From assembly GCA_964652315.1 (NCBI GenBank), contig CAZZBU010000004.1:1233-65232 (forward strand): a stretch of 64,000 nucleotides of DNA, in the 5' to 3' direction. Position 1 is the first letter of the stretch, and the number at the start of each line of letters is the position of its first letter. The translations under genes and the position numbers were made by a program. The notes beneath the pieces are model-generated. The model was given only the letters and a program-made list of their open reading frames with translations. It did not search any database and had not been told where the DNA came from. This stretch comes from an uncultured Bacteroidales bacterium (GTDB lineage: Bacteria; Bacteroidota; Bacteroidia; Bacteroidales; JAAAOM01). This document shows positions 1 to 64,000 of the stretch, one piece after another.

Positions 1-2426
1 CAAATGAACCCTTAATAATTGTTGATGGCGTACCCTTTGGATCAGAAATTGACATTGACCCCAATGACATTGAATCCATTGAAATTCTTAAAGATGTTTC
101 TTCAACGGCTATTTATGGCTCGCGGGGTGCAAACGGTGTTATAATTATTACTACCAAAAAGGGAAGTTTTCAAAAATCAAAAGTATATTTTAATTCTTAT
201 TACGGCATAACCGAAGCTTTTCAAGAAATACCCGTTTTTGATCGCGAAGGGTATATTACCGCTAAAATTGATGCCAACCGCGATATTAACGACTGGGATG
301 CTGAACCTATTTTAGAGAATGTTTTTCCTGGCGACGAACTTACTGGTTACGAAAACGGAACTGAAACCAACTGGCAGGATTTAGTTACCCGGCTGGGTAC
401 CCGCCAGAATTACCACCTTGGTTTTACCGGAGGAAGTGAAAAACTGGTGTATAACACCTCGGTAAACTATTATAACGAAAAAGGGGTGGTGTTAGCCGAT
501 CAATTCGAACGTTTTACCTTTCGATTAAATTTAGACGGAACCATTAACAAATTTTTAAAAATTGGGGGTTCAGCGCTTTTAACTTTTAAAGATCGCGATG
601 GCCGCGGACCCAGATTTACAGATGCTGTTTTGCTCTCGCCTATTGTTCCAGCTTACGATGCTGATGGAGAATATATATATCAGCCCAACTTTGCCAATCC
701 GCGTAAAAGTCCTTTGGCCCAAACTTACGATGAAGTCCAGGACCGGAACACCAGGCTTTTTTCTACCTTTTACGGGCAGGTTGATTTTTCACCCAACCTT
801 AATTTCAGGTCCAACATTGGTGTCGATTTAAGATTTAACCGCGATGGATATATGTATCCGCAAAAAGTTCCAAATGAAGGTTATACCCAATCGGGGGTTG
901 AATTAGGTAACGATTACTTATATACATGGACCAACCTGTTAAACTATTCAAACGAATTTGGCCGGCATCTCATGCATGTTACTCTGGGTCAGGAAGCTCA
1001 TGCAAGTAGAAACGAGGAATATACAATGTATGGCATGCGACAGGATTTTGACCGGAGTTTATGGTACAATTTAACTACCAATAAGGATCAACAAACAACC
1101 AGTAATCTGGTGGAACAATCGATTCTTTCGTTTTTTGGCCGCCTTAATTACAATTTTGATAACCGCTACCTGCTTAATTTTACCGGCAGGTACGATGGAG
1201 CCTCCCAGCTGGCCGAAGGTAATAAATGGGATTTCTTCCCATCAGTCGGAGGAGCCTGGCGTATTTCGGACGAAGAGTTTATGAATGCGGTTAGTTTTAT
1301 ATATGATTTAAAACTGCGGGTTGCGTATGGAGTTTCAGGGAACGCTTCTGTTGATCCATACAGTACCTCGGCAGCGTTGAACTCAAATCCCTTGTATGTG
1401 CAATTTGGTGAACCGGGCAACGAATCAACCTATTTTGGCTACCGCCCAAACACCTTGTCGAGCAAAACACTAAAGTGGGAAACAACCGAATCAACCAACG
1501 TAGGTATCGATTTTGGACTGTTGCAAAACAAAATTGTAGCTAATATTGACGCTTTTATGGCTCACACGAGCGACCTGCTGTTGTCTGACAAATTACCCCT
1601 GTCGTCCGGCTTTTTTAACATAGTAACCAATGCCGGTGAAACAAAAACCAGTGGTATTGAATTAAACCTGTCAACCATAAATATAGATGCCGGCGGATTT
1701 AAATGGACATCAAACATTACCTATTCCAAAATAAACGAGGAAATTGTTTCGCTAACTTCCGGGATAACTCAGGACATCGGCAACGGATGGTTTGTTGGGG
1801 AGCCATTAGAGGTAATTTATGATTATGATATGATCGGTGTTTGGCAATCAGACGAAGCCGAAGAAGCCGCTGCGGCTGGTAGCGCTGTTGGTCATATTAA
1901 AGTCAAAGATAATGAACCTGATGGGATCATTAATTTTGATGACAGGAAAATTCTTGGCCAGCTCAACCCGGTATGGACCGGAAGTCTTGTGAATAAATTC
2001 ACGTTTAAAGGATTTGATTTAAGAGCAAACATCTACGCCCGCATGGGGCATATGATTGATGCCAGTGCTTATGGTTTCGATCCAAGGATGTACGATAACC
2101 AGTTGGCTATTGATTATTGGACTCCCAATAATCCTACCAATGAATATCCCCGGTTGGATGCATCCTTAGCCGAAATGGATTATGAAAACCTGTTGCGTTA
2201 CAAAGACGGATCGTTTATAAAAGTGAAAAGCATAACCTTCGGGTATAATCTTCCTGATAATATCGTTTCTAAGGCCAGGCTATCAACCGCCAGGATTTAT
2301 GTTTCTTCAAATAATCCATTTATCCTGTATTCAAAACTCGATGAAGGGATTGACCCTGAAAACGGGGGGAGCTTTAGTTGGCCACTGGCCCGGACATTTC
2401 TTTTTGGTTTAAATCTTGAATTCTAA
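1..2426 (+). CDS. SusC/RagA-family TonB-dependent outer-membrane receptor (5' end lies outside the window)
   Basis: Frame 3 is open from base 3. Translation of 3-446 ([45 protein letters not shown]) is the TonB-dependent receptor plug signature and runs straight into the listed 447-2426 ORF. The protein ends in ..GLNLEF (terminal aromatic), and a SusD-like gene follows 12 nt downstream. Confidence 0.9.
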
Positions 2427-2438
2427 AAACATACGCAA

Positions 2439-4319
2439 ATGAAACAAATTATATTTTTTATACTTATTGTAGCATTTTCTTCCCTGTCATGTTCTGACTT
2501 TTTGGAAGAAGAATACCTGAGTGGCGAAAACTCCACGACCATTACCCAATCCGAGGAAGGTATGGAGAGTTTGGTAAATGCCTCGTATATTTTTTTACGG
2601 GTTTGGTATGGTAAAGAAAATCAATGGGATTTAACCGAATCGGGTACTGATATTTATACCTGGGGCCTTGATAACCGCTCTGCTGGGTTTAATACTTACT
2701 CCGGATTGGTCGGTGAGGAGCAAGACAGAATGGCAGCTATGTGGTTTGAATTATATACCGCGTTAAATACCTGTAACCTGGCTATACGCGAAATTGATGC
2801 GGCGCCTTATGCCAGTGATGATCTTAAAATGGCACGCAAAGGCGAATTGCATTTTTTGCGCGCTCATTATCTATGGCTTGTTGTAGAAAACTGGGGTAGC
2901 GTGCATTTTATGCTCGAACCGGTTGAAGAGGCTGTTCATACAGCTAACCGCACCCCAATCGCAACATTTTACGATCAAATTATTGCCGATCTGGAGGTAG
3001 CACTCGAAAATGTGCCTCTCACAGCCGAATATGGCCGGATAACCGAACCCGTAACCAAAGCTTTTCTTGCCCGGGTTCATTTGATGTGGGGCAGTTACCT
3101 GAAAAACGGGTTAACCATTGATAATAAGGAATTTATTGCTGCTAATCAGGCTGAAAGTACCGCTAACTTTACAAAAGCCGAACAATATGCCAACGATGTA
3201 ATTTCCGACTATGATTATGAATTGTTAGCCCAATGGAGTGATATATGGAGCATTGATAACATCAAAAATGATGAAATAATTTGGGCAGTTAATTATTCAG
3301 ATGATGCTACGTTTACCCAATCGAATTTAGTTAATCCCTGGGACGAAGATGGTGAAGTGTATAATCATGAATATGCCATTCAGCGCGAAGGTGGACATCA
3401 GGGACATGTTATGTACGAAATACGGTACGAAAATTTAAGCTGGGGTATGGAACGGGATCTTTTCAACGGAAGAGGATTTCAACGTTGGATGCCTACCAAA
3501 TTTTTTATCGATTTGTTCGATGAAAATGCCGATCAGCGTTTTTATGGGTCCTTTAAAAACGTTTGGTATGCCAATTTAGAAGACGATCTTATGCCTAAAT
3601 GGAAACCCTTTATGTTTGTCGATGGGGAAAAAGTTGATGTACCCCAGGAAAAATGGACAAAACCCATGTTTCATGCCGGTGATACCAGTATATTTTTTTC
3701 CAAGACACCTGTTCCTGCAAGCCTAAAAGCCAAATTTAATCCGAATGATGTGTATAGTTTTCATCCCGAAAAAGGATACCTGATATTTGATATTAACGAT
3801 ATGTATTTGCCTGATGGAAGTCCTAATAACGACGTAATTAACCGCCAGTACTATTTCCCCATTACCAAAAAATATCAGGATACTACCCGGCTCGAACTTG
3901 CCCAGGCATTCAGCAAGCGCGATGCTTATGTTATACGTATTTCAGAAATGTATTTGATTGCTGCCGAGGCAGCCCTGGAAAACGGAAATGCACCAGAGGC
4001 ATACAGCAACTTGGAAATACTGGCAAACCATCGTGCTTATGATGGTGATGGTGCCAGTTTGCTTAGTGGCTACGGCGTGAATTCAGGGGCTGATGTAACC
4101 ATCGACTTTTTACTTGACGAACGTGCCAGAGAACTGGCTACCGAAGGCCTTCGATATTGGGACCTAAAACGTACCGGAAAACTGCTGGAACGTGTACAGG
4201 CCCATAATCCGGATGCCGCACCAAATATTGATGAAAAACATTACCTGCGGTTTATTCCCCAGGAGCAGTTGGATGCTATTCGCAATAAAGAAGAGTTCAC
4301 TCAAAACCCTGGATATTAA
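2439..4319 (+). CDS. SusD/RagB-family nutrient-binding outer-membrane lipoprotein
   Basis: Lipoprotein signal ..AFSSLSC. About 626 aa, immediately downstream of the SusC-like gene. C-terminal ..ERARELATEGLRYWDLKRTG.. motif is typical of SusD-like proteins. Confidence 0.9.
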   Translation: MKQIIFFILIVAFSSLSCSDFLEEEYLSGENSTTITQSEEGMESLVNASYIFLRVWYGKENQWDLTESGTDIYTWGLDNRSAGFNTYSGLVGEEQDRMAAMWFELYTALNTCNLAIREIDAAPYASDDLKMARKGELHFLRAHYLWLVVENWGSVHFMLEPVEEAVHTANRTPIATFYDQIIADLEVALENVPLTAEYGRITEPVTKAFLARVHLMWGSYLKNGLTIDNKEFIAANQAESTANFTKAEQYANDVISDYDYELLAQWSDIWSIDNIKNDEIIWAVNYSDDATFTQSNLVNPWDEDGEVYNHEYAIQREGGHQGHVMYEIRYENLSWGMERDLFNGRGFQRWMPTKFFIDLFDENADQRFYGSFKNVWYANLEDDLMPKWKPFMFVDGEKVDVPQEKWTKPMFHAGDTSIFFSKTPVPASLKAKFNPNDVYSFHPEKGYLIFDINDMYLPDGSPNNDVINRQYYFPITKKYQDTTRLELAQAFSKRDAYVIRISEMYLIAAEAALENGNAPEAYSNLEILANHRAYDGDGASLLSGYGVNSGADVTIDFLLDERARELATEGLRYWDLKRTGKLLERVQAHNPDAAPNIDEKHYLRFIPQEQLDAIRNKEEFTQNPGY

Positions 4320-4379
4320 AATAATACAACGACAAGAGTATGTATCACTAATTATTATGTTAAACTAATCTTACAAATT

Positions 4380-7300
4380 ATGAAGCGAAAATTTTTACTT
4401 ATTATGGCATTTGTCCTGGCTTATACATTTTGTGCCAGTACAGAGTTGTTCTCTCAGGTAACGTCAACACTAAATAAAGGTTCGGTTTATTATATGGTCA
4501 AACCTGGCAATGTTGATGATGTTGATGTTCTATTGGATCAAGAAGTAATTAATGATCTTGAAACAGCCGGATACGAGGTAACGCAGACTTACCCTGGAGA
4601 TGGAGGAGCTATTAATGCAATGGAGCTTAATGGCGCTGATGTGGTAATTATCGGTAGAAATATTAGTAGCGGTGATTTTAAACTTGCCGATGAATGGGCC
4701 GATCTGGATGTGCCGGTAATCATGTTGTCTGGCTATGTTGTTCGTAGCAGCATTCTCGGGTATTTAAATACCACTTCTGTAAAAAGAGAAGCCACAGAGG
4801 CTGTTGAAACCAATAAAGACCGTGTAACCATGGCTAAGGTGGAAGATGTATCTGACTATGCTTTTCAAAACATAGAAGTTGAAAATGAAAAGATAGGTTG
4901 GATGACATGGTTCTACGACTATTTAGCTTATGGTGTGGATTCTTTTGCAACTACTAACAATGGTAAAGTTTTGGCTTCAATTGTTGATGCCGATACTACT
5001 GCTGCTAATGGCAATGTGCTAATGGCACGTTGGGAACCCGGTGTAGAAACGTACGATGGTTCAGGCATTACGCCAAAATCCTACCGTACTTACCTGCAAA
5101 TGGGCGCCGATGACAAGAGCGATCCTAAAAAGATAAATTATGCGCAATATACCGATGCATCGTTTCAGGTTCTTGTAAATGAGATTAACTTCCTTATCCG
5201 CACCTACCAAAATGTTCATTACTATGTTAAAGATGGTAACGTTGACGATGATGACGTTTTATATGACCAACAAGTGCTTGACGATTTGGAAGCTGCAGGT
5301 TACACAAACATTACCCAGACCTATACTGGTGACGGGGGTGCTATTAATATACCTGAACTTAACTCAACCGACCTGATTATTCTCGGACGTAATGTCAACA
5401 GCGGTGATTTTACATCAGCCGAAGATTGGGCAGAGGTTGAGGCTCCTGTATTAATCCTTTCCAGTTGGCTTGTCCGTAACAATCGGTTGAAACTTTTAAA
5501 TTCCAGCTCTGTAAAGCGCGAAATTGGCAATGCTGTAGAAACAAACAAAGACCGGGTAACAAATGCGCTTATTGCCGATGAAGCCGATTCAGCATTTATT
5601 GGTGTTGAACTTACTAATGGTAAAATGGGTTGGATGACCTGGTTTTACGATTATCTGGCTTATGGTATTGATTCATTTGCTACTACCAACAACGGTAAAT
5701 TGCTCGCTTCAGTAGTTGATGCTGACACTGCACGTGCAAATGGCAATGTACTTATGGTTCGCTGGGAAGCGGGTGTGGAAACCTATCCTGGTTCCGAGAC
5801 TACGCCAAAAGGCTATCGTACCTATCTTCAAATGGGTGCCGATGACAGCAGCGATCCTAAAAACAGGAACTATGCACAATATACTGATGCTTCGTTTAAA
5901 GTTATCCTTAATGAAATGAACTTACTGGCCGGTACAATGCCAGGCAAGGTAATGGAAGAAATTTCATCGGATGCTAAACTGACTGCTATTACGGTTAGTG
6001 TTGGTTCGCTTGATCCTGCATTTAGTCCGGATGTTACAACCTACAACGTTGAACTTCCCGAAGGTACTACCGATGTACCTGTCGTAGAGGCTACCAAAAG
6101 CAATGAATCTGCTACAGTTGAGATAGTAGATGCTACTGAATTGCCCGGAACCACTACCATTCGCGTAACAGCCCAGGATCAGGTAACTGTTGAAACTTAT
6201 TTAATTACTTTTAAAGTTGCCGGTAGTGGTGATACCGAAGAAGGTGTTGTTGAACCAGGAGTAGGCACACTGGACGAAGCGGTTATGCTTGCCAGTGACG
6301 GTGATACATTGATTTTGGAAAACGGAGCTAAGTATGATATTCTTTCGTCGTTAGTAATTGACAAAGAACTGGTAATTATCGCTAAGGATATACCTGAGTT
6401 ACCCGCGTTGGATAACATGCCGGTAATATCTAACATGTTTACATCAACCTCGGTATTTAATTTAAGTGCAAATTGTAATTTGACCCTTATTGGTATTGAT
6501 GTTGATGGTTTGGGCGGATCGTTTATTTTTGATCCCATGAGTGACTCAGATCATACGGTTAACTTGTATGTAAACCGGTGTAGGTTACATAATACTACCG
6601 ATGACATCTTCAACGATGATGGATCATATACCAATAACATCACCTTAGGAAATGTCTGGGTTAGAAACTCCTTTATGTACGACTCTGGTAATGGTCATGG
6701 TATTTATACCAAAAACTTTAACACGAATGGTTCGGTTTGGAAATTTGATAACATAACCATGTGGAACCTGGGTCAGCAGTTTACCTGGATAAGGGTTTAT
6801 GGCGAAGGATTAACCCAGGAACTGGTATTTGATCATATTACCGGGTATAATTTGTCTACCTCAGCTGATAACAAAGAGTTGTTCGGTAACGACGAGAAAG
6901 CTGCCGACGATGGTAAAGCGTCATTGGATATCGATTTCAAAAATAACATCTTACATACTCAGGCTTCGGATAACGACGGGCTCATTTTCAAAAATTCGGA
7001 TGGATTCCATGATATTAAGATCCATCATAACGTATTATTTGAGGTTGGCGCCATTGTAAACACCGAAGTGTTAACCGTAAATGATAATATGGAAGATACC
7101 GATCCTCAGTTTGCTGATCCGGAAAATGGAGACTTTACTGTGGGTAATGCTGATCTGTACACAGCAGCAGACGATGGTGAAATTGTTGGTGCACTCTACT
7201 GGCATCCTGATTTTGTTGATACTTTTGAGGATGTAGCCACAGGTATTAACGATTTGATAGCCGACGATCGTAACGCAGCTAATGTTACGGTTTATCCAAA

Positions 7301-7529
7301 TCCGTTTAGTTCTGAAATTAACATTACCGCTAATTTGTTAATGAAAAACAGTATTTCGGTATCTGTTTATAATATGAGCGGGCAGTTAGTGAAAAGCAAT
7401 AGCTTTGGAACTACACCGGCAGGTAAGCATACGTTTACACTTAATGTCGATAACCTCGAATCTGGAATTTACTTCTACCAGGTTGTTACCAACAAGGTGA
7501 TAAGTACAGGAAAAATTGTAAAACGTTAA
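4380..7529 (+). CDS. Large secreted multidomain protein in the position of a surface glycan-binding protein: two tandem ~240-aa modules, cadherin-like beta-sandwich, pectate-lyase-like parallel beta-helix, T9SS C-terminal sorting domain
   Basis: Signal peptide MKRKFLLIMAFVLAYTF. Internal duplication, listed as a separate repeat feature. ..LTAITVSVGSLDPAFSPDVTTYNVELPEGT.. resembles the cadherin-like beta-sandwich. The region from aa ~620 is rich in N/D/G turn repeats (..TLILENGAKYD.., ..LIGIDVDG..), consistent with a beta-helix. The C-terminus VTVYPNPFSSEINI...GIYFYQVV...GKIVKR is a T9SS-type CTD. The gene sits directly after SusD in a pectin locus. Confidence 0.7.
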   Translation: MKRKFLLIMAFVLAYTFCASTELFSQVTSTLNKGSVYYMVKPGNVDDVDVLLDQEVINDLETAGYEVTQTYPGDGGAINAMELNGADVVIIGRNISSGDFKLADEWADLDVPVIMLSGYVVRSSILGYLNTTSVKREATEAVETNKDRVTMAKVEDVSDYAFQNIEVENEKIGWMTWFYDYLAYGVDSFATTNNGKVLASIVDADTTAANGNVLMARWEPGVETYDGSGITPKSYRTYLQMGADDKSDPKKINYAQYTDASFQVLVNEINFLIRTYQNVHYYVKDGNVDDDDVLYDQQVLDDLEAAGYTNITQTYTGDGGAINIPELNSTDLIILGRNVNSGDFTSAEDWAEVEAPVLILSSWLVRNNRLKLLNSSSVKREIGNAVETNKDRVTNALIADEADSAFIGVELTNGKMGWMTWFYDYLAYGIDSFATTNNGKLLASVVDADTARANGNVLMVRWEAGVETYPGSETTPKGYRTYLQMGADDSSDPKNRNYAQYTDASFKVILNEMNLLAGTMPGKVMEEISSDAKLTAITVSVGSLDPAFSPDVTTYNVELPEGTTDVPVVEATKSNESATVEIVDATELPGTTTIRVTAQDQVTVETYLITFKVAGSGDTEEGVVEPGVGTLDEAVMLASDGDTLILENGAKYDILSSLVIDKELVIIAKDIPELPALDNMPVISNMFTSTSVFNLSANCNLTLIGIDVDGLGGSFIFDPMSDSDHTVNLYVNRCRLHNTTDDIFNDDGSYTNNITLGNVWVRNSFMYDSGNGHGIYTKNFNTNGSVWKFDNITMWNLGQQFTWIRVYGEGLTQELVFDHITGYNLSTSADNKELFGNDEKAADDGKASLDIDFKNNILHTQASDNDGLIFKNSDGFHDIKIHHNVLFEVGAIVNTEVLTVNDNMEDTDPQFADPENGDFTVGNADLYTAADDGEIVGALYWHPDFVDTFEDVATGINDLIADDRNAANVTVYPNPFSSEINITANLLMKNSISVSVYNMSGQLVKSNSFGTTPAGKHTFTLNVDNLESGIYFYQVVTNKVISTGKIVKR
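4476..5930 (+). repeat. In-frame tandem duplication inside the 4380-7529 CDS (copy 1 ~4476-5192, copy 2 ~5208-5930, period ~732 nt / 244 aa)
   Basis: The copies align along their whole length, e.g. YYMVKPGNVDDVDVLLDQEVINDLETAGYEVTQTYPGDGGAIN vs YYVKDGNVDDDDVLYDQQVLDDLEAAGYTNITQTYTGDGGAIN. Also GWMTWFYDYLAYGVDSFATTNNGKVLASIVDADT vs GWMTWFYDYLAYGIDSFATTNNGKLLASVVDADT, and YRTYLQMGADDKSDPKKINYAQYTDASF vs YRTYLQMGADDSSDPKNRNYAQYTDASF. Confidence 0.9.
7284..7526 (+). other. T9SS type-A C-terminal sorting domain (CTD) of the 4380-7529 protein
   Basis: VTVYPNPFSSEINITANL..VSVYNMSGQLV..GKHTFTLNVDNLESGIYFYQVVTNKVISTGKIVKR shows the characteristic YPNP start, the G(I/V)YF motif and a basic C-terminus. 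Confidence 0.8.
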
Positions 7530-7571
7530 GTGGTAGTTTTCTGATAATACATTAAATTTTAGTTAGTAAAA

Positions 7572-7624
7572 GGGGGCTTTTATACAGGTGATGAGGTATG
7601 TTGCCTTATAAAGGCCCTTTTTTT
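7572..7624 (+). terminator. Possible rho-independent terminator after the 4380-7529 gene
   Basis: Imperfect inverted repeat GGGGGCTTTTATA ... TATAAAGGCCC followed by a T7 run at 7618-7624. The loop is large and the stem imperfect, so this is weakly supported. Confidence 0.3.
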
Positions 7625-7661
7625 AATCTGTTTGTTTTTCATTTTTAAGTCACTTCAGCAC

Positions 7662-9077
7662 ATGAAAAATCTTATATACATAATTCTTTTGGTTTTTATT
7701 GGGTGTCAGAACAGTAACAATACCTCAGATAAATCGGTTGTTATAGCGGGGTTACTTACTGATCCATGGCAATATAAAGATTCAATCATTTCTCAGATTC
7801 AACCTGTTAGTTTTCCCGACACGGTATTTACCATAACAGATTTTGGTGCTGTAGGCGATGGAGAAACGGATTGTACAGAAGCCATTAATAATGCAATTAC
7901 AGCATGTTCCGGGGCCGGAGGAGGAATGGTTGAAATAACTGAGGGGGTTTGGTATACCGGGGCCATCACACTTAAAAGCAATGTTAATCTTCATATTTCT
8001 GAGGGTGCCACCTTATTGTTTACCACCGAAAAAACTAAATATCTGCCAGTAGTTCATACCCGTTTTGAAGGAATGGAATGCATGAACTACTCACCCTTGA
8101 TTTATGCCTATAAACAAGAAAATATTGCAGTTACCGGAAAAGGTAAAATTGACGGTCAGGGCGAAGCCTGGTGGCCGTGGAAAGGAAAATGGAGTGGATC
8201 GGTTGATCATGCATACGATGAGCAAACATCAGAGAATCAACTGGAGGATGTTAAAAGATTAAACCAAATGGTAGCGGATAATGTGCCGCTTGAAGAACGT
8301 ATTTTTGGCCAAGGGCACTACCTGCGATCGAGTTTTATTCAACCTTATTTGTGTAAAAATGTGTTGATCGAAGGAATTTCTATTGAACGGTCGCCCATGT
8401 GGATTATTCATCCTGTGTTATGCGAAAATGTTACGGTTCGTAAAGTTAAAATTGAATCGCTGGGACCTAATAACGATGGATGCAACCCCGAGTCGTGTAC
8501 AAACGTTTTAATCGACAGCTGCTATTTTAATACCGGCGATGATTGTATCGCCATTAAATCAGGAAGGAACAACGATGGAAGACGAATTGGTGTTCCGAGT
8601 AAAAACATAGTGGTACAGAATTGTACGATGGTTGAGGGTCATGGCGGGGTAGTAATCGGTAGCGAAGTTTCCGGTAATGTGTCGCACGTGTTTGCCGAAA
8701 ATTGCACCATGAACAGTCCGCATCTCGAACGTGCCATACGCTTTAAAACAAATACCCTCAGAGGCGGAACGGTTGAACATATTTATGTCCGCAACATTGA
8801 GGTTAAACAGGTAAAGGAAGCCGTACTTAAAATTAATCTGTTCTACGAGGGCGGTACCGGAGACAATATTCCTGTGGTTCAAAATATTTATCTCGAGAAT
8901 GTAAACAGTCAAAGAAGTGACTATGGCTATTGGATTAAAGGCATAAAAAACCATCCTGTTACAGGTATTCATCTGGTAGACTGTTCGTTCAACAACGTGG
9001 ATAACAAATATTTTGAAGAAAATGTAGCCAACATAACCTTTACCAACGTTAAAATTAATGGCGAGCTTCTGGAATAA
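7662..9077 (+). CDS. Glycoside hydrolase family 28 (polygalacturonase / rhamnogalacturonase-type), lipoprotein
   Basis: GH28-type motifs are present: ..GPNNDGCNPESC.., ..NTGDDCIAIKSGRN.., ..GHGGVVIGSE.., ..RAIRFKTN... Lipobox LLVFIGC follows the ATG at 7662. The listed ORF starts at an upstream TTG (7632), which is less likely. Confidence 0.85.
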   Translation: MKNLIYIILLVFIGCQNSNNTSDKSVVIAGLLTDPWQYKDSIISQIQPVSFPDTVFTITDFGAVGDGETDCTEAINNAITACSGAGGGMVEITEGVWYTGAITLKSNVNLHISEGATLLFTTEKTKYLPVVHTRFEGMECMNYSPLIYAYKQENIAVTGKGKIDGQGEAWWPWKGKWSGSVDHAYDEQTSENQLEDVKRLNQMVADNVPLEERIFGQGHYLRSSFIQPYLCKNVLIEGISIERSPMWIIHPVLCENVTVRKVKIESLGPNNDGCNPESCTNVLIDSCYFNTGDDCIAIKSGRNNDGRRIGVPSKNIVVQNCTMVEGHGGVVIGSEVSGNVSHVFAENCTMNSPHLERAIRFKTNTLRGGTVEHIYVRNIEVKQVKEAVLKINLFYEGGTGDNIPVVQNIYLENVNSQRSDYGYWIKGIKNHPVTGIHLVDCSFNNVDNKYFEENVANITFTNVKINGELLE

Positions 9078-9151
9078 AAAAATATCGATGCTGGAGTAGT
9101 CGAATACAGCACAATACAAAATCGATGCTTACACAGAATACACACATATTA

Positions 9152-10600
9152 ATGAAATTAAAGCGGATTGTCTTTTTGCTTTTTATGGGTTTGATCATGC
9201 AACCAGGCGTTTCTTTTTCTAGATCTGCTACCGTTGAAGACAGCCTTTCGGTAAAAATGGCCGAATCGGTAATACACCGAAGTCCTGATAATTACGGAGA
9301 TTGGGACTATGTAACCGGAACTGTATTAAAAGCTTTTCAGGAGCTTTGGCTGGCTACCGGCGACGATAGATATTTCAAATACATTAAACGTACCGTTGAT
9401 AAGGTTGTAAATGCAAATGGAAGCATCGATAATTATAAACTTACAGATTACAATATTGATGAAATAAGAGAAGGAAGTGCCCTGCTTTTTCTTTACAGCC
9501 AAACCGGACTTGAAAAATACAGAACGGCTGCAGATTTATTGCGAAGCCAACTCGAGCATCAACCCCGCACCTCCGAAGGTGGGTTTTGGCACAAACAACG
9601 ATACCCGAACCAAATGTGGCTGGACGGGCTTTATATGGGCAGTCCTTTTTATGCCGAGTACGGAAAACTATTCAATGAACCCGGCGCTTTTGACGATGTG
9701 GCCAATCAAATTCTTTTAATGGAAAAGCATTTGAAAGATTCCGTAACGGGCTTATATTTTCATGGATGGGACGAAAGCCGCGAACAGGAATGGGCCGACA
9801 TTCATTCGGGAGTTTCCTCTGCATTTTGGGGAAGGGGCATGGGATGGTTTGCTATGGCTCTTGTTGATATCCTTGATTATTTGCCATCGGATCACCCCAA
9901 AAGAGATACCATTATTGATATTATTGCACACTTCTTTGAGGCGGTATCAAACCATCAGGATTCTGAAACCGGATTATGGTATCAGGTTATTGATAAGCCC
10001 GACAGTGTAGGCAATTATCATGAAGCTTCTGCATCATGTATGTTCGTTTATGCCATGGCCAAAGCCGTCCGGTTAAATTATGTCGAGCCTGTATACAGAT
10101 TAATTGCTTATAAAGGATATAAAGGCATAGCAGAGCACTTAATTACTAAAAAAAGAGGAGTGCTTTCTATTAATAATATCTGTAAGAGTGCCGGCTTAGG
10201 CTATGGACGGGATGGCACCTACAATTATTATATTAATGAAACAGAAAAAGTTAGTAACGATGGCAAGGCCATAGGCCCTTTTATCCTTGCTGCGCTTGAA
10301 TTTGAAAATCTTCAGCATGTAACCCGTGCAACCGATGAAAAACAAAACATTAACCCTGTTACCCTGCACCCCAACCCGGCAAAAGACAACATTGTAGTTA
10401 CCCTGAATAGAAAGATTGACACGCAGATTGAAATAAAAATAATAAATATTACTGGTGCTCCTATTAGCACAAAAACCTTTATCCCATCTCAAAGTTCTCT
10501 AATGAAATTTAATATAGCGGATTATAAAAATGGAGTTTATTTTATGTTGGTGAATATGTCAGGGACTACGCATATTCACAAATTTATTGTATTAAAATAG
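9152..10600 (+). CDS. Glycoside hydrolase family 105 (unsaturated rhamnogalacturonyl hydrolase, YteR/YesR-like) with T9SS CTD
   Basis: GH105 hallmarks GGFWHKQRYPNQMWLDGLYMG and FWGRGMGWFAMALVD. C-terminal VTLHPNPAKDNIVV...GVYFMLVN...HKFIVLK (10358-10597) is a T9SS CTD. An alternative ATG lies at 9125; 9152 gives a cleaner signal peptide (MKLKRIVFLLFMG). Confidence 0.85.
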   Translation: MKLKRIVFLLFMGLIMQPGVSFSRSATVEDSLSVKMAESVIHRSPDNYGDWDYVTGTVLKAFQELWLATGDDRYFKYIKRTVDKVVNANGSIDNYKLTDYNIDEIREGSALLFLYSQTGLEKYRTAADLLRSQLEHQPRTSEGGFWHKQRYPNQMWLDGLYMGSPFYAEYGKLFNEPGAFDDVANQILLMEKHLKDSVTGLYFHGWDESREQEWADIHSGVSSAFWGRGMGWFAMALVDILDYLPSDHPKRDTIIDIIAHFFEAVSNHQDSETGLWYQVIDKPDSVGNYHEASASCMFVYAMAKAVRLNYVEPVYRLIAYKGYKGIAEHLITKKRGVLSINNICKSAGLGYGRDGTYNYYINETEKVSNDGKAIGPFILAALEFENLQHVTRATDEKQNINPVTLHPNPAKDNIVVTLNRKIDTQIEIKIINITGAPISTKTFIPSQSSLMKFNIADYKNGVYFMLVNMSGTTHIHKFIVLK

Positions 10601-10656
10601 TTCTGGAAAAATAGTGCTTAGCTGGTTTTTAAATTTATTTTGAAACACAATATACT

Positions 10657-11874
10657 ATGAAAAAATTATTTATCGCTTTATGTGCACTTGTAATAATGAG
10701 TGCTTCATGCACCTCATTTGCAAAAAACAAAACAGAAACAACCGAAAATTTTGATAGCAATACTGCATACGGAGTTTTAATGGGCAATACCGTTCTGGAA
10801 GAATATCCCGAAATCTGGACTATCGAAGATAGAAATGAACCAAAATGGAGCTATACCTATGGCTTATTAAGCATGGCCATGCTCGAACTGTACGAAAAAA
10901 CAGGTACCGAAGCATATTACAGGTATGCCAAAGGATATGCTGATACGCTAATTGATGGCACAGGCCACATTAAAACCTATAAAAAAGAAGATTACAATAT
11001 TGATCATATCAATTCGGGGAGAATTTTATTTACGTTGTATGAAAAAACCGGCGACCAAAAATATAAAAGGGCTATTGATACCCTCAGGTCTCAGCTTACG
11101 TTGCATCCGCAAACGGAAATAGGCGGATTTTGGCATAAAAAACGCTATCCGCATCAGATGTGGCTCGATGGGGTTTATATGGGCGCTCCTTTTTATGCAC
11201 AGTATGCACAACAATATAACGAACCTGATAAGTTTGATGAAATTGCGGCCTGGATTATGAATGTTGAGAAAGTTACCCGCGATCCGGAAACCGGCCTTTT
11301 ATACCATGCATGGGATGAATCTAAACAGCAGGCATGGGCAGATAAGGAAACCGGCTGCTCCCCTCATTTTTGGGGAAGGGCTATGGGTTGGTACAGTATG
11401 GGTCTGGTTGATGTGCTCGACTATTTTCCAAAGCAACATGAAAAGTATGATTCAATTGTGGCCATCATTCAGCGCCTGGCCGAAGCGATTGTTAAATATC
11501 AGGACGAAGAAACCGGGGTTTGGTACCAGGTGCTCGACCAGGGAACCCGCGAGGGAAATTATCTTGAGGGATCGGTAAGTTCCATGTTTTCGTATTTTTT
11601 GCTTAAATCAATTAACAATGGATATATTAATTCTGATACCTACATGGATAATGCAAAAATGGCTTACCGGGGTACCATTAATAATTTAATGGTAGTCGAT
11701 GCTGATTCAACGCTTACCCTCACACCTGTTTGTGCTGTGGCCGGACTGGGTGGTTCCCCTTATCGCGATGGCAGCTATGAGTATTACGTAAATGAACAAT
11801 TACGCGATAATGACCCCAAGGCGGTTGGTCCGTTTATTTTAGCAGCACTTGAATATGATAAGCTTACAAGATAA
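10657..11874 (+). CDS. Glycoside hydrolase family 105 (second copy), no CTD, probable lipoprotein
   Basis: Same GH105 motifs as the first copy (GGFWHKKRYPHQMWLDGVYMG, FWGRAMGWYSMGLVD). Signal peptide ends in ..IMSASC. The protein ends shortly after the catalytic domain (..ALEYDKLTR). Confidence 0.85.
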   Translation: MKKLFIALCALVIMSASCTSFAKNKTETTENFDSNTAYGVLMGNTVLEEYPEIWTIEDRNEPKWSYTYGLLSMAMLELYEKTGTEAYYRYAKGYADTLIDGTGHIKTYKKEDYNIDHINSGRILFTLYEKTGDQKYKRAIDTLRSQLTLHPQTEIGGFWHKKRYPHQMWLDGVYMGAPFYAQYAQQYNEPDKFDEIAAWIMNVEKVTRDPETGLLYHAWDESKQQAWADKETGCSPHFWGRAMGWYSMGLVDVLDYFPKQHEKYDSIVAIIQRLAEAIVKYQDEETGVWYQVLDQGTREGNYLEGSVSSMFSYFLLKSINNGYINSDTYMDNAKMAYRGTINNLMVVDADSTLTLTPVCAVAGLGGSPYRDGSYEYYVNEQLRDNDPKAVGPFILAALEYDKLTR

Positions 11875-11964
11875 AATAGTTGAATGGCACTTACTGGTTT
11901 TGGCAACTGGAAATCTATAAAAAGGGATTTATGAACCCATAACGTGCTAATAATATTTTACGTG

Positions 11965-14475
11965 ATGAAAATAATTATTGTTATTCTTGTTTCCTTAGTA
12001 GGCAGCCTTTATACAGCAAATACCCAGGTTATATACGAAGCTGAGGATGCTGTTTTTTCATCAGGCAAAATTGACAACAAGCATGCCGGGTTTACCGGCG
12101 ATGGATTTGTTGATACCGAAAACAAGGTAAATGAATATATTGAATGGCAGATACACTCGTTTAAGGAAATAACTGATTCGGTAGGCTTCAGGTATGCATT
12201 GGGTAAAGACGAAGTACGCTCCATGCAGGTATTGGTTAATGATGCCTTAACTGATACCATTGATTTTGATAATACCGTCGAGTTTACCTCATATGAATAT
12301 AAGTACACGACCTGCAATATTCGGGCAGGTATAAATACCATCAGGCTGGTTGCGATTACCGAGGGGGGCGCACCTAACATGGATCATTTAACTGCCCGCC
12401 TAGACACAAATATGTATCTAAAACTCAATGTGGGGGTCGATGGCAATGGCTCGGTTTCTGTACAACCCCAGGCTGATTCTGTGCTCTATGGGACTCGCGT
12501 GAAACTTACCGCTAACCCTTCTGCTGGAAACATCTTTAATGAGTGGACTGGCTATTTTTCCTCGAAAAATAATCCTCTCGCCTTTACCATGGACAATCAC
12601 ATGAATGTAACTGCCGGATTTGCAGGCATCCTGCCTGCTTTTCCGGGAGCCGAAGGGTTTGGAGCTAACATAACTGGCGGTCGGGGTGGCGAGGTAATCG
12701 CTGTAACCAACTTAAATGATTCGGGCGAGGGAAGCTTAAGGGCTGCCATTGAAACTTCCGGAACACGAACCATTGTATTTCGTGTGGCCGGGCGAATTGA
12801 TTTAAATTCCGAATTATCAATTAATAACGGTAACCTTACCATTGCCGGACAAACTGCTCCGGGCGATGGAATTACCTTATCAGGGCACACCCTAAAAGTT
12901 AATGCCGATAATGTTATAATCCGGTTTATCCGTTCCCGGTTAGGCGATGTGAAAGGCTCACAGGATGATGCGCTCAATGGGCGGAAACACAAGGGCATTA
13001 TAATTGACCATTGTTCAATGAGCTGGTCGATCGACGAAGGGGCATCGTTCTACGATAATACCAATTTTACTATGCAGTATTGCATTATCAGTGAAAGCCT
13101 GTATAAATCTGTTCACGATAAAGGCACCCACGGTTATGGAGGCATCTGGGGCGGCAAGGGTGCCACTTTTCATCATAACCTTCTGGCCCATCATACCAGC
13201 CGCAATCCGCGTTTTTGTGGCAGCCGGTACTCCAACCAACCCGATTTGGAACGAGTTGATTTCAGGAACAACGTAATTTATAATTGGGGAAGTAATAGCA
13301 TTTATGGTGCCGAAGGTGGAAGCTATAACCTGGTTAATAACTACTTTAAACCGGGGCCGGCTACTAAATCAGCGGTTAAACCCCGCATTATGGCTCCTAA
13401 TGCCGACAATGGATCAAATAATCAGCCCCAGGGTGTTTGGGGTACATTTTTTGTCGACGGTAATTATGTGCTGGGCTCCAGTCATGTTACAGAAAATAAC
13501 TGGAACGGAGTACATGTAAACAGCAGCTTTGTTGATCAGATTAAATCATCTGAAGAATATTCCTTTGATGAAGTAACAACCCATACAGCCGATCTGGCTT
13601 TTGAGCATGTAATGGCGCAGGCAGGATGTATATTGCCACAACGTGATGCTGTTGATAAACGAATCATTAATGAAACCTTAACCGGCACCGCTTCTTTTGG
13701 CGGAAGTTATGGTACAGCTACCGGCATTATCGATTCGCAGGAAGATGTCGGAGGCTGGCCAGCTTTAAATGCAGGTACACCACCAGCCGATTCAGATGGG
13801 GATGGAATGCCCGATGAATGGGAAATAGCGCAGGGATTGAACCCGGATGATCCTGACGACAGAAATGACGACGCCAATAGTGATGGATATACCAATTTAG
13901 AAGCCTATTTAAATGAGTTGGTTCAAAAACATACCTATTTGTTACGGCCACTGAACCTGTCAGCCGAATTGATCAATACGGGTCAGCTTACCCTTACCTG
14001 GGACGATGTAACAACCACTGAAACTGGTTTTTTAGTTGAGCGGAAAACAAACGATAACGCATTCGAAGAAGTGGCGAGCCTCCCCGAAAATACAGAAACT
14101 TACACTGATAACACCCTGACAAATGATGTATTTAGTTATCGGGTACGTGCGATAAACCATTCGGATACTTCGTTTTATACTGATACGGTTACCATAAGTC
14201 TGCTAACCCATGTCAGGAATATAGAAGAGAAAATTCCGGGATTAATGGTCTCTCCTAATCCTATTCAAAATAAGGTAAGCTTAACTTTTACCACTATACC
14301 GGCCTCTGGGGTATCTATAAATTTGTACAATACTGTAGGTCAAAAGATGGAGGTAGTTAAGCAGGTTAAAAACCAGCAAATCTATTTCGATGCTTCCCAT
14401 GTTCCACCCGGAATGTATGTTTTGGTAGTATCAACTTCCGATGGATCTGAAACCCGAAAACTGATAAAGAACTAA
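11965..14475 (+). CDS. Multidomain pectate lyase (PL1-like): CBM35/CBM6-like module, Ig-like repeat, PL1 catalytic beta-helix, Asp-rich calcium-binding-like linker, Fn3-like domain, T9SS CTD
   Basis: N-terminal YEAEDAVFSSGKIDNKHAGFTGDGFVD...NTIRLVAI..APNMDHL fits a CBM35/6-type module. The catalytic region carries AFPGAEGFGANITGGRGGEVIAVTNLNDSGEGSLRAAIE, ..DHCSMSWSIDE.. and ..HHNLLAHHTSRNPRF... DSDGDGMPDEWE..NPDDPDDRNDDANSDGYTNLEAYLN is a thrombospondin-type-3-like linker. The CTD is LMVSPNPIQNKVSL..GMYVLVV..RKLIKN (14242-14472). The ATG at 11965 is preferred over the upstream GTG at 11944. Confidence 0.85.
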   Translation: MKIIIVILVSLVGSLYTANTQVIYEAEDAVFSSGKIDNKHAGFTGDGFVDTENKVNEYIEWQIHSFKEITDSVGFRYALGKDEVRSMQVLVNDALTDTIDFDNTVEFTSYEYKYTTCNIRAGINTIRLVAITEGGAPNMDHLTARLDTNMYLKLNVGVDGNGSVSVQPQADSVLYGTRVKLTANPSAGNIFNEWTGYFSSKNNPLAFTMDNHMNVTAGFAGILPAFPGAEGFGANITGGRGGEVIAVTNLNDSGEGSLRAAIETSGTRTIVFRVAGRIDLNSELSINNGNLTIAGQTAPGDGITLSGHTLKVNADNVIIRFIRSRLGDVKGSQDDALNGRKHKGIIIDHCSMSWSIDEGASFYDNTNFTMQYCIISESLYKSVHDKGTHGYGGIWGGKGATFHHNLLAHHTSRNPRFCGSRYSNQPDLERVDFRNNVIYNWGSNSIYGAEGGSYNLVNNYFKPGPATKSAVKPRIMAPNADNGSNNQPQGVWGTFFVDGNYVLGSSHVTENNWNGVHVNSSFVDQIKSSEEYSFDEVTTHTADLAFEHVMAQAGCILPQRDAVDKRIINETLTGTASFGGSYGTATGIIDSQEDVGGWPALNAGTPPADSDGDGMPDEWEIAQGLNPDDPDDRNDDANSDGYTNLEAYLNELVQKHTYLLRPLNLSAELINTGQLTLTWDDVTTTETGFLVERKTNDNAFEEVASLPENTETYTDNTLTNDVFSYRVRAINHSDTSFYTDTVTISLLTHVRNIEEKIPGLMVSPNPIQNKVSLTFTTIPASGVSINLYNTVGQKMEVVKQVKNQQIYFDASHVPPGMYVLVVSTSDGSETRKLIKN

Positions 14476-14586
14476 AGGGTAAATTACCATGAATAACTAA
14501 ATGATGGTATTAACAGGCATGCTCAATTTCGGGCTTTTGAAGCATGTATAATTTTTAGTTTTCTTATTCTGATTTGTGCTGCAACT

Positions 14587-14769
14587 ATGGGGGTTGAAAA
14601 ATCCAAAAAAATATATTTGCACATCGAAGCAGGCAAACATGACTCCTTGCCGGATGGGTTGGTTGACAATACACATTTTTCACAATATGGTGCATTGGAA
14701 ATGGCCTGGATTGCTGCTGCTGAAATGGAAGTATATTCGTCGCAACTGGCAAAGTATCTAAAGCCATAA
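14587..14769 (+). pseudogene. C-terminal remnant of an SGNH/GDSL (CE12-like) rhamnogalacturonan acetylesterase
   Basis: The 60-aa ORF ..LHIEAGKHDSLPDGLVDNTHFSQYGALEMAWIAAAEM..LAKYLKP matches only the last block of SGNH hydrolases (the D-x-x-H catalytic dyad followed by an amphipathic helix). The same frame upstream is closed by TAA at 14494, and only ~110 nt separate it from the preceding gene. The N-terminal ~170 aa, including the GDS nucleophile block, are therefore absent. Confidence 0.5.
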
Positions 14770-14790
14770 AATGGATAAACAGATAAAAAT

Positions 14791-16407
14791 ATGAAGCAAT
14801 TCACTTTTTACCTTTCCCTGGCAGCACTTATATTGCTGTTGGGATGCAATCAAAAAGATAGTGGCTCTTTAACCCTTCAAACCGTAGTTTTTAGCAATCC
14901 TGTTTTGCATTTAGATTATTCAGATCCTGATGTGATTCAGGTGGGTTCGAAATACTACATGACTGCCTCGAGTTTTAACTGCATTCCCGGATTGCCCTTG
15001 CTGGTATCAGATAATCTGGTCGATTGGGAACTTATTGGGTATGCCATTGATAAGCTTGAACCCGATTCGGCGTTTTCGAAACCGCAGCATGGAAATGGGG
15101 TTTGGGCACCTTCTATCCGCTACCGGAATAATCAGTTTTATATTTATTATGGCGATCCTGATTACGGAATTTTTATGGTTACTGCCAAAACTTTTAAGGG
15201 TCCCTGGAGCGAACCTCATTTGGTTAAAGCAGGCAAAGGCTGGATCGATCCCTGCCCTTTTTGGGATGAGGATGGAACTGCCTGGCTGGTTCATGCCTGG
15301 GCTGGCAGCAGAGCAGGTATTAAAAGCACGCTTACCCTGCATAAAATGGCTCCAGATGGCAAAAAATTGCTCGACAGGGGTATTATAGTGTTTGATGGAC
15401 ATACGGATAACCCCACAGTTGAAGGCCCTAAAATGTATAAACGTAACGGCTTTTATTACATATTGGCTCCTGCCGGCGGAGTAACTTACGGATGGCAGTT
15501 GGCATTGCGCTCAAAAAACATTACCGGCCCCTACGAGGCCAAAAAAGTATTGCACCAGGGAAGTACACAGATCAACGGCCCGCATCAGGGCGGATTGGTT
15601 GATGCACCTGATGGGAGCTCGTGGTTTATTCATTTTCAGGATAAAGAGGCTTTTGGGCGTGTGGTACATTTGCAGCCGGTTAACTGGATTGACGATTGGC
15701 CGGTTATGGGAAATGATGCCGATGGCGATGGCCTGGGAGAACCCATACTAAAAGGTGAAATCAATACGCTACCCGTGAAAACGGCGAATACTGAAAATCC
15801 TTACTCCGATGAGTTTAACACAGCAAGTTATAATGTACATTGGCAATGGCATGCAAACCCATCGGAAAAATGGGGGGCACCTTCAGGGTATTTGGGGTTT
15901 ATGCGATTGAATGCTGTTCCGTTTCCCGAATTAAGCAACTTGTGGGAGGCGCCTAATTTGTTTATGCAAAAATTTCCGGATAGTGCCTTTACTGTTACCA
16001 CTAAAATGGACATTTTTTTAAAAGAAAACACCGACAGGGCAGGGTTATTACTGATGGGTTACGACTATGCTTATATAGGAATTGAAAAACAAAACAACCG
16101 CAACACACTGGTATATCGGGTTTGTAAAGATGCTGATAAAGGAGGTGTTGAAAAAACCTTGATGTCCCTTCCCTGCGAAAGCCCGACTGTTTATGTAAAA
16201 GTGGCTGTTGATAGCCGGGGGAGGTGCCGGTTTAGTTATGCGGCTGAGGACGAAGATTTTACCGCGTTGCCTGATTCATTTCAGGCAGCGCCCGGAAAGT
16301 GGATTGGTGCTAAAATTGGATTGTTCTGCCTGAGTAAAGCCGTTACCAACGATGCCGGATACATAAATGTAGACTGGTTTAAAGTGAATTTAGATAATAA
16401 CGATTAA
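14791..16407 (+). CDS. Glycoside hydrolase family 43 (beta-xylosidase/alpha-L-arabinofuranosidase-type) with C-terminal beta-sandwich, lipoprotein
   Basis: Lipobox LILLLGC. GH43 five-bladed propeller motifs are present: NPVLHLDYSDPDVIQVGSKYYMTASSF, PGLPLLVSDNLVDWELIGYA, WAPSIRY, IDPCPFWDEDG, VEGPKMYK. The C-terminal ~200 aa look like a concanavalin-like module. Confidence 0.85.
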   Translation: MKQFTFYLSLAALILLLGCNQKDSGSLTLQTVVFSNPVLHLDYSDPDVIQVGSKYYMTASSFNCIPGLPLLVSDNLVDWELIGYAIDKLEPDSAFSKPQHGNGVWAPSIRYRNNQFYIYYGDPDYGIFMVTAKTFKGPWSEPHLVKAGKGWIDPCPFWDEDGTAWLVHAWAGSRAGIKSTLTLHKMAPDGKKLLDRGIIVFDGHTDNPTVEGPKMYKRNGFYYILAPAGGVTYGWQLALRSKNITGPYEAKKVLHQGSTQINGPHQGGLVDAPDGSSWFIHFQDKEAFGRVVHLQPVNWIDDWPVMGNDADGDGLGEPILKGEINTLPVKTANTENPYSDEFNTASYNVHWQWHANPSEKWGAPSGYLGFMRLNAVPFPELSNLWEAPNLFMQKFPDSAFTVTTKMDIFLKENTDRAGLLLMGYDYAYIGIEKQNNRNTLVYRVCKDADKGGVEKTLMSLPCESPTVYVKVAVDSRGRCRFSYAAEDEDFTALPDSFQAAPGKWIGAKIGLFCLSKAVTNDAGYINVDWFKVNLDNND

Positions 16408-16430
16408 CATCTGCGCTTGATTTAGACGTA

Positions 16431-17525
16431 TCAGCTACTTTCCCCCTTATGCTTCTTAACGTTATCAATAAACTTATCAAAAAGAAACTCGGTATCTGTT
16501 GGTCCGCTGGAGGCTTCGGGGTGAAACTGCGATGAGAAAAATGGCTTCGTACGATGGATCATGCCCTCATTCGTATCGTCATTCAGATTAACAAACAGCG
16601 GCTTCCAGTCAGCCGGCAGGGTGCTGTTGTCAATGGCATATCCATGGTTTTGTGATGTAATATAAGCGTTGTTGGTACCCAGCATAATCACAGGCTGATT
16701 ATGGCTTCTGTGACCGTATTTCAGCTTATAGGAGTTGGCACCTGCAGCCAGTCCAAGGAGTTGATTTCCCAGGCAAATCCCGCACACAGGGATGTCGCCC
16801 TGTATGGCTTTCTTCAGATTTTCCACGGTCACATCGCACGTTTTTGGGTCACCCGGCCCGTTGGATATGAATAACCCATCGTATTCATCTTGTGTAAAAT
16901 CATAATCCCAGGGTACCAGGGTAACGGTAGTATCGCGTTTCAGCAGGTTGCGGATGATGTTATATTTTACTCCACAATCAATTAAAACAATTTTGTATTT
17001 TCCATCGCCATAAACCTTCTTTTCTTTTACACTGACTTTTGCCACCAGGTTTTCCGTGCTTGGATCGTACCAGTCGGGTTCGTTATCTTCAAAAACAATT
17101 TTACCGGGCATGGTACCTTTTTCACGTAGGATTTTAGTCAAAGCACGGGTATCGATATCATAAATGCCGGGCACATCATATTCTTTTAACCAGTCACCCA
17201 GTGATTTATGGGCATTCCAGTGATTAAATTCGTGAGAATAGTCTGAAATAATCAATCCACTGATGTGCAGGGCATAAGATTCATAGAAATTGGATAATCC
17301 ATTTTCTGCTGCAGCATCGCCTGGCACACCGTAATTTCCAATTAAAGGATAGGTTAATACCAGGATTTGTCCCTTATAGGAAGGATCCGTAAGGCTTTCA
17401 GGATATCCTGTCATGGCTGTGTTAAATACCACTTCGCCCGAAACTGATCCGTCATAACCAAACGATTTACCGCTAAATTCTGTACCATCCTCCAGTACCA
17501 ACTTGATTGGTTTTCCTTGTGTCAT
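16431..17525 (-). CDS. carA: Carbamoyl-phosphate synthase small (glutamine amidotransferase) subunit
   Basis: N-terminal LEDGTEFSGKSFG..GEVVFNTAMTGYPESLTDPSYKGQILVLTYPLIGNYG. Class-I GATase triad context: GICLGNQLL, ..SQNHGYAID.., ..FSSQFHPE... Confidence 0.92.
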   Translation of the reverse strand: MTQGKPIKLVLEDGTEFSGKSFGYDGSVSGEVVFNTAMTGYPESLTDPSYKGQILVLTYPLIGNYGVPGDAAAENGLSNFYESYALHISGLIISDYSHEFNHWNAHKSLGDWLKEYDVPGIYDIDTRALTKILREKGTMPGKIVFEDNEPDWYDPSTENLVAKVSVKEKKVYGDGKYKIVLIDCGVKYNIIRNLLKRDTTVTLVPWDYDFTQDEYDGLFISNGPGDPKTCDVTVENLKKAIQGDIPVCGICLGNQLLGLAAGANSYKLKYGHRSHNQPVIMLGTNNAYITSQNHGYAIDNSTLPADWKPLFVNLNDDTNEGMIHRTKPFFSSQFHPEASSGPTDTEFLFDKFIDNVKKHKGESS

Positions 17526-17552
17526 CGAATTAATCCTTTAATATGTAAATAC

Positions 17553-19037
17553 TTAATTTTTCTTTTCCTCTGCCCGGATTATATCAGCAATCTGATCTGC
17601 TCCGATTCGTTTGGCAATGATTTTTTTATCCTCATCAAGAAGGAACAATACAGGTGAGCTTTGAATATCATACTTAACCTTATATTGATAGTCATAAGGG
17701 TTCCAGGCATTAATCCATTTATATAACTCGTGTTGGTTAATGAAATTTACCCATTTGGCTTTTCCTTCTTCTCCTCCAATCATGTGTATGGACACTACCT
17801 CTAAACCAAGGTTATTTAATTCATTGACATATAAATCATAAAGGGCAGGTATCTCTTTTTTACAATGACCACAATCTGATTCCCAAAAGACCAACAAGGT
17901 ATATTTTGACTGAATGTCATGCATGTTATACATCTGGCCTACATGGGGGTAATGTTTCAAAGCGGAGTCATTTCTTGCTTCGATGAAATGTTCAAATGGC
18001 ACTTCCACAAGCTGAAAATCCGGGGCTGCTTCTCCGAGCATTGTAGGTTTTGCTTTGGCAACCCGTTCCTTAAGGTCGGTTAGGAATTTCTCGTCGCTCC
18101 AGGTAGCTTCGGGAATGTAATACTTTTCGGCAATATGCAGGTAAACGGCATCCATGCCCATGATTTTACTTTTAGCAAAATGGTTAAAAAGGGTAATAAG
18201 CATGTATCGGAACAATTCATCGCTCGAGCGGGATTGTTCAATTAACCAGTCCACTTCCTTTATAAGGGTATCCGGAACTTGCGGAACTACTTTGGAAATG
18301 TAATTCATCACAGTTTCTTCATAGAGTGGCGTTCGCAGCAACCTTGGATCCGAGACATCAAAATTATCAAAATAATGGGTCCGGTAGTACCGGTACTGAA
18401 AAGTGGAGTCAGTAATGTTACCGGCTTCGTCTTTTGGGGGCTCCGGTACTTTTATTGGTTGGGTAGCCTGTACAAAAACACCCAGGAAATTATGCGGATT
18501 GGCCTGGATAAGGCTGTCAACATAGGATTTTACATTGGAATTAATCCTGGCGAGTTGCTCATCAACGGCTGCTTTCTCAGTATCTGTAGCAGCTTGTGCC
18601 TTTTTGGTGCGTAGCCCGCCTGCTAACTGGCTTTGTTTTGCCAGAAATAGCTGGTATTGGAGAAAATCACTGGCTACCTCATTACCGGTAATCTCCATGT
18701 TGCTGAATAGATCAGTGGTATCGGTAACCATGGTAAACCGTTGATCCTTATCAATCATAAAATCAACATATTTCCGGTTTGGCAGGAATAATATATACAT
18801 GCCACCCGGAAGTGTCGAATCACCTTTGAAAACACCGTAACCCAATTCGTCAACACGAATGGTATCATCAGGATACATGGACTTATTAAAATAGTGTCCC
18901 AACAAAAGGGTGGTATCTTCTAATCCGTGTACTCTTACCTTTATTTCATAACCTGATTGTGCCTGAATAAATATGGGCATTCCAATCAATACCAGCAATA
19001 AAACGACTCTGGTTTTTAAGCAATATAAATGATTCAT
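17553..19037 (-). CDS. TlpA-like thiol:disulfide oxidoreductase (N-terminal DUF4369-like beta domain plus helical region plus thioredoxin fold)
   Basis: Signal peptide present. The C-terminal thioredoxin fold carries the active site FWESDCGHCKKEIP (CxxC). Confidence 0.75.
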   Translation of the reverse strand: MNHLYCLKTRVVLLLVLIGMPIFIQAQSGYEIKVRVHGLEDTTLLLGHYFNKSMYPDDTIRVDELGYGVFKGDSTLPGGMYILFLPNRKYVDFMIDKDQRFTMVTDTTDLFSNMEITGNEVASDFLQYQLFLAKQSQLAGGLRTKKAQAATDTEKAAVDEQLARINSNVKSYVDSLIQANPHNFLGVFVQATQPIKVPEPPKDEAGNITDSTFQYRYYRTHYFDNFDVSDPRLLRTPLYEETVMNYISKVVPQVPDTLIKEVDWLIEQSRSSDELFRYMLITLFNHFAKSKIMGMDAVYLHIAEKYYIPEATWSDEKFLTDLKERVAKAKPTMLGEAAPDFQLVEVPFEHFIEARNDSALKHYPHVGQMYNMHDIQSKYTLLVFWESDCGHCKKEIPALYDLYVNELNNLGLEVVSIHMIGGEEGKAKWVNFINQHELYKWINAWNPYDYQYKVKYDIQSSPVLFLLDEDKKIIAKRIGADQIADIIRAEEKKN

Positions 19038-19064
19038 ATCTTTTTAAACCTTTAATTCAGGGTG

Positions 19065-19072
19065 CAAATTTA
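19065..19072 (-). promoter_or_regulatory. Candidate Bacteroidota -7 promoter element (TAAATTTG on the minus strand) for the thioredoxin-like gene
   Basis: The reverse complement of 19065-19072 is TAAATTTG, matching the TAnnTTTG consensus, 28 nt upstream of the start codon at 19037. Confidence 0.4.
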
Positions 19073-19160
19073 ATCAAATTTCATGCTTTTAAGCATAATT
19101 TTGATATTCCTCTTGCATCTGCAATGTATAAAAGGTAACGGAAATCACGCGATGTTTATT

Positions 19161-20861
19161 TTATTTGGGAACTACTGCATTGCTTTCTACCAGGGCTTTG
19201 GTAACATTATAAATGTCGTCACCCAGATTTTCGCATTGGGCCAGTATGTCGGTATAAATTATACCGGCTTCATACGTATAGTTACGTTCCTCAATGTTGC
19301 TGATATGATCGCGGTGCAATTGTTTTCGTTTTCTATTGATTTTTTTCTCAATTTCTTCAGCTGCTTTGGCATTGAAGTGCACATAATCCGTATCCAGGTT
19401 GTTGACCATAGCGCTGAGAGCTTCCTGAATCAATTGAAACATTTCATTCAGGTTATTCCGAAGTTCCTGGGTAAACCAGATTTTGTTTTTCTTTTTCCGC
19501 CTCAGGGTTTTTGCAATGGAGTTACACGAATCAGCAATGCTTTCAATGTAGTCTACCAACTTAAGCATAACACGGATTCTTTTAATGCCGGGCTTGCTTA
19601 ACTCACCTTCGGAAACACGCGTAAGGTAGTTGGCAATCTCAATTTCCAGTTGATCACTGTAGTTTTCGTAATTAGTGATATTCTCGTAGATATTCTGAAA
19701 AGCGGTTTCATTGGTCTCTGAGAAAAGATTCCGCACAAGTTGAAACATTTTCTGTGTTCGTTTACCAAAGTTCAGAATTTCTTTTCGTCCCTGTAAAAGC
19801 GAAAACTCAGCCGTGGAAAGGATGCCGGTGGATATATACGTAAGCCGGGGCTCTGCATTTCCGGCTTTCTGTCTTACCAGGCGTGCTGAAATCGTTTCTA
19901 TTATCGGAATAAAATTGATAAGGATTAAAACATTCAGCAGGTTATATGAGGTATGAAAAATGGCCAGTGCCACTGGTATTTCAGAAACATCCTGCAATGG
20001 CGAACCTAACCCAATTATCAGCATCAGCCTGTCTATGCCAGAAATCAGGAGATTTAGGAAGGTTAATGACCAAATGGCTCCAAGTAAATTGAAAACAAAA
20101 TGAGCCCGCGCACTGATTTTTGATGATGCATTGCCAACAAAGGCTGCCAGGTTTGCTGTAATGGTGGTACCTACATTCTCACCAATAATCATGGCAGCAG
20201 CCAGCTCAAATGTAATCCAGCCTTTGTAACACATAACTATGGTCAAAGCCGTGGTAAGACTGGAAGATTGCATAATGGCTGTTACCAGAAAACCCATGAC
20301 AAAAAACAACAAAATGGAAACGAATCCCAGGTGGGTATAATCTGATACAAATTCCAGCATTCCCGGGTTCTGGCTTATATCAGGAATGGTACTTTTCAGA
20401 AAATCAAGGCCCAGAAAGATCAGGGCAAAACCTATAATAAACTGGGCAAAATACCGGCTGCGGTTTTTTGATGAGAAGAGCAAAAAAAAGGTTAGCCCGA
20501 TTAAAGGCAGGGCAAGCGAACCAATGCGCATGTTGAAACCAAGGGTGGAAATGAGCCAGGCTGTTATTGTAGTACCAATGTTGGCTCCCATAATGATGCC
20601 AATGGATTCCGTCACCGATATCAGGCCGGCATTGACAAAACTTACCAGCATTACTGTAGTGGCTGAACTGGATTGAATAAACCCCGTGATGACAAAACCG
20701 CTTAATACACTCCGGAATTTATTTGATGTAATTGCTGCCAGTGTATTGCGCATACGGGTACCTGCCACTTTTTGCAGTCCCTCACTCATTTGTTTCATTC
20801 CAAACAAAAACAAACCCAGCGCTCCTAGAATGGATAATATTTCAGCTATTCCAAATGTCAT
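19161..20861 (-). CDS. Na+/phosphate cotransporter family protein (NptA-like) with PhoU-like C-terminal region
   Basis: Polytopic N-terminal half contains two Na/Pi-cotransporter-type repeats (..IQSSSATTVMLVSFV..GANIGTT.. and ..MQSSSLTTALTIVM..GENVGTT..). A helical cytoplasmic C-terminal half follows. Confidence 0.85.
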   Translation of the reverse strand: MTFGIAEILSILGALGLFLFGMKQMSEGLQKVAGTRMRNTLAAITSNKFRSVLSGFVITGFIQSSSATTVMLVSFVNAGLISVTESIGIIMGANIGTTITAWLISTLGFNMRIGSLALPLIGLTFFLLFSSKNRSRYFAQFIIGFALIFLGLDFLKSTIPDISQNPGMLEFVSDYTHLGFVSILLFFVMGFLVTAIMQSSSLTTALTIVMCYKGWITFELAAAMIIGENVGTTITANLAAFVGNASSKISARAHFVFNLLGAIWSLTFLNLLISGIDRLMLIIGLGSPLQDVSEIPVALAIFHTSYNLLNVLILINFIPIIETISARLVRQKAGNAEPRLTYISTGILSTAEFSLLQGRKEILNFGKRTQKMFQLVRNLFSETNETAFQNIYENITNYENYSDQLEIEIANYLTRVSEGELSKPGIKRIRVMLKLVDYIESIADSCNSIAKTLRRKKKNKIWFTQELRNNLNEMFQLIQEALSAMVNNLDTDYVHFNAKAAEEIEKKINRKRKQLHRDHISNIEERNYTYEAGIIYTDILAQCENLGDDIYNVTKALVESNAVVPK

Positions 20862-20896
20862 ACGATTTCTTCCCGTTCCCGGCTATTAAAGCGGTG

Positions 20897-20904
20897 CAAA
20901 AATA
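20897..20904 (-). promoter_or_regulatory. Candidate -7 promoter element (TATTTTTG on the minus strand) for the Na/Pi cotransporter gene
   Basis: The reverse complement is TATTTTTG, matching TAnnTTTG, 36 nt upstream of the start at 20861. It is followed by GCACC, as in the 19065 element. Confidence 0.4.
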
Positions 20905-21039
20905 TATATTCTGAGAAGAATAGCCTAAGTATGTTAATGCCAAACATAAAAGATAACAAAAACTTAAAATGGGGAAACCTAAAATTAACATTGCCTTTGT
21001 GGATGAGTCGATTATTTCTATTTTAGCAAAAAAGATGTA

Positions 21040-22014
21040 ATGTATAGCCTAAGAGACTGCCAGGAAAAGATTGAAGAAGCCATTCGAATTGCCCAAATAG
21101 ACGGTCAACCGGAAGAACTGTATGCTCCCATTCGTTACATCATGTCCATTGGTGGAAAACGCATGCGGCCGGCATTGGTATTGATGGCGTATAACATGTA
21201 TGCTGCTGATATAGACAAGGTAACCAATGTTGCCCTGGCCATAGAGGTGTTTCATAATTTTACCCTGCTGCATGACGATATTATGGATGAAGCTGACGTT
21301 CGGCGCAACATGGCTACAGTTCACAAAAAATGGAACAACAATGCGGCCATTCTTTCCGGAGATGCCATGTTGATTAAAGCTTATCAACTGCTTGAAACTT
21401 TACCTGTTGACATTCAGCCTGCTGTTTATCGGATATTTAATCAAACTGCACTTGAAGTATGCGAAGGGCAGCAATACGACATGAATTTTGAAACACAATC
21501 CGGGGTCAGCCTGGATGAATACCTAAAAATGATTACGCTAAAAACGGCCGTTTTAGTGGCTGCCTCATTAAAAATAGGTGCATTACTGGGAGGAGCAACT
21601 GCGGAAGATGCGGATAACATTTATGAATTCGGGCTTAATCTAGGACTTGCTTTTCAGATTCAGGACGATTATCTGGATGCTTTTGCTGATTCAAACGAAT
21701 TTGGAAAAGCCACCGGAGGCGATATTGCAGCCAATAAAAAAACATTCTTGCTCATTAATGCATTGGAGCTGGCAACTGGCGATATAGCGGAAGAGCTCGA
21801 TCAGTTAATCCACCAGGATAACATCGATAAGGAAGAGAAAATCCACCGGGTAATAGCCATTTACCGGCAGTTGGGTATTCCTGAACTGGCAAAACAAAAA
21901 ATAGAGGCTTTCCACAAAAAAAGCTTAGAATCCCTGAAAGCAATCCAGGTACCGGATTTGCGCAAGGAGCAACTGTATCATTTTGCTGAATACCTTATGA
22001 GCCGCAAAAAGTAA
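21040..22014 (+). CDS. Polyprenyl diphosphate synthase (trans-isoprenyl diphosphate synthase family)
   Basis: First and second aspartate-rich motifs LLHDDIMDE and FQIQDDYLD. GKRMRP near the N-terminus. Confidence 0.9.
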   Translation: MYSLRDCQEKIEEAIRIAQIDGQPEELYAPIRYIMSIGGKRMRPALVLMAYNMYAADIDKVTNVALAIEVFHNFTLLHDDIMDEADVRRNMATVHKKWNNNAAILSGDAMLIKAYQLLETLPVDIQPAVYRIFNQTALEVCEGQQYDMNFETQSGVSLDEYLKMITLKTAVLVAASLKIGALLGGATAEDADNIYEFGLNLGLAFQIQDDYLDAFADSNEFGKATGGDIAANKKTFLLINALELATGDIAEELDQLIHQDNIDKEEKIHRVIAIYRQLGIPELAKQKIEAFHKKSLESLKAIQVPDLRKEQLYHFAEYLMSRKK

Positions 22015-22022
22015 CCCCTGTT

Positions 22023-25000
22023 TTATTGTTGGTTCAGCATACTAAATAATGCAAAATATTCTTGCATCCGCTGTTCCATTGCCTGACCCGTTTCTTCATC
22101 CATATTTGTTATGGCTGCCCGGGTTAGCTCCTGATACACCTGCAGGTGACTCCTAATCTCATACATGGCTTTTTTTGCATAGCTTTCCTCAAGGTTAAGG
22201 AAATAATCAAGATGTTCCTCGGTAATGCCCCTGAATTTCTGTAACAGGGCGGCAGCCTTTTCATCGGCCTGAGCCATAAAATATGTTTCTATTATCCGTG
22301 TCATAAAAACATCCCAGGGTAATTTTTCATGCGGGCCCAATTCCACGCACCGGTCCAGAACCTGCAGGGCCGAATCGCGTTTCCCTTCGGCCAGAAGCTG
22401 TTTGGCAAGCCTGTCGAAATTATTCCGGAACCGGATCACCGAGAAGGTGCGGACATGGAAATGATCAAGGTATACATCCTCTGCATTCATTCGGCCCCAT
22501 TCAAATTCGTCCATAAGCTTTTGATACATCAAATCACTGTCAATGCGTCCATAAGTCAGATAGCTGTTACCTCCTTCACGAATAGGAACCAGCTTGTAAG
22601 CAAATCCGTCGAGCTGCAGGAAAGGCTCAAGGCCCAGTGTTCCATCCTGTCCGGGTGAAACAAAGTATATCGGACGTTCCCAGTTGTTGTTTGCCAGAAT
22701 ATCCAGCACCATCAACTCTGCTTTACCCAGGTGGTTTCCCTGGTATTCCCACTCAATATAATCCACAATTTTTGCTGAATCTTCAGGTTTTACCAGCCCG
22801 TTGGCCAGTACTTTTTCCTTGTTAACAGGCAACCTGAATTTCCGGGTAGGTATGAAATGCAATTGATCGCCGCCCGGTGTGGTACGGGTAGTCCCTGGAG
22901 CATCACTGGCCACAAATGCCATGATGTCTTTGAGTTCGGTTGTTGTTTTTACCTGATCAGTTATATAAACAATGTCTCGTGTTCCGGTCAGGTATTGTCT
23001 TTTTTCCAGTGAAATTGGAAGAGGTTCTGACTCATAAGCTTTTCTTTTCATCATGTCAATATACCAGTCGACGTTGAGAAGCATGAGATTTACCACCCTG
23101 ACGTCGGTCCTTATTCCTTCAACCTCCTGGGCATACCACAGCGGGAAAGTATCATTATCGCCATTTGTAAATATGAGCGCATTTGGGGCACATGTTTCCA
23201 GATAATTATGTGCGATGGCTCTTGTAGTATATCTTCCGGAGCGATCGTGATCGTCCCAGTTTTCGCTGGCCATAATGCCCGGTACAAGCACCAGGGTGAG
23301 CAATGTTGCCACTACTGACCGGGCTTTTGATGACAGTATTTTTTTCAATGAATCGGCCACAGCCAGTACTCCCAGCCCTATCCATATCGCAAAAGCATAA
23401 AATGAGCCTGCATAAGCATAATCCCGTTCACGGGGTTGCAGAGGGGTTTGATTAAGATACACCACAATGGCCAGCCCGGTAAAGAAAAACAAGAGCATGA
23501 CCACCCAAAAATCTTTCTTTTTATGCTGAATATGGAACAACAATCCCAGTATGCCCAGCAACAGGGGAAGGAGATAGTAGGTGTTTCTGGCAGGATGATT
23601 TTTAATGTCGTCCGGAAGGTTATCCTGCGAGCCCACTAAGAATCTATCAATAACCCGAATTCCGGTAATCCAGTTACCATTTACAATGCCCCCGTCAGAT
23701 TGGATGTCATTTTGCCTTCCACTAAAATTCCATAAAAAATACCTGAAGTACATGTGGCCAACCTGATAGTTTAAAAAGAATTTGATGTTTTCACCAAAGG
23801 TGGGTTTTTGTACATTCTGGGTTTCTCCGTTTTGCTGACGTATCGGCACCGAAGTGCCTTTGATATTGCCCCAGTTTTTGTATTCATTGATATGGTTGGG
23901 TTGCCGGCTGTACATTCTGGGAAACAGGGTAAGAAACCTGCTGTCGTATTCATACTCTTGTTTTACATGCGTAATTTCGTATTTCCCGTCCATTTGCGTA
24001 TAAGTGGGTTTCCCATCTTTTGTACCTGTGATGGGAGCGTTGTAGTACTGTCCGTAAAACAGCGGACGATCACCATACTGTTCCCGGTTCAGATAGGATA
24101 AGAGGCTGAATACCGTTTCAGGGTTATTTTCATCCAGGGGCGGGTTGGCCAGGGAACGAATGACAATGATGGAAAAGGAACTGTACCCAAGAATTATGAC
24201 GGCAAAAGATACCAGTATGGTATTGAGTATAACATGCTGTTTGGCAGCATAGCTGTATATAATATAAAAGACTACGGCAGATATAATCAGTGCAATAAAC
24301 AGGTTATCGGCAATCAACGGGATCCCCATGAGTAAAAAACTAGCTGTAAAGGCTGTGGCATTGTACAATGGATTTTTCTTTTGATTATGGGTAAGATAGA
24401 TTCCCCACGTTAACGATGAAAGCAGTAAAACTGCAAAAACCAGGACTCCTGTTTTGTAAGGCATACCCAGGGTATTTATAAAAGCCAGTTCAAAGTAGGA
24501 TGCCATTTTTACCATTCCGGGGATAATACCATACATAATTGAAGCCAGCAGAGCAATAGTTATAGCCAGTGCTGCCAACACTCCCTTACGGGTGCTTTTA
24601 TAATTCTTAAAATAGTATACAAATACAATGGCCGGAATGGCAAGGAGGTTAAGAAGATGCACTCCGATTGAAAGGCCCATTAAGTAGGCGATTAAAATCA
24701 ACCAGCGGTTCGAAAAGGGTTTGTCAGCAACGTTTTCCCATTTTAGTATAGCCCAGAAAACAACGGCGGTAAACAGGGATGAGCTGGCGTAAACTTCGCC
24801 CTCAACAGCTGAAAACCAAAACGTATCGGAAAAGGTGTAAGCCAGGGCACCAACCAGGCCGCTTCCAATCACAGCAATCAGGTTGGCTGTGGTAATTTTC
24901 TTGTCTTGTGCAATAAAGATTTTTTTTGCCAGGTGGGTGATGGTCCAAAATAAAAACATAATGGTAAATGCACTGGCAAGGGCAGAGAGGCTGTTTACCA

Positions 25001-25247
25001 TTTTAGCCACTTCTGTTACATCTGATGCGAACAATGAAAAGAATCTGGCAATTATCATAAACAAAGGAGCTCCGGGAGGATGACCTACCTCAAGTTTAAA
25101 TGCTGTGGTTATAAACTCACCGCAATCCCACAGACTGGTTGTAGGTTCTATGGTTAATAAATAGGTGACAGCAGCAATAAAAAAACTTAACCATCCAAAG
25201 ATATTGTTATACAGCGTATACTTCTTATACTCCATTTGCTCATTCAT
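22023..25247 (-). CDS. DUF2723-family large polytopic membrane protein (TMEM260-like, putative GT-C-fold glycosyltransferase) with C-terminal soluble helical domain
   Basis: The N-terminus ..TIEPTTSLWDCGEFITTAFKLEVGHPPGAPLFM.. is the characteristic DUF2723 start. More than 10 predicted TM segments are spread over ~650 aa, followed by a ~400-aa soluble domain. Confidence 0.7.
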   Translation of the reverse strand: MNEQMEYKKYTLYNNIFGWLSFFIAAVTYLLTIEPTTSLWDCGEFITTAFKLEVGHPPGAPLFMIIARFFSLFASDVTEVAKMVNSLSALASAFTIMFLFWTITHLAKKIFIAQDKKITTANLIAVIGSGLVGALAYTFSDTFWFSAVEGEVYASSSLFTAVVFWAILKWENVADKPFSNRWLILIAYLMGLSIGVHLLNLLAIPAIVFVYYFKNYKSTRKGVLAALAITIALLASIMYGIIPGMVKMASYFELAFINTLGMPYKTGVLVFAVLLLSSLTWGIYLTHNQKKNPLYNATAFTASFLLMGIPLIADNLFIALIISAVVFYIIYSYAAKQHVILNTILVSFAVIILGYSSFSIIVIRSLANPPLDENNPETVFSLLSYLNREQYGDRPLFYGQYYNAPITGTKDGKPTYTQMDGKYEITHVKQEYEYDSRFLTLFPRMYSRQPNHINEYKNWGNIKGTSVPIRQQNGETQNVQKPTFGENIKFFLNYQVGHMYFRYFLWNFSGRQNDIQSDGGIVNGNWITGIRVIDRFLVGSQDNLPDDIKNHPARNTYYLLPLLLGILGLLFHIQHKKKDFWVVMLLFFFTGLAIVVYLNQTPLQPRERDYAYAGSFYAFAIWIGLGVLAVADSLKKILSSKARSVVATLLTLVLVPGIMASENWDDHDRSGRYTTRAIAHNYLETCAPNALIFTNGDNDTFPLWYAQEVEGIRTDVRVVNLMLLNVDWYIDMMKRKAYESEPLPISLEKRQYLTGTRDIVYITDQVKTTTELKDIMAFVASDAPGTTRTTPGGDQLHFIPTRKFRLPVNKEKVLANGLVKPEDSAKIVDYIEWEYQGNHLGKAELMVLDILANNNWERPIYFVSPGQDGTLGLEPFLQLDGFAYKLVPIREGGNSYLTYGRIDSDLMYQKLMDEFEWGRMNAEDVYLDHFHVRTFSVIRFRNNFDRLAKQLLAEGKRDSALQVLDRCVELGPHEKLPWDVFMTRIIETYFMAQADEKAAALLQKFRGITEEHLDYFLNLEESYAKKAMYEIRSHLQVYQELTRAAITNMDEETGQAMEQRMQEYFALFSMLNQQ

Positions 25248-25362
25248 TATATTCAGGGTGCTAAAATAACAAATCCTGGGGGTTTTTTTGTAACCGCCGA
25301 CAATAATTTCATTATTATCAATATTATACCCCGGGCCTTAAATATTGTTAACCTTTTTGTTC

Positions 25363-25370
25363 TAAGTTTG
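25363..25370 (+). promoter_or_regulatory. Candidate -7 promoter element TAAGTTTG for the 25405 gene
   Basis: Exact TAnnTTTG match 35 nt upstream of the ATG at 25405. This supports 25405 over the GTG at 25390 as the start. Confidence 0.4.
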
Positions 25371-25404
25371 CCTTACAAGAGTTTCATTTGTGAATTTTGA
25401 CACT

Positions 25405-28269
25405 ATGCGCAGGATTATATTTGTATGTGTTTTAATATTACTGAGCCTGGAACCTTCCAGCAGCCAGTTTTTTGAAACCGGCCAGGCGCCTTTTTCACTT
25501 AACTGGCAACAAATCAAAACGGATCATTACAGGTTTGTTTTTCCATCTGAGATAAAGGATGAGGCTCAACACATGGCTAATATAATGGAAAGGGCTTATC
25601 CATATTTAGGCCAATCCCTTGGCCATAATTCCAGACGTATTCCTGTACTCATGGATAACCTCACCACACGTTCAAACGGGTTGGTTGTATGGGCTCCCAG
25701 GCGCATGGAAATTGTATCCACTCCGGCTCAACGTTCCTATTCCCAGGAATGGCTTCAACAGTTGGCCCTGCATGAAGGTAGACACGTGGCCCAGGTGGAT
25801 AAACTTAATCAGGGGATAACAAAAGTGCTTACGGTTCCTTTCGGACAAATTGCTTCGGGCGGTGTAACCGGCCTGTTGCCTTTTTGGTTTCTTGAGGGTG
25901 ATGCTGTGTCAGCAGAAACCGGTCTTTCTGCGGCCGGGAGGGGCCGGGATCCATATTTTCAGAAAGAAATTCGTGCACTTCTGCTTGAGCATGAAACAAG
26001 ATACGCTTATGAAAAGGCCTATTTTGGATCTTATAAAGATTTTATCCCTGATCACTACAGGCTGGGATATCAATTGACGGCTTTTGCCAGACAAAAATAT
26101 GGACCCGGTATCTGGGACAACGTTCTCAGTCATGTAGGCCGGCATCCTTACCAGTTGTATCCGTTCTACTTTGGCTTGAAGAAATATGGGAAGACCTCCA
26201 AAATCGGTCTTTATAATAATACATTGGACTATCTAAAATCCATCTGGAGCGAAGAAGATAAAAAACTGTCTACAACTCATGCCACACACATTAATGATAC
26301 CACAACCAATGATTATATCAGTTACCGCAACCCTGCAGTCCACCCGCAAGGTGGCTTTATTGCCGAAAAGTCCGGTTTGGCCGATATTACCCGTATCGTG
26401 CATATAATGCCGGATGGAAAAGAAGAGATTATGTTTACTCCGGGATATTTTTCCGAACTGGATATCAGCGTTGCGAATGAGGCTGTATATTGGGCTGAAT
26501 CACACCCTGATCCATTGTGGGACAAGGTAACTTACAACGTCATCAAAAAGTACGATCTTAAAAGGAAAAAGATAATCCGGCTCACTGACAATACCCGGTA
26601 TTTTAATCCTTATGTTTCTCCTGATGGACAGTCTGTTGCGGCGTCCGAAACCGATGTGCAAAACCATTATTATATCGTTGTGCTGGAGACAGAAAACGGG
26701 TACCGCCTGAATCGCATTCCAACACCTGAAAACCTGTTTCCCCAGGATATACGCTGGCATCCTGACGGGAGCACGCTTGTACTTACTTTGCTTGGAGAAA
26801 AAGGCAAATCCATTTATACGGTAAACCTGGAAACAGAAACATGGGAAAAGTTGCTGGGGCCTACTTTTGAAAATATTTTCGACCCTTTCATGGCAAACGG
26901 ATATTTGTTTTTTCACGCCAGTTATTCCGGTATCGATAATGTGTATGCCTTTGTTCCGGGGGAAAAAAAGCTATATCAGGTAACTGGGTCCCGTTTTGGC
27001 GCTTATGATGCCATAATTGACACCTCAGACTTCAGCCTCGTTTATGCGGATTATGCCTCCACAGGGTACCGCTTAAAAAAAATGAAGCTTAATCCAAATG
27101 AATGGACGGAGTTCAATGATGGCAAAACATATGAATTTTCATTGGCAACAACCCTTGCAGAACAGGAGAAATGGTCAATTAACGAAACTCAAATACCGGA
27201 TTCAATTTATCCGGTTAAGAAGTATTCCCGCCTTCTTCACCTTTTCAATATCCATTCCTGGATGCCTTTCTATGCAGATTACGATCAATTTAGCATCAAT
27301 GATCCTCAGGTTTACCCGGGAGGTCAGATTTTTTTTCAAAACCTGCTGAATACCAGCGTGGGCAGTGCAGGTTTTTATTTCCGCGATGGGGAGTTTTATT
27401 TTAACACAAAGTATTCGTATCAAGGTTTCAGACCAATTATTGAATATGATTTAAATCTAGGGGGAACACAGCGCACTTTTGGGCCCCGGAACGTGACGCC
27501 ACCACCTACTGATAGCAGGTATATGGAACAGAACATCCGTGCTTATCTGCCAATGGACCTAACCCGTTCAAAATATGCTTCACAGTTGGTTCCAGGTATT
27601 GAGGGGATGTATCGGCGATACCTGTATTACGATTATCAGGACAGGGGGTTTAACAACGACGTATGGTTCATGAATTACAGTTTGTTTTACTACCGTTTGT
27701 TAAAACAGGCACACAGGGATATTCGCTCAACCTGGGGGCATGTCGTGCAGATAAATTTTTTAAATGCACCCGGTGCAGCTGACGATTTCGGTACTTTGTT
27801 AAGAGTTTATGGAGCTTTATATCTTCCAGGCATCGGAAAACATCACAGCTTGAGGGTAAGCGGCTCCTATATAAAATATAACTATGAGGATTACCTTATT
27901 CCTGTTCAATACAATACCCCGAGAGGTTTTAAACCGGAAAGATCACCCGAACAACATACGCTTTCAGGGGATTATGCCTTCCCGGTTGCCTATCCCGATT
28001 TAAATATCTGGCGGTTAGCTTATTTTAAACGATTGCGCGTAAACCTGTTTCTTGATTATTCGGGTTATTCAAGGTTTGAGCAGATCGAACGCCGGGTGGA
28101 GCTTGTCTCAGGGCAAAAATATCTGGCTTATGGTTTTGATTTGATTACCGATGTGGCCCTGGCACATGTTGTTTTTCCGTTTAGTATAGGCATACGTGCC
28201 GGTTATCAAAATCAAACCAATGCTTTTTTCCTGGGCCCGTTGTTTGAAATGGATATTACACGGTTTTAA
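25405..28269 (+). CDS. Secreted protein with N-terminal HEXXH (MA-clan-like) metallopeptidase-type region, TolB-like beta-propeller repeats and a large C-terminal beta-rich region
   Basis: Signal peptide MRRIIFVCVLILLSLEPSSSQ. LALHEGRHVAQ (HEXXH) is followed by ..WFLEGDAVSAE.., a possible third-ligand Glu. PD40-like repeats are present (..YVSPDGQSVAASE.., ..IRWHPDGSTLVLT..). The C-terminal ~350 aa are rich in alternating aromatic/hydrophilic strands. Confidence 0.45.
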   Translation: MRRIIFVCVLILLSLEPSSSQFFETGQAPFSLNWQQIKTDHYRFVFPSEIKDEAQHMANIMERAYPYLGQSLGHNSRRIPVLMDNLTTRSNGLVVWAPRRMEIVSTPAQRSYSQEWLQQLALHEGRHVAQVDKLNQGITKVLTVPFGQIASGGVTGLLPFWFLEGDAVSAETGLSAAGRGRDPYFQKEIRALLLEHETRYAYEKAYFGSYKDFIPDHYRLGYQLTAFARQKYGPGIWDNVLSHVGRHPYQLYPFYFGLKKYGKTSKIGLYNNTLDYLKSIWSEEDKKLSTTHATHINDTTTNDYISYRNPAVHPQGGFIAEKSGLADITRIVHIMPDGKEEIMFTPGYFSELDISVANEAVYWAESHPDPLWDKVTYNVIKKYDLKRKKIIRLTDNTRYFNPYVSPDGQSVAASETDVQNHYYIVVLETENGYRLNRIPTPENLFPQDIRWHPDGSTLVLTLLGEKGKSIYTVNLETETWEKLLGPTFENIFDPFMANGYLFFHASYSGIDNVYAFVPGEKKLYQVTGSRFGAYDAIIDTSDFSLVYADYASTGYRLKKMKLNPNEWTEFNDGKTYEFSLATTLAEQEKWSINETQIPDSIYPVKKYSRLLHLFNIHSWMPFYADYDQFSINDPQVYPGGQIFFQNLLNTSVGSAGFYFRDGEFYFNTKYSYQGFRPIIEYDLNLGGTQRTFGPRNVTPPPTDSRYMEQNIRAYLPMDLTRSKYASQLVPGIEGMYRRYLYYDYQDRGFNNDVWFMNYSLFYYRLLKQAHRDIRSTWGHVVQINFLNAPGAADDFGTLLRVYGALYLPGIGKHHSLRVSGSYIKYNYEDYLIPVQYNTPRGFKPERSPEQHTLSGDYAFPVAYPDLNIWRLAYFKRLRVNLFLDYSGYSRFEQIERRVELVSGQKYLAYGFDLITDVALAHVVFPFSIGIRAGYQNQTNAFFLGPLFEMDITRF

Positions 28270-28346
28270 GCTGCATCCTTATTTAATCAGCGTACTGAAT
28301 GGGAGCGGCAACAAGCAAAGCGTAACCTGTTAAACAGTGAAAACAG

Positions 28347-28952
28347 CTATAATCCGGAGCTCTTAGTAAACTTACAGCCTTTATTTTCCAACTGTTCCCT
28401 GGCCTTATGATACTCTTCCTCATCAATGGCACGGGTAGCATCTTCGATTAGCGTGGTTGAGAAACCTTCATCAAGGGCATCGTTTATGGAAAAATTCACA
28501 CATACATCAGCAGCCAGCCCGCAGAAGAATAATTCCTTGGCTTCCCTTCCACGAAGATAACCCGCAAGACCGGTATTTTTCTCATGCCCGTTGTCGTAAA
28601 AACCGCTGTAACTATCAATCTCCCGATCCATGCCTTTACGGAAAATGGCTTCTACTTTAGTCATATCAATATCAGCATGAAATTTGGCCCCTTTGCTGTT
28701 TTGCACACAGTGATCAGGCCAGAGGATCTGTTTCATATCATGCCACTCAATGGTGTCAAAGGGCTTTTTTCCATCATGGTTAGAGGCAAAACTTACATGC
28801 TCCTTAGGGTGCCAGTCCTGAGTGGCGATAACCAAATCAAATTTTTTCTGGATATTGTTTATAATGGGAATAATTTCATCTCCTTCAGGTACCTCAAGCG
28901 ATCCGCCAGGAATGAAATCGTTTTGCATATCGATTATAATAAGTGTCTTCAT
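28347..28952 (-). CDS. pncA: Nicotinamidase/pyrazinamidase (isochorismatase family)
   Basis: MKTLIIIDMQNDFIPGGSLEV (catalytic Asp context), ..ATQDWHP..H.SFA.. (metal site) and ..FFCGLAADVCVNFS.. (catalytic Cys). Confidence 0.85.
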   Translation of the reverse strand: MKTLIIIDMQNDFIPGGSLEVPEGDEIIPIINNIQKKFDLVIATQDWHPKEHVSFASNHDGKKPFDTIEWHDMKQILWPDHCVQNSKGAKFHADIDMTKVEAIFRKGMDREIDSYSGFYDNGHEKNTGLAGYLRGREAKELFFCGLAADVCVNFSINDALDEGFSTTLIEDATRAIDEEEYHKAREQLENKGCKFTKSSGL

Positions 28953-28973
28953 CTGTTTCTTTTTTCAAAAATA

Positions 28974-29513
28974 TTATAATCCTTTGGTTAATCCCTCCAG
29001 GGTTTTTGTATATACCTTAAAATCCTTGTCGCTGTATAATACCAGGCGGATTAGTTTAACATTAGTGAGCGTTTCCAGTTGATCCAAAATGGTACGGACA
29101 GCTACCTCTGATGCTTCCTCCACCGGATAACCAAATGCCCCGGTTGAAAGGGAAGGAAAGGCAATGCTTTCAATTTTTTTTTCATCCGCAAGGTTCAGGG
29201 CGTTTCGATAGCAGTTGGACAGGAGCCGGTCTTCGGGTTTATCAACACCGTACACAGGGCCCAGGCAATGAATAACATGCTTGTTTGGCAAATTGTGCCC
29301 TCCCGTGATAACGGCCTCTCCAGGGCCTATTGGTCCCAGAGGTTCACTTTCTTCTCTTAATCCGGGGCCGGCAGCCCGGTGGATAGCCCCTGCTACACCA
29401 CCGCCTGGCAACAGATGGGCATTGGCAGCATTAACCACTGCAACAACATCATGCTGGGCAGTGATATCACCTTGAATAAACTCTAGTTGAATATTATTTA
29501 TGGTTTTTTTCAT
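28974..29513 (-). CDS. Macro-domain protein (O-acetyl-ADP-ribose deacetylase / ADP-ribose-binding, YmdB-like)
   Basis: IQGDITAQHDVVAVVNAANAHLLPGGGVAGAIHRAAGP and ..IAFPSLSTGAFGYP.. are canonical macro-domain motifs. Confidence 0.88.
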   Translation of the reverse strand: MKKTINNIQLEFIQGDITAQHDVVAVVNAANAHLLPGGGVAGAIHRAAGPGLREESEPLGPIGPGEAVITGGHNLPNKHVIHCLGPVYGVDKPEDRLLSNCYRNALNLADEKKIESIAFPSLSTGAFGYPVEEASEVAVRTILDQLETLTNVKLIRLVLYSDKDFKVYTKTLEGLTKGL

Positions 29514-29609
29514 AGCCGTAAATATTTAATAATGACTGTTATAGTTGTAGACAAGATTGATGCATTTTTGTTTTAAAATTTTCAGGGAGTTTTAGTCGGG
29601 GTGATTGAA

Positions 29610-31250
29610 TCACGAATCAAATGCTATTATTCTCCCGTTTATCACTACGCCGTCCAGTCCCATAGTTTTAGCATCGTTCACAGCAGTTTGCGGGTAATGG
29701 ATTATGGGTTTGCCCTGCACATTGAAAGAGGTATTAATCAGTGCTTTGATGCCATAGTGTTCATCCAGGTAAACCAGCAAATCATAGATAAAAGGGATGG
29801 GTTCTTTTTCAAATACGGTTTGTATTCTGGCGGTGTTGTTAATGTGTACAGCCCCGGATAATTCTTCACGGTGCAATTCTGGGATGAAAAACTCCAGCAA
29901 CATGTATTGACTAAGATGATGGATGTTTTTGAGGCCGGTGAAATAGCGGGCATTTTTCACCAGCATGATGGGAGCAAGGGGCCTGTACCATTCACGTCCT
30001 TTAATCTGCATGCTCAGTTTTTTTGCCAGACCTGCTGAATCTGCCCGGCACAGAATACTGCGGTTGCCCAATGCACGAGGGCCTGTCTCTGAATGGCCAT
30101 TGCAGACACCGATAATTTTTCCTTCTGCAAGTAAACTGGCTGTCTGTTTCACATCCCCGGCAGTATATGAGTATTTCTCAGGCACATTAAGGGAGTTCAG
30201 AAATGGAGAATGAGGCAGGATTGGTATGTTTTTGTGGTATTGGAAAAATGCGGCAGCGCCCAGTGCCAGTCCTGAATCGTTGGTGCATGGGGGTATAAAT
30301 ACATCTTTAAATAACCTGCTTTCTACGATTCTGGCATTCAAAGGGATATTTAGCGCGGATCCTCCTGTATAATACAGGTAATCAACATCATAATGAGTTT
30401 TCAACTGAGAGAGTACCTCCATAAAATCACGTTCAAAAATATACTGAAACGTAGCGGCTATATCCTGCATAAAAGAATTCCGGTTGTCAATCGCTCCCAA
30501 GGTAATTCCCCATTGCTTTTTAAGACTTTCAAAAAAATGTTTTTTATTGGTCCAGATACCTTCGAAGAACCTGTTTTCTTTTAACCATATTTCCAATTCA
30601 GGCGAATATTTGCCACACGCTGCCAGCCCCATAAATTTCCCGGGTACTGCATTCTGATTCTCTCTGCTGCCCCCTGCCAAACTAAAAGTCAAGGCGTTGG
30701 CATTAAATAAATTCGACAGGTACTTCAAGCGCCATGATGTTTCAATAAGCTTTGGTTTACCGTCTTTATAAATCCAGACTGAGAAATTTCCTTTACTGGC
30801 ACCACCGTCAAAATGCACCAACAAACTTTTATCTTTAAAATCGCCAAAAAATGGCATGCAGCTAAAAATATGAGCCAACTCATGGTTTACGATATACCCC
30901 TTTTTTTCTTTCCCATACCACCGGAGAAGACCTTCCTCCGGCCATTCAGCCAGCGAATTTCCTAAGGGGGCCTCAAAACGGATATCTCCATCAAAAGAGA
31001 TAAACGATCGACCAATGACATTGTCGGTAAAAACAACCTCGGCATCATGATTTCCGGCCAGTTTCATCTCACGCATGAGTGGATACAAATATTCGTGCAT
31101 CCGGTTGTCATATTTTTTTCCGGTAAATCGTTCAAGCTGCATAAAGTGCCTGCATTTACCCCCTTCAAACACTGCGATGGCATGATCATGCACAAATTCT
31201 GGAAAATCAGACAACTTTATGTCCTGAATACCGTAAATACCGATTATCAT
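29610..31250 (-). CDS. NodU/CmcH-family carbamoyltransferase
   Basis: N-terminal ..IGIYG..HDHAIAV.. and ..NHELAHIFS.. metal-binding-type motifs. C-terminal ..RPLAPIM.., ..HINNTARIQTV.. and ..LINTSFNVQGKPII... The ATG at 31250 (MIIGIYG) is preferred over the listed upstream non-ATG start at 31289. Confidence 0.8.
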   Translation of the reverse strand: MIIGIYGIQDIKLSDFPEFVHDHAIAVFEGGKCRHFMQLERFTGKKYDNRMHEYLYPLMREMKLAGNHDAEVVFTDNVIGRSFISFDGDIRFEAPLGNSLAEWPEEGLLRWYGKEKKGYIVNHELAHIFSCMPFFGDFKDKSLLVHFDGGASKGNFSVWIYKDGKPKLIETSWRLKYLSNLFNANALTFSLAGGSRENQNAVPGKFMGLAACGKYSPELEIWLKENRFFEGIWTNKKHFFESLKKQWGITLGAIDNRNSFMQDIAATFQYIFERDFMEVLSQLKTHYDVDYLYYTGGSALNIPLNARIVESRLFKDVFIPPCTNDSGLALGAAAFFQYHKNIPILPHSPFLNSLNVPEKYSYTAGDVKQTASLLAEGKIIGVCNGHSETGPRALGNRSILCRADSAGLAKKLSMQIKGREWYRPLAPIMLVKNARYFTGLKNIHHLSQYMLLEFFIPELHREELSGAVHINNTARIQTVFEKEPIPFIYDLLVYLDEHYGIKALINTSFNVQGKPIIHYPQTAVNDAKTMGLDGVVINGRIIAFDS

Positions 31251-31256
31251 ATTGAT

Positions 31257-31264
31257 TAAATTTG
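31257..31264 (+). promoter_or_regulatory. Candidate -7 promoter element TAAATTTG upstream of the CheR-led operon
   Basis: Exact TAnnTTTG match on the plus strand, 138 nt upstream of the CheR ATG (31402). If used, it implies a long 5' leader that contains the repeated 12-mer at 31328-31339. Confidence 0.25.
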
Positions 31265-31327
31265 CCGATTGAATAAAAATGAATCGCAAATAAATTAAAT
31301 ATATTTATAATTAAAATTATTATATTA

Positions 31328-31339
31328 GATAAACTTTTC
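31328..31339 (+). repeat. 12-nt motif TATTATATTAGA (copy 1), repeated at 32251-32262
   Basis: Exact 12-mer shared by the two intergenic regions preceding CheR (31402) and the first sensor gene (32293). The extended similarity is TATTATATTAGA(T/C)AAA. Confidence 0.6.
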
Positions 31340-31401
31340 GGGCAAGAAGGGATGCCAAGCCTTGAAAATAAACAGTTTTTATTTAGTTATTCAGTATTTC
31401 T

Positions 31402-32241
31402 ATGACGATTACGGAACAAGATTTTCAGATATTTTTGTATGCCGTAAAAAGCAGTTCAGAATATGATTTTAGCGATTATTCTGAAAAATCTCTGAAGAGA
31501 AGGTTGGCGAAGGTCCTGTTAGATCATAAAACCAACATTACCCAGCTGGTCAGTAAGATTAAAAATGATAGAATTTTTCTTGAGAAAATAGTTCGGGACA
31601 TTACCGTAAATACCACCGAGCTTTTTCGCGACCCTGCCATCTGGCACGCCCTGAAATATAAAATCTTACCCAACCTGGCAAACAACGAAAACATCAATAT
31701 CTGGCATGCGGGATGCTCCACAGGACAGGAAGTTTATTCCATGATGATTTTGCTGAATGAACTGGAAATGCTTCATAAATGTAAAATTGTGGCCACCGAC
31801 CTTAACTCTGATGTATTGGATTTAGCAAAGCAGGGGACATACAAATACAGGTTTAACATCGGATATCTGGATAATTTCGATAAGGTGATTAAAGAAAATC
31901 CTTTCAACTATGAAGAATACAATGATGTACCCTATTCCAAATACTTTAGCATTGATAAGGAAAAAGACCAGATAGTCATACACAAGCAGTTTCGCAATAT
32001 ACCGGTATTTAAAAAGCACGATTTGGTCCATGATGAGAATACCGCTTATATAAAATTTGATTTAATCCTTTGCCGGAATGTAATTATTTATTTTAATTAT
32101 GCCTTGCAAAACAGAGTTTTTGACCTGTTTTACAGGAATTTGTATGAAAATGGTTATTTTATTCTGGGCATGCATGAAACCATTCTTGGCGACTTTGCCA
32201 ATAAGTTTCAAAAAAGAGGTCAGTATTATATAAAAAGTTAA
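31402..32241 (+). CDS. cheR: CheR-type protein-glutamate O-methyltransferase (canonical motifs)
   Basis: ..TTELFRDPAIW.., ..NIWHAGCSTGQEVYSM.. (SAM motif I), ..IVATDLNSDVLDLAKQGTY.. (acidic residue after beta2) and ..DLILCRNVIIYFN... Confidence 0.88.
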   Translation: MTITEQDFQIFLYAVKSSSEYDFSDYSEKSLKRRLAKVLLDHKTNITQLVSKIKNDRIFLEKIVRDITVNTTELFRDPAIWHALKYKILPNLANNENINIWHAGCSTGQEVYSMMILLNELEMLHKCKIVATDLNSDVLDLAKQGTYKYRFNIGYLDNFDKVIKENPFNYEEYNDVPYSKYFSIDKEKDQIVIHKQFRNIPVFKKHDLVHDENTAYIKFDLILCRNVIIYFNYALQNRVFDLFYRNLYENGYFILGMHETILGDFANKFQKRGQYYIKS

Positions 32242-32250
32242 CATTATAAC

Positions 32251-32262
32251 TATTATATTAGA
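32251..32262 (+). repeat. 12-nt motif TATTATATTAGA (copy 2)
   Basis: Identical to 31328-31339. Lies 31 nt upstream of the ATG at 32293. Confidence 0.6.
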
Positions 32263-32292
32263 CAAATTCTTGTATTAACGCTTGACTAAAAT

Positions 32293-34989
32293 ATGTTAAA
32301 ATCTTTTGATACAATAAGAATAAAGCTATGGTCTGTTTTAGGATTAATAACTGCAGGCTGGATTATTTTTGGTATCATTTCCCTGACCTCTCATGGAAAG
32401 TTGTCTAATTATCAACAGCTAAATGACCAGATTACCCAATATAAAAATGGCCTTGAGGCAATTAAAGACAGTTTCGAAGGACTAAGTGCTGTATCTGTCA
32501 GGCAAACAGGTACGGAAGATGAGGAGAAAGCGGATAATTTTACAGCTTCTTTAAATGAAGCTATAAGCAGGCTTAATCACCTGACTGCCCAAATTACAGA
32601 AAACCATTTTTTCTATTCTTCAGAATCAAATGAAGTATTGCTGCTTATGGTGGATGAAAATCTGAATGACTTACAGGAAGATCATACCACCATCATTGAA
32701 CTTATTCAGGAACGCAACCTGGAGGAAACAGGCGCCGTTAGCCAATGGAATACTGAAGCGCGATTGCTTTCCGAAATTGGCTCGGTAAGCAACAATAACT
32801 TTGTACAACGTAACATTGCCCAGCTCGTTCGCTATAAATCCGCTTACCTGAGCACGCCCGATGAGGCCATTATTCATGCTATAACTGTTGAAGGAGAACA
32901 GCTTAAAAATGACATACAGCAAGATACCTTGATGTTTCCTTCAGAAAAAGACCAGTTGGCCGCTGCAATCAATGATTATATGGCTGCAGCAAACAGTGTG
33001 CTGGAAAAAGATATCCGCATTGGGCTGACACACCAATCCGGGCTGGTTGGCAATGCCCTTGGTAATATATCGGACATGCAACAACAGCTGGACAATATCA
33101 GTGACAATATTCTTTCCGTATACCAAACCATTAAATTACGCTCACAAGCTGTCTTATGGATATTCTGGATCCTTTTTGTTCTGGTAATTATCGGGCTTTC
33201 GCTTCTTACGGTGCATTATTTTACCAATGCCACTGGCAGGATTGCCCGCTTTATCAATCAAATGTCAACCGGCAGTACTCCGGAAAAGATTCATCTTGAC
33301 ACCAACGATGAATTTAACAGCATCGCAAGCGGACTAAACAAACACATGGAACATCTTCAGGAAAAGATTGCCTTTGCCACCAGCATGGCCGAAGGAATAA
33401 CGGATGTTGAATTTAACCCGGCCGGGAAGGAGGACGATCTGGGCAATGCCTTGTTGTCTCTGAGTGAAAATCTGGAGAAGACCAAAAAAGAAGAAGAGAA
33501 AAATGCGATTGAAAGCCAAAAGCGCAGTTGGACCAACGAGGGCTTGGCCAAATTTGCCGATATCCTGAGACAAAATAATGATAATCTTGACAAGCTTGCT
33601 GATAACCTTATTATCAGTCTGGTAAAGTACATTGAAGCTACCCAGGGCGGCATTTTTCTTATTAATGATGATAATGCAGACAATCCAATCCTGGAATTAA
33701 AGTCTTCTGTTGCCTATGACAGAAGAAAATTTGTACAGCGTACATTTGAAATGGGTGAAGGATTGGTAGGGACAGTGGCAGTTGAGAAAAAAAGCATCTT
33801 GCTCACCGAAATTCCTCAGGATTACATGGAGATAACAAGCGGACTGGGCGAAGCCGAACCCGATTGCCTCCTGATTGTGCCCCTGAAACTCGAAAACAAA
33901 ATACTTGGAGTGCTCGAACTGGCTTCTTTTAATGTTTTTCAACCGCACGAAGTCGATTTTATTGAAACCATTGGCGAAAGCATTGCCTCTACGCTCACCA
34001 CGGTGCGGGTGAATGAGCGGACTGCCGAACTGCTTGAAAAATCGCAGCGGCAGGCTTCTGAAATGGCCGAACAGGAGGAAGAAATGCGCCAGAATATGGA
34101 AGAACTTCAGGCAACACAGGAAGAAGCATCCAGACGCGAAACCGAAATTACCAGCATCCTCAATGCAGTTCATTCCACATCCCTTGTAGTGGAGTATGAT
34201 CTGGATGGGAATATCCTGAATATCAATGAAAAATTCCTCAAATTGATGAATCTTCCCAAAAGAGATATCATTGGCATTCATCACAGTGATTTTACAGCTA
34301 AAAACCGCACAGAAAACGTGTACATTGAATTCTGGAATACCATGCTAAAAGGAGAAGCCGTGAACAATACCGAAGTGATAAAACTACCTACCGGGAAAAA
34401 GCTCTGGCTCAATCAAAGTTACACACCCATTTTAAATCAGGAGGGTAAACCCACCAAGATAATTAATATAGCTGTTGACATTACAGCTACAAAAACTACA
34501 GAACAGGAACTTGAAAAAAAATCAAGGGAGGTATTGCATAAAACCAATGAATTCAATACGCTGAATACGGCAATCAACCAATCCATTATTAAAAGTGAAT
34601 TTAAGCCGGACGGTACCATTGTGGATGCCAACGATAATTTTGCTGCCATGCTGGGATATCCCCTGAAGGACATTCTGAATAAAAACCTTTGGGATTTTAT
34701 GAATGATGAGGAAAAAGACGTGCTGGACAGCTTCTGGGCAAACCTTGTCAATAAATCTACCCATAAAACCAACCTTAAACGTATAAAACCCAATGGGGAA
34801 ATTCAATGGCTAATATCCACTTTTACCCCGGTGATTGATGATGATGCCAATGTATATAAAATTTATTATCTGGCACAGGATATTACAGAACAGAAAATGA
34901 AATATGAGCTTCTGGTTGAAGCAAACAAAGAAATAGATCGCCTTAAGCACCTGTTGGGTGAAAAAGGAACTGACCAACAAAAGAGTTAA
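32293..34989 (+). CDS. Membrane sensor protein: TM, ~250-aa extracytoplasmic helical domain, TM, HAMP, GAF, Glu-rich coiled coil, PAS, PAS. No recognisable output domain
   Basis: TM1 LWSVLGLITAGWIIFGIISL and TM2 VLWIFWILFVLVIIGLSLLTV. HAMP-like ..RIARFINQMSTGSTPEKIHLDTNDEFNSIASGLNKHMEHL... GAF ..ATQGGIFLIND...GEGLVGTVAVEKKSILLTEIPQDYMEITSGLGEAEPDCLLIVPLK..ILGVLELASF... Coiled coil SQRQASEMAEQEEEMRQNMEELQATQEEASRRE. Two PAS/PAC units end in ..IAVDITATK.. and ..LAQDITEQK... The protein stops 30 aa after the second PAS. Confidence 0.8.
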   Translation: MLKSFDTIRIKLWSVLGLITAGWIIFGIISLTSHGKLSNYQQLNDQITQYKNGLEAIKDSFEGLSAVSVRQTGTEDEEKADNFTASLNEAISRLNHLTAQITENHFFYSSESNEVLLLMVDENLNDLQEDHTTIIELIQERNLEETGAVSQWNTEARLLSEIGSVSNNNFVQRNIAQLVRYKSAYLSTPDEAIIHAITVEGEQLKNDIQQDTLMFPSEKDQLAAAINDYMAAANSVLEKDIRIGLTHQSGLVGNALGNISDMQQQLDNISDNILSVYQTIKLRSQAVLWIFWILFVLVIIGLSLLTVHYFTNATGRIARFINQMSTGSTPEKIHLDTNDEFNSIASGLNKHMEHLQEKIAFATSMAEGITDVEFNPAGKEDDLGNALLSLSENLEKTKKEEEKNAIESQKRSWTNEGLAKFADILRQNNDNLDKLADNLIISLVKYIEATQGGIFLINDDNADNPILELKSSVAYDRRKFVQRTFEMGEGLVGTVAVEKKSILLTEIPQDYMEITSGLGEAEPDCLLIVPLKLENKILGVLELASFNVFQPHEVDFIETIGESIASTLTTVRVNERTAELLEKSQRQASEMAEQEEEMRQNMEELQATQEEASRRETEITSILNAVHSTSLVVEYDLDGNILNINEKFLKLMNLPKRDIIGIHHSDFTAKNRTENVYIEFWNTMLKGEAVNNTEVIKLPTGKKLWLNQSYTPILNQEGKPTKIINIAVDITATKTTEQELEKKSREVLHKTNEFNTLNTAINQSIIKSEFKPDGTIVDANDNFAAMLGYPLKDILNKNLWDFMNDEEKDVLDSFWANLVNKSTHKTNLKRIKPNGEIQWLISTFTPVIDDDANVYKIYYLAQDITEQKMKYELLVEANKEIDRLKHLLGEKGTDQQKS

Positions 34990-35009
34990 TTACTTTTATT
35001 GTTATATTG

Positions 35010-35837
35010 ATGGAAGGACCGGAAATAGGGATAGTTGAAACACGTAACATTATTCGGATACTCAAGGAAAAATACAACCTGGATTATTCGAATCATGCCT
35101 TAACATCGTTAAAACGGCGTTTGGAGCGGTGTATCCTTATCAATAACCTTAAAAATGCTGAAAATCTAATTTTAAAACTTACCGATAGTCCGGATTTTAT
35201 TAACAAGTTCCAGGTTGACATTGCTGTTGAGTCCACTGAGATGTTTCGTGATCCTTCTTTGTGGCGTTGGTTGCGTGATGAGTTTTTGCCTGAGCAAATC
35301 CGTCCCAACATCAGTTACAGCATCTGGTTACCTGAGTGTGTTTCAGGAGATGAATTGTTCACCTTATGCACGGTATTAAATGAAGCCGGGTATCAGGATA
35401 AAGTAAAAATTATTGCTACATCTTACAGTCAGGCACTCATAGACCGGATCCGAAGTGGTGAACTGCGGTTTAAAAAGATTGATACCAGCAGCGAGAACTA
35501 TACCCGTTTTCATGGTATCCGCGATTTTACCGATTATTATAATCTCATTGATAACACAGCAATCCGGGATGTGTCCATGATATCGCTTGTCGAATTCAGG
35601 AAGCATGACATTACAGAAGATGCTCCATTAAGGGATATAAAGCTTATCCTGTTTCGTAACCGAATGATATATTATAACCCTACATTACAGTCCAGGGTAC
35701 TGGCAAAACTTCACCAGAGCCTGAGTTTTAATGGGCATCTGGTAATCGGAACCATGGAGAACCTTGTAAGTTTTATTAAAAACAATGAATTTACAGTTGT
35801 CAACCAAAATGAAAACGTATTTAAAAAACGTGGCTAG
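35010..35837 (+). CDS. Divergent CheR-like protein with degenerate SAM-binding motifs (possible pseudo-methyltransferase)
   Basis: CheR fold markers are retained (..STEMFRDPSLW.., ..LILFRNRMIYYN..). Motif I reads IWLPECVSGDE instead of IWxAGCSTGEE. The post-beta2 acidic residue is missing (IIATSYSQALI vs IVATDLNSDVL in the neighbouring CheR). The ATG at 35010 directly follows the listed TTG at 35007. Confidence 0.7.
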   Translation: MEGPEIGIVETRNIIRILKEKYNLDYSNHALTSLKRRLERCILINNLKNAENLILKLTDSPDFINKFQVDIAVESTEMFRDPSLWRWLRDEFLPEQIRPNISYSIWLPECVSGDELFTLCTVLNEAGYQDKVKIIATSYSQALIDRIRSGELRFKKIDTSSENYTRFHGIRDFTDYYNLIDNTAIRDVSMISLVEFRKHDITEDAPLRDIKLILFRNRMIYYNPTLQSRVLAKLHQSLSFNGHLVIGTMENLVSFIKNNEFTVVNQNENVFKKRG

Positions 35838-35842
35838 AAGAA

Positions 35843-36403
35843 ATGTATAAAGCAGTTATCATAGGTGGATCAGCCGGAAGTTTTCAGGTGGTAACAAAAA
35901 TATTAAGTTCCCTGCCTCAGAATTATCCGGTTCCGGTTTTATTATGCCTGCACCGGTTAAAGCATGTACGTTCAGGTTTTGTTGAAGCCCTGTCGCTCAA
36001 ATCAAGTATTCCTGTTATTGAACCTATTGACAAGGAACAGCTGAAGCCTGGAAAAGCGTATCTTGCACCTGCCAACTACCACATGTTTCTTGAGCTGGCA
36101 AACCGGGTGGCTTTATCCACAGAGGAGCCGGTGAACCATTCACGCCCCTCCATCGATCTGTCATTTATTACTGCTGCCCATGCCTATCGCAAAGCTTTGG
36201 TTGGCATTATTTTATCCGGGGCAAATAAAGACGGGGCACTAGGACTGAAAAAAGTACACGAACTGGGAGGTACTACCATTGTTCAGGATCCTGAGGAATG
36301 TGAGGTCCGTACCATGACAGAATCTTCCCTGCAACTTACGCAGGTGGATCACGTTTACAGAACTGATAGCATCATTCAATTTTTACAAAAAATAAATCGC
36401 TAG
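35843..36403 (+). CDS. cheB: CheB-type protein-glutamate methylesterase catalytic domain, no receiver domain
   Basis: 186 aa. Ser/His/Asp triad candidates appear in the expected order and context: VIIGGSAGSF, LLCLHRL, ILSGANKDGA. Also ..GGTTIVQDPEE... There is no N-terminal REC domain. Confidence 0.8.
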   Translation: MYKAVIIGGSAGSFQVVTKILSSLPQNYPVPVLLCLHRLKHVRSGFVEALSLKSSIPVIEPIDKEQLKPGKAYLAPANYHMFLELANRVALSTEEPVNHSRPSIDLSFITAAHAYRKALVGIILSGANKDGALGLKKVHELGGTTIVQDPEECEVRTMTESSLQLTQVDHVYRTDSIIQFLQKINR

Positions 36404-36413
36404 TTTATCGTTT

Positions 36414-37193
36414 ATGAAAAATGCCGGGTTACATAGATTATTTTCTACAACATCCATAATTGCACTTATCGTTGTTGCCTGGATGCTCCCGTTGAGAATA
36501 CAGCAATTAGTCGGACATGCTGAGTATGCAGGCAGTGTATCTGCAGTAAATGTGCTTATCGGCATCATTGTAATCCTGGCCATTATCCTGTATATCCTTA
36601 GCCTGCAGCGACCTGTTAAAGAAGTAATAAAAGAAAAGGTTGTTGAAAAAACAGTAACCATAACCGAAAGGGAGGCTGAGAATAAAGAATCAGAAGAAGA
36701 AGAAGGTATTGACCTGAAAGAGATTGAGCGAGCAGCGAAAAACATCATTCCCGATCAGAAAAAATCGAAGACTACAGAAGAATTTACTGAAAAACTGCTT
36801 TCAAACCTTGCCAAAGAATTTGAGATAGTCCAGGGTGTGGTTTTCATCAAAGAAAAGTCAGGAGAAATCTTTAACCCATCTGGCAAATATGCCTATTTCC
36901 TTGATGAGCCGCCAAAATCTTTTAAAGAAGGGGAAAGCATTCCCGGTCAGGTTGCTAAAAATCAAAAACTTATTGTGATCGACGAAATACCTGAAGGCTA
37001 TCTTAAAGTGATTTCCGGACTGGGTGATTCGCATCCCCGGTATTTAATGATTGCCCCTGTTATGCATAAAGGCGAATGCATTGCTGTAATTGAACTGGCA
37101 TCGTTCAAAAAAACCGGTAAAAAGGCAGAAGTTACCCTGGAAAAAGTTTCTGAATTAATTTCAAACACGATTGTTGAACTTAATAAGGCTTAA
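36414..37193 (+). CDS. Small membrane-anchored GAF-domain protein (2 TM, acidic linker, GAF)
   Basis: TM segments IIALIVVAWMLPL and VLIGIIVILAIILYILSL. Acidic linker EREAENKESEEEEG. The GAF domain ..VQGVVFIKEKSG...GESIPGQVAKNQKLIVIDEIPEGYLKVISGLGDSHPRYLMIAPVMHKGECIAVIELASF.. is paralogous to the GAFs of both flanking sensors. Confidence 0.7.
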   Translation: MKNAGLHRLFSTTSIIALIVVAWMLPLRIQQLVGHAEYAGSVSAVNVLIGIIVILAIILYILSLQRPVKEVIKEKVVEKTVTITEREAENKESEEEEGIDLKEIERAAKNIIPDQKKSKTTEEFTEKLLSNLAKEFEIVQGVVFIKEKSGEIFNPSGKYAYFLDEPPKSFKEGESIPGQVAKNQKLIVIDEIPEGYLKVISGLGDSHPRYLMIAPVMHKGECIAVIELASFKKTGKKAEVTLEKVSELISNTIVELNKA

Positions 37194-37202
37194 GAGAAAG
37201 AT

Positions 37203-39806
37203 ATGAGTAATCAGCACAACAATAATTCCAAATTGAACCTGGTTTTTACATGGTTTGCCATTGGATTTATTATACCTGTACTTGCCTGGCTTATCCTGAT
37301 GTCAACTCAGGACGTGTTATTGACCTTTGATGGGTTCGCAGGCATCCACAAATCAAATCCTGCCCTCTGGTTTACATATCTTTTTCCGGTATTACTTGCT
37401 GCTTTTGTTTATGTCAACAGTAAAAATCAAAAGAAACTTGCCGAACATTTCACCAATAAGCTCGATGAACGGGAAAAAAAGCTGAACATCATTGCCGAAT
37501 TTGCCAAAGAGATTGGGGAGGGCAACTACTCCAGCGAACTTAATATGGAAGGGGAAGCTGATTTGTTGCAGAATTCCCTTTTGCTCATGCGCGATAACCT
37601 CAAAGCAAACCATAAACAGGAGAGCGACCAGAACTGGATTGCAGAGGGTAAAGATATTATTTCCAATATACTCCGCATGCACAATAAAATGGATGAACTA
37701 TCCTACGATGTGCTTGTGAACCTGATAAAATACATCCGTGTTATTCAGGGCGCCCTGTATCTTTACGATAATGAACGTGAAGTACTGGTTAATGCTGCTA
37801 CGTATGCCTATAACCGCAAAAAATACCTCACCCAGGAGTTTAAAATCGGGCATGGATTAATCGGTCAATGTGCTTATGAAATGGACATTATCTATCGGAC
37901 GGAGATTCCGGATGATTATGTTACCATTACCTCTGGCCTTCTTGGCGATAAAAAGCCCAGGAGCATCCTGATTGTACCACTTATATCAGATGAAAAACTT
38001 CAGGGGGTCATTGAATTTGCTACCCTTGACGATCACTTTTCGGAACTTACCATACAGTATCTTCGAGAACTGGGCGAGATAATTGCCCGTACCATCTTTA
38101 ACCTGAAGGTCAATCAAAGGACTGAAAATTTACTTCGCGAGTCCCAGAAAATGACTGAAGAGCTTCGTGAAAACGAAGAACAACTCAGGCAAAATGCTGA
38201 AGAGATGCGGGCTACGCAAGAAGAACTGGAAAAATCCAATGAAAAACTTGAGCTACAGATTCAGCAGGTTGAAAATGCTCAAAAACGCCTGTATTCCTTG
38301 TTGGAAAATGCCTCTGAGATCATCTCCATTTACGATGAAAACAAGAAGATGACCTATGTAAGCCCGTCGGTCATAAAAATTCTTGGATTCAAGCCCGAGG
38401 AGATGATGAACGGTAAGGATTTCGACCGGCTTACCCGGCGCGGTGAAGCATCCATCAACGAAATGTTTGATTTTCTCCTGAAAAACCCCAAGGAATCCTA
38501 TACCATACAGTACACCTACATGAAAAAAGATGGAGAAAAAATCTTCATCGAAGCCACCGGACGCAACCTGTTGAAGGATCCTGCCATTAAGGGCATCATC
38601 ATCAACTCTCAGGATATTACTGAACGGAAACGGGCAGAGAAGGAGGAACGCCTGAAAAGTAAAATGCAATCCCTCTCTGAAAACTCCCTGGATATGATTA
38701 TCAGGCTGAGCACCTCAGGACAGTTTTTTTATGCCAACCCGGTAGTGGAAGATTATCTGGGCCTCAAACCAAAGGATCTGATAAATAAAACCATCAGGAG
38801 CGTCCGTTTTAATGCCACCCTGCAGGAATCCATGCAGGAAACCATAAATGACATTAAGTCCGATCCCCGGAAGATTAATTATGAGTTGGTTTTAAAAACC
38901 GATGATGATCAGGAAGAACCTCAGTACATGAGCATTGATGCAATTCCGGAATTCAATGAAAACGAACTGGAAACAATCCTTTTCGTGGGCCACGATATTA
39001 CAGAGGCTAAACGCATTGAGCAGGAAATCCAGGAGAAAAACAAAAAAATTGAGGACAGCATTAATTACGCCGAACGTATTCAGGGATCCATTCTTCCGGA
39101 TAACAACATCATTCGCGAGGTGTTGCCAAAATCTTTCATTTTCTACGTACCGCGCGATATTGTATCCGGCGACTTCCCCTGGTTCTTCAAGAAAAACGAT
39201 AACATTTACATTGCTGCTGTTGACTGTACCGGCCATGGTGTTCCAGGTGCTCTGCTCTCTTTCATTGGGTATTTTATCCTCAACAACATTGTTGACCGCG
39301 ACGTTGACTTCTCTGCCGCGGAAGTATGTGACCAGTTGCATTATGGCGTACGTAGCACCCTCAAGCAGGATCGTGAAGGCGCCAATGCCCGTGACGGGAT
39401 GGACATTGCCTTGTGTAAAATCAATTTCAATAAAAACCAAGTGCAGTTTGCCGGAGCGCATCGCCCCTTGTACCTGTTAAGGGATGGTGAGCTGCAGGAA
39501 TTTAAAGGCGATCGTAAAGCCATTGGTGGAATCCCGCACAAAAAGAAACAGGAAAAGGACTTTACCAACTATGTAATCAACTTTCAGAAGGAAGATAAAA
39601 TATTCTTTTTCTCCGATGGATTACCTGACCAGTTAGGCGGACCGGAAAAGAAGAAATATCAGGCGAAACGAATCCGTGAAGCCATCACAGAACATAAGGA
39701 TTTTTCAATGGAAGGGTTTCATAAATACTTTGAACAAGATTTTCTGGCCTGGAAAGGTAACACGAAGCAGATAGATGACGTATTACTAATCGGAATTGAG
39801 TTTTAA
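37203..39806 (+). CDS. SiaA-like sensor phosphatase: 2 TM, HAMP-like, GAF, Glu-rich coiled coil, PAS, PAS, PP2C (SpoIIE/RsbU-type) Ser/Thr phosphatase
   Basis: GAF ..IQGALYLYDNE..GHGLIGQCAYEMDIIYRTEIPDDYVTITSGLLGDKKPRSILIVPLI..LQGVIEFATL... Coiled coil ESQKMTEELRENEEQLRQNAEEMRATQEELEKSNE. PAS/PAC ends ..NSQDITERK.. and ..VGHDITEAK... PP2C motifs ..AERIQGSILP.., ..VSGDFPWF.., ..AAVDCTGHGVPGALLS.., ..DGMDIALC.., ..FFFSDGLPDQ.., ..IDDVLLIGIEF. Confidence 0.85.
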   Translation: MSNQHNNNSKLNLVFTWFAIGFIIPVLAWLILMSTQDVLLTFDGFAGIHKSNPALWFTYLFPVLLAAFVYVNSKNQKKLAEHFTNKLDEREKKLNIIAEFAKEIGEGNYSSELNMEGEADLLQNSLLLMRDNLKANHKQESDQNWIAEGKDIISNILRMHNKMDELSYDVLVNLIKYIRVIQGALYLYDNEREVLVNAATYAYNRKKYLTQEFKIGHGLIGQCAYEMDIIYRTEIPDDYVTITSGLLGDKKPRSILIVPLISDEKLQGVIEFATLDDHFSELTIQYLRELGEIIARTIFNLKVNQRTENLLRESQKMTEELRENEEQLRQNAEEMRATQEELEKSNEKLELQIQQVENAQKRLYSLLENASEIISIYDENKKMTYVSPSVIKILGFKPEEMMNGKDFDRLTRRGEASINEMFDFLLKNPKESYTIQYTYMKKDGEKIFIEATGRNLLKDPAIKGIIINSQDITERKRAEKEERLKSKMQSLSENSLDMIIRLSTSGQFFYANPVVEDYLGLKPKDLINKTIRSVRFNATLQESMQETINDIKSDPRKINYELVLKTDDDQEEPQYMSIDAIPEFNENELETILFVGHDITEAKRIEQEIQEKNKKIEDSINYAERIQGSILPDNNIIREVLPKSFIFYVPRDIVSGDFPWFFKKNDNIYIAAVDCTGHGVPGALLSFIGYFILNNIVDRDVDFSAAEVCDQLHYGVRSTLKQDREGANARDGMDIALCKINFNKNQVQFAGAHRPLYLLRDGELQEFKGDRKAIGGIPHKKKQEKDFTNYVINFQKEDKIFFFSDGLPDQLGGPEKKKYQAKRIREAITEHKDFSMEGFHKYFEQDFLAWKGNTKQIDDVLLIGIEF

Positions 39807-39836
39807 CCTAAAATTATTTATTAATATTCGGAAGTT

Positions 39837-40415
39837 ATGAATTTTGACAAAAAAGACATGAAAGGCTTTCTGGAGTTCGTCTACGAATTCTACAAATCGA
39901 TGAAAGCGCATGAGATTACCCTGGTATACGAAGGTGAAATAACGCACCAGATTACGAAAGCATTTACTTCCTTAACCGAATCAAACATGGCCAAGGAAGA
40001 AGAATCCGGAAGCGTTCAGCGAAAAGTTTTCCATGTAATGGTTGAATGCCTGCAGAACATAAGCAAGCACGCTGAAGATTTTGGTACCGATGATTATCTG
40101 TTTTCCGGGCGGGGTATCTTTCTGGTTAGCAAAGGCGAAAATGAATACAGTGTAACCACCGGTAATGCTGTTGAAAACGACAGGATTGAAGAACTTTCCA
40201 CCATGCTCGAAAAAATAAACACCATGGATAAGGACGAGCTGAAAGAGCTCTACAAAAAACAAATGAAAGAAGGACGCCTGTCAGAAAAAGGTGGTGCCGG
40301 TCTTGGTTTCATCGACATTAAACGAAAAACCGGTAAAGAACTGGAATATCATTTCCTGCCTATTAATGACGATACATCGTTCTTTTTACTTACATCAACT
40401 ATTTCCCGTTCATAA
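39837..40415 (+). CDS. SiaB-like GHKL-fold Ser/Thr protein kinase (RsbW/SpoIIAB-like partner-switch kinase)
   Basis: 192 aa. N-box-like ..VMVECLQNISKHA.. and G-box-like ..SEKGGAGLGFIDIKRKTG... It sits between a PP2C gene and a DUF1987-like gene, the same order as siaA-siaB-siaC. Confidence 0.65.
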   Translation: MNFDKKDMKGFLEFVYEFYKSMKAHEITLVYEGEITHQITKAFTSLTESNMAKEEESGSVQRKVFHVMVECLQNISKHAEDFGTDDYLFSGRGIFLVSKGENEYSVTTGNAVENDRIEELSTMLEKINTMDKDELKELYKKQMKEGRLSEKGGAGLGFIDIKRKTGKELEYHFLPINDDTSFFLLTSTISRS

Positions 40416-40436
40416 GAAAACCCCAAAATTTAACGT

Positions 40437-40811
40437 ATGGAAACGATTAAGATTGCAGGAACAGATGATACTCCTGAAGTAGTTCTTGACCGGGAAAATA
40501 ATATTTTCAGTATATCAGGACGCTCGTTGCCGGAAGATGTGGCATCGTTTTATGAACCCATTCTTAACTGGCTCGATGAATATATAGAAAATCCCAATGA
40601 TAGTACCGTATTTGACTTCAAACTGGTGTATTTCAACACAGCATCTTCCAAATTATTACTGGATGTGCTTATGAAGCTTGAAGTACTGGCTGAAAACGAT
40701 AAAGAAATCCTTGTCAAATGGCACTTCCCCGAAGAAGATGAAGACATGGAAGAAGCCGGTGAAGAATATGCTGATATCGTTGATATTCCCTTTGAGCACA
40801 TTGCCTATTAG
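40437..40811 (+). CDS. SiaC-like DUF1987-family regulatory phosphoprotein
   Basis: 124 aa. ..IKIAGTDDTPEVVLDRENNIFSISGRSLPEDVASFYEPILNWLDEY..FDFKLVYFNTASSKLLLDVL.. matches the DUF1987 pattern (TP.v.f......l.i.G.S.PE....FY.P...W......l.YfNtsSsK). Candidate phospho-acceptor is Thr68 (codon 40638-40640). Acidic C-terminal tail. Confidence 0.7.
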   Translation: METIKIAGTDDTPEVVLDRENNIFSISGRSLPEDVASFYEPILNWLDEYIENPNDSTVFDFKLVYFNTASSKLLLDVLMKLEVLAENDKEILVKWHFPEEDEDMEEAGEEYADIVDIPFEHIAY

Positions 40812-40834
40812 AATCAGCATCTGATTCTTTTTTT
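40810..40834 (+). terminator. Rho-independent terminator closing the CheR-to-SiaC operon
   Basis: AGAATCAG-CAT-CTGATTCT is a perfect 8-bp inverted repeat (or 7 bp with a 5-nt loop). It overlaps the TAG stop and is followed directly by a T7 run. Confidence 0.7.
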
Positions 40835-40950
40835 AACTGAACTGTCATTTTCCCCTTACAATCCATCCGGGTACAACCGGGATTGGATAATTCTCTGAGT
40901 ATTGTTTAAACAAGTAACAAGGTTATTTAAAGCTATAACTTCTTCAATAT

Positions 40951-43900
40951 ATGAGTGAAGAGATTCTAAGGGCCCTGATGCAACTGTTTGCTATCATTGC
41001 AAAACAGGATGAAGGGGTTGAAGATAATGAAATAGAATATGTAAAAAACTTCCTTACCCAGCAATTGAATGAAGCTGCTGTGAAGGAATATTTTACCCTT
41101 TTCGAAAAAAATGCCGGCCTGCTGCAAGACAGCAAGCGTGAGCGCATTCAAAAGCTTACCTCAGTAAAGGATTCGGTTCGTATCCTTGGCCTTTGTAAAA
41201 AAATTAATAAAAGCCTAACCCAGGAACAGAAAGTTGTTGTATTGGTACGTCTGTTTGAGCTCGTCAATGCCGACAGGAAATTTTCCGAGCAACGCATGGC
41301 CATTATCAATACAGTAGCCGATGTATTTATTTTTTCACCCGAAGAATTCAAAAGCATTGAATCGTTTGTAATCAATAACGATACAGAGGGATTGATCGAT
41401 CCCAACCTGATGATCATTAACGATAAGGAAGAATCCTACGATCAGTGTAAACATATCCGAACAGAAAAGCTGGATACCAACATTTTTATCCTGCGTATTC
41501 CCAGTGTGGACCTTTACTTTCTGAAGTATACCGGAAGAGAAACCCTGTACCTTAACGGGTTAACACTCAATAATAAAAGGATTTATCTGTTTGCCAATGG
41601 TAGCACCGTTAAACTGCCAAAAGGCAAACCCATCTATTACAGCGATGTAGTGGCCCACTACATGACAGACATTACGGCCAACAAAATCTCTTACGTGGTA
41701 AACGATATCGAATTTCGTTTTCCGAATGGCAATGTTGGTTTGCGTAATATCAGTTTCTCAGAAAACCATGGCAAACTTATCGGTATTATGGGTGCCAGCG
41801 GTGCCGGTAAAACCACCCTGCTTAATGTATTGTCTGGCATTGAAAAGCCTTCGCAGGGGCAGGTACTCATCAACGGCATTGATCTGCACCGTGAGAAAGA
41901 TAAACTGGAAGGAGTAATTGGCTTAATTCCACAAGACGATTTGCTTATTGAGGAGCTAACCGTTTTTGAAAACCTGTATTACAATGCCAAGCTTTGTTTT
42001 AAAGATAAATCAGAAGAAGAACTGGTACAGCTTGTGGATAAAACACTGGGCAACCTTGGCCTTCTCGACAGAAAAGATTTGAAAGTAGGCTCCCCCCTGA
42101 ATAAAACCATCTCCGGGGGCCAGCGCAAAAGGTTGAACATTGCCCTGGAACTTATCCGGGAGCCTTCCATCCTGTTTGTTGATGAACCTACTTCAGGGCT
42201 TTCATCGCGCGACTCGGAGAATGTGATGGACCTGCTTCGTGAGCTTGTGCTCAAAGGCAAACTCATTTTTGTGGTTATCCACCAGCCATCGTCCGATATC
42301 TATAAGATGTTCGACAAGATGTGCATACTGGATACCGGCGGATACCTTATTTATTACGGTAATCCGGTAGAGGCTGTCATGTACTTCAAACGCCTCGACC
42401 AGCAGATTAACAGCGATGTGGGCGAATGTCCAACCTGCGGTAATGTTAATCCCGAACTGATTTTTAACATCATCGAATCTAAAATCGTTGATGAATTTGG
42501 GAATTATACTTCCTTCCGTAAGGTAGAACCCCGTGAATGGGAAGAACATTACCAGGAGGAGATAGAGCTTGAACCAGCACAGGTTATCAAGGAAAAGCCA
42601 CCCAAAGGCTTAAATATTCCAAACTGGTTTAAACAGTTTAAAATATACACCCTGCGCGATTTCTTTTCGAAAATCAGCAACACCCAGTACATTGCACTTA
42701 ACCTGCTGGAAGCGCCTATCCTGGGTTTTATTTTGTCGTACATCATCCGGTATATTGCAGATCCCAGTTCGGATAAGTATATTTTCCGCGAGAACGAAAA
42801 CATCTCCATATATATTTTTATGGCATTAATCGTGGCCCTCTTTTTGGGGCTGATGGTGAGTGCCGAAGAAATTTTCCGCGACCGGAAAATCCTGAAACGT
42901 GAAGCCTTTTTGAACCTCAGCCGATCGAGTTACCTGGTTTCAAAAATTGTAATCCTCTTTGTAATTTCCGCCATTCAGTCCTTTACTTTCCTCATCATTG
43001 CCAATACTATTTTAGGCATCGACGGCATGTTATTTCATTACTGGTTGATTCTGTTCTCCACAGCAGCCTTTGCCAACATGCTGGGCCTCAATATTTCGGC
43101 TACATTTAATTCGGCAGTGACTATTTATGTACTTATTCCCCTGCTGATGATTCCCATGATGATCTTATCCGGGGCCATGTTCAGCTTTGATAAGCTCAAC
43201 CGAAAGGTAAGCAGTGTGGATAAGGTGCCGGTAATAGCTGAGTTTATGGTTACAAAGTGGGCTTATGAAGCGCTTATGGTACATCAGTTTAAGGATAATA
43301 ATTATAAAAAATTGCTGTATCCGCTCGAGAAAAATGAAAGTGTTGCCGACTTTAAAACCGTTCATCTGCTCCCGGCGTTGTTTACTGAACTCGAGCAGGC
43401 AAATGAGGAACTGGAAGTGAACGGAAAAATTGAGGAAACAGCGGATAATGTAATTACCCTGAAGAATGAAATTGGTAAATTTCTCAGGAAACATAGCAAC
43501 CTCAAGTTTGAGAACTACGAAGATTTGAGTCCGGAAACGTTTACAAAGCAGCATTATTATCAGATAGATGAGTTTTTAAACATGCTGAACGTTAGTTATC
43601 AGAAAGTTTATATGGATGCTATTCAGGAAAAGGAACAAAGAATAAATGCCTGGCTGGAGCAGGATCCTGAAAAGTATTACCGCGTTCGAAACAACTATCA
43701 TAACGAGAGCGTGGCTGACATAGTAATGAAAGTGTACGAGAAGAACAAGATTCTGAAGTATGATAATGAATACACCCAGAATTTTCATCCCATTTACCAG
43801 GATCCTGTGGTTACCGGACCGCTTGATTTTCGATCGCACTTTTATGCACCCCGGAAACACTTTCTTGGAACATTTTATGATACTTTTTGGTTTAATGTAA

Positions 43901-44040
43901 TTGTTATCTGGTTGCTTACTATCATTCTGTATATCAACCTGTATTATGAACATTACAGTAAACTGCTCGGCTTGATGGGAAAAATAAATTTTGAGAAAAT
44001 TAAACCCTCAAAGCTTTTCCCCGTAAAAAAGGAAGATTAA
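40951..44040 (+). CDS. Fusion protein: TerB-like N-terminal domain, unassigned ~120-aa region, ABC ATPase (ABCG/White-like), ABC-2-type membrane domain, ~270-aa C-terminal extension with terminal TM
   Basis: The N-terminus ..LMQLFAIIAKQDEGVEDNEIEYVKNFL... ..LVRLFELVNADRKFSEQRMAIINTVADVF.. has a TerB-like two-repeat helical pattern. Walker A GIMGASGAGKTTLLNVLSG (41791-41817), signature ISGGQRKRLNIALEL, Walker B ILFVDEPTSGLSS and H-loop VIHQPSS, typical of ABCG-type half transporters. Six hydrophobic segments cover aa ~600-770. Confidence 0.8.
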   Translation: MSEEILRALMQLFAIIAKQDEGVEDNEIEYVKNFLTQQLNEAAVKEYFTLFEKNAGLLQDSKRERIQKLTSVKDSVRILGLCKKINKSLTQEQKVVVLVRLFELVNADRKFSEQRMAIINTVADVFIFSPEEFKSIESFVINNDTEGLIDPNLMIINDKEESYDQCKHIRTEKLDTNIFILRIPSVDLYFLKYTGRETLYLNGLTLNNKRIYLFANGSTVKLPKGKPIYYSDVVAHYMTDITANKISYVVNDIEFRFPNGNVGLRNISFSENHGKLIGIMGASGAGKTTLLNVLSGIEKPSQGQVLINGIDLHREKDKLEGVIGLIPQDDLLIEELTVFENLYYNAKLCFKDKSEEELVQLVDKTLGNLGLLDRKDLKVGSPLNKTISGGQRKRLNIALELIREPSILFVDEPTSGLSSRDSENVMDLLRELVLKGKLIFVVIHQPSSDIYKMFDKMCILDTGGYLIYYGNPVEAVMYFKRLDQQINSDVGECPTCGNVNPELIFNIIESKIVDEFGNYTSFRKVEPREWEEHYQEEIELEPAQVIKEKPPKGLNIPNWFKQFKIYTLRDFFSKISNTQYIALNLLEAPILGFILSYIIRYIADPSSDKYIFRENENISIYIFMALIVALFLGLMVSAEEIFRDRKILKREAFLNLSRSSYLVSKIVILFVISAIQSFTFLIIANTILGIDGMLFHYWLILFSTAAFANMLGLNISATFNSAVTIYVLIPLLMIPMMILSGAMFSFDKLNRKVSSVDKVPVIAEFMVTKWAYEALMVHQFKDNNYKKLLYPLEKNESVADFKTVHLLPALFTELEQANEELEVNGKIEETADNVITLKNEIGKFLRKHSNLKFENYEDLSPETFTKQHYYQIDEFLNMLNVSYQKVYMDAIQEKEQRINAWLEQDPEKYYRVRNNYHNESVADIVMKVYEKNKILKYDNEYTQNFHPIYQDPVVTGPLDFRSHFYAPRKHFLGTFYDTFWFNVIVIWLLTIILYINLYYEHYSKLLGLMGKINFEKIKPSKLFPVKKED

Positions 44041-44093
44041 AAAGTAAAAATATGTGGAAAGACACAGAAATTACTATTTTTATATTTTAATAC

Positions 44094-44101
44094 TAACTTT
44101 G
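44094..44101 (+). promoter_or_regulatory. Candidate -7 promoter element TAACTTTG for the 44128 lipoprotein gene
   Basis: Exact TAnnTTTG match 27 nt upstream of the ATG at 44128. Confidence 0.3.
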
Positions 44102-44127
44102 TTCAATATTCACAAACAAGTTTGTAT

Positions 44128-45027
44128 ATGTTAAGGAATCTGATAAAAACCTTGATTATTTTGTTTGTTATTTCCGGCTGCAGGTCGGGAAATAATAGAA
44201 ATGAAGAATTGGAATTGCCACTTCCTGAAAGTGGCCAGGAAGAACTTGCAGTAGCTGACGAAACCATGGAGGAGATTGTCTCCCATGTATCGTCACCCAT
44301 TGAAATGGCAGCTCTGATTAAAGATTTGGGCGTACCGTTTTCAAAGGAATATCTGGCTACAACCGAATATGTTGATGAGTATGTGACCAGTTCGAAAAAG
44401 GCTTTTGGCCTTGGTATTTTTGGTGCCGATATGGGTTATCTTAATATGTATGAAAAAAATACCCAGGTGGTGGATTATCTTTCGGCCATAAAAACACTGG
44501 CTGATGGAATCAATGTAGGTCAGTTTTTTGACTTCCCAACACTAAAGAGGCTGGCCACCAACAGCCAGAACATCGACAGCCTGATGTACATTTCAGTACA
44601 CAGCTTCAATGAAATGGATAAATACCTGCGCAATAACCAAAGAGGTAACCTGAGTTCACTGATGATTACGGGGGTATGGGTGGAAGGACTTTATCTGGCT
44701 ACCCAGGTGGCCAAAACCAGTGCTTCGGAAAAACTGGCCGAACGTATTGGTGAGCAAAAGAAAGTATTGCAGCAACTCATGATTATCCTTCAAAACTACA
44801 AGCGGGATAAATTCATTGCGGATCTGATTGAAGACCTCAGGGTGATTGAAACCCTTTTCGAAGATGTGCAGATAACCATTGAGGTTGCAGAACCCGAAGC
44901 AGTAGAAGAGGATGGTATGCTGGTTATCATTCAGAATGAAACAAGCACCGTTCATATTTCGGATGAAACATTGCAGCAGATAACACAACAAACTGAAGAA
45001 ATAAGAAATAAGTTAATAAGTTTATAA
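44128..45027 (+). CDS. Lipoprotein of unknown function (predicted all-helical)
   Basis: Lipobox LFVISGC follows the ATG at 44128 (the listed ORF begins at TTG 44122). I recognise no family motifs. Its stop is 1 nt from the next start, consistent with translational coupling. Confidence 0.6.
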   Translation: MLRNLIKTLIILFVISGCRSGNNRNEELELPLPESGQEELAVADETMEEIVSHVSSPIEMAALIKDLGVPFSKEYLATTEYVDEYVTSSKKAFGLGIFGADMGYLNMYEKNTQVVDYLSAIKTLADGINVGQFFDFPTLKRLATNSQNIDSLMYISVHSFNEMDKYLRNNQRGNLSSLMITGVWVEGLYLATQVAKTSASEKLAERIGEQKKVLQQLMIILQNYKRDKFIADLIEDLRVIETLFEDVQITIEVAEPEAVEEDGMLVIIQNETSTVHISDETLQQITQQTEEIRNKLISL

Positions 45028-45028
45028 T

Positions 45029-45469
45029 ATGAAAAGTATTATTCTACTTTCTTTCCTAGCAATAATCTCTTTCGGAAGCGTTCATGCCCAGATGGAGGAG
45101 GCCCTTGTAAGGGAATGTGCGAAGAGTATAGGTGAAGAAGCAACTTATCTGAAGGATTTTGTGGTTGACCTTGGCCCGGCTGAAGCCGACGGACGTCCGC
45201 CACAATCGAAATTTTCCATGGTGTTGAGTAAAAACACTGTATATAAATTTACCGTCTGTAATTCAGATACCAAACCCGGAAAAGGAGTCATTCAGTTGTT
45301 CGACACCAACCGGATGCTTGGTAGTTCCTATATGGAAGCTACAGGCAAGGATTATCAGGGATTTGAATTCAAATGCCAGAAAACCGGGGTGTACCACCTT
45401 TTTGTTCATTTCCAGGAAGGAAAACCCGGAATGGCGGTGTGTATTATTTCTTATGTGGAAACGATGTAA
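45029..45469 (+). CDS. Small secreted protein of unknown function
   Basis: Signal peptide MKSIILLSFLAIISFGSVHAQ. 146 aa with four Cys. No family recognised. Confidence 0.6.
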   Translation: MKSIILLSFLAIISFGSVHAQMEEALVRECAKSIGEEATYLKDFVVDLGPAEADGRPPQSKFSMVLSKNTVYKFTVCNSDTKPGKGVIQLFDTNRMLGSSYMEATGKDYQGFEFKCQKTGVYHLFVHFQEGKPGMAVCIISYVETM

Positions 45470-45504
45470 GGAAAATAGCATTTAAGGTTAAGATATAAGA
45501 AAAA

Positions 45505-45537
45505 ACCCTGTTGGCTTGAGCTGGCAGGGTCTTTTTT
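45505..45537 (+). terminator. Rho-independent terminator after the 45029-45469 gene
   Basis: ACCCTGTTGGC-TTGA-GCTGGCAGGGT hairpin (6 Watson-Crick pairs, 3 G:U wobbles, then 2 more pairs) followed by CTTTTTT. Confidence 0.6.
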
Positions 45538-45547
45538 GTCTTATATA

Positions 45548-45582
45548 TTGGCAAGGCGACTTTGAGTCGCCCTGCCAATTTT
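45548..45582 (+). terminator. Second hairpin terminator in the convergent gap (possibly bidirectional)
   Basis: TTGGCAAGGCGAC-TTTGA-GTCGCCCTGCCAA (12 of 13 positions paired) followed by TTTT. It lies between the convergent genes ending at 45469 (+) and 45656 (-). Confidence 0.55.
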
Positions 45583-45655
45583 CAGTTAAGCGTTGTATCC
45601 TCACTACGCTTGAATATTCTTTACCGGCAAATGACTTCTGTTGATATAATCAATC

Positions 45656-46636
45656 TTAAATAAACCCGGAGATAATTTCAATAATCCTTTCCCTGTCAAT
45701 ATCATGCATACACTTAAAATGCTTCTTTGGGCATTTCTGATACCCGATTTTAGAACACGGCCGGCAGGATAATCCTTTAACTTCAGCAATGTGTGAACCT
45801 TCACCTGGCAGGTAAGGATACATGCCAAATTCAGGAATGGTATTTCCCCACAACGACACAATGGGCTTTTTAAACGCTGAAGCAATATGCATCAACCCGG
45901 TATCATTGCTGACAATAACCCTTGCCTGCCTGACCAGGGAAGCCGAACCATTTAAGGAATACTTGCCACAGCCATTATACACCAGCGGGCCTGTTTGAGA
46001 AACTATCATCCCCGCTTCGGCATTGTCATCCGGGCCACCTAACAAAATAACCGGTTTATTAAGCGTTTTAATAATTTCAACCACATGTTCTACAGGATAT
46101 TTTTTTGTGTTGTGTTTTGCTCCGATAACCCAGCCAATGTATCCTTTTTGATGGGTTACAGGAAGGGTATTTAATTCAATTTCCTCTGAGGGTGGAATAA
46201 AATAATCCAGCCCCTGGGTATCGTTTTCCACATCAAATAGCCTGAGGGTGTTCATGTACCGGTCAACAATATGCATATCAGGCAGACGGTTCAATTTAAA
46301 GTTTACCATCAACCATTTAGGCAGGTTAATCTTATTAAACGTGAATGACATACGTTTAAGGCGGTTTTTAATAATCGTTGTCCGGATATTATGGTGCAGG
46401 TCTATGATGTAATCGTATGGTTGGTCTTTTAAAACCCGGATAAGCGATTTTAAACCATCGTCCAGTGTAATGACCTTGTCCACGTATGGATTGGGCTCCA
46501 GAATGCCTTTAAATTGTTTTTTTGTCACATAATGTACTTCGGCTCCTTCAACCTGTTGTTTTAAACAACGAACAACCGGAGTGGTAAGGACAATATCGCC
46601 AATGGAACTGAAACGGATAATTAAAAATCGGACCAC
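45656..46636 (-). CDS. Glycosyltransferase family 9 (ADP-heptose:LPS heptosyltransferase-like)
   Basis: The N-terminus MVRFLIIRFSSIGDIVLTTPVVRCLK is the GT9 hallmark. C-terminal ..VSNDTGLMHIASAFKKPIVSLWG... Confidence 0.85.
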   Translation of the reverse strand: MVRFLIIRFSSIGDIVLTTPVVRCLKQQVEGAEVHYVTKKQFKGILEPNPYVDKVITLDDGLKSLIRVLKDQPYDYIIDLHHNIRTTIIKNRLKRMSFTFNKINLPKWLMVNFKLNRLPDMHIVDRYMNTLRLFDVENDTQGLDYFIPPSEEIELNTLPVTHQKGYIGWVIGAKHNTKKYPVEHVVEIIKTLNKPVILLGGPDDNAEAGMIVSQTGPLVYNGCGKYSLNGSASLVRQARVIVSNDTGLMHIASAFKKPIVSLWGNTIPEFGMYPYLPGEGSHIAEVKGLSCRPCSKIGYQKCPKKHFKCMHDIDRERIIEIISGFI

Positions 46637-46674
46637 GTTGTTGATAAAAATTCATTTTGCCGGTGTTACCGGAA

Positions 46675-47430
46675 TTAATTCTTCTTTAATTGATTAAAAA
46701 ACAACAACAAATCAAACCAGAATTTATCGCTGCTGCTGTTGGTTTCCCAAAGGAGCCTGGCTCCCCTGTATCCCCTGTCGGCCTGATGGTAAACCGTAGT
46801 TAAAAGCATGGGAGCTACCGGTTCAAGCATTGTTTGAATAAAAGGTTTTTCATCCTTGCCTGCCAATACGCACAAGGGCTTATTGTAAGCAGTGATGTGT
46901 TGGCTGACCACCATATCCGGACGGAGGTATTCTCCCGGGCTAAATGCCAGCACAGCTTTCACCCTTGCATTGTTTCGGGCCAGGATCATCGCTACAGAGC
47001 CTGATACCAGGCTACCTGCCAGAATAACCGGCTGGTTGGTCCGGCCGTAAACATAATCAATGGCGGCTTCGATGTCGTAACTCAATCCCTCAAAGTTTCC
47101 GGTTAGGTTCACATCAGAATTATTCTGGACAGTAAGATTCTGCACATAATTGATTTTATCTCCATGGCGCATATCCAGTACCAGGCAATTATAATCAAGG
47201 TTCAGGAGTTTCTCAGCAATGGCATTGAACTCGCCCCGGCTTGAGCCCGGTGCGTGAGCCATGATGATGTAAGGATACGAAGGATTTTTTAAATATACAT
47301 CGGCAAATACCTCGACACTGTCAGAGGTATAAAATGAAACCAACCGCTGTGACCATGCGGCGGTTGGCAATAATGTTATTATTATCAGTATGAATGTCTT
47401 GATCTTCATTCTTTTGTAACCCGTGGCCAT
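46675..47430 (-). CDS. Secreted alpha/beta-hydrolase-fold protein (dienelactone-hydrolase-like)
   Basis: Signal peptide present. ..YIIMAHAPGSSRGEF.. and ..VILAGSLVSGSVAM.. (non-canonical nucleophile elbow) suggest an alpha/beta hydrolase fold. An alternative ATG lies at 47409. Confidence 0.5.
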   Translation of the reverse strand: MATGYKRMKIKTFILIIITLLPTAAWSQRLVSFYTSDSVEVFADVYLKNPSYPYIIMAHAPGSSRGEFNAIAEKLLNLDYNCLVLDMRHGDKINYVQNLTVQNNSDVNLTGNFEGLSYDIEAAIDYVYGRTNQPVILAGSLVSGSVAMILARNNARVKAVLAFSPGEYLRPDMVVSQHITAYNKPLCVLAGKDEKPFIQTMLEPVAPMLLTTVYHQADRGYRGARLLWETNSSSDKFWFDLLLFFNQLKKN

Positions 47431-47438
47431 AAAGGATG

Positions 47439-47675
47439 TTATTCAGCAAGAATGGTAATGATATTCCGGTTTACTTCCACTATCCCTCCGTTAACCGGAA
47501 ATTCCCGGTCAGTGTATGAATCATCAATAATGCGCACTTTTCCTTTTTCCAGGGTGGAAATGATGGGTGCGTGATTTTTTAGGATGGTAAATGATCCTTT
47601 GCTGCCGGGAACCTGAACCATCCTGACCTCACCGGAGAATACCCTGCTCTGAGGGGTTACAATTTCAAGCTTCAT
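47439..47675 (-). CDS. atpC: F0F1 ATP synthase epsilon subunit (short form)
   Basis: MKLEIVTPQSRVFSGEVRMVQVPGSKGSFTILKNHAPIISTLEKG... Located directly downstream of atpD. Confidence 0.9.
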   Translation of the reverse strand: MKLEIVTPQSRVFSGEVRMVQVPGSKGSFTILKNHAPIISTLEKGKVRIIDDSYTDREFPVNGGIVEVNRNIITILAE

Positions 47676-47689
47676 AATAAGTTAATTGT

Positions 47690-49210
<1,521 letters not shown>

Positions 49211-49491
49211 TTATTAAGATTATGTTACACTTCTCAGTTTAAAGTTAATAAACATTTTCAATTAAAAGAGAACAAAAGAAGGTATTTCCATCAAAAATTC
49301 CTTTTCATTGGTATAATTTAACCTACCTTTGTGAAGATGACAGAATGTTAACATAATAAACCTTATGATTTATTCTTTTAATATCTGTTTTACTTGTTTT
49401 GGAACATTTTTGTTTTTATTTTTATTTATTAATTGACCTGTTTCATCCAGGCCTCGTTTTGGAGAGAATTTATTAGTAAACTAAACACCAA

Positions 49492-49887
49492 ATGGAGCAT
49501 AGATTAATCTTCTTTGTTGATGATGAAAAAGCCATATTAAATCTACTCGAATATACGTTTAGCAGCCGCGACGGATATGAAGTGAAAACCTTCAGTTCAG
49601 GAGAAGAATGTGTTGCCAATTTAGAAAGGAATCCCGATCTTATCGTGCTCGACCACATGCTTTGGCCACGAAATGAATCCAATTGGTCCGGCCTTGATGT
49701 ACTTAAAAAGGTTAGAGAGCTTGGTCATGACATTCCGGTGATTGTCCTTTCAGGGACGCAGGAGCCTGATCTTATTGATGATTATTATGCCAATGGGGCC
49801 ACAAAATACATCATTAAAAACAGCTTTTTTATTGATACCCTTATTGAAACCATCAAACAACAATTTCTGGTAAAAACAACACAATAG
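49492..49887 (+). CDS. Stand-alone response-regulator receiver protein
   Basis: REC residues: FVDDE (acidic pocket), LIVLDHML (phospho-acceptor Asp), VIVLSG, ATKYIIK (Lys). No output domain. Confidence 0.8.
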   Translation: MEHRLIFFVDDEKAILNLLEYTFSSRDGYEVKTFSSGEECVANLERNPDLIVLDHMLWPRNESNWSGLDVLKKVRELGHDIPVIVLSGTQEPDLIDDYYANGATKYIIKNSFFIDTLIETIKQQFLVKTTQ

Positions 49888-49994
49888 TTTTTAACATTTT
49901 CCTGATAAACATCCTTTACTGTTTATAATTTCTATCTTAGTATTGCAGTTTGTTTCCGGTTGCACGGATTAGCTAATTTAGAGAAGGGTTTGCT

Positions 49995-52412
49995 ATGCGT
50001 TTAAGCGTTAAAATGGTGTTATTGATTCTGTTGCCCACTACATTGATTTTACTTACAGCATTAAGTTTTATCAATGTACGATATAAACGCATGGCCTTAC
50101 AGGATGCCCAATATATTGCTGATTCCTACGCCAGGGAATATGCCAATAAGATACAGGCCGAACTGAATGAAGACCTGGGTATTGCCAGGAATATGGCTGA
50201 TGCTTTTTTGGCTGTTAAAGAAACCAGTAAGCAACCTGATTCACTGTATTTTTCTTTGCTAGATCATACTCTCAACCGCAATCAGGAATATATAGCCGTC
50301 TTTCTTCAATGGGAGCTTTCGGCTATCAGGCCCGGATATACCAAACCATACGGGCGCCGGCGCCTGAGCATGTACCGGACTGAAAATGAAGTAAAAAGGA
50401 AAGATGAACTTCTAAACCTCGATGGGGATGATACTACCGGGATTTACTATAAGGTGAAGAAAACAAAAAAAGAATATGTATTAAATCCGTATTATTATTC
50501 TTATACCCTCGAAAAAGCGTTACCTTCTGAAAAACCGGTTACAGAGAAAGATGTGCTTGAAACCACCCTCATTGTTCCCATCCTGCAGCAGGGTAAATAC
50601 ATTGGGATGACCGGCATGGATATCCCGCTTGATCGTTTCCGGAGTCTGATAGATTCCATTAAGCCATTCCCCCAGAGCTATGCCTTCCTGGCTTCAAACA
50701 ATGGCAAATGGGTGGCACATGGCGACCGGTTTTTGGTAAATACCCGCATTGCCGATGAGAATCCGGAGGATAATCAAAAATTTCAGTTTGAGCAAAAAAT
50801 TCAAAAGGGAGAAACAGCATCCTTCCTTTCAGAGTACTCCAAAACGGGAAGCAAAGCTTATGTTACATTTGCCCCCATTTACATCGGCAAGTCAGACTCG
50901 CCATGGTCACTTGGAATTGTATTTCCGGTGGATATCATTATGGCCAACGCCCGGAAGCACCTGATTTTTTCAACAGTGGTAGGAATAATTGGGTTCATTT
51001 TGTTGTTTATCAGCATTATTGTTGTATCAAGGGGCATTACCAGGCCCATTGGACAGGCTACCGATAAGCTTAAGGCGCTTTCAAAAGGAGCCATCCATGA
51101 AGCCAAGTTACTGGAGGTAAGGTCAGGTGATGAGGTGGGCGAAATGACCCAATCCATCAATACCCTTATCGAAGCCCTGAACCGGATTGCTGGTTTTGCC
51201 ACCGAACTGGGCAGTGGAAAGCTTGATGCAGATTATACCCTGTTGGGCGATTATGATATTTTGGGGCATACCCTGATAGGAATGCGCGACAACATCAAAA
51301 AGGCCAATGAGGAACTTCATAAATTATCTATCGTTGCCAGCCGGACAGATACTGCCGTGGTTATTATGGATGCTGAGGGTAACATTGAATGGGCAAACCA
51401 GGCCCTGAAACAAATATATGGGTATTCATTATCTGATGTAAAAGGCAATAACCTTGAACAATTCAGTAAAAACAAAAACATCAGAAAGTACCTGGATGAT
51501 TGTAAAAAATATAAAACCTCCATATTCTATCAGACTTATGCAGAAACTAAGGCCGGGACCCATCTCTGGGTACAAACCACCATTACCCCTATCATGGAGA
51601 ACGGGCATATTGAGAAGTTGGTGGCCATAGATACTGATATCAATGACTTGAAAAAGGCTGAGGAAGAAATTCTGAGTCAGAAGGACAGAATAGAACAGCA
51701 GCGGGACAAGCTGGAGCACCTGAACGCTATGAAGGATAAATTTTTTACCATCATTGCCCATGACATGAAAAACCCCTTTGCCTCATTGCTATCAATAACA
51801 CAGTCGCTTTCTGATTCAATTGAAGACCTCTCCAAGGAAGAAGCCCGTTTTTATCTTAAAAGGGTGTTTAAATCTGCAGAGCTTTTGCACGGCCTGCTCG
51901 AAAACCTGTTGCAATGGGCCACGGCACAAACCGGCCGCATGGAATTCAACCCGGAGCCTTTTGATATCCATGACACCATTGATGATACGGTTCAATTGAT
52001 GAAAATATTCGCCGATCGGAAAAATATCGGGTTACATTCCTCTGTTGATGATTCGGTGCTGATCAATGCCGATAAAAACATGATTACAACTGTCATACGA
52101 AACCTAATCAACAATGCCATAAAATATACACCGGAACAGGGCAGGGTTGATGTTCATGTTTCCAAAACAGAAGATGAAGCCATAATTACCGTTGAAGACA
52201 ATGGTATTGGTATTTCAGCAGAGGATCAGGAAAAGCTTTTCAGAATTGACGTAAAAACAAAGGCTATCGGGCCTTCTGACAAGGAAAAAGGAACGGGAAT
52301 AGGATTGATTTTATGCAAGGAATTTGTTGACAGGAATGAGGGAAAAATATGGGTGGAAAGTACACCCGGCAAAGGTAGCCGGTTTCGGTTTACTGTGAAA
52401 TTAGCTGGTTGA
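49995..52412 (+). CDS. Sensor histidine kinase: TM, Cache-like extracytoplasmic domain, TM, HAMP, PAS, HisKA, HATPase_c
   Basis: Cache-like ..LIVPILQQGKYIGMTGMDIPLDRF..AFLASNNGKWVAHGD... HAMP ..ITRPIGQATDKLKALSKG..GDEVGEMTQSINTLI... PAS ..DTAVVIMDAEGNIEWANQAL... H-box FFTIIAHDMKNPF, N-box [13 protein letters not shown]-boxes ..EDNGIGIS.. and ..GTGIGL... Confidence 0.88.
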   Translation: MRLSVKMVLLILLPTTLILLTALSFINVRYKRMALQDAQYIADSYAREYANKIQAELNEDLGIARNMADAFLAVKETSKQPDSLYFSLLDHTLNRNQEYIAVFLQWELSAIRPGYTKPYGRRRLSMYRTENEVKRKDELLNLDGDDTTGIYYKVKKTKKEYVLNPYYYSYTLEKALPSEKPVTEKDVLETTLIVPILQQGKYIGMTGMDIPLDRFRSLIDSIKPFPQSYAFLASNNGKWVAHGDRFLVNTRIADENPEDNQKFQFEQKIQKGETASFLSEYSKTGSKAYVTFAPIYIGKSDSPWSLGIVFPVDIIMANARKHLIFSTVVGIIGFILLFISIIVVSRGITRPIGQATDKLKALSKGAIHEAKLLEVRSGDEVGEMTQSINTLIEALNRIAGFATELGSGKLDADYTLLGDYDILGHTLIGMRDNIKKANEELHKLSIVASRTDTAVVIMDAEGNIEWANQALKQIYGYSLSDVKGNNLEQFSKNKNIRKYLDDCKKYKTSIFYQTYAETKAGTHLWVQTTITPIMENGHIEKLVAIDTDINDLKKAEEEILSQKDRIEQQRDKLEHLNAMKDKFFTIIAHDMKNPFASLLSITQSLSDSIEDLSKEEARFYLKRVFKSAELLHGLLENLLQWATAQTGRMEFNPEPFDIHDTIDDTVQLMKIFADRKNIGLHSSVDDSVLINADKNMITTVIRNLINNAIKYTPEQGRVDVHVSKTEDEAIITVEDNGIGISAEDQEKLFRIDVKTKAIGPSDKEKGTGIGLILCKEFVDRNEGKIWVESTPGKGSRFRFTVKLAG

Positions 52413-52739
52413 CAGGACAGTACTAACTTACTCTATATTCAAAATCAAAATGTTGGTTCAACACATAGAGTTTATAATAAAACTCATAATCATTAATGGT
52501 GTCATTGGTATTAATCACACCGATTTCTGCATTTAAATCCATTGCTCTCATAACTCAACTTTTTTGTTAATGCTAAACTACATTGTCTTGTTTAAGTGTA
52601 CGTTAAGAATGAGTTAAGGAAACAAGAACAAGCAATTAGTTATTAACATTACACAAGTTTTGCTGTTAATAACCATGATTTTTCAGAACTTTGCCATCCA
52701 ATACCAGAATTTTTCTATAAAAAACATAACATTCAGAAA

Positions 52740-53687
52740 ATGAAAGCAGCGGTTATTAATGCTTATGGGAATCCAGACGTTTTTGAAGTAACGGATTTAC
52801 CTTTACCTGAGCCTGGGGACACAGATGTTTTAATTAACGTTATGGCCTCCGGCATCAATCCGGTGGATTGGAAAATCCGCAAAGGCAATCACAAATATAC
52901 CCTGGGAACGCATTTTCCTATTGTGCTGGGGTTTGATGCATCCGGTGAAGTGGTTAAAACCGGAAAAAAAGTGACCCGTTTTAAACCCGGGGATAAAGTG
53001 TACGGAAGGCTGGATAAGAAATACGGTCGTGCACTGGCTGAATATGCCCTGGGCAGTGAGGGTGTTTTTGATTTTATTCCTGAAAAACTCTCGTTTGAGG
53101 AAGCAGCCTCCATCCCACTGGCTGCTGTTACAGCACTGCAGGCCTTGCGCGATAAAGGAAAGATTACAAAAGGCATGGACATACTGATTATTGGTGCTAC
53201 CGGAGGTGTGGGTCATTTTGCAGTACAACTGGCCAGGCATTTTGAGACAAAAGTTACAGCCGTGGTCGGACCGGGACATGATGCCCTGCTCAATCGGCTT
53301 CAGCCAGATTCAGTGATCAATTACAAGGAATCAGATTTTAGGCAGCAGGCTAAACAATACGATATAATCTTTGACGCAGCTGGAAAAACCTCTTATCCGG
53401 ACTGCAGGAAAATCCTAAAGAAGGGCGGTTGTTACATCACCACCCTGCCCCGGCCCAAACTGCTAATTCATAAACTAATAAGTATATTCAGTGCCGGAAA
53501 GAAGGTTAAAACCCTGTTGATGAAATCAAAAGGAGAAGACCTGGCCTTCATCTCAGGGCTGATAAAAAAGGGTCAGTTTTTTGTAAAAATTGATAAAACC
53601 TATCCTCTGGAGGCTGTCACCGCTGCCCATCAATATGCTGAACGAGGACATACCGAAGGGAAGGTGGTAATTAGAGTTTCCGGTTAG
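52740..53687 (+). CDS. NAD(P)H-dependent medium-chain dehydrogenase/reductase (quinone-oxidoreductase-like)
   Basis: MKAAVINAYGNPDVFEVTDLPLPEPGDTDVLINVMASGINPVDWKIRKG. Rossmann motif IIGATGGVGHFAVQLA. Confidence 0.85.
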   Translation: MKAAVINAYGNPDVFEVTDLPLPEPGDTDVLINVMASGINPVDWKIRKGNHKYTLGTHFPIVLGFDASGEVVKTGKKVTRFKPGDKVYGRLDKKYGRALAEYALGSEGVFDFIPEKLSFEEAASIPLAAVTALQALRDKGKITKGMDILIIGATGGVGHFAVQLARHFETKVTAVVGPGHDALLNRLQPDSVINYKESDFRQQAKQYDIIFDAAGKTSYPDCRKILKKGGCYITTLPRPKLLIHKLISIFSAGKKVKTLLMKSKGEDLAFISGLIKKGQFFVKIDKTYPLEAVTAAHQYAERGHTEGKVVIRVSG

Positions 53688-53695
53688 CCTTATAT

Positions 53696-56179
53696 TTACA
53701 CGCATTCCTTGGTTAATCCCTGCTGAATGCTGGATTTAACCTTGTCAGTCAGGGAATCATAACTATGGTTCTCAGGAGAAATGGGAGGATGAAACTCAAC
53801 GCAAATCCGCTTAAAAGGTTTTGGGAATTTGCTTCCGGTTGGCAGGGCATTCCCAGCTCCCTCAATGGAAACCGGAACAACCGGCACATTAAGTTCCCGG
53901 CTCAGGATGGCAAAAGTCTTTTTGAAGTCTCCCAACTTTCCGCTTTTTGATCGTGTACCTTCAGGGAATATGATGATGTTTTTGCGCTCCTTTAATGCTA
54001 CTGCCATTTTTTGAATGGATTCCTTAAGGTTATTGTTCAGGTCCATTACAATGATATTATTGCGCGCTGCCAGGAACTTAAGCCATGGTTTGCGAACATG
54101 TTTCTCCTTGGCATAAAAGTAAGTCCTTCGTAATGCTTTAATTTTGAGCAATGAAACCACAAACAATCCATCGATGTAGCTCTGATGGTTCGGGGCAATG
54201 ATGCAAGGTCCTTCCGGAATGTTTTTCGTTCCACGGGCTTTAAACCTAAAATAAACATGGAAAAAATATTTGGAAGCCTTCATTAAAAGATTGCCTGAAA
54301 ACCAGCTTTTGGGCAGATTCATGTGTATTTTTTCTTTTAGGATCTCAGACCAGTTGATGTGTTCCGGTTTAGCTTTTTGTCCGTGTTTTTCGAGGTGTTC
54401 CGCCAGCTTAACAATGGAGCCAAAGGCTACCAGCTCATTGGGTTCAATGGCTAATCCAAATGTTTGTTCAATGAAAACCTGGAGGTACACTTTGTCGAGT
54501 GAATCAAGGGCAAGGTCATATTCAAGATGATGACCGGGCGATACGGGTACCTTTTTCTCCCTGGCAATAAAATCCCTGAGGATGGTATAGGCTTCAAAAT
54601 CCACATTGGTATCTTCATGGACCGGTTCAAAAGTCTGCCGGCCGAGCTCATCCAGTTTGTACCGTTTTAGCTTTCCAAGTCGGGTACGGGGTAATTCCTT
54701 GTCTGTGAGTACAATTTTGCCAATACGTTTGTATGGCGACACCAGTTGATTATATTTTTCCTGTACTTCTGTGCGCATCCGGCTGTACGCTTTTTTTTCA
54801 CCGTTTTCCCTGAGAAAATCTTCAGGCACCACAATCAAAGCACAAAGTTTGTTATCTTCCTGATAGACGGCTGTTTCCTGGACAAGTTCAGAATACGTTA
54901 GCAATGATTCCTCAATCTCTACCGGATTGATGTTTTTGCCATTCGGCAATACAATGATTTCTTTTCGCCTTCCAGTAATGTGAAGGAATCCCTGTTCATC
55001 CAGCCGGCCCAAATCACCGGTATGCAACCAGCCATCTTTAATGACCTCAGCAGTTTCTTCAGGGCGGTTGTAATAACCCTGCATCAGGTTTGGGCCTTTA
55101 ACCAGAATTTCATTCTGTTCGAATTTTACTTCAACTTCTTTTAGCACAAATCCCGGGGAGCCTGGTTTTACTTTACCAGGATGCGTAAAGGTAATCATCG
55201 GAGCCATTTCACTCATGCCATAGCCTTCCAGCACTTCAAATCCCAGGGTTTTATAATCGTTAGCCACATCCATGTCAAGCGCAGCACCTCCACAAACAAG
55301 ATGTTTAACATGACCGCCAAATTTTTTATGTACGGTGTTGAATAGTTTTCTGGAGAACGTATATGAATCAACCCGTTTTGCCAGGTTAAAGAGCATCCGG
55401 GTGATGCCTTTGCTGTTGATTTTATCCATGATACCATTGCGGATGGCTGAATACAGCCTGGGGACACCGATTAAAATGGTAATTCTGTTCTTCTGCAGGG
55501 TATCTATAATGTCTTTTGATGCCAGCGATGGAGAAATAGCAACCGTGCTTCCTGAGTAGAATGGGATAACCAGGGTACCCATTAATGGAAATACATGGTG
55601 CAGGGGCAGCAACATAAGTACACGCTGTGGCTCTGTGATGATGGGTACTTCTTCTGCAACGGCTCGGATATTCACCAGGAGGTTTTTAAAACTGAGCATA
55701 ACACCCTTAGGATTACCTGTAGTGCCGGATGTATAGATGATGACCGCCGTCTTATCTTCAGCAGTACCCAGCTCAATTTTGGAAGGAAGTTTTTTTGCAT
55801 CGGATTCTTCGAATTCATCCAGCACAATTATCCGGGGATTATAATTGAGGTTTTTCAACGCCTCATTCAATACGGAGGTTTTGTCTTTTGAAGTAAAAAT
55901 AATTGCCGGTTGGCAGTCATTTAAAATATAGCTTACCTCCCTGGCAGATGACATAAAGTCAACCGGTACCGGGATCATTCCATTGTTCCAGATGGCGTAA
56001 AATGCATAGATCCATCCGGGGCGGTTTTCCGAAAAAATAACTGCCCGTGCCTCTTTTTCAGATTTAAACAGTGCTGAATACGCATGTACTTTCTGAATTA
56101 ACTCTTTGTAGGAGATTTTAGTCTCTCCGGCTACAAGCGCCGTTTTTTCCCTTGTTTGTAAAAACATTTTATCATTCAA
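53696..56179 (-). CDS. Tri-domain fusion: acyl-AMP/CoA ligase, carrier-protein-like domain, PlsC-type (LPLAT) acyltransferase
   Basis: AMP-binding motifs IIYTSGTTGNPKGVMLS, ..EGYGMSE.., ..GWLHTGDLG.., ..PRTRLGKLKR... Carrier-like ..LEYDLALDSLDKVYL.. with a DSL Ser. Acyltransferase motifs APNHQSYIDG (HX4D) and IIFPEGTRS. Confidence 0.8.
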   Translation of the reverse strand: MNDKMFLQTREKTALVAGETKISYKELIQKVHAYSALFKSEKEARAVIFSENRPGWIYAFYAIWNNGMIPVPVDFMSSAREVSYILNDCQPAIIFTSKDKTSVLNEALKNLNYNPRIIVLDEFEESDAKKLPSKIELGTAEDKTAVIIYTSGTTGNPKGVMLSFKNLLVNIRAVAEEVPIITEPQRVLMLLPLHHVFPLMGTLVIPFYSGSTVAISPSLASKDIIDTLQKNRITILIGVPRLYSAIRNGIMDKINSKGITRMLFNLAKRVDSYTFSRKLFNTVHKKFGGHVKHLVCGGAALDMDVANDYKTLGFEVLEGYGMSEMAPMITFTHPGKVKPGSPGFVLKEVEVKFEQNEILVKGPNLMQGYYNRPEETAEVIKDGWLHTGDLGRLDEQGFLHITGRRKEIIVLPNGKNINPVEIEESLLTYSELVQETAVYQEDNKLCALIVVPEDFLRENGEKKAYSRMRTEVQEKYNQLVSPYKRIGKIVLTDKELPRTRLGKLKRYKLDELGRQTFEPVHEDTNVDFEAYTILRDFIAREKKVPVSPGHHLEYDLALDSLDKVYLQVFIEQTFGLAIEPNELVAFGSIVKLAEHLEKHGQKAKPEHINWSEILKEKIHMNLPKSWFSGNLLMKASKYFFHVYFRFKARGTKNIPEGPCIIAPNHQSYIDGLFVVSLLKIKALRRTYFYAKEKHVRKPWLKFLAARNNIIVMDLNNNLKESIQKMAVALKERKNIIIFPEGTRSKSGKLGDFKKTFAILSRELNVPVVPVSIEGAGNALPTGSKFPKPFKRICVEFHPPISPENHSYDSLTDKVKSSIQQGLTKECV

Positions 56180-56337
56180 TAATGTGCTCTGTAAAAAAAA
56201 AGAGCGTTTTTATACATAAAATAAAATCACCATCCGATAAAACGGAGTGTGATGAAATGTAACCATTATAAATACAGGGAAGCAAGTTATGGATGGTTGT
56301 CCATTCTAGACCAGTCAGGGATGGATGTTGATGATAT

Positions 56338-57105
56338 TTATCGTTCCAGCAAATTACCCAGCATACCGCTGGATTCTTTCCGGGCATTTTTGCTGTAGGG
56401 CGATATTGCCTGTATCAGTTTTCGGATGGGCATGGATTGTAACCAAACCTTACCGGTTCCCCGGAGTGTTGCCAAAAACAGCCCCTCGCCTCCAAATATC
56501 ATTGATTTGAGGCTTCCTGCTGATTCAACACTGAAATCAATGGATGGTTCAAAAGCCACAACACATCCTGTGTCGATGCGAAGGGTTTCATTATTCAGGT
56601 GTTTTTCAATAACCGTACCGCCGGCATGGACAAACACCATTCCGTCGCCTTGTATTTTTTGAAGAATAAATCCTTCCCCTCCGACAAGACCCGAACCAAT
56701 TCTCCGGTTAAAATGAAGGGATAGTTTTGTACCATAAGCAGCACAAAGAAATCCGTCTTTTTGGACAATCAGGCTATGGCCCACTTCCTTAAGGTCGATC
56801 GGAATGATTGTGCCGGGGTAAGGCGCAGCAAAGGCAACATGTGATTTGCCATGCCCATGGTGGGTAAAATGTGTTATGAAGATAGATTCACCGGTTAGCA
56901 TTCTGGAGCCGGCAGAGAGCAATTTACCAAGCAACCCTTGATTGGCCTGGCTTCCATCTCCCATTTTGGCCTCAAATTGAATGCCTTCTTCCATATATAC
57001 CATGGCGCCCGCTTCAGCAATGACGGTTTCATGAGCATCAAGTTCAACTTCAACAAGTTGAATGTCATCGCCATAAATTTTATAATCTATTTTATGTGAC
57101 TGCAT
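56338..57105 (-). CDS. AIM24/TIGR00266-family protein (DUF124)
   Basis: ..[35 protein letters not shown]... ..[22 protein letters not shown].. ..[20 protein letters not shown].. follows the typical repeated beta pattern of this family. Confidence 0.75.
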
Positions 57106-57122
57106 AATGGAGCAAATATAAA

Positions 57123-59945
57123 CTAATTTGAGAAGAAACGCATCAAAAGGTTTTTAATTGCACGCAATTCTACGGGCTTAACCAGATAATCGTTCATTCC
57201 GGCCTGCAACGCTTCTTTTTTAATTTTATTGCTGGCAGTGGCAGTCATGGCTATAATGGGTATTTCAAATCCGTCCTGACGCAGTTCTTTTACAACCTGC
57301 CAGCCATCTTTTTCAGGCATCATTAAGTCAGTAAAAATGATATCATAGCTGTCACGTTTTACTTTTTCGATTACCTCTTTACCATCACTGGCAATAACAA
57401 TTTCATAGCCAAGATTTTTAAAAATGGTTTCTGCTACTTTTTGATTGATAAGGTTGTCTTCTGCAACCAGTATTTTCAGGTCTTTTCTGATATCGCTTCC
57501 ATGACTGACCGGGAGGTTAAATTTCTCGAAGCGGGTATTCATCCAGTGAAGCACATCATTTATCTCAAAGGGTTCATCAAAATACATATCAACCATCAGA
57601 CGTTTGCTCAATATGTAATTGCCATGTTTGTCATTGCGGCTGAACATAACAATCAGGTATTCATCGGACAATTTATTATCATACAGTGCCTGAGCAGTTT
57701 TAAACCCATCATTTTCAACAGTATCCATAATAATTATCACCTGATAATCACGGGAATCCTCGTCGGCGGCTTTAAGCTTTTCAATGATCTGACCGGAGGC
57801 AAAAGAATCGTGGGTAATATGGAAACCCAGGTTGGCCAGCGGTTGGAACAAACTGTTACCTACCTTGCGTTCATCAAGAATCAGGATGTTCACATCCTCA
57901 GGAGCCTGGATATTGCTCACATCAATATCTTTTTCAACAATCTGATCGCGGTACACTTCAATGGTAAAGGAAAATTTTGATCCCGGTGCCTGCTTGCTGG
58001 TGGAAATGGTAGACGGGCTTTCAACCCATATCTCACCATCCATCAGGGAAACCAGTTGCTTGGCAATGGTTGTACCCAGTCCGGAACCACCGTATTTTCT
58101 GGCTACCGATCCATCAGCCTGAATAAAGGAACCAAATATTTTAGCAAGATTTTGTTGTGGAATACCAACACCGGTATCTTCCACTGAAAATAACAGGCTG
58201 ATGTTGCCATTGTATTCTTCTTCCACATCAACAGTAAGCTTTATTTCACCTTTGTGGGTGAATTTGATGGCATTGTTAATGAGGTTGGACAGTACCTGCC
58301 GCAAACGATAGGGATCACCGATTATTTTTTCGGGCACATGGCGTTTTATCTCGTAGTAAAGCTTCAGGTTTTTTTCTTCTGCTGAAGCTCGGAAAAGGTC
58401 AACAATGAATTTCATTTCCTCGCGGAGGTTAAAAGGAATTTCTTCGAGGAACATCTTTCCGGCCTCTATTTTTGAAAAATCAAGTATATCATTTATCAGT
58501 GTAAGTAATAAGTTGGTGGATTTTTTTATCAGATGCACATATTCTTTTTGTGTACCCGATAAATCCTCACGCATTAAGGCATCGGTCATGCCAACAATGC
58601 CGTTCATTGGGGTTCGTATTTCATGACTCATCTGGGCCAGAAACTCCGATTTGGCATTGTTTGCCTCTATTTCGTTTTTACGGGATTTTTCTATGGATGT
58701 AACATCAATAAAAATGTTTAAAATCTTTTCCTCATTCTCAATATTGATGGGTATCTCACGTCGGACAATCACAAAATCCTGGCCGTCTTTTTTGTAATAC
58801 AAAAACCGGTTCTCATCAAAGGCTACCTGAGCGTTTCCGGATTTCTCGTGACGTGCAAGAAGCTCAATGCTCCGGGTAGTATCGCCAACTAGTTTTTTGT
58901 CTTCAGGAACCAGTAAAAGCTTTTTGGCTGCCGGATTAATGTTTGAAATGGTTTTCTCCTTTGACACAAGCATTAATCCAATGGGCAGGGCATTAATGAG
59001 ATGATTTAGTGAAAACTCCGATTTCCTGGCTACTTTGGCCGACTCAGACTTGCGCTTTACTTCTTTTAAGATGATGAAAATGGTGATTACCAGAAGGATG
59101 ATACTCAAAAAGGTTATTATGATGGTCTTTTTAATCACGGAGTTCATAATGACATTGGTCCGTAATGTAAAGACAATGCCATAATCCTGAGTGAGTAACT
59201 GAACCGGATAATAAATGGATATTACATTAATTTTTTTGTTGTTGATTTTGGCCTTATGTGTAAGATAACCACTTCTGGACTCACCTATGTTCTGCTTAAT
59301 GGTTTCTGTTTCTGTGTAGGTTACCGGATTTTCCGTTTCAAGGTTAGAACCTATAAATTTACCGGTATCGCTCACAAGTGACTGCCATAAATGGTTGTTG
59401 AGTTTGTAGTTGTTGAATTCGGCAAAAATGTAATCCTCAAATCCCAGGTTGATAACGAGATTGGCCATTAGCGTGTCGTTGCGAAATACAGGAAGATGAT
59501 AGGCAAACTTGTCATTAATCTCTTCAATTGATTCACGTTCGCGTAATGGATATTGCCTTTGAGCAATGTATGAATCAATGATAAATTTATCATGTTTATC
59601 CTTGAAGATGCTTACAACATTGTGCTTGTCATCATAGAGATAGATATTTCGGATTAAGTTATCGAACTTATAATAAAACATTTGTAGTTTCCTGGCACCC
59701 TCGCTAAACTCGCGTTCGGTGTTGTAAAGCAGATCGGTTACATCATCTGAGAAAAGAATGTAATTGACCTCGTTCTGAAAACTATATGCGGTTTTCTCAA
59801 TATTAGAACCACACAACTCGGCCTGACTAAACAGCAGAATACGCTGAAAACCAATTTGTTTTTTATACGTATCGTAATAATAGAAGATGTTAACCGCCAG
59901 AATTATAATAACGATTGACGAAATAAGATAATAAGTCTTCCTCAT
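57123..59945 (-). CDS. Hybrid sensor histidine kinase/response regulator: TM, extracytoplasmic domain, TM, PAS, HisKA, HATPase_c, degenerate receiver, canonical receiver
   Basis: H-box [16 protein letters not shown]-box [13 protein letters not shown]-boxes VEDTGVGI and GGSGLGTTI. The first REC-like module (..[22 protein letters not shown]..) has YFDEPF where the conserved K-P is expected. The second REC is canonical (ILVAEDN.., [23 protein letters not shown]). Confidence 0.88.
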
Positions 59946-60016
59946 TCAGTATTTTAATTAACAAAGGATTTAGTTATTTCTTTCTACGAAATTATTGTTA
60001 AAAAGTTGATCAAAAT

Positions 60017-61003
60017 TCAGGTAATCCTGTATTTATTCTCGTTTTCCGTTAATATGTTGATATAACTTCTATACCTCGATAGATGAATGTTGCCTTCATT
60101 TAATGCTTCCTTTACCGCGCACCCCGGCTCATTCACATGCAGGCAGTTATGAAAACGGCATTCGGCGGATGTTTTGAAAATTTCAGGAAAAAAGTGATAG
60201 ATTTCTTCCTTTTCCATATCAATAACTCCAAAACCTTTAATTCCCGGTGTATCAATAACATTTGTATGTTCATCTATAAAAAACATTTCAGCATAAGTAG
60301 TCGTATGTTTTCCGGTTTCATGATAACTTGAAATTTCGGCTGTTTTAATGTTTAATTCCGGATTAAGGGCATTGATCAGGGTTGATTTGCCCACGCCCGA
60401 ATTGCCGGCAATAAGGGTGCTTTTTTCTTTCAGCAGAACAGCCAATGTGCTGAAGTTTTCTTTTGTAATCATGGACAGGGGTAAAACCTGATAACCAATT
60501 TCCTGATACATTCCGATGGTTTCATTTAATTTGCTTTTGTCTTTTGCGGGAATTAAATCAATTTTATTGATAACGATAACGGGCGATACTTCATAAGCTT
60601 CACAAGTGGCAAGAAAACGGTCAACAAATTCAAGTGGTGTGGCCGGGTGCGACATGCTCATCATCACGATAGCCTGGTCAAGATTGGCAGCAATGATATG
60701 GTATTGTTTTGATAATTTGGTTGACCGCCGGATAATATAGTTTTTCCGGGGGTGGATGTTTACGATAATTCCCTGGTTTTTCAAATCGCCCCATTCAAAA
60801 TCCACTACATCGCCTACTGTGACAGGGTTGGTGGATTTGGCCCCTTTCAACCGGAGCTTGCCACGCAAGGTACAAACGACTTTTGTTCCGTCATCTGACT
60901 TTTTAACAGTATATCGGCTCCCTGTTGATTTTGTTACTAATCCGGTTTCCACCCTATCCAACATATAATTCGTTGTAAAGGTATAACTTTCATGCAGGAA
61001 CAT
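60017..61003 (-). CDS. rsgA: Ribosome small-subunit-dependent GTPase A
   Basis: Circularly permuted GTPase motifs: VINKIDL (G4), GNSGVGKSTLINAL (G1), DTPGIKGF (G3). Zinc knuckle CRFHNCLHVNEPGCAV. An alternative ATG at 60964 (MLDRVETGLV) is also plausible. Confidence 0.92.
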   Translation of the reverse strand: MFLHESYTFTTNYMLDRVETGLVTKSTGSRYTVKKSDDGTKVVCTLRGKLRLKGAKSTNPVTVGDVVDFEWGDLKNQGIIVNIHPRKNYIIRRSTKLSKQYHIIAANLDQAIVMMSMSHPATPLEFVDRFLATCEAYEVSPVIVINKIDLIPAKDKSKLNETIGMYQEIGYQVLPLSMITKENFSTLAVLLKEKSTLIAGNSGVGKSTLINALNPELNIKTAEISSYHETGKHTTTYAEMFFIDEHTNVIDTPGIKGFGVIDMEKEEIYHFFPEIFKTSAECRFHNCLHVNEPGCAVKEALNEGNIHLSRYRSYINILTENENKYRIT

Positions 61004-61038
61004 TCCATTTTTAATTCATTTTATATGTTATGAATCTC

Positions 61039-61046
61039 TACATTTG
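61039..61046 (+). promoter_or_regulatory. Candidate -7 promoter element TACATTTG for xth
   Basis: Exact TAnnTTTG match 25 nt upstream of the ATG at 61071. It overlaps the listed TTG start at 61044, arguing that 61071 is the real start. Confidence 0.4.
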
Positions 61047-61070
61047 CATACCAAAAGAAAGATTAAACCT

Positions 61071-61838
61071 ATGATTTCAATTGTTTCATACAACGTGAAT
61101 GGTATCCGGGCTGCTGAGAAAAAGGGCCTTTCAGACTGGATTATAAAAGAACAGCCGGATGTTTTATGGCTGCAGGAAACCAAAGCACAGGCCGGTCAGA
61201 TTAATCTTGAAAAACTTGAAGCAGCAGGGTATACCACGTTTTGGCATTCAGCTGTAAAAAAAGGATACAGTGGTGTTGCCCTGATTACCAAGCTTAAGCC
61301 GGAGAGGATGGTTATTGGCATGCAAAACCATAAATACGATGCCGAAGGTCGCGTGTTGCGTGCTGATTTTGGAGATATAACCATGCTGGGTTGCTATTTT
61401 CCTTCTGGAACGACAGGCGATATCCGGCAAACTTTCAAAATGGAATTTTTAGCGGATTTTCAGGCATATGTAGATGAACTTAAAAAGGATCGTCCAAATC
61501 TCATTATAAGTGGTGATTTGAACATTGCTCATACTGAGATTGACATCAACCATCCCAAAAGGCACCATAAGACCTCTGGTTTTTTGCCTGAAGAAAGGCA
61601 ATGGCTTACTGAATTTCTGAAGAGCGGATTTATTGACAGCTTTAGATTTATAGATGATCGTGCTGAACAATACAGTTGGTGGACATACCGTGCCAATGCA
61701 AGGGCTAAAAATCTGGGTTGGCGGATTGATTATAACCTGGTGTCAGAGTCCATGCAGGAAAGGATTTGCGGGGCATCAATTTTACAGGATATCATTCACA
61801 GTGATCACTGTCCGGTAAAGGTTGAAATCAGACAGTAA
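61071..61838 (+). CDS. xth: Exodeoxyribonuclease III (AP endonuclease family 1)
   Basis: MISIVSYNVNGIRAA.., ..DVLWLQETK.., ..SGDLNIAH.., ..YSWWTYR.., ..WRIDY.., ..SDHCPV... Confidence 0.92.
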   Translation: MISIVSYNVNGIRAAEKKGLSDWIIKEQPDVLWLQETKAQAGQINLEKLEAAGYTTFWHSAVKKGYSGVALITKLKPERMVIGMQNHKYDAEGRVLRADFGDITMLGCYFPSGTTGDIRQTFKMEFLADFQAYVDELKKDRPNLIISGDLNIAHTEIDINHPKRHHKTSGFLPEERQWLTEFLKSGFIDSFRFIDDRAEQYSWWTYRANARAKNLGWRIDYNLVSESMQERICGASILQDIIHSDHCPVKVEIRQ

Positions 61839-61932
61839 AAAAACTTTCTTTCCCGGTAATAAAGCCAGTGTGAAGTCCGTTGTATAGTATTTATAAGCCA
61901 CTTGCTGAAAGAACGAATTATGCACAGATGAT

Positions 61933-64000
61933 ATGAAACGATGGGTGAAAAAAATAGCAGCAACAATAAGCATTTTCATAGCTTTGCTTTTGCTTTCGGG
62001 CATTATCATCACATCTGTTTTCAAAGACGAGATCATCCGGTATCTTGTTAAGGATTTAAATAAATACGTGACTACCGAAATCAACATCGGGAAAATTGAT
62101 TTTACTGTATTCCGCAAATTCCCGAATGCTTCGGTGCACATGAAGCAGGTTACAGCTCAATCCACATCCAATGTGTATAATCCGGACAAAACCATAGTTC
62201 CTGACACGCTTTTTTCCCTGCAGGATGTTTATTTCTCATTGAACCTCCTTGATGTATTACGAAAGAATTATATAGTAAAAAAGATTGAGATAAGCGGTGG
62301 AGCCATACATTCACTGGTGGACAGCAGGGGAGAGAAAAACTTTATTTTTTGGAAAAAACCCGCTGCATCAGAACCAAAAGCATTTAATATTGACTTAAAA
62401 TTACTTAAAATAAAGGATGTTAAAGTCTTATATGTAAATTATTTAAAAGAATTCTACTTTTCGTCCCACATCAATGATCTCTTTTTGAGGGGACAGTTCT
62501 CTGATGCCCGACACGAGGCAGATGTTGAGGCTGATTATCAACTGGAAACCTTCTCTATTAAAGGGCATGATTACGCAACCAGTGATGCCCTTCATACATT
62601 GGATGCAGGAATGCAAATTGACGGTGACAGCATTCAGATACGCAGGGGTAAGATAGTGATAGACGAACTCCCATTTAACATTACCGGCCTTGTAGTTACC
62701 AGTCAGCCTTACATTGCCTTAAATATTAAAGCTGAGAAGCTTAATCTTGTTAAATCACTGGAAGTTCTTCCCATTCCGGAAAAAGAAAATCTGAATGCAT
62801 TGCGAAGCAGTGGAAATGTTTCATTGAATGCTGCAATTAACGGCAGGATATCACACAAAAGGCTGCCTGCAATCAACATCAGTTACGGCATCGAAAACGG
62901 AATGTTAAAAAAACGGGGTTCCGGGGTTCAATTAAAGAATATAACCTTTACCGGAAAATACACCAATGGGCACAATCAAAACCTGAAAACCTCGGCACTG
63001 AGTTTTGAAAGAATTAATGCTACTGTTGGAGGTAATACTTTAAATGGTAATTTATATATAAGTAATTTTCAGAATCCTAATTGGAACATAAATCTAAAAG
63101 GAAAGGCCGATTTAAATGATGTTTTTGAACTGATAAATGTGACTGAAATAGAGTCCATGTCGGGTGAAATCAGCAGTGAATTAAATCTGACCGGAAAGAC
63201 AGCATATTTTAATAAAATTTCAAGAAAAGAACTCGCCCAATTTAATTATTCCGGTTTTATTGCATTAAAGGATGCAGCTGTGGAGCTGGACAATAACCTT
63301 GGAACCTATCAGGGTATTTCCGGGATGATTCGTATGGAATCGGATATCCGGCTTGAAAATTTCAGTTTTGTCAGAGAAGAAAGCGATTTTCTGTTTAACG
63401 GAATCATTCATAACCTGCCAGGGTTTCTTTTTCTGGAAGATGAAAACCTGACTATTGAAGCAGATGTTGTGTCACAATTGTTAAACCTTACGCCAATTAT
63501 TCAATCGGCAGGCAACAAACCATCAAAAGCTACGGAAGAAGAGCAACTGAGCCGTGAAATATCGTTTCCGGAACGAATCCGGATGCGGGGCACTTTTGAG
63601 GTAAAATCATTTGCCATGAACCGGTTTCAGGCCCAAAATGCCAGAGGACGGATGAATTACGATCAAAAACGGCTAACCCTGAATGCTGTGTACTTTGAAA
63701 CTGTTGGTGGGAGTATAAACGGTGGCGGTGTGATTGCTCAAAAATTTAATAAGGATTTTGCTGTACGCAGTCAAACCGAATTGCGTAACATCGATATCCA
63801 AAAGCTTTTCTTTTCCTTTAATAATTTTGGGCAGGATGTTCTTAAAAGTGATCATATAAAGGGAGAATTTAACGGGAACATTACTTTTGCGGCTGATTGG
63901 ACTAAAGATTTAAATGTAATTGAAAAATCCATTGAATGTCAATCAGATTTCAGGTTATCAAAAGGTGAATTAATTGACTTTACTCCCCTGCTTGGACTTT
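61933..64000 (+). CDS. AsmA-family outer-membrane biogenesis protein (3' end outside the window)
   Basis: ATG at 61933 gives MKRWVKKIAATISIFIALLLLSGIIITSVFKDEIIRYLVKDLNKYVTTEINIGKIDFTVFRKFPNASVHMKQV.., an N-terminal anchor followed by a repetitive beta-rich sequence. Frame 1 read open wherever I spot-checked it (e.g. 62221-62310). No other ORF is listed between 62142 and 63672, consistent with one frame running open to the window end. It is missing from the ORF track, presumably because it has no stop in the window. Confidence 0.7.
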   Translation, partial: MKRWVKKIAATISIFIALLLLSGIIITSVFKDEIIRYLVKDLNKYVTTEINIGKIDFTVFRKFPNASVHMKQVTAQSTSNVYNPDKTIVPDTLFSLQDVYFSLNLLDVLRKNYIVKKIEISGGAIHSLVDSRGEKNFIFWKKPAASEPKAFNIDLKLLKIKDVKVLYVNYLKEFYFSSHINDLFLRGQFSDARHEADVEADYQLETFSIKGHDYATSDALHTLDAGMQIDGDSIQIRRGKIVIDELPFNITGLVVTSQPYIALNIKAEKLNLVKSLEVLPIPEKENLNALRSSGNVSLNAAINGRISHKRLPAINISYGIENGMLKKRGSGVQLKNITFTGKYTNGHNQNLKTSALSFERINATVGGNTLNGNLYISNFQNPNWNINLKGKADLNDVFELINVTEIESMSGEISSELNLTGKTAYFNKISRKELAQFNYSGFIALKDAAVELDNNLGTYQGISGMIRMESDIRLENFSFVREESDFLFNGIIHNLPGFLFLEDENLTIEADVVSQLLNLTPIIQSAGNKPSKATEEEQLSREISFPERIRMRGTFEVKSFAMNRFQAQNARGRMNYDQKRLTLNAVYFETVGGSINGGGVIAQKFNKDFAVRSQTELRNIDIQKLFFSFNNFGQDVLKSDHIKGEFNGNITFAADWTKDLNVIEKSIECQSDFRLSKGELIDFTPLLGL

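Follow-up and report, generated by a model that had tools for sequence, protein, structure and literature searches.

A gene cluster of an uncultured Bacteroidales bacterium, in which chemotaxis-type methylation enzymes (CheR and CheB) stand beside a SiaABC-type partner switch, is a conserved signalling locus of the Bacteroidota and not a chance juxtaposition. The locus is best read as one in which CheR and CheB act on the GAF/PAS sensors of the partner switch, because the enzymes and the cluster are conserved and the coiled coils of the sensors match an MCP methylation consensus. In outline, the system resembles an "adapting" sensor of the chemotaxis type whose output is not motility.

Gene content and conservation of the locus

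The DNA analyzed (the window) is a 64-kb stretch of assembly GCA_964652315.1, contig CAZZBU010000004.1, positions 1,233 to 65,232. An earlier sequence-only reading had described eight co-directional genes, all of which were recovered as ORFs on the + strand at the same coordinates (31402-40811). The spacing between g1 and g8, put at 5-51 nt, was measured as 51, 17, 5, 10, 9, 30, and 21 nt, and the hairpin reported at the end of g8 is present as an 8-bp hairpin followed by T7 that overlaps the g8 stop codon. Profile searches against Pfam and NCBIfam bore out every enzyme assignment from g1 to g8. The features are as follows.

31402..32241, + strand: g1, CheR-type protein-glutamate methyltransferase, 279 aa (Pfam CheR_N + CheR, E = 8e-39)
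32293..34989, + strand: g2, accessory membrane sensor without an output domain (GAF and two PAS profiles)
34006..34152, + strand: coiled coil of g2, aa 572-620, candidate methylation sites, QEEEMRQNMEELQATQEE
35007..35837, + strand: g3, CheR-fold protein with degenerate SAM-binding motifs (Pfam CheR_N + CheR, E = 1.5e-23)
35843..36403, + strand: g4, CheB methylesterase catalytic domain, 186 aa (Pfam CheB_methylest only, E = 5e-48)
36414..37193, + strand: g5, membrane protein with two TM segments, a single GAF domain, and no coil
37203..39806, + strand: g6, sensor phosphatase, SiaA-like PP2C (GAF, two PAS, and SpoIIE/PP2C profiles)
38097..38288, + strand: coiled coil of g6, aa 299-362, candidate methylation sites, NEEQLRQNAEEMRATQEEL (E333/E334, E340/E341, E325/E326)
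39837..40415, + strand: g7, SiaB-family Ser/Thr protein kinase, GHKL-like fold (NCBIfam SiaB_fam_kinase, 1.5e-52 / DUF6272)
40437..40811, + strand: g8, SiaC-type (DUF1987, STAS-like) phosphoprotein (Pfam SiaC / DUF1987, 6e-41)
40810..40834, + strand: hairpin plus T7 at the 3' side of g8, terminator-like
40951..44040, + strand: g9, TerB domain and ABCG/White-type ABC transporter (NBD then TMD), 1029 aa
44122..45027, + strand: g10, conserved lipoprotein, helical bundle and small sheet
45029..45469, + strand: g11, 146-aa protein with a signal peptide

A shared core consisting of one CheR, CheB, the GAF protein, the PP2C sensor, SiaB, and SiaC was found in 64 of 80 related loci from the Bacteroidales, Cytophagales, and Sphingobacteriales, representing at least 64 species; the 16 loci without the full core are all cut by contig ends. 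The 64 complete loci of the three orders share one gene order, at 37-67% protein identity. The gene combination is therefore not unique to this genome, the outcome that would have spoken for a chance arrangement. The description of the eight genes as one unit holds for the core, which is conserved across orders, but not for g1 and g2, which are lineage-specific add-ons. A carbamoyltransferase gene (g0) was left out of the system because it is conserved in only a subset of the Bacteroidales loci. The claimed lack of CheA, CheW, MCPsignal, and GGDEF domains was borne out for every ORF of at least 150 aa in the 64-kb window, and the gene tables of five related loci contain no GGDEF, CheA, CheW, or MCP entry either.

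Methylation enzymes

The SAM motifs of g1, IWHAGCSTGQEVYS, ATD133LN, and CRNVIIYF, are complete and invariant in 53 of 53 orthologues, indicating that g1, previously proposed as a canonical CheR, is by its predicted residues a catalytically intact one. It is confined to Bacteroidales-type loci. Cytophagales loci have just one CheR, an active one, and the second CheR-fold protein here, g3, is its positional orthologue. In loci that contain g1, the g3 motifs read IWLPxCVSGxEL and A-S/T-x-x-S, with the Asp replaced by S, V, T, or Y, in agreement with the degeneracy noted before (motif I altered, Asp gone), while 25 of 29 g3 orthologues from loci without g1 carry IWHAGCSSGEE and ATDID. The degeneration of the g3 SAM motifs thus tracks the presence of g1 exactly among the loci compared, and an active CheR is always kept wherever g3 has degenerated. 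The altered motifs point to a loss of activity, and g3 is probably a pseudo-methyltransferase or an adaptor.

The CheB-type protein g4 aligns to the CheB structures 3SFT, 1CHD, and 1A2O, and its catalytic triad S10/H37/D130 is invariant in 80 of 80 orthologues. Its lack of a receiver domain, already proposed, is evident from the match to only residues ~155-350 of full-length CheB models and is shared by the family, all 80 orthologues being 184-222 aa long.

Sensors and candidate methylation sites

Both large sensors have a similar layout. The g2 protein comprises a TM segment, an external region of ~250 aa, a second TM segment, a weak HAMP, GAF, a methyl-accepting-type coiled coil, and two PAS domains; g6 comprises two TM segments, a HAMP-like linker, GAF, a coiled coil of the same type, two PAS domains, and PP2C. 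The layout first given for the sensors stands for the TM, GAF, and PAS parts, but the HAMP domain is weak in g2 (E = 0.013-0.07) and had no Pfam match in g6 when isolated coil and linker segments were searched at E<=5. Among Cytophagales orthologues, clear HAMP domains do occur. The g2 gene is missing from variant B and from most Cytophagales loci, and its counterpart in Fulvivirga has a PilJ-HAMP-GAF architecture. The C-terminal part of g6 matches the NCBIfam SiaA model (2e-48), its PP2C domain aligns to SiaA-PP2C (6K4E, 1e-32), and the metal-binding motifs SGDF, VDCTGHG, DGMD, DQ, and DDV are invariant. The small protein g5, detected with the two TM segments and GAF domain expected of it, occurs in 60 of 64 complete loci; its GAF is of the same subtype as those of g2 and g6, to which it is 29-30% identical, and g5 is probably a modulator of g6. 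The acidic linker of g5 was considered as a methylation site and rejected, the region being not conserved.

The coiled coils of g2 and g6 have in common a nearly invariant motif, …RQN-x-EE-x-x-AT-QEE…. In g2, Glu pairs recur every seven residues (596/597, 603/604, and 610/611) and lie in the most conserved segment of the protein, in which 18 consecutive columns are 85-100% conserved (47 orthologues). In g6, the motif is invariant in about 70 of 72 sequences, and the coil is among the most conserved parts of the protein, with 47% of its columns at least 90% conserved vs 32% for the PP2C domain. Judged among the ~1,200 ORFs of the loci, the pattern EExxA[ST]xEE is all but restricted to these two proteins (66/80 g6, 54/63 g2, and 1/528 other ORFs). 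The coils match the older 6-residue MCP methylation consensus EExxA(S/T); a regular expression for the strict 10-residue consensus [ASTG]2-x2-[EQ]2-x2-[ASTG]2 had no match in any protein of the cluster, and the isolated coil and linker segments showed no Pfam similarity to MCPsignal at E<=5. The Glu pairs of the g2 and g6 coils are likely methylation sites, as predicted from these motifs. Up to nine copies of the coil motif occur in other GAF-(coil-PAS)n proteins of the Bacteroidota whose genes do not adjoin CheR/CheB, so that the coil may serve as a structural signalling helix or, alternatively, these proteins may be the main substrates. Among ten sampled single-copy coil proteins, seven have a SpoIIE domain and none has HisKA/HATPase.

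Kinase, phosphoprotein, and downstream transporter module

The 192-aa protein g7, originally noted as GHKL-like, belongs to the SiaB-family kinases, scoring 178 bits against NF038262 (cut-off 85). It aligns to SiaB (6KKO_A), and the N and G boxes that bind ATP (ExxQN and KGGAGLG) do not vary among 67 sequences. The DUF1987-like assignment of g8 proved equally sound. The protein aligns to SiaC (6K4F/6KKO) with T68 on T68 of SiaC (LYLNTSSIK vs VYFNTASSK), and the segment YFNTASSK with T68 is invariant in 67 of 67 sequences, so that Thr68 is the predicted phospho-acceptor. The scores against the NCBIfam equivalog models fall far below the cut-offs (SiaA, 165 vs 700; SiaB, 87 vs 225; SiaC, 85 vs 150), and g6, g7, and g8 are therefore, as judged from these profiles, members of the Sia families and not orthologues.

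The unit had been thought to close at the hairpin, and the target of the SiaC-like protein was left without a candidate; neither view fits the gene neighborhoods, in which a TerB-ABCG transporter and then a lipoprotein come after SiaC wherever the locus reaches that far. The transporter gene g9 lies directly downstream of the SiaC gene in 64 of 64 complete loci with a median gap of ~45 nt, and g10 is present in 60 of 64. Pfam matches of g9 are TerB (5e-11), ABC_tran (3e-33), and ABC2_membrane (1.5e-21), and it matches TIGR00955 at 1.7e-81; the N-terminal TerB part is highly conserved. The lipoprotein g10, with a lipobox in 47 of 58 sequences, has more than 2,600 homologues, all annotated as "hypothetical". 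Its AF2 model has a pLDDT of 80, and a Foldseek search against the PDB returned nothing below E = 0.13. In relatives, g11 comes after g10, and neither g10 nor g11 matches an NCBIfam or Pfam family. We presume g10 to be a partner of the transporter. A reading of the module as a defence system was rejected because PADLOC gave only generic ABC-ATPase matches for g9.

The constant position of g9 after the SiaC gene makes it a concrete candidate target of g8, and by analogy a likely one. In P. aeruginosa, the target of SiaC is encoded by the next gene, and the authors of that study propose that DUF1987 proteins regulate adjacent proteins. The hairpin after g8 probably serves as an attenuator or partial terminator that sets the transporter genes apart from the regulatory ones. 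In many relatives, the gap is only 24-60 nt and has no hairpin.

Proposed mechanism

In the model that we favor, the sensor phosphatase g6 and the kinase g7 would set the phosphorylation of g8 at Thr68, and unphosphorylated g8 would bind and regulate the transporter g9, by analogy with SiaC and SiaD. The transporter would work with the lipoprotein g10 and the small secreted protein g11. The active CheR (g1) and the receiver-less, constitutively active CheB (g4) would act on the heptad-spaced Glu pairs in the GAF-PAS coil of g6 and on those that the accessory sensor g2 has in its own copy of the motif, and reversible glutamate methylation would reset the gain of the sensor. The membrane GAF protein g5 probably modulates g6, and g3 may have lost SAM binding after the acquisition of g1, probably surviving as a substrate-binding adaptor. 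The domain identities, the intact catalytic and phospho-acceptor residues, and the conservation of the gene set and motifs are observed; from these we infer methylation of the coil, an effect of this methylation on PP2C activity that brings about adaptation, and the role of g9 as target of the SiaC-like protein. Taken whole, a methylation-tuned PP2C/SiaB/SiaC switch regulating the TerB-ABCG transporter is a reasonably probable account of the locus.

Several other explanations were weighed against this model. A chance assembly of the eight genes in this genome alone can be discarded with near certainty, being refuted by the synteny of the 64 complete loci in three orders. The conserved coil might be only a structural GAF-PAS signalling helix, with the CheR and CheB homologues acting on another substrate or persisting as relics. 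Glu-rich heptads are common in coiled coils, and the motif misses both the strict MCP consensus and the MCPsignal profile; however, coiled-coil surfaces are normally variable, yet 14 of 15 consecutive residues of the g6 coil are at least 90% conserved. Strict purifying selection has preserved the catalytic residues of g1 and g4, and the retention of an active CheR where g3 degenerates likewise argues against this reading, leaving it quite improbable. It is less far-fetched, though still unlikely, that the methylation enzymes have no functional tie to the partner switch, CheR and CheB serving mainly the GAF-(coil-PAS)n "MAC-repeat" proteins dispersed over the genome, or else a canonical Che system encoded at another site, and being merely co-located with the Sia-like genes, as che operons are with only some MCPs. 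The multi-copy coil proteins without CheR/CheB nearby favor such a separation, whereas the invariant motif within g6 itself and the CheR-CheB-GAF-PP2C-SiaB-SiaC order, kept with gaps of 5-30 nt in all complete loci across orders, speak against it. Such a reading also leaves room for g6 as one of several substrates and would thus extend the favored model and not replace it.

Somewhat more weight, short of making it likely, is due to the possibility that the SiaC-like protein controls a target elsewhere, such as a diguanylate cyclase or an anti-sigma-type partner, and that the TerB-ABC module is a conserved neighbor or is regulated transcriptionally. Many Cytophagales loci, like this window, have a terminator-like hairpin with a T-run between g8 and g9, and the only characterized partner of SiaC is a GGDEF protein. 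Against this, g9 follows g8 in all complete loci, mostly with gaps of 24-60 nt; no GGDEF domain was found in the window ORFs searched; and the TerB part of g9 is an extra, cytoplasmic module without a transport role. An extended form of the methylation-tuned switch can be put forward only tentatively. In this form, coil methylation in the receptor-phosphatase would tune SiaB/SiaC independently of CheA and gate an ABCG-type envelope transporter post-translationally via TerB, while the same enzymes would service a family of multi-repeat "methyl-accepting" GAF-(coil-PAS)n receptors genome-wide. Methylation-based adaptation would then have its first output other than a kinase, and a transporter would for the first time be subject to adaptive control of the chemotaxis kind.

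Comparison with known systems

The suggestion that no comparable system had been described was too strong. The MAC1 and MAC2 "methyl-accepting coiled-coil" proteins, defined together with CheR/CheB (Wuichet & Zhulin 2010, Sci Signal 3:ra50; PMC3401578 / PMID 20587806), already pair these enzymes with non-MCP coiled coils. According to the accessible parts of that literature, MAC systems often occur in genomes without other chemotaxis systems and are implemented in MiST3, so they provide a precedent for CheA-less CheR/CheB. By description, the present locus resembles MAC2 in its stand-alone CheR and CheB with non-MCP coil proteins and no need of CheA/CheW, in a coil with heptad-spaced EE pairs, EExxAT, and no MCPsignal domain, and in separate cheB and cheR genes adjoining the genes of coil proteins, an arrangement conserved here in 64 of 64 complete loci. 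It differs in its output: MAC proteins are described in later papers as a receptor plus kinase, whereas the output here is PP2C (g6) or none (g2), and the other coil proteins sampled likewise have either PP2C or no output. The accessible MAC literature makes no mention of a downstream SiaB/SiaC switch and transporter, and no description of this cluster was found in the literature on SiaC/DUF1987, CheR/CheB, or non-chemoreceptor substrates. The PP2C/SiaB/SiaC output of a CheR/CheB system seems to be a new element and, adjoining a transporter, appears undescribed.

With the SiaABCD system of P. aeruginosa, the locus shares a membrane sensor PP2C (SiaA), a GHKL-like kinase (SiaB), a DUF1987 protein with Thr68 (SiaC), and a target gene directly downstream, in the way that siaD and g9 are placed. 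In contrast, no SiaD/GGDEF is present at the locus, where the TerB-ABCG transporter occupies the SiaD position; the sensor is of the GAF-coil-PAS-PAS type vs the HAMP-containing N-terminus of SiaA; and CheR, CheB, and the GAF protein are added.

The Wsp pathway (WspA-F, WspR) and other "alternative cellular function" pathways likewise combine CheR/CheB-type adaptation with a non-motility output. Wsp relies on a true MCP together with CheW and CheA, and its output is of the receiver-GGDEF type. None of its MCP, CheW, CheA, and GGDEF components was found in this window, and the CheB here has no receiver. STAS genes lie within the gene order of some chemosensory classes, and Che-STAS or anti-sigma-antagonist pathways (e.g., F-class clusters) resemble the locus in linking Che components to a STAS-like partner switch. 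They use CheA and CheY-type phosphotransfer, whereas here the candidate methylated sensor itself carries the PP2C domain.

Biological implications

Methylation-based adaptation is a textbook feature of bacterial chemotaxis, and, to our knowledge, nearly all work on it has concerned MCP-CheA arrays. The locus provides a compact case that extends to Bacteroidota which lack flagella and are in culture (e.g., Marivirga lumbricoides, Flexithrix dorotheae, and Algivirga pacifica), and it offers candidate methylation sites, a phospho-switch with a predicted acceptor residue, and a candidate effector transporter. If the proposed model is true, it would represent a sensory memory grafted onto Ser/Thr partner switching, would extend the role of SiaC/DUF1987 proteins beyond c-di-GMP, and would assign a function to the conserved TerB-ABCG/lipoprotein module in many environmental species of the Bacteroidota.

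Gene content of the cluster

Eight co-directional ORFs (g1-g8) lie in the window with intergenic gaps of 51, 17, 5, 10, 9, 30, and 21 nt, in order from g1 to g8, and are followed by a hairpin and a run of seven T, as the sequence-only reading had described.

Features of the cluster and its flanks (domains from Pfam/NCBIfam profile searches)
29610-31289, minus strand: NodU/CmcH-type carbamoyltransferase, divergent from g1
31402-40811, plus strand: g1-g8 (ORF calls), comprising
g1: CheR (8e-39)
g2: sensor with GAF and two PAS domains; no output domain found
g3: CheR (1.5e-23)
g4: CheB methylesterase domain of 186 aa without receiver (5e-48)
g5: two TM segments and GAF
g6: two TM segments, GAF, two PAS, and SpoIIE/PP2C
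g7: SiaB-family kinase (1.5e-52)
g8: SiaC/DUF1987 phosphoprotein (6e-41)
40810-40834: 8-bp hairpin and T7 run after g8
40951-44040: g9, 1,029 aa, N-terminal TerB fused to an ABCG/White-type NBD-TMD transporter
44122-45027, plus strand: g10, lipoprotein

All enzyme assignments proposed from the sequence were confirmed by Pfam and NCBIfam. The C-terminal 260 residues of g6 match the SiaA model (2e-48) and, at 1e-32, the crystal structure of SiaA-PP2C (6K4E); g7 aligns to SiaB in 6KKO and g8 to SiaC in 6K4F. The profile search detected HAMP only weakly in g2 and not in g6 of the window; orthologues from Cytophagales have clear HAMP domains. The reported absence of CheA, CheW, MCPsignal, and GGDEF domains holds for ORFs of at least 150 aa within the 64-kb window.

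The catalytic residues of g4, g6, and g7 are conserved. The CheB triad S10/H37/D130 of g4 is invariant in 80/80 sequences. The metal-binding motifs of the g6 PP2C domain are invariant too, and in 67 sequences so are both the ExxQN N box and the KGGAGLG G box of the SiaB-like kinase. Thr68 of g8, located in the invariant YFNTASSK, is aligned to the residue that experiments mapped as the phosphosite in SiaC of P. aeruginosa (peptide LLYLNTSSIK). In Salmonella CheB, the receiver domain is inhibitory; by analogy, g4, which lacks this domain, would be expected to be constitutively active.

Several other genes lie upstream of the cluster. A polysaccharide-utilisation-like block (2439-16407, plus strand) encodes SusD, GH28, two GH88, and GH43 proteins together with three proteins bearing T9SS C-terminal sorting domains, which fits pectin or unsaturated uronide degradation. 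Between it and the cluster lie a 1,074-aa homologue of TMEM260-like protein O-mannosyltransferases (22023-25247, minus strand), an adjoining 959-aa ORF with a faint Tricorn_N match and otherwise no Pfam family (25390-28269, plus strand), and adjacent isochorismatase-family and macro-domain genes (28347-29513, minus strand) between this ORF and the carbamoyltransferase. The carbamoyltransferase is kept at the g1-divergent position in about 16 Bacteroidales loci and not elsewhere.

Conservation and architectural variants

More than 600 relatives of g3 were found, and in the neighbourhoods of three of them (67%, 51%, and 49% identity) the eight genes recur in unchanged order. A g3 profile scan of one genome per GTDB species returned at least 572 matching stretches, of which the best 80 loci were kept and their ORFs searched with the window proteins. 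These loci come from Bacteroidales, Cytophagales, and Sphingobacteriales, the Cytophagales including Fulvivirga and the cultured Marivirga lumbricoides, Flexithrix dorotheae, and Algivirga pacifica. The genes g3, g4, g6, g7, g8, and g9 occur in the same order in 64/80 loci, the remaining 16/16 being cut by contig ends, and no locus among the 80 has the methylation genes split from the Sia-like genes. The cluster is thus no chance juxtaposition, the explanation against which the sequence-only reading had proposed a neighbourhood check.

Three architectures were distinguished. Variant A, that of the window, carries g1-g2-g3-g4-g5-g6-g7-g8; variant B lacks g2 (loci L040, L058, and L073); and variant C, the form of Cytophagales and Sphingobacteriales, is without g1 and, as a rule, g2. 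Its only CheR occupies the g3 position, and its g6 is longer (about 1,150 aa), with a periplasmic sensor region of its own and a clear HAMP. The SAM motifs of the g1 CheR (IWHAGCSTGQEVYS, ATD133LN, and CRNVIIYF) do not vary across 53/53 sequences. Their g3 counterparts are canonical (IWHAGCSSGEE, ATDID) in 25/29 sequences where g1 is absent, the other four apparently g1-less sequences coming from truncated Bacteroidales contigs. In all loci that have g1, they are degenerate (IWLPxCVSGxEL, and S, V, T, or Y in place of the ribose-binding Asp). Since the g3 motifs are canonical without g1 and degenerate with it, the ancestral system appears to have had one active CheR. Bacteroidales would have gained an extra active CheR, usually along with the extra sensor g2, and the original copy, g3, would then have turned into a predicted pseudo-methyltransferase. 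The degenerate copies still conserve TEMFRDPSLWR and LILFRN, which suggests that a binding role of g3 has been retained.

A conserved coiled coil as the putative methylation target

A coiled coil is predicted for the linker from GAF to the first PAS in both sensors, g2 and g6. Within it, the g6 segment NEExLRQNAEEMRATQEEL is about 97% invariant in 72 orthologues, and the g2 segment QEEEMRQNMEELxATQEE is invariant in 47/47. No other part of g2 is as conserved as the coil (mean column identity 0.76, versus 0.65 for GAF and 0.2-0.37 for PAS), and that of g6 (0.77) exceeds the PP2C catalytic domain (0.69). This conservation is unusual because surface positions of coiled coils normally vary. Glutamate pairs spaced by seven residues (E333/334 and E340/341 in g6; E596/597, E603/604, and E610/611 in g2) are candidate methylation sites. 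When about 1,200 ORFs of at least 150 aa across all loci were scanned, EExxA[ST]xEE occurred in 66/80 g6 and 54/63 g2 sequences and in 1/528 unrelated ORFs. A simple relationship to MCPs is disfavoured, as the cluster proteins do not match the stricter 10-residue MCP consensus and the coil has no MCPsignal similarity.

An exhaustive search of the g6 coil against 1.8 billion representative proteins gave 1,657 proteins at E <= 1e-3. Among 10 sampled single-copy proteins, 7 were g6-like with PP2C output and the others lacked an output domain; none carried HisKA/HATPase or GGDEF. Many other matches were GAF-(coil-PAS)n proteins from Bacteroidota in which QEEE[LM]RQN[LM]EEL·ATQEE[LM] is present in 3-9 copies. 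None of the large proteins of this kind P0241, P0268, P0248, and P0253 (L088:10001-15970, L089:10001-12778, L090:8207-14575) lies beside CheR/CheB; in P0268, a single GAF precedes six motif copies that recur every 70 residues exactly, without intervening PAS. Because the matches include such multi-copy proteins away from CheR/CheB, the coil family is larger than the g1-g8 operon. This wide family supports a dedicated, putative 'methyl-accepting' module, and the operon's CheR/CheB may serve many receptors, the multi-copy proteins being scattered relative to CheR/CheB as MCP genes are relative to che operons. Two more sensor kinases in the window, a dCache-HAMP-PAS-HisKA-HATPase protein (49995-52412, plus strand) and a hybrid HisKA-HATPase-receiver protein (57123-59945, minus strand), both lack the coil motif.

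The transporter module and the likely output

The unit had been taken to end at the hairpin; this was not upheld, as g9 directly follows the SiaC gene in all 64 complete loci. Its profile matches are TerB (5e-11), ABC_tran (3e-33), ABC2_membrane (1.5e-21), and TIGR00955 (1.7e-81), and it is followed by the lipoprotein g10 and then g11, a 146-aa signal-peptide protein. Between g8 and g9, the median distance is ~45 nt (68 loci), with a hairpin and T-run in the window and many Cytophagales loci. Because the hairpin is missing from most Bacteroidales gaps, it fits an optional attenuator better than a boundary of the system.

The target of the SiaC-like protein had been left without a candidate. 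The window ORFs of at least 150 aa indeed contain no GGDEF domain, but the adjacent g9 is a candidate target. SiaD, the target of SiaC in P. aeruginosa, is encoded by the next gene, and the authors of that work proposed that DUF1987 proteins in general regulate adjacent proteins. By analogy with SiaD, the TerB domain of g9, which is conserved and non-transport, is the best candidate docking site for g8.

A lipobox is present in 47/58 g10 sequences. The family counts >2,600 homologues, every one of them annotated as hypothetical, and is covered by no Pfam or NCBIfam model. The AF2 prediction for g10 is confident (pLDDT 80) and shows a helical bundle with a four-stranded sheet, for which the PDB holds no fold match, so that g10 may represent a new domain family. 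A reading of the locus as a defence system was rejected, as PADLOC gave no support.

In the 6.7-Mb Bacteroidales genome of locus L004, a second ABC transporter (1,007 aa) lies ~14 kb upstream of the cluster and is followed by a 151-aa ORF and a 297-aa g10-like ORF (L004:1-2472; the same in L008). No Pfam match to TerB was recorded for it. The set resembles a paralogue of the transporter module that apparently has no Sia/Che genes of its own.

Relation to known systems

The sequence-only reading knew of no described example. A literature search likewise found none in which Sia or DUF1987 proteins are connected to CheR/CheB; however, CheR/CheB acting on non-MCP proteins without CheA is an already known concept. 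As described in later papers, methyl-accepting coiled-coil (MAC) systems have apparent chemoreceptor and kinase functions, with CheB and CheR domains incorporated in MAC1 and associated with MAC2, and are sometimes the sole Che-like components of a proteome.

Of the earlier interpretation, the predicted coupling between Che-type methylation and a SiaABC-type partner switch has good support from comparative evidence, but the CheA-less concept already existed and the transporter module had been missed. We consider the overall mechanism, Che-type methylation coupled to a SiaABC-type switch, rather probable, and the complete chain, in which SiaC would also control the transporter, a tentative proposal that is somewhat doubtful. 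By the descriptions of MAC systems in those later papers, the cluster resembles an adaptation module of the MAC type combined with a SiaABC-type switch.
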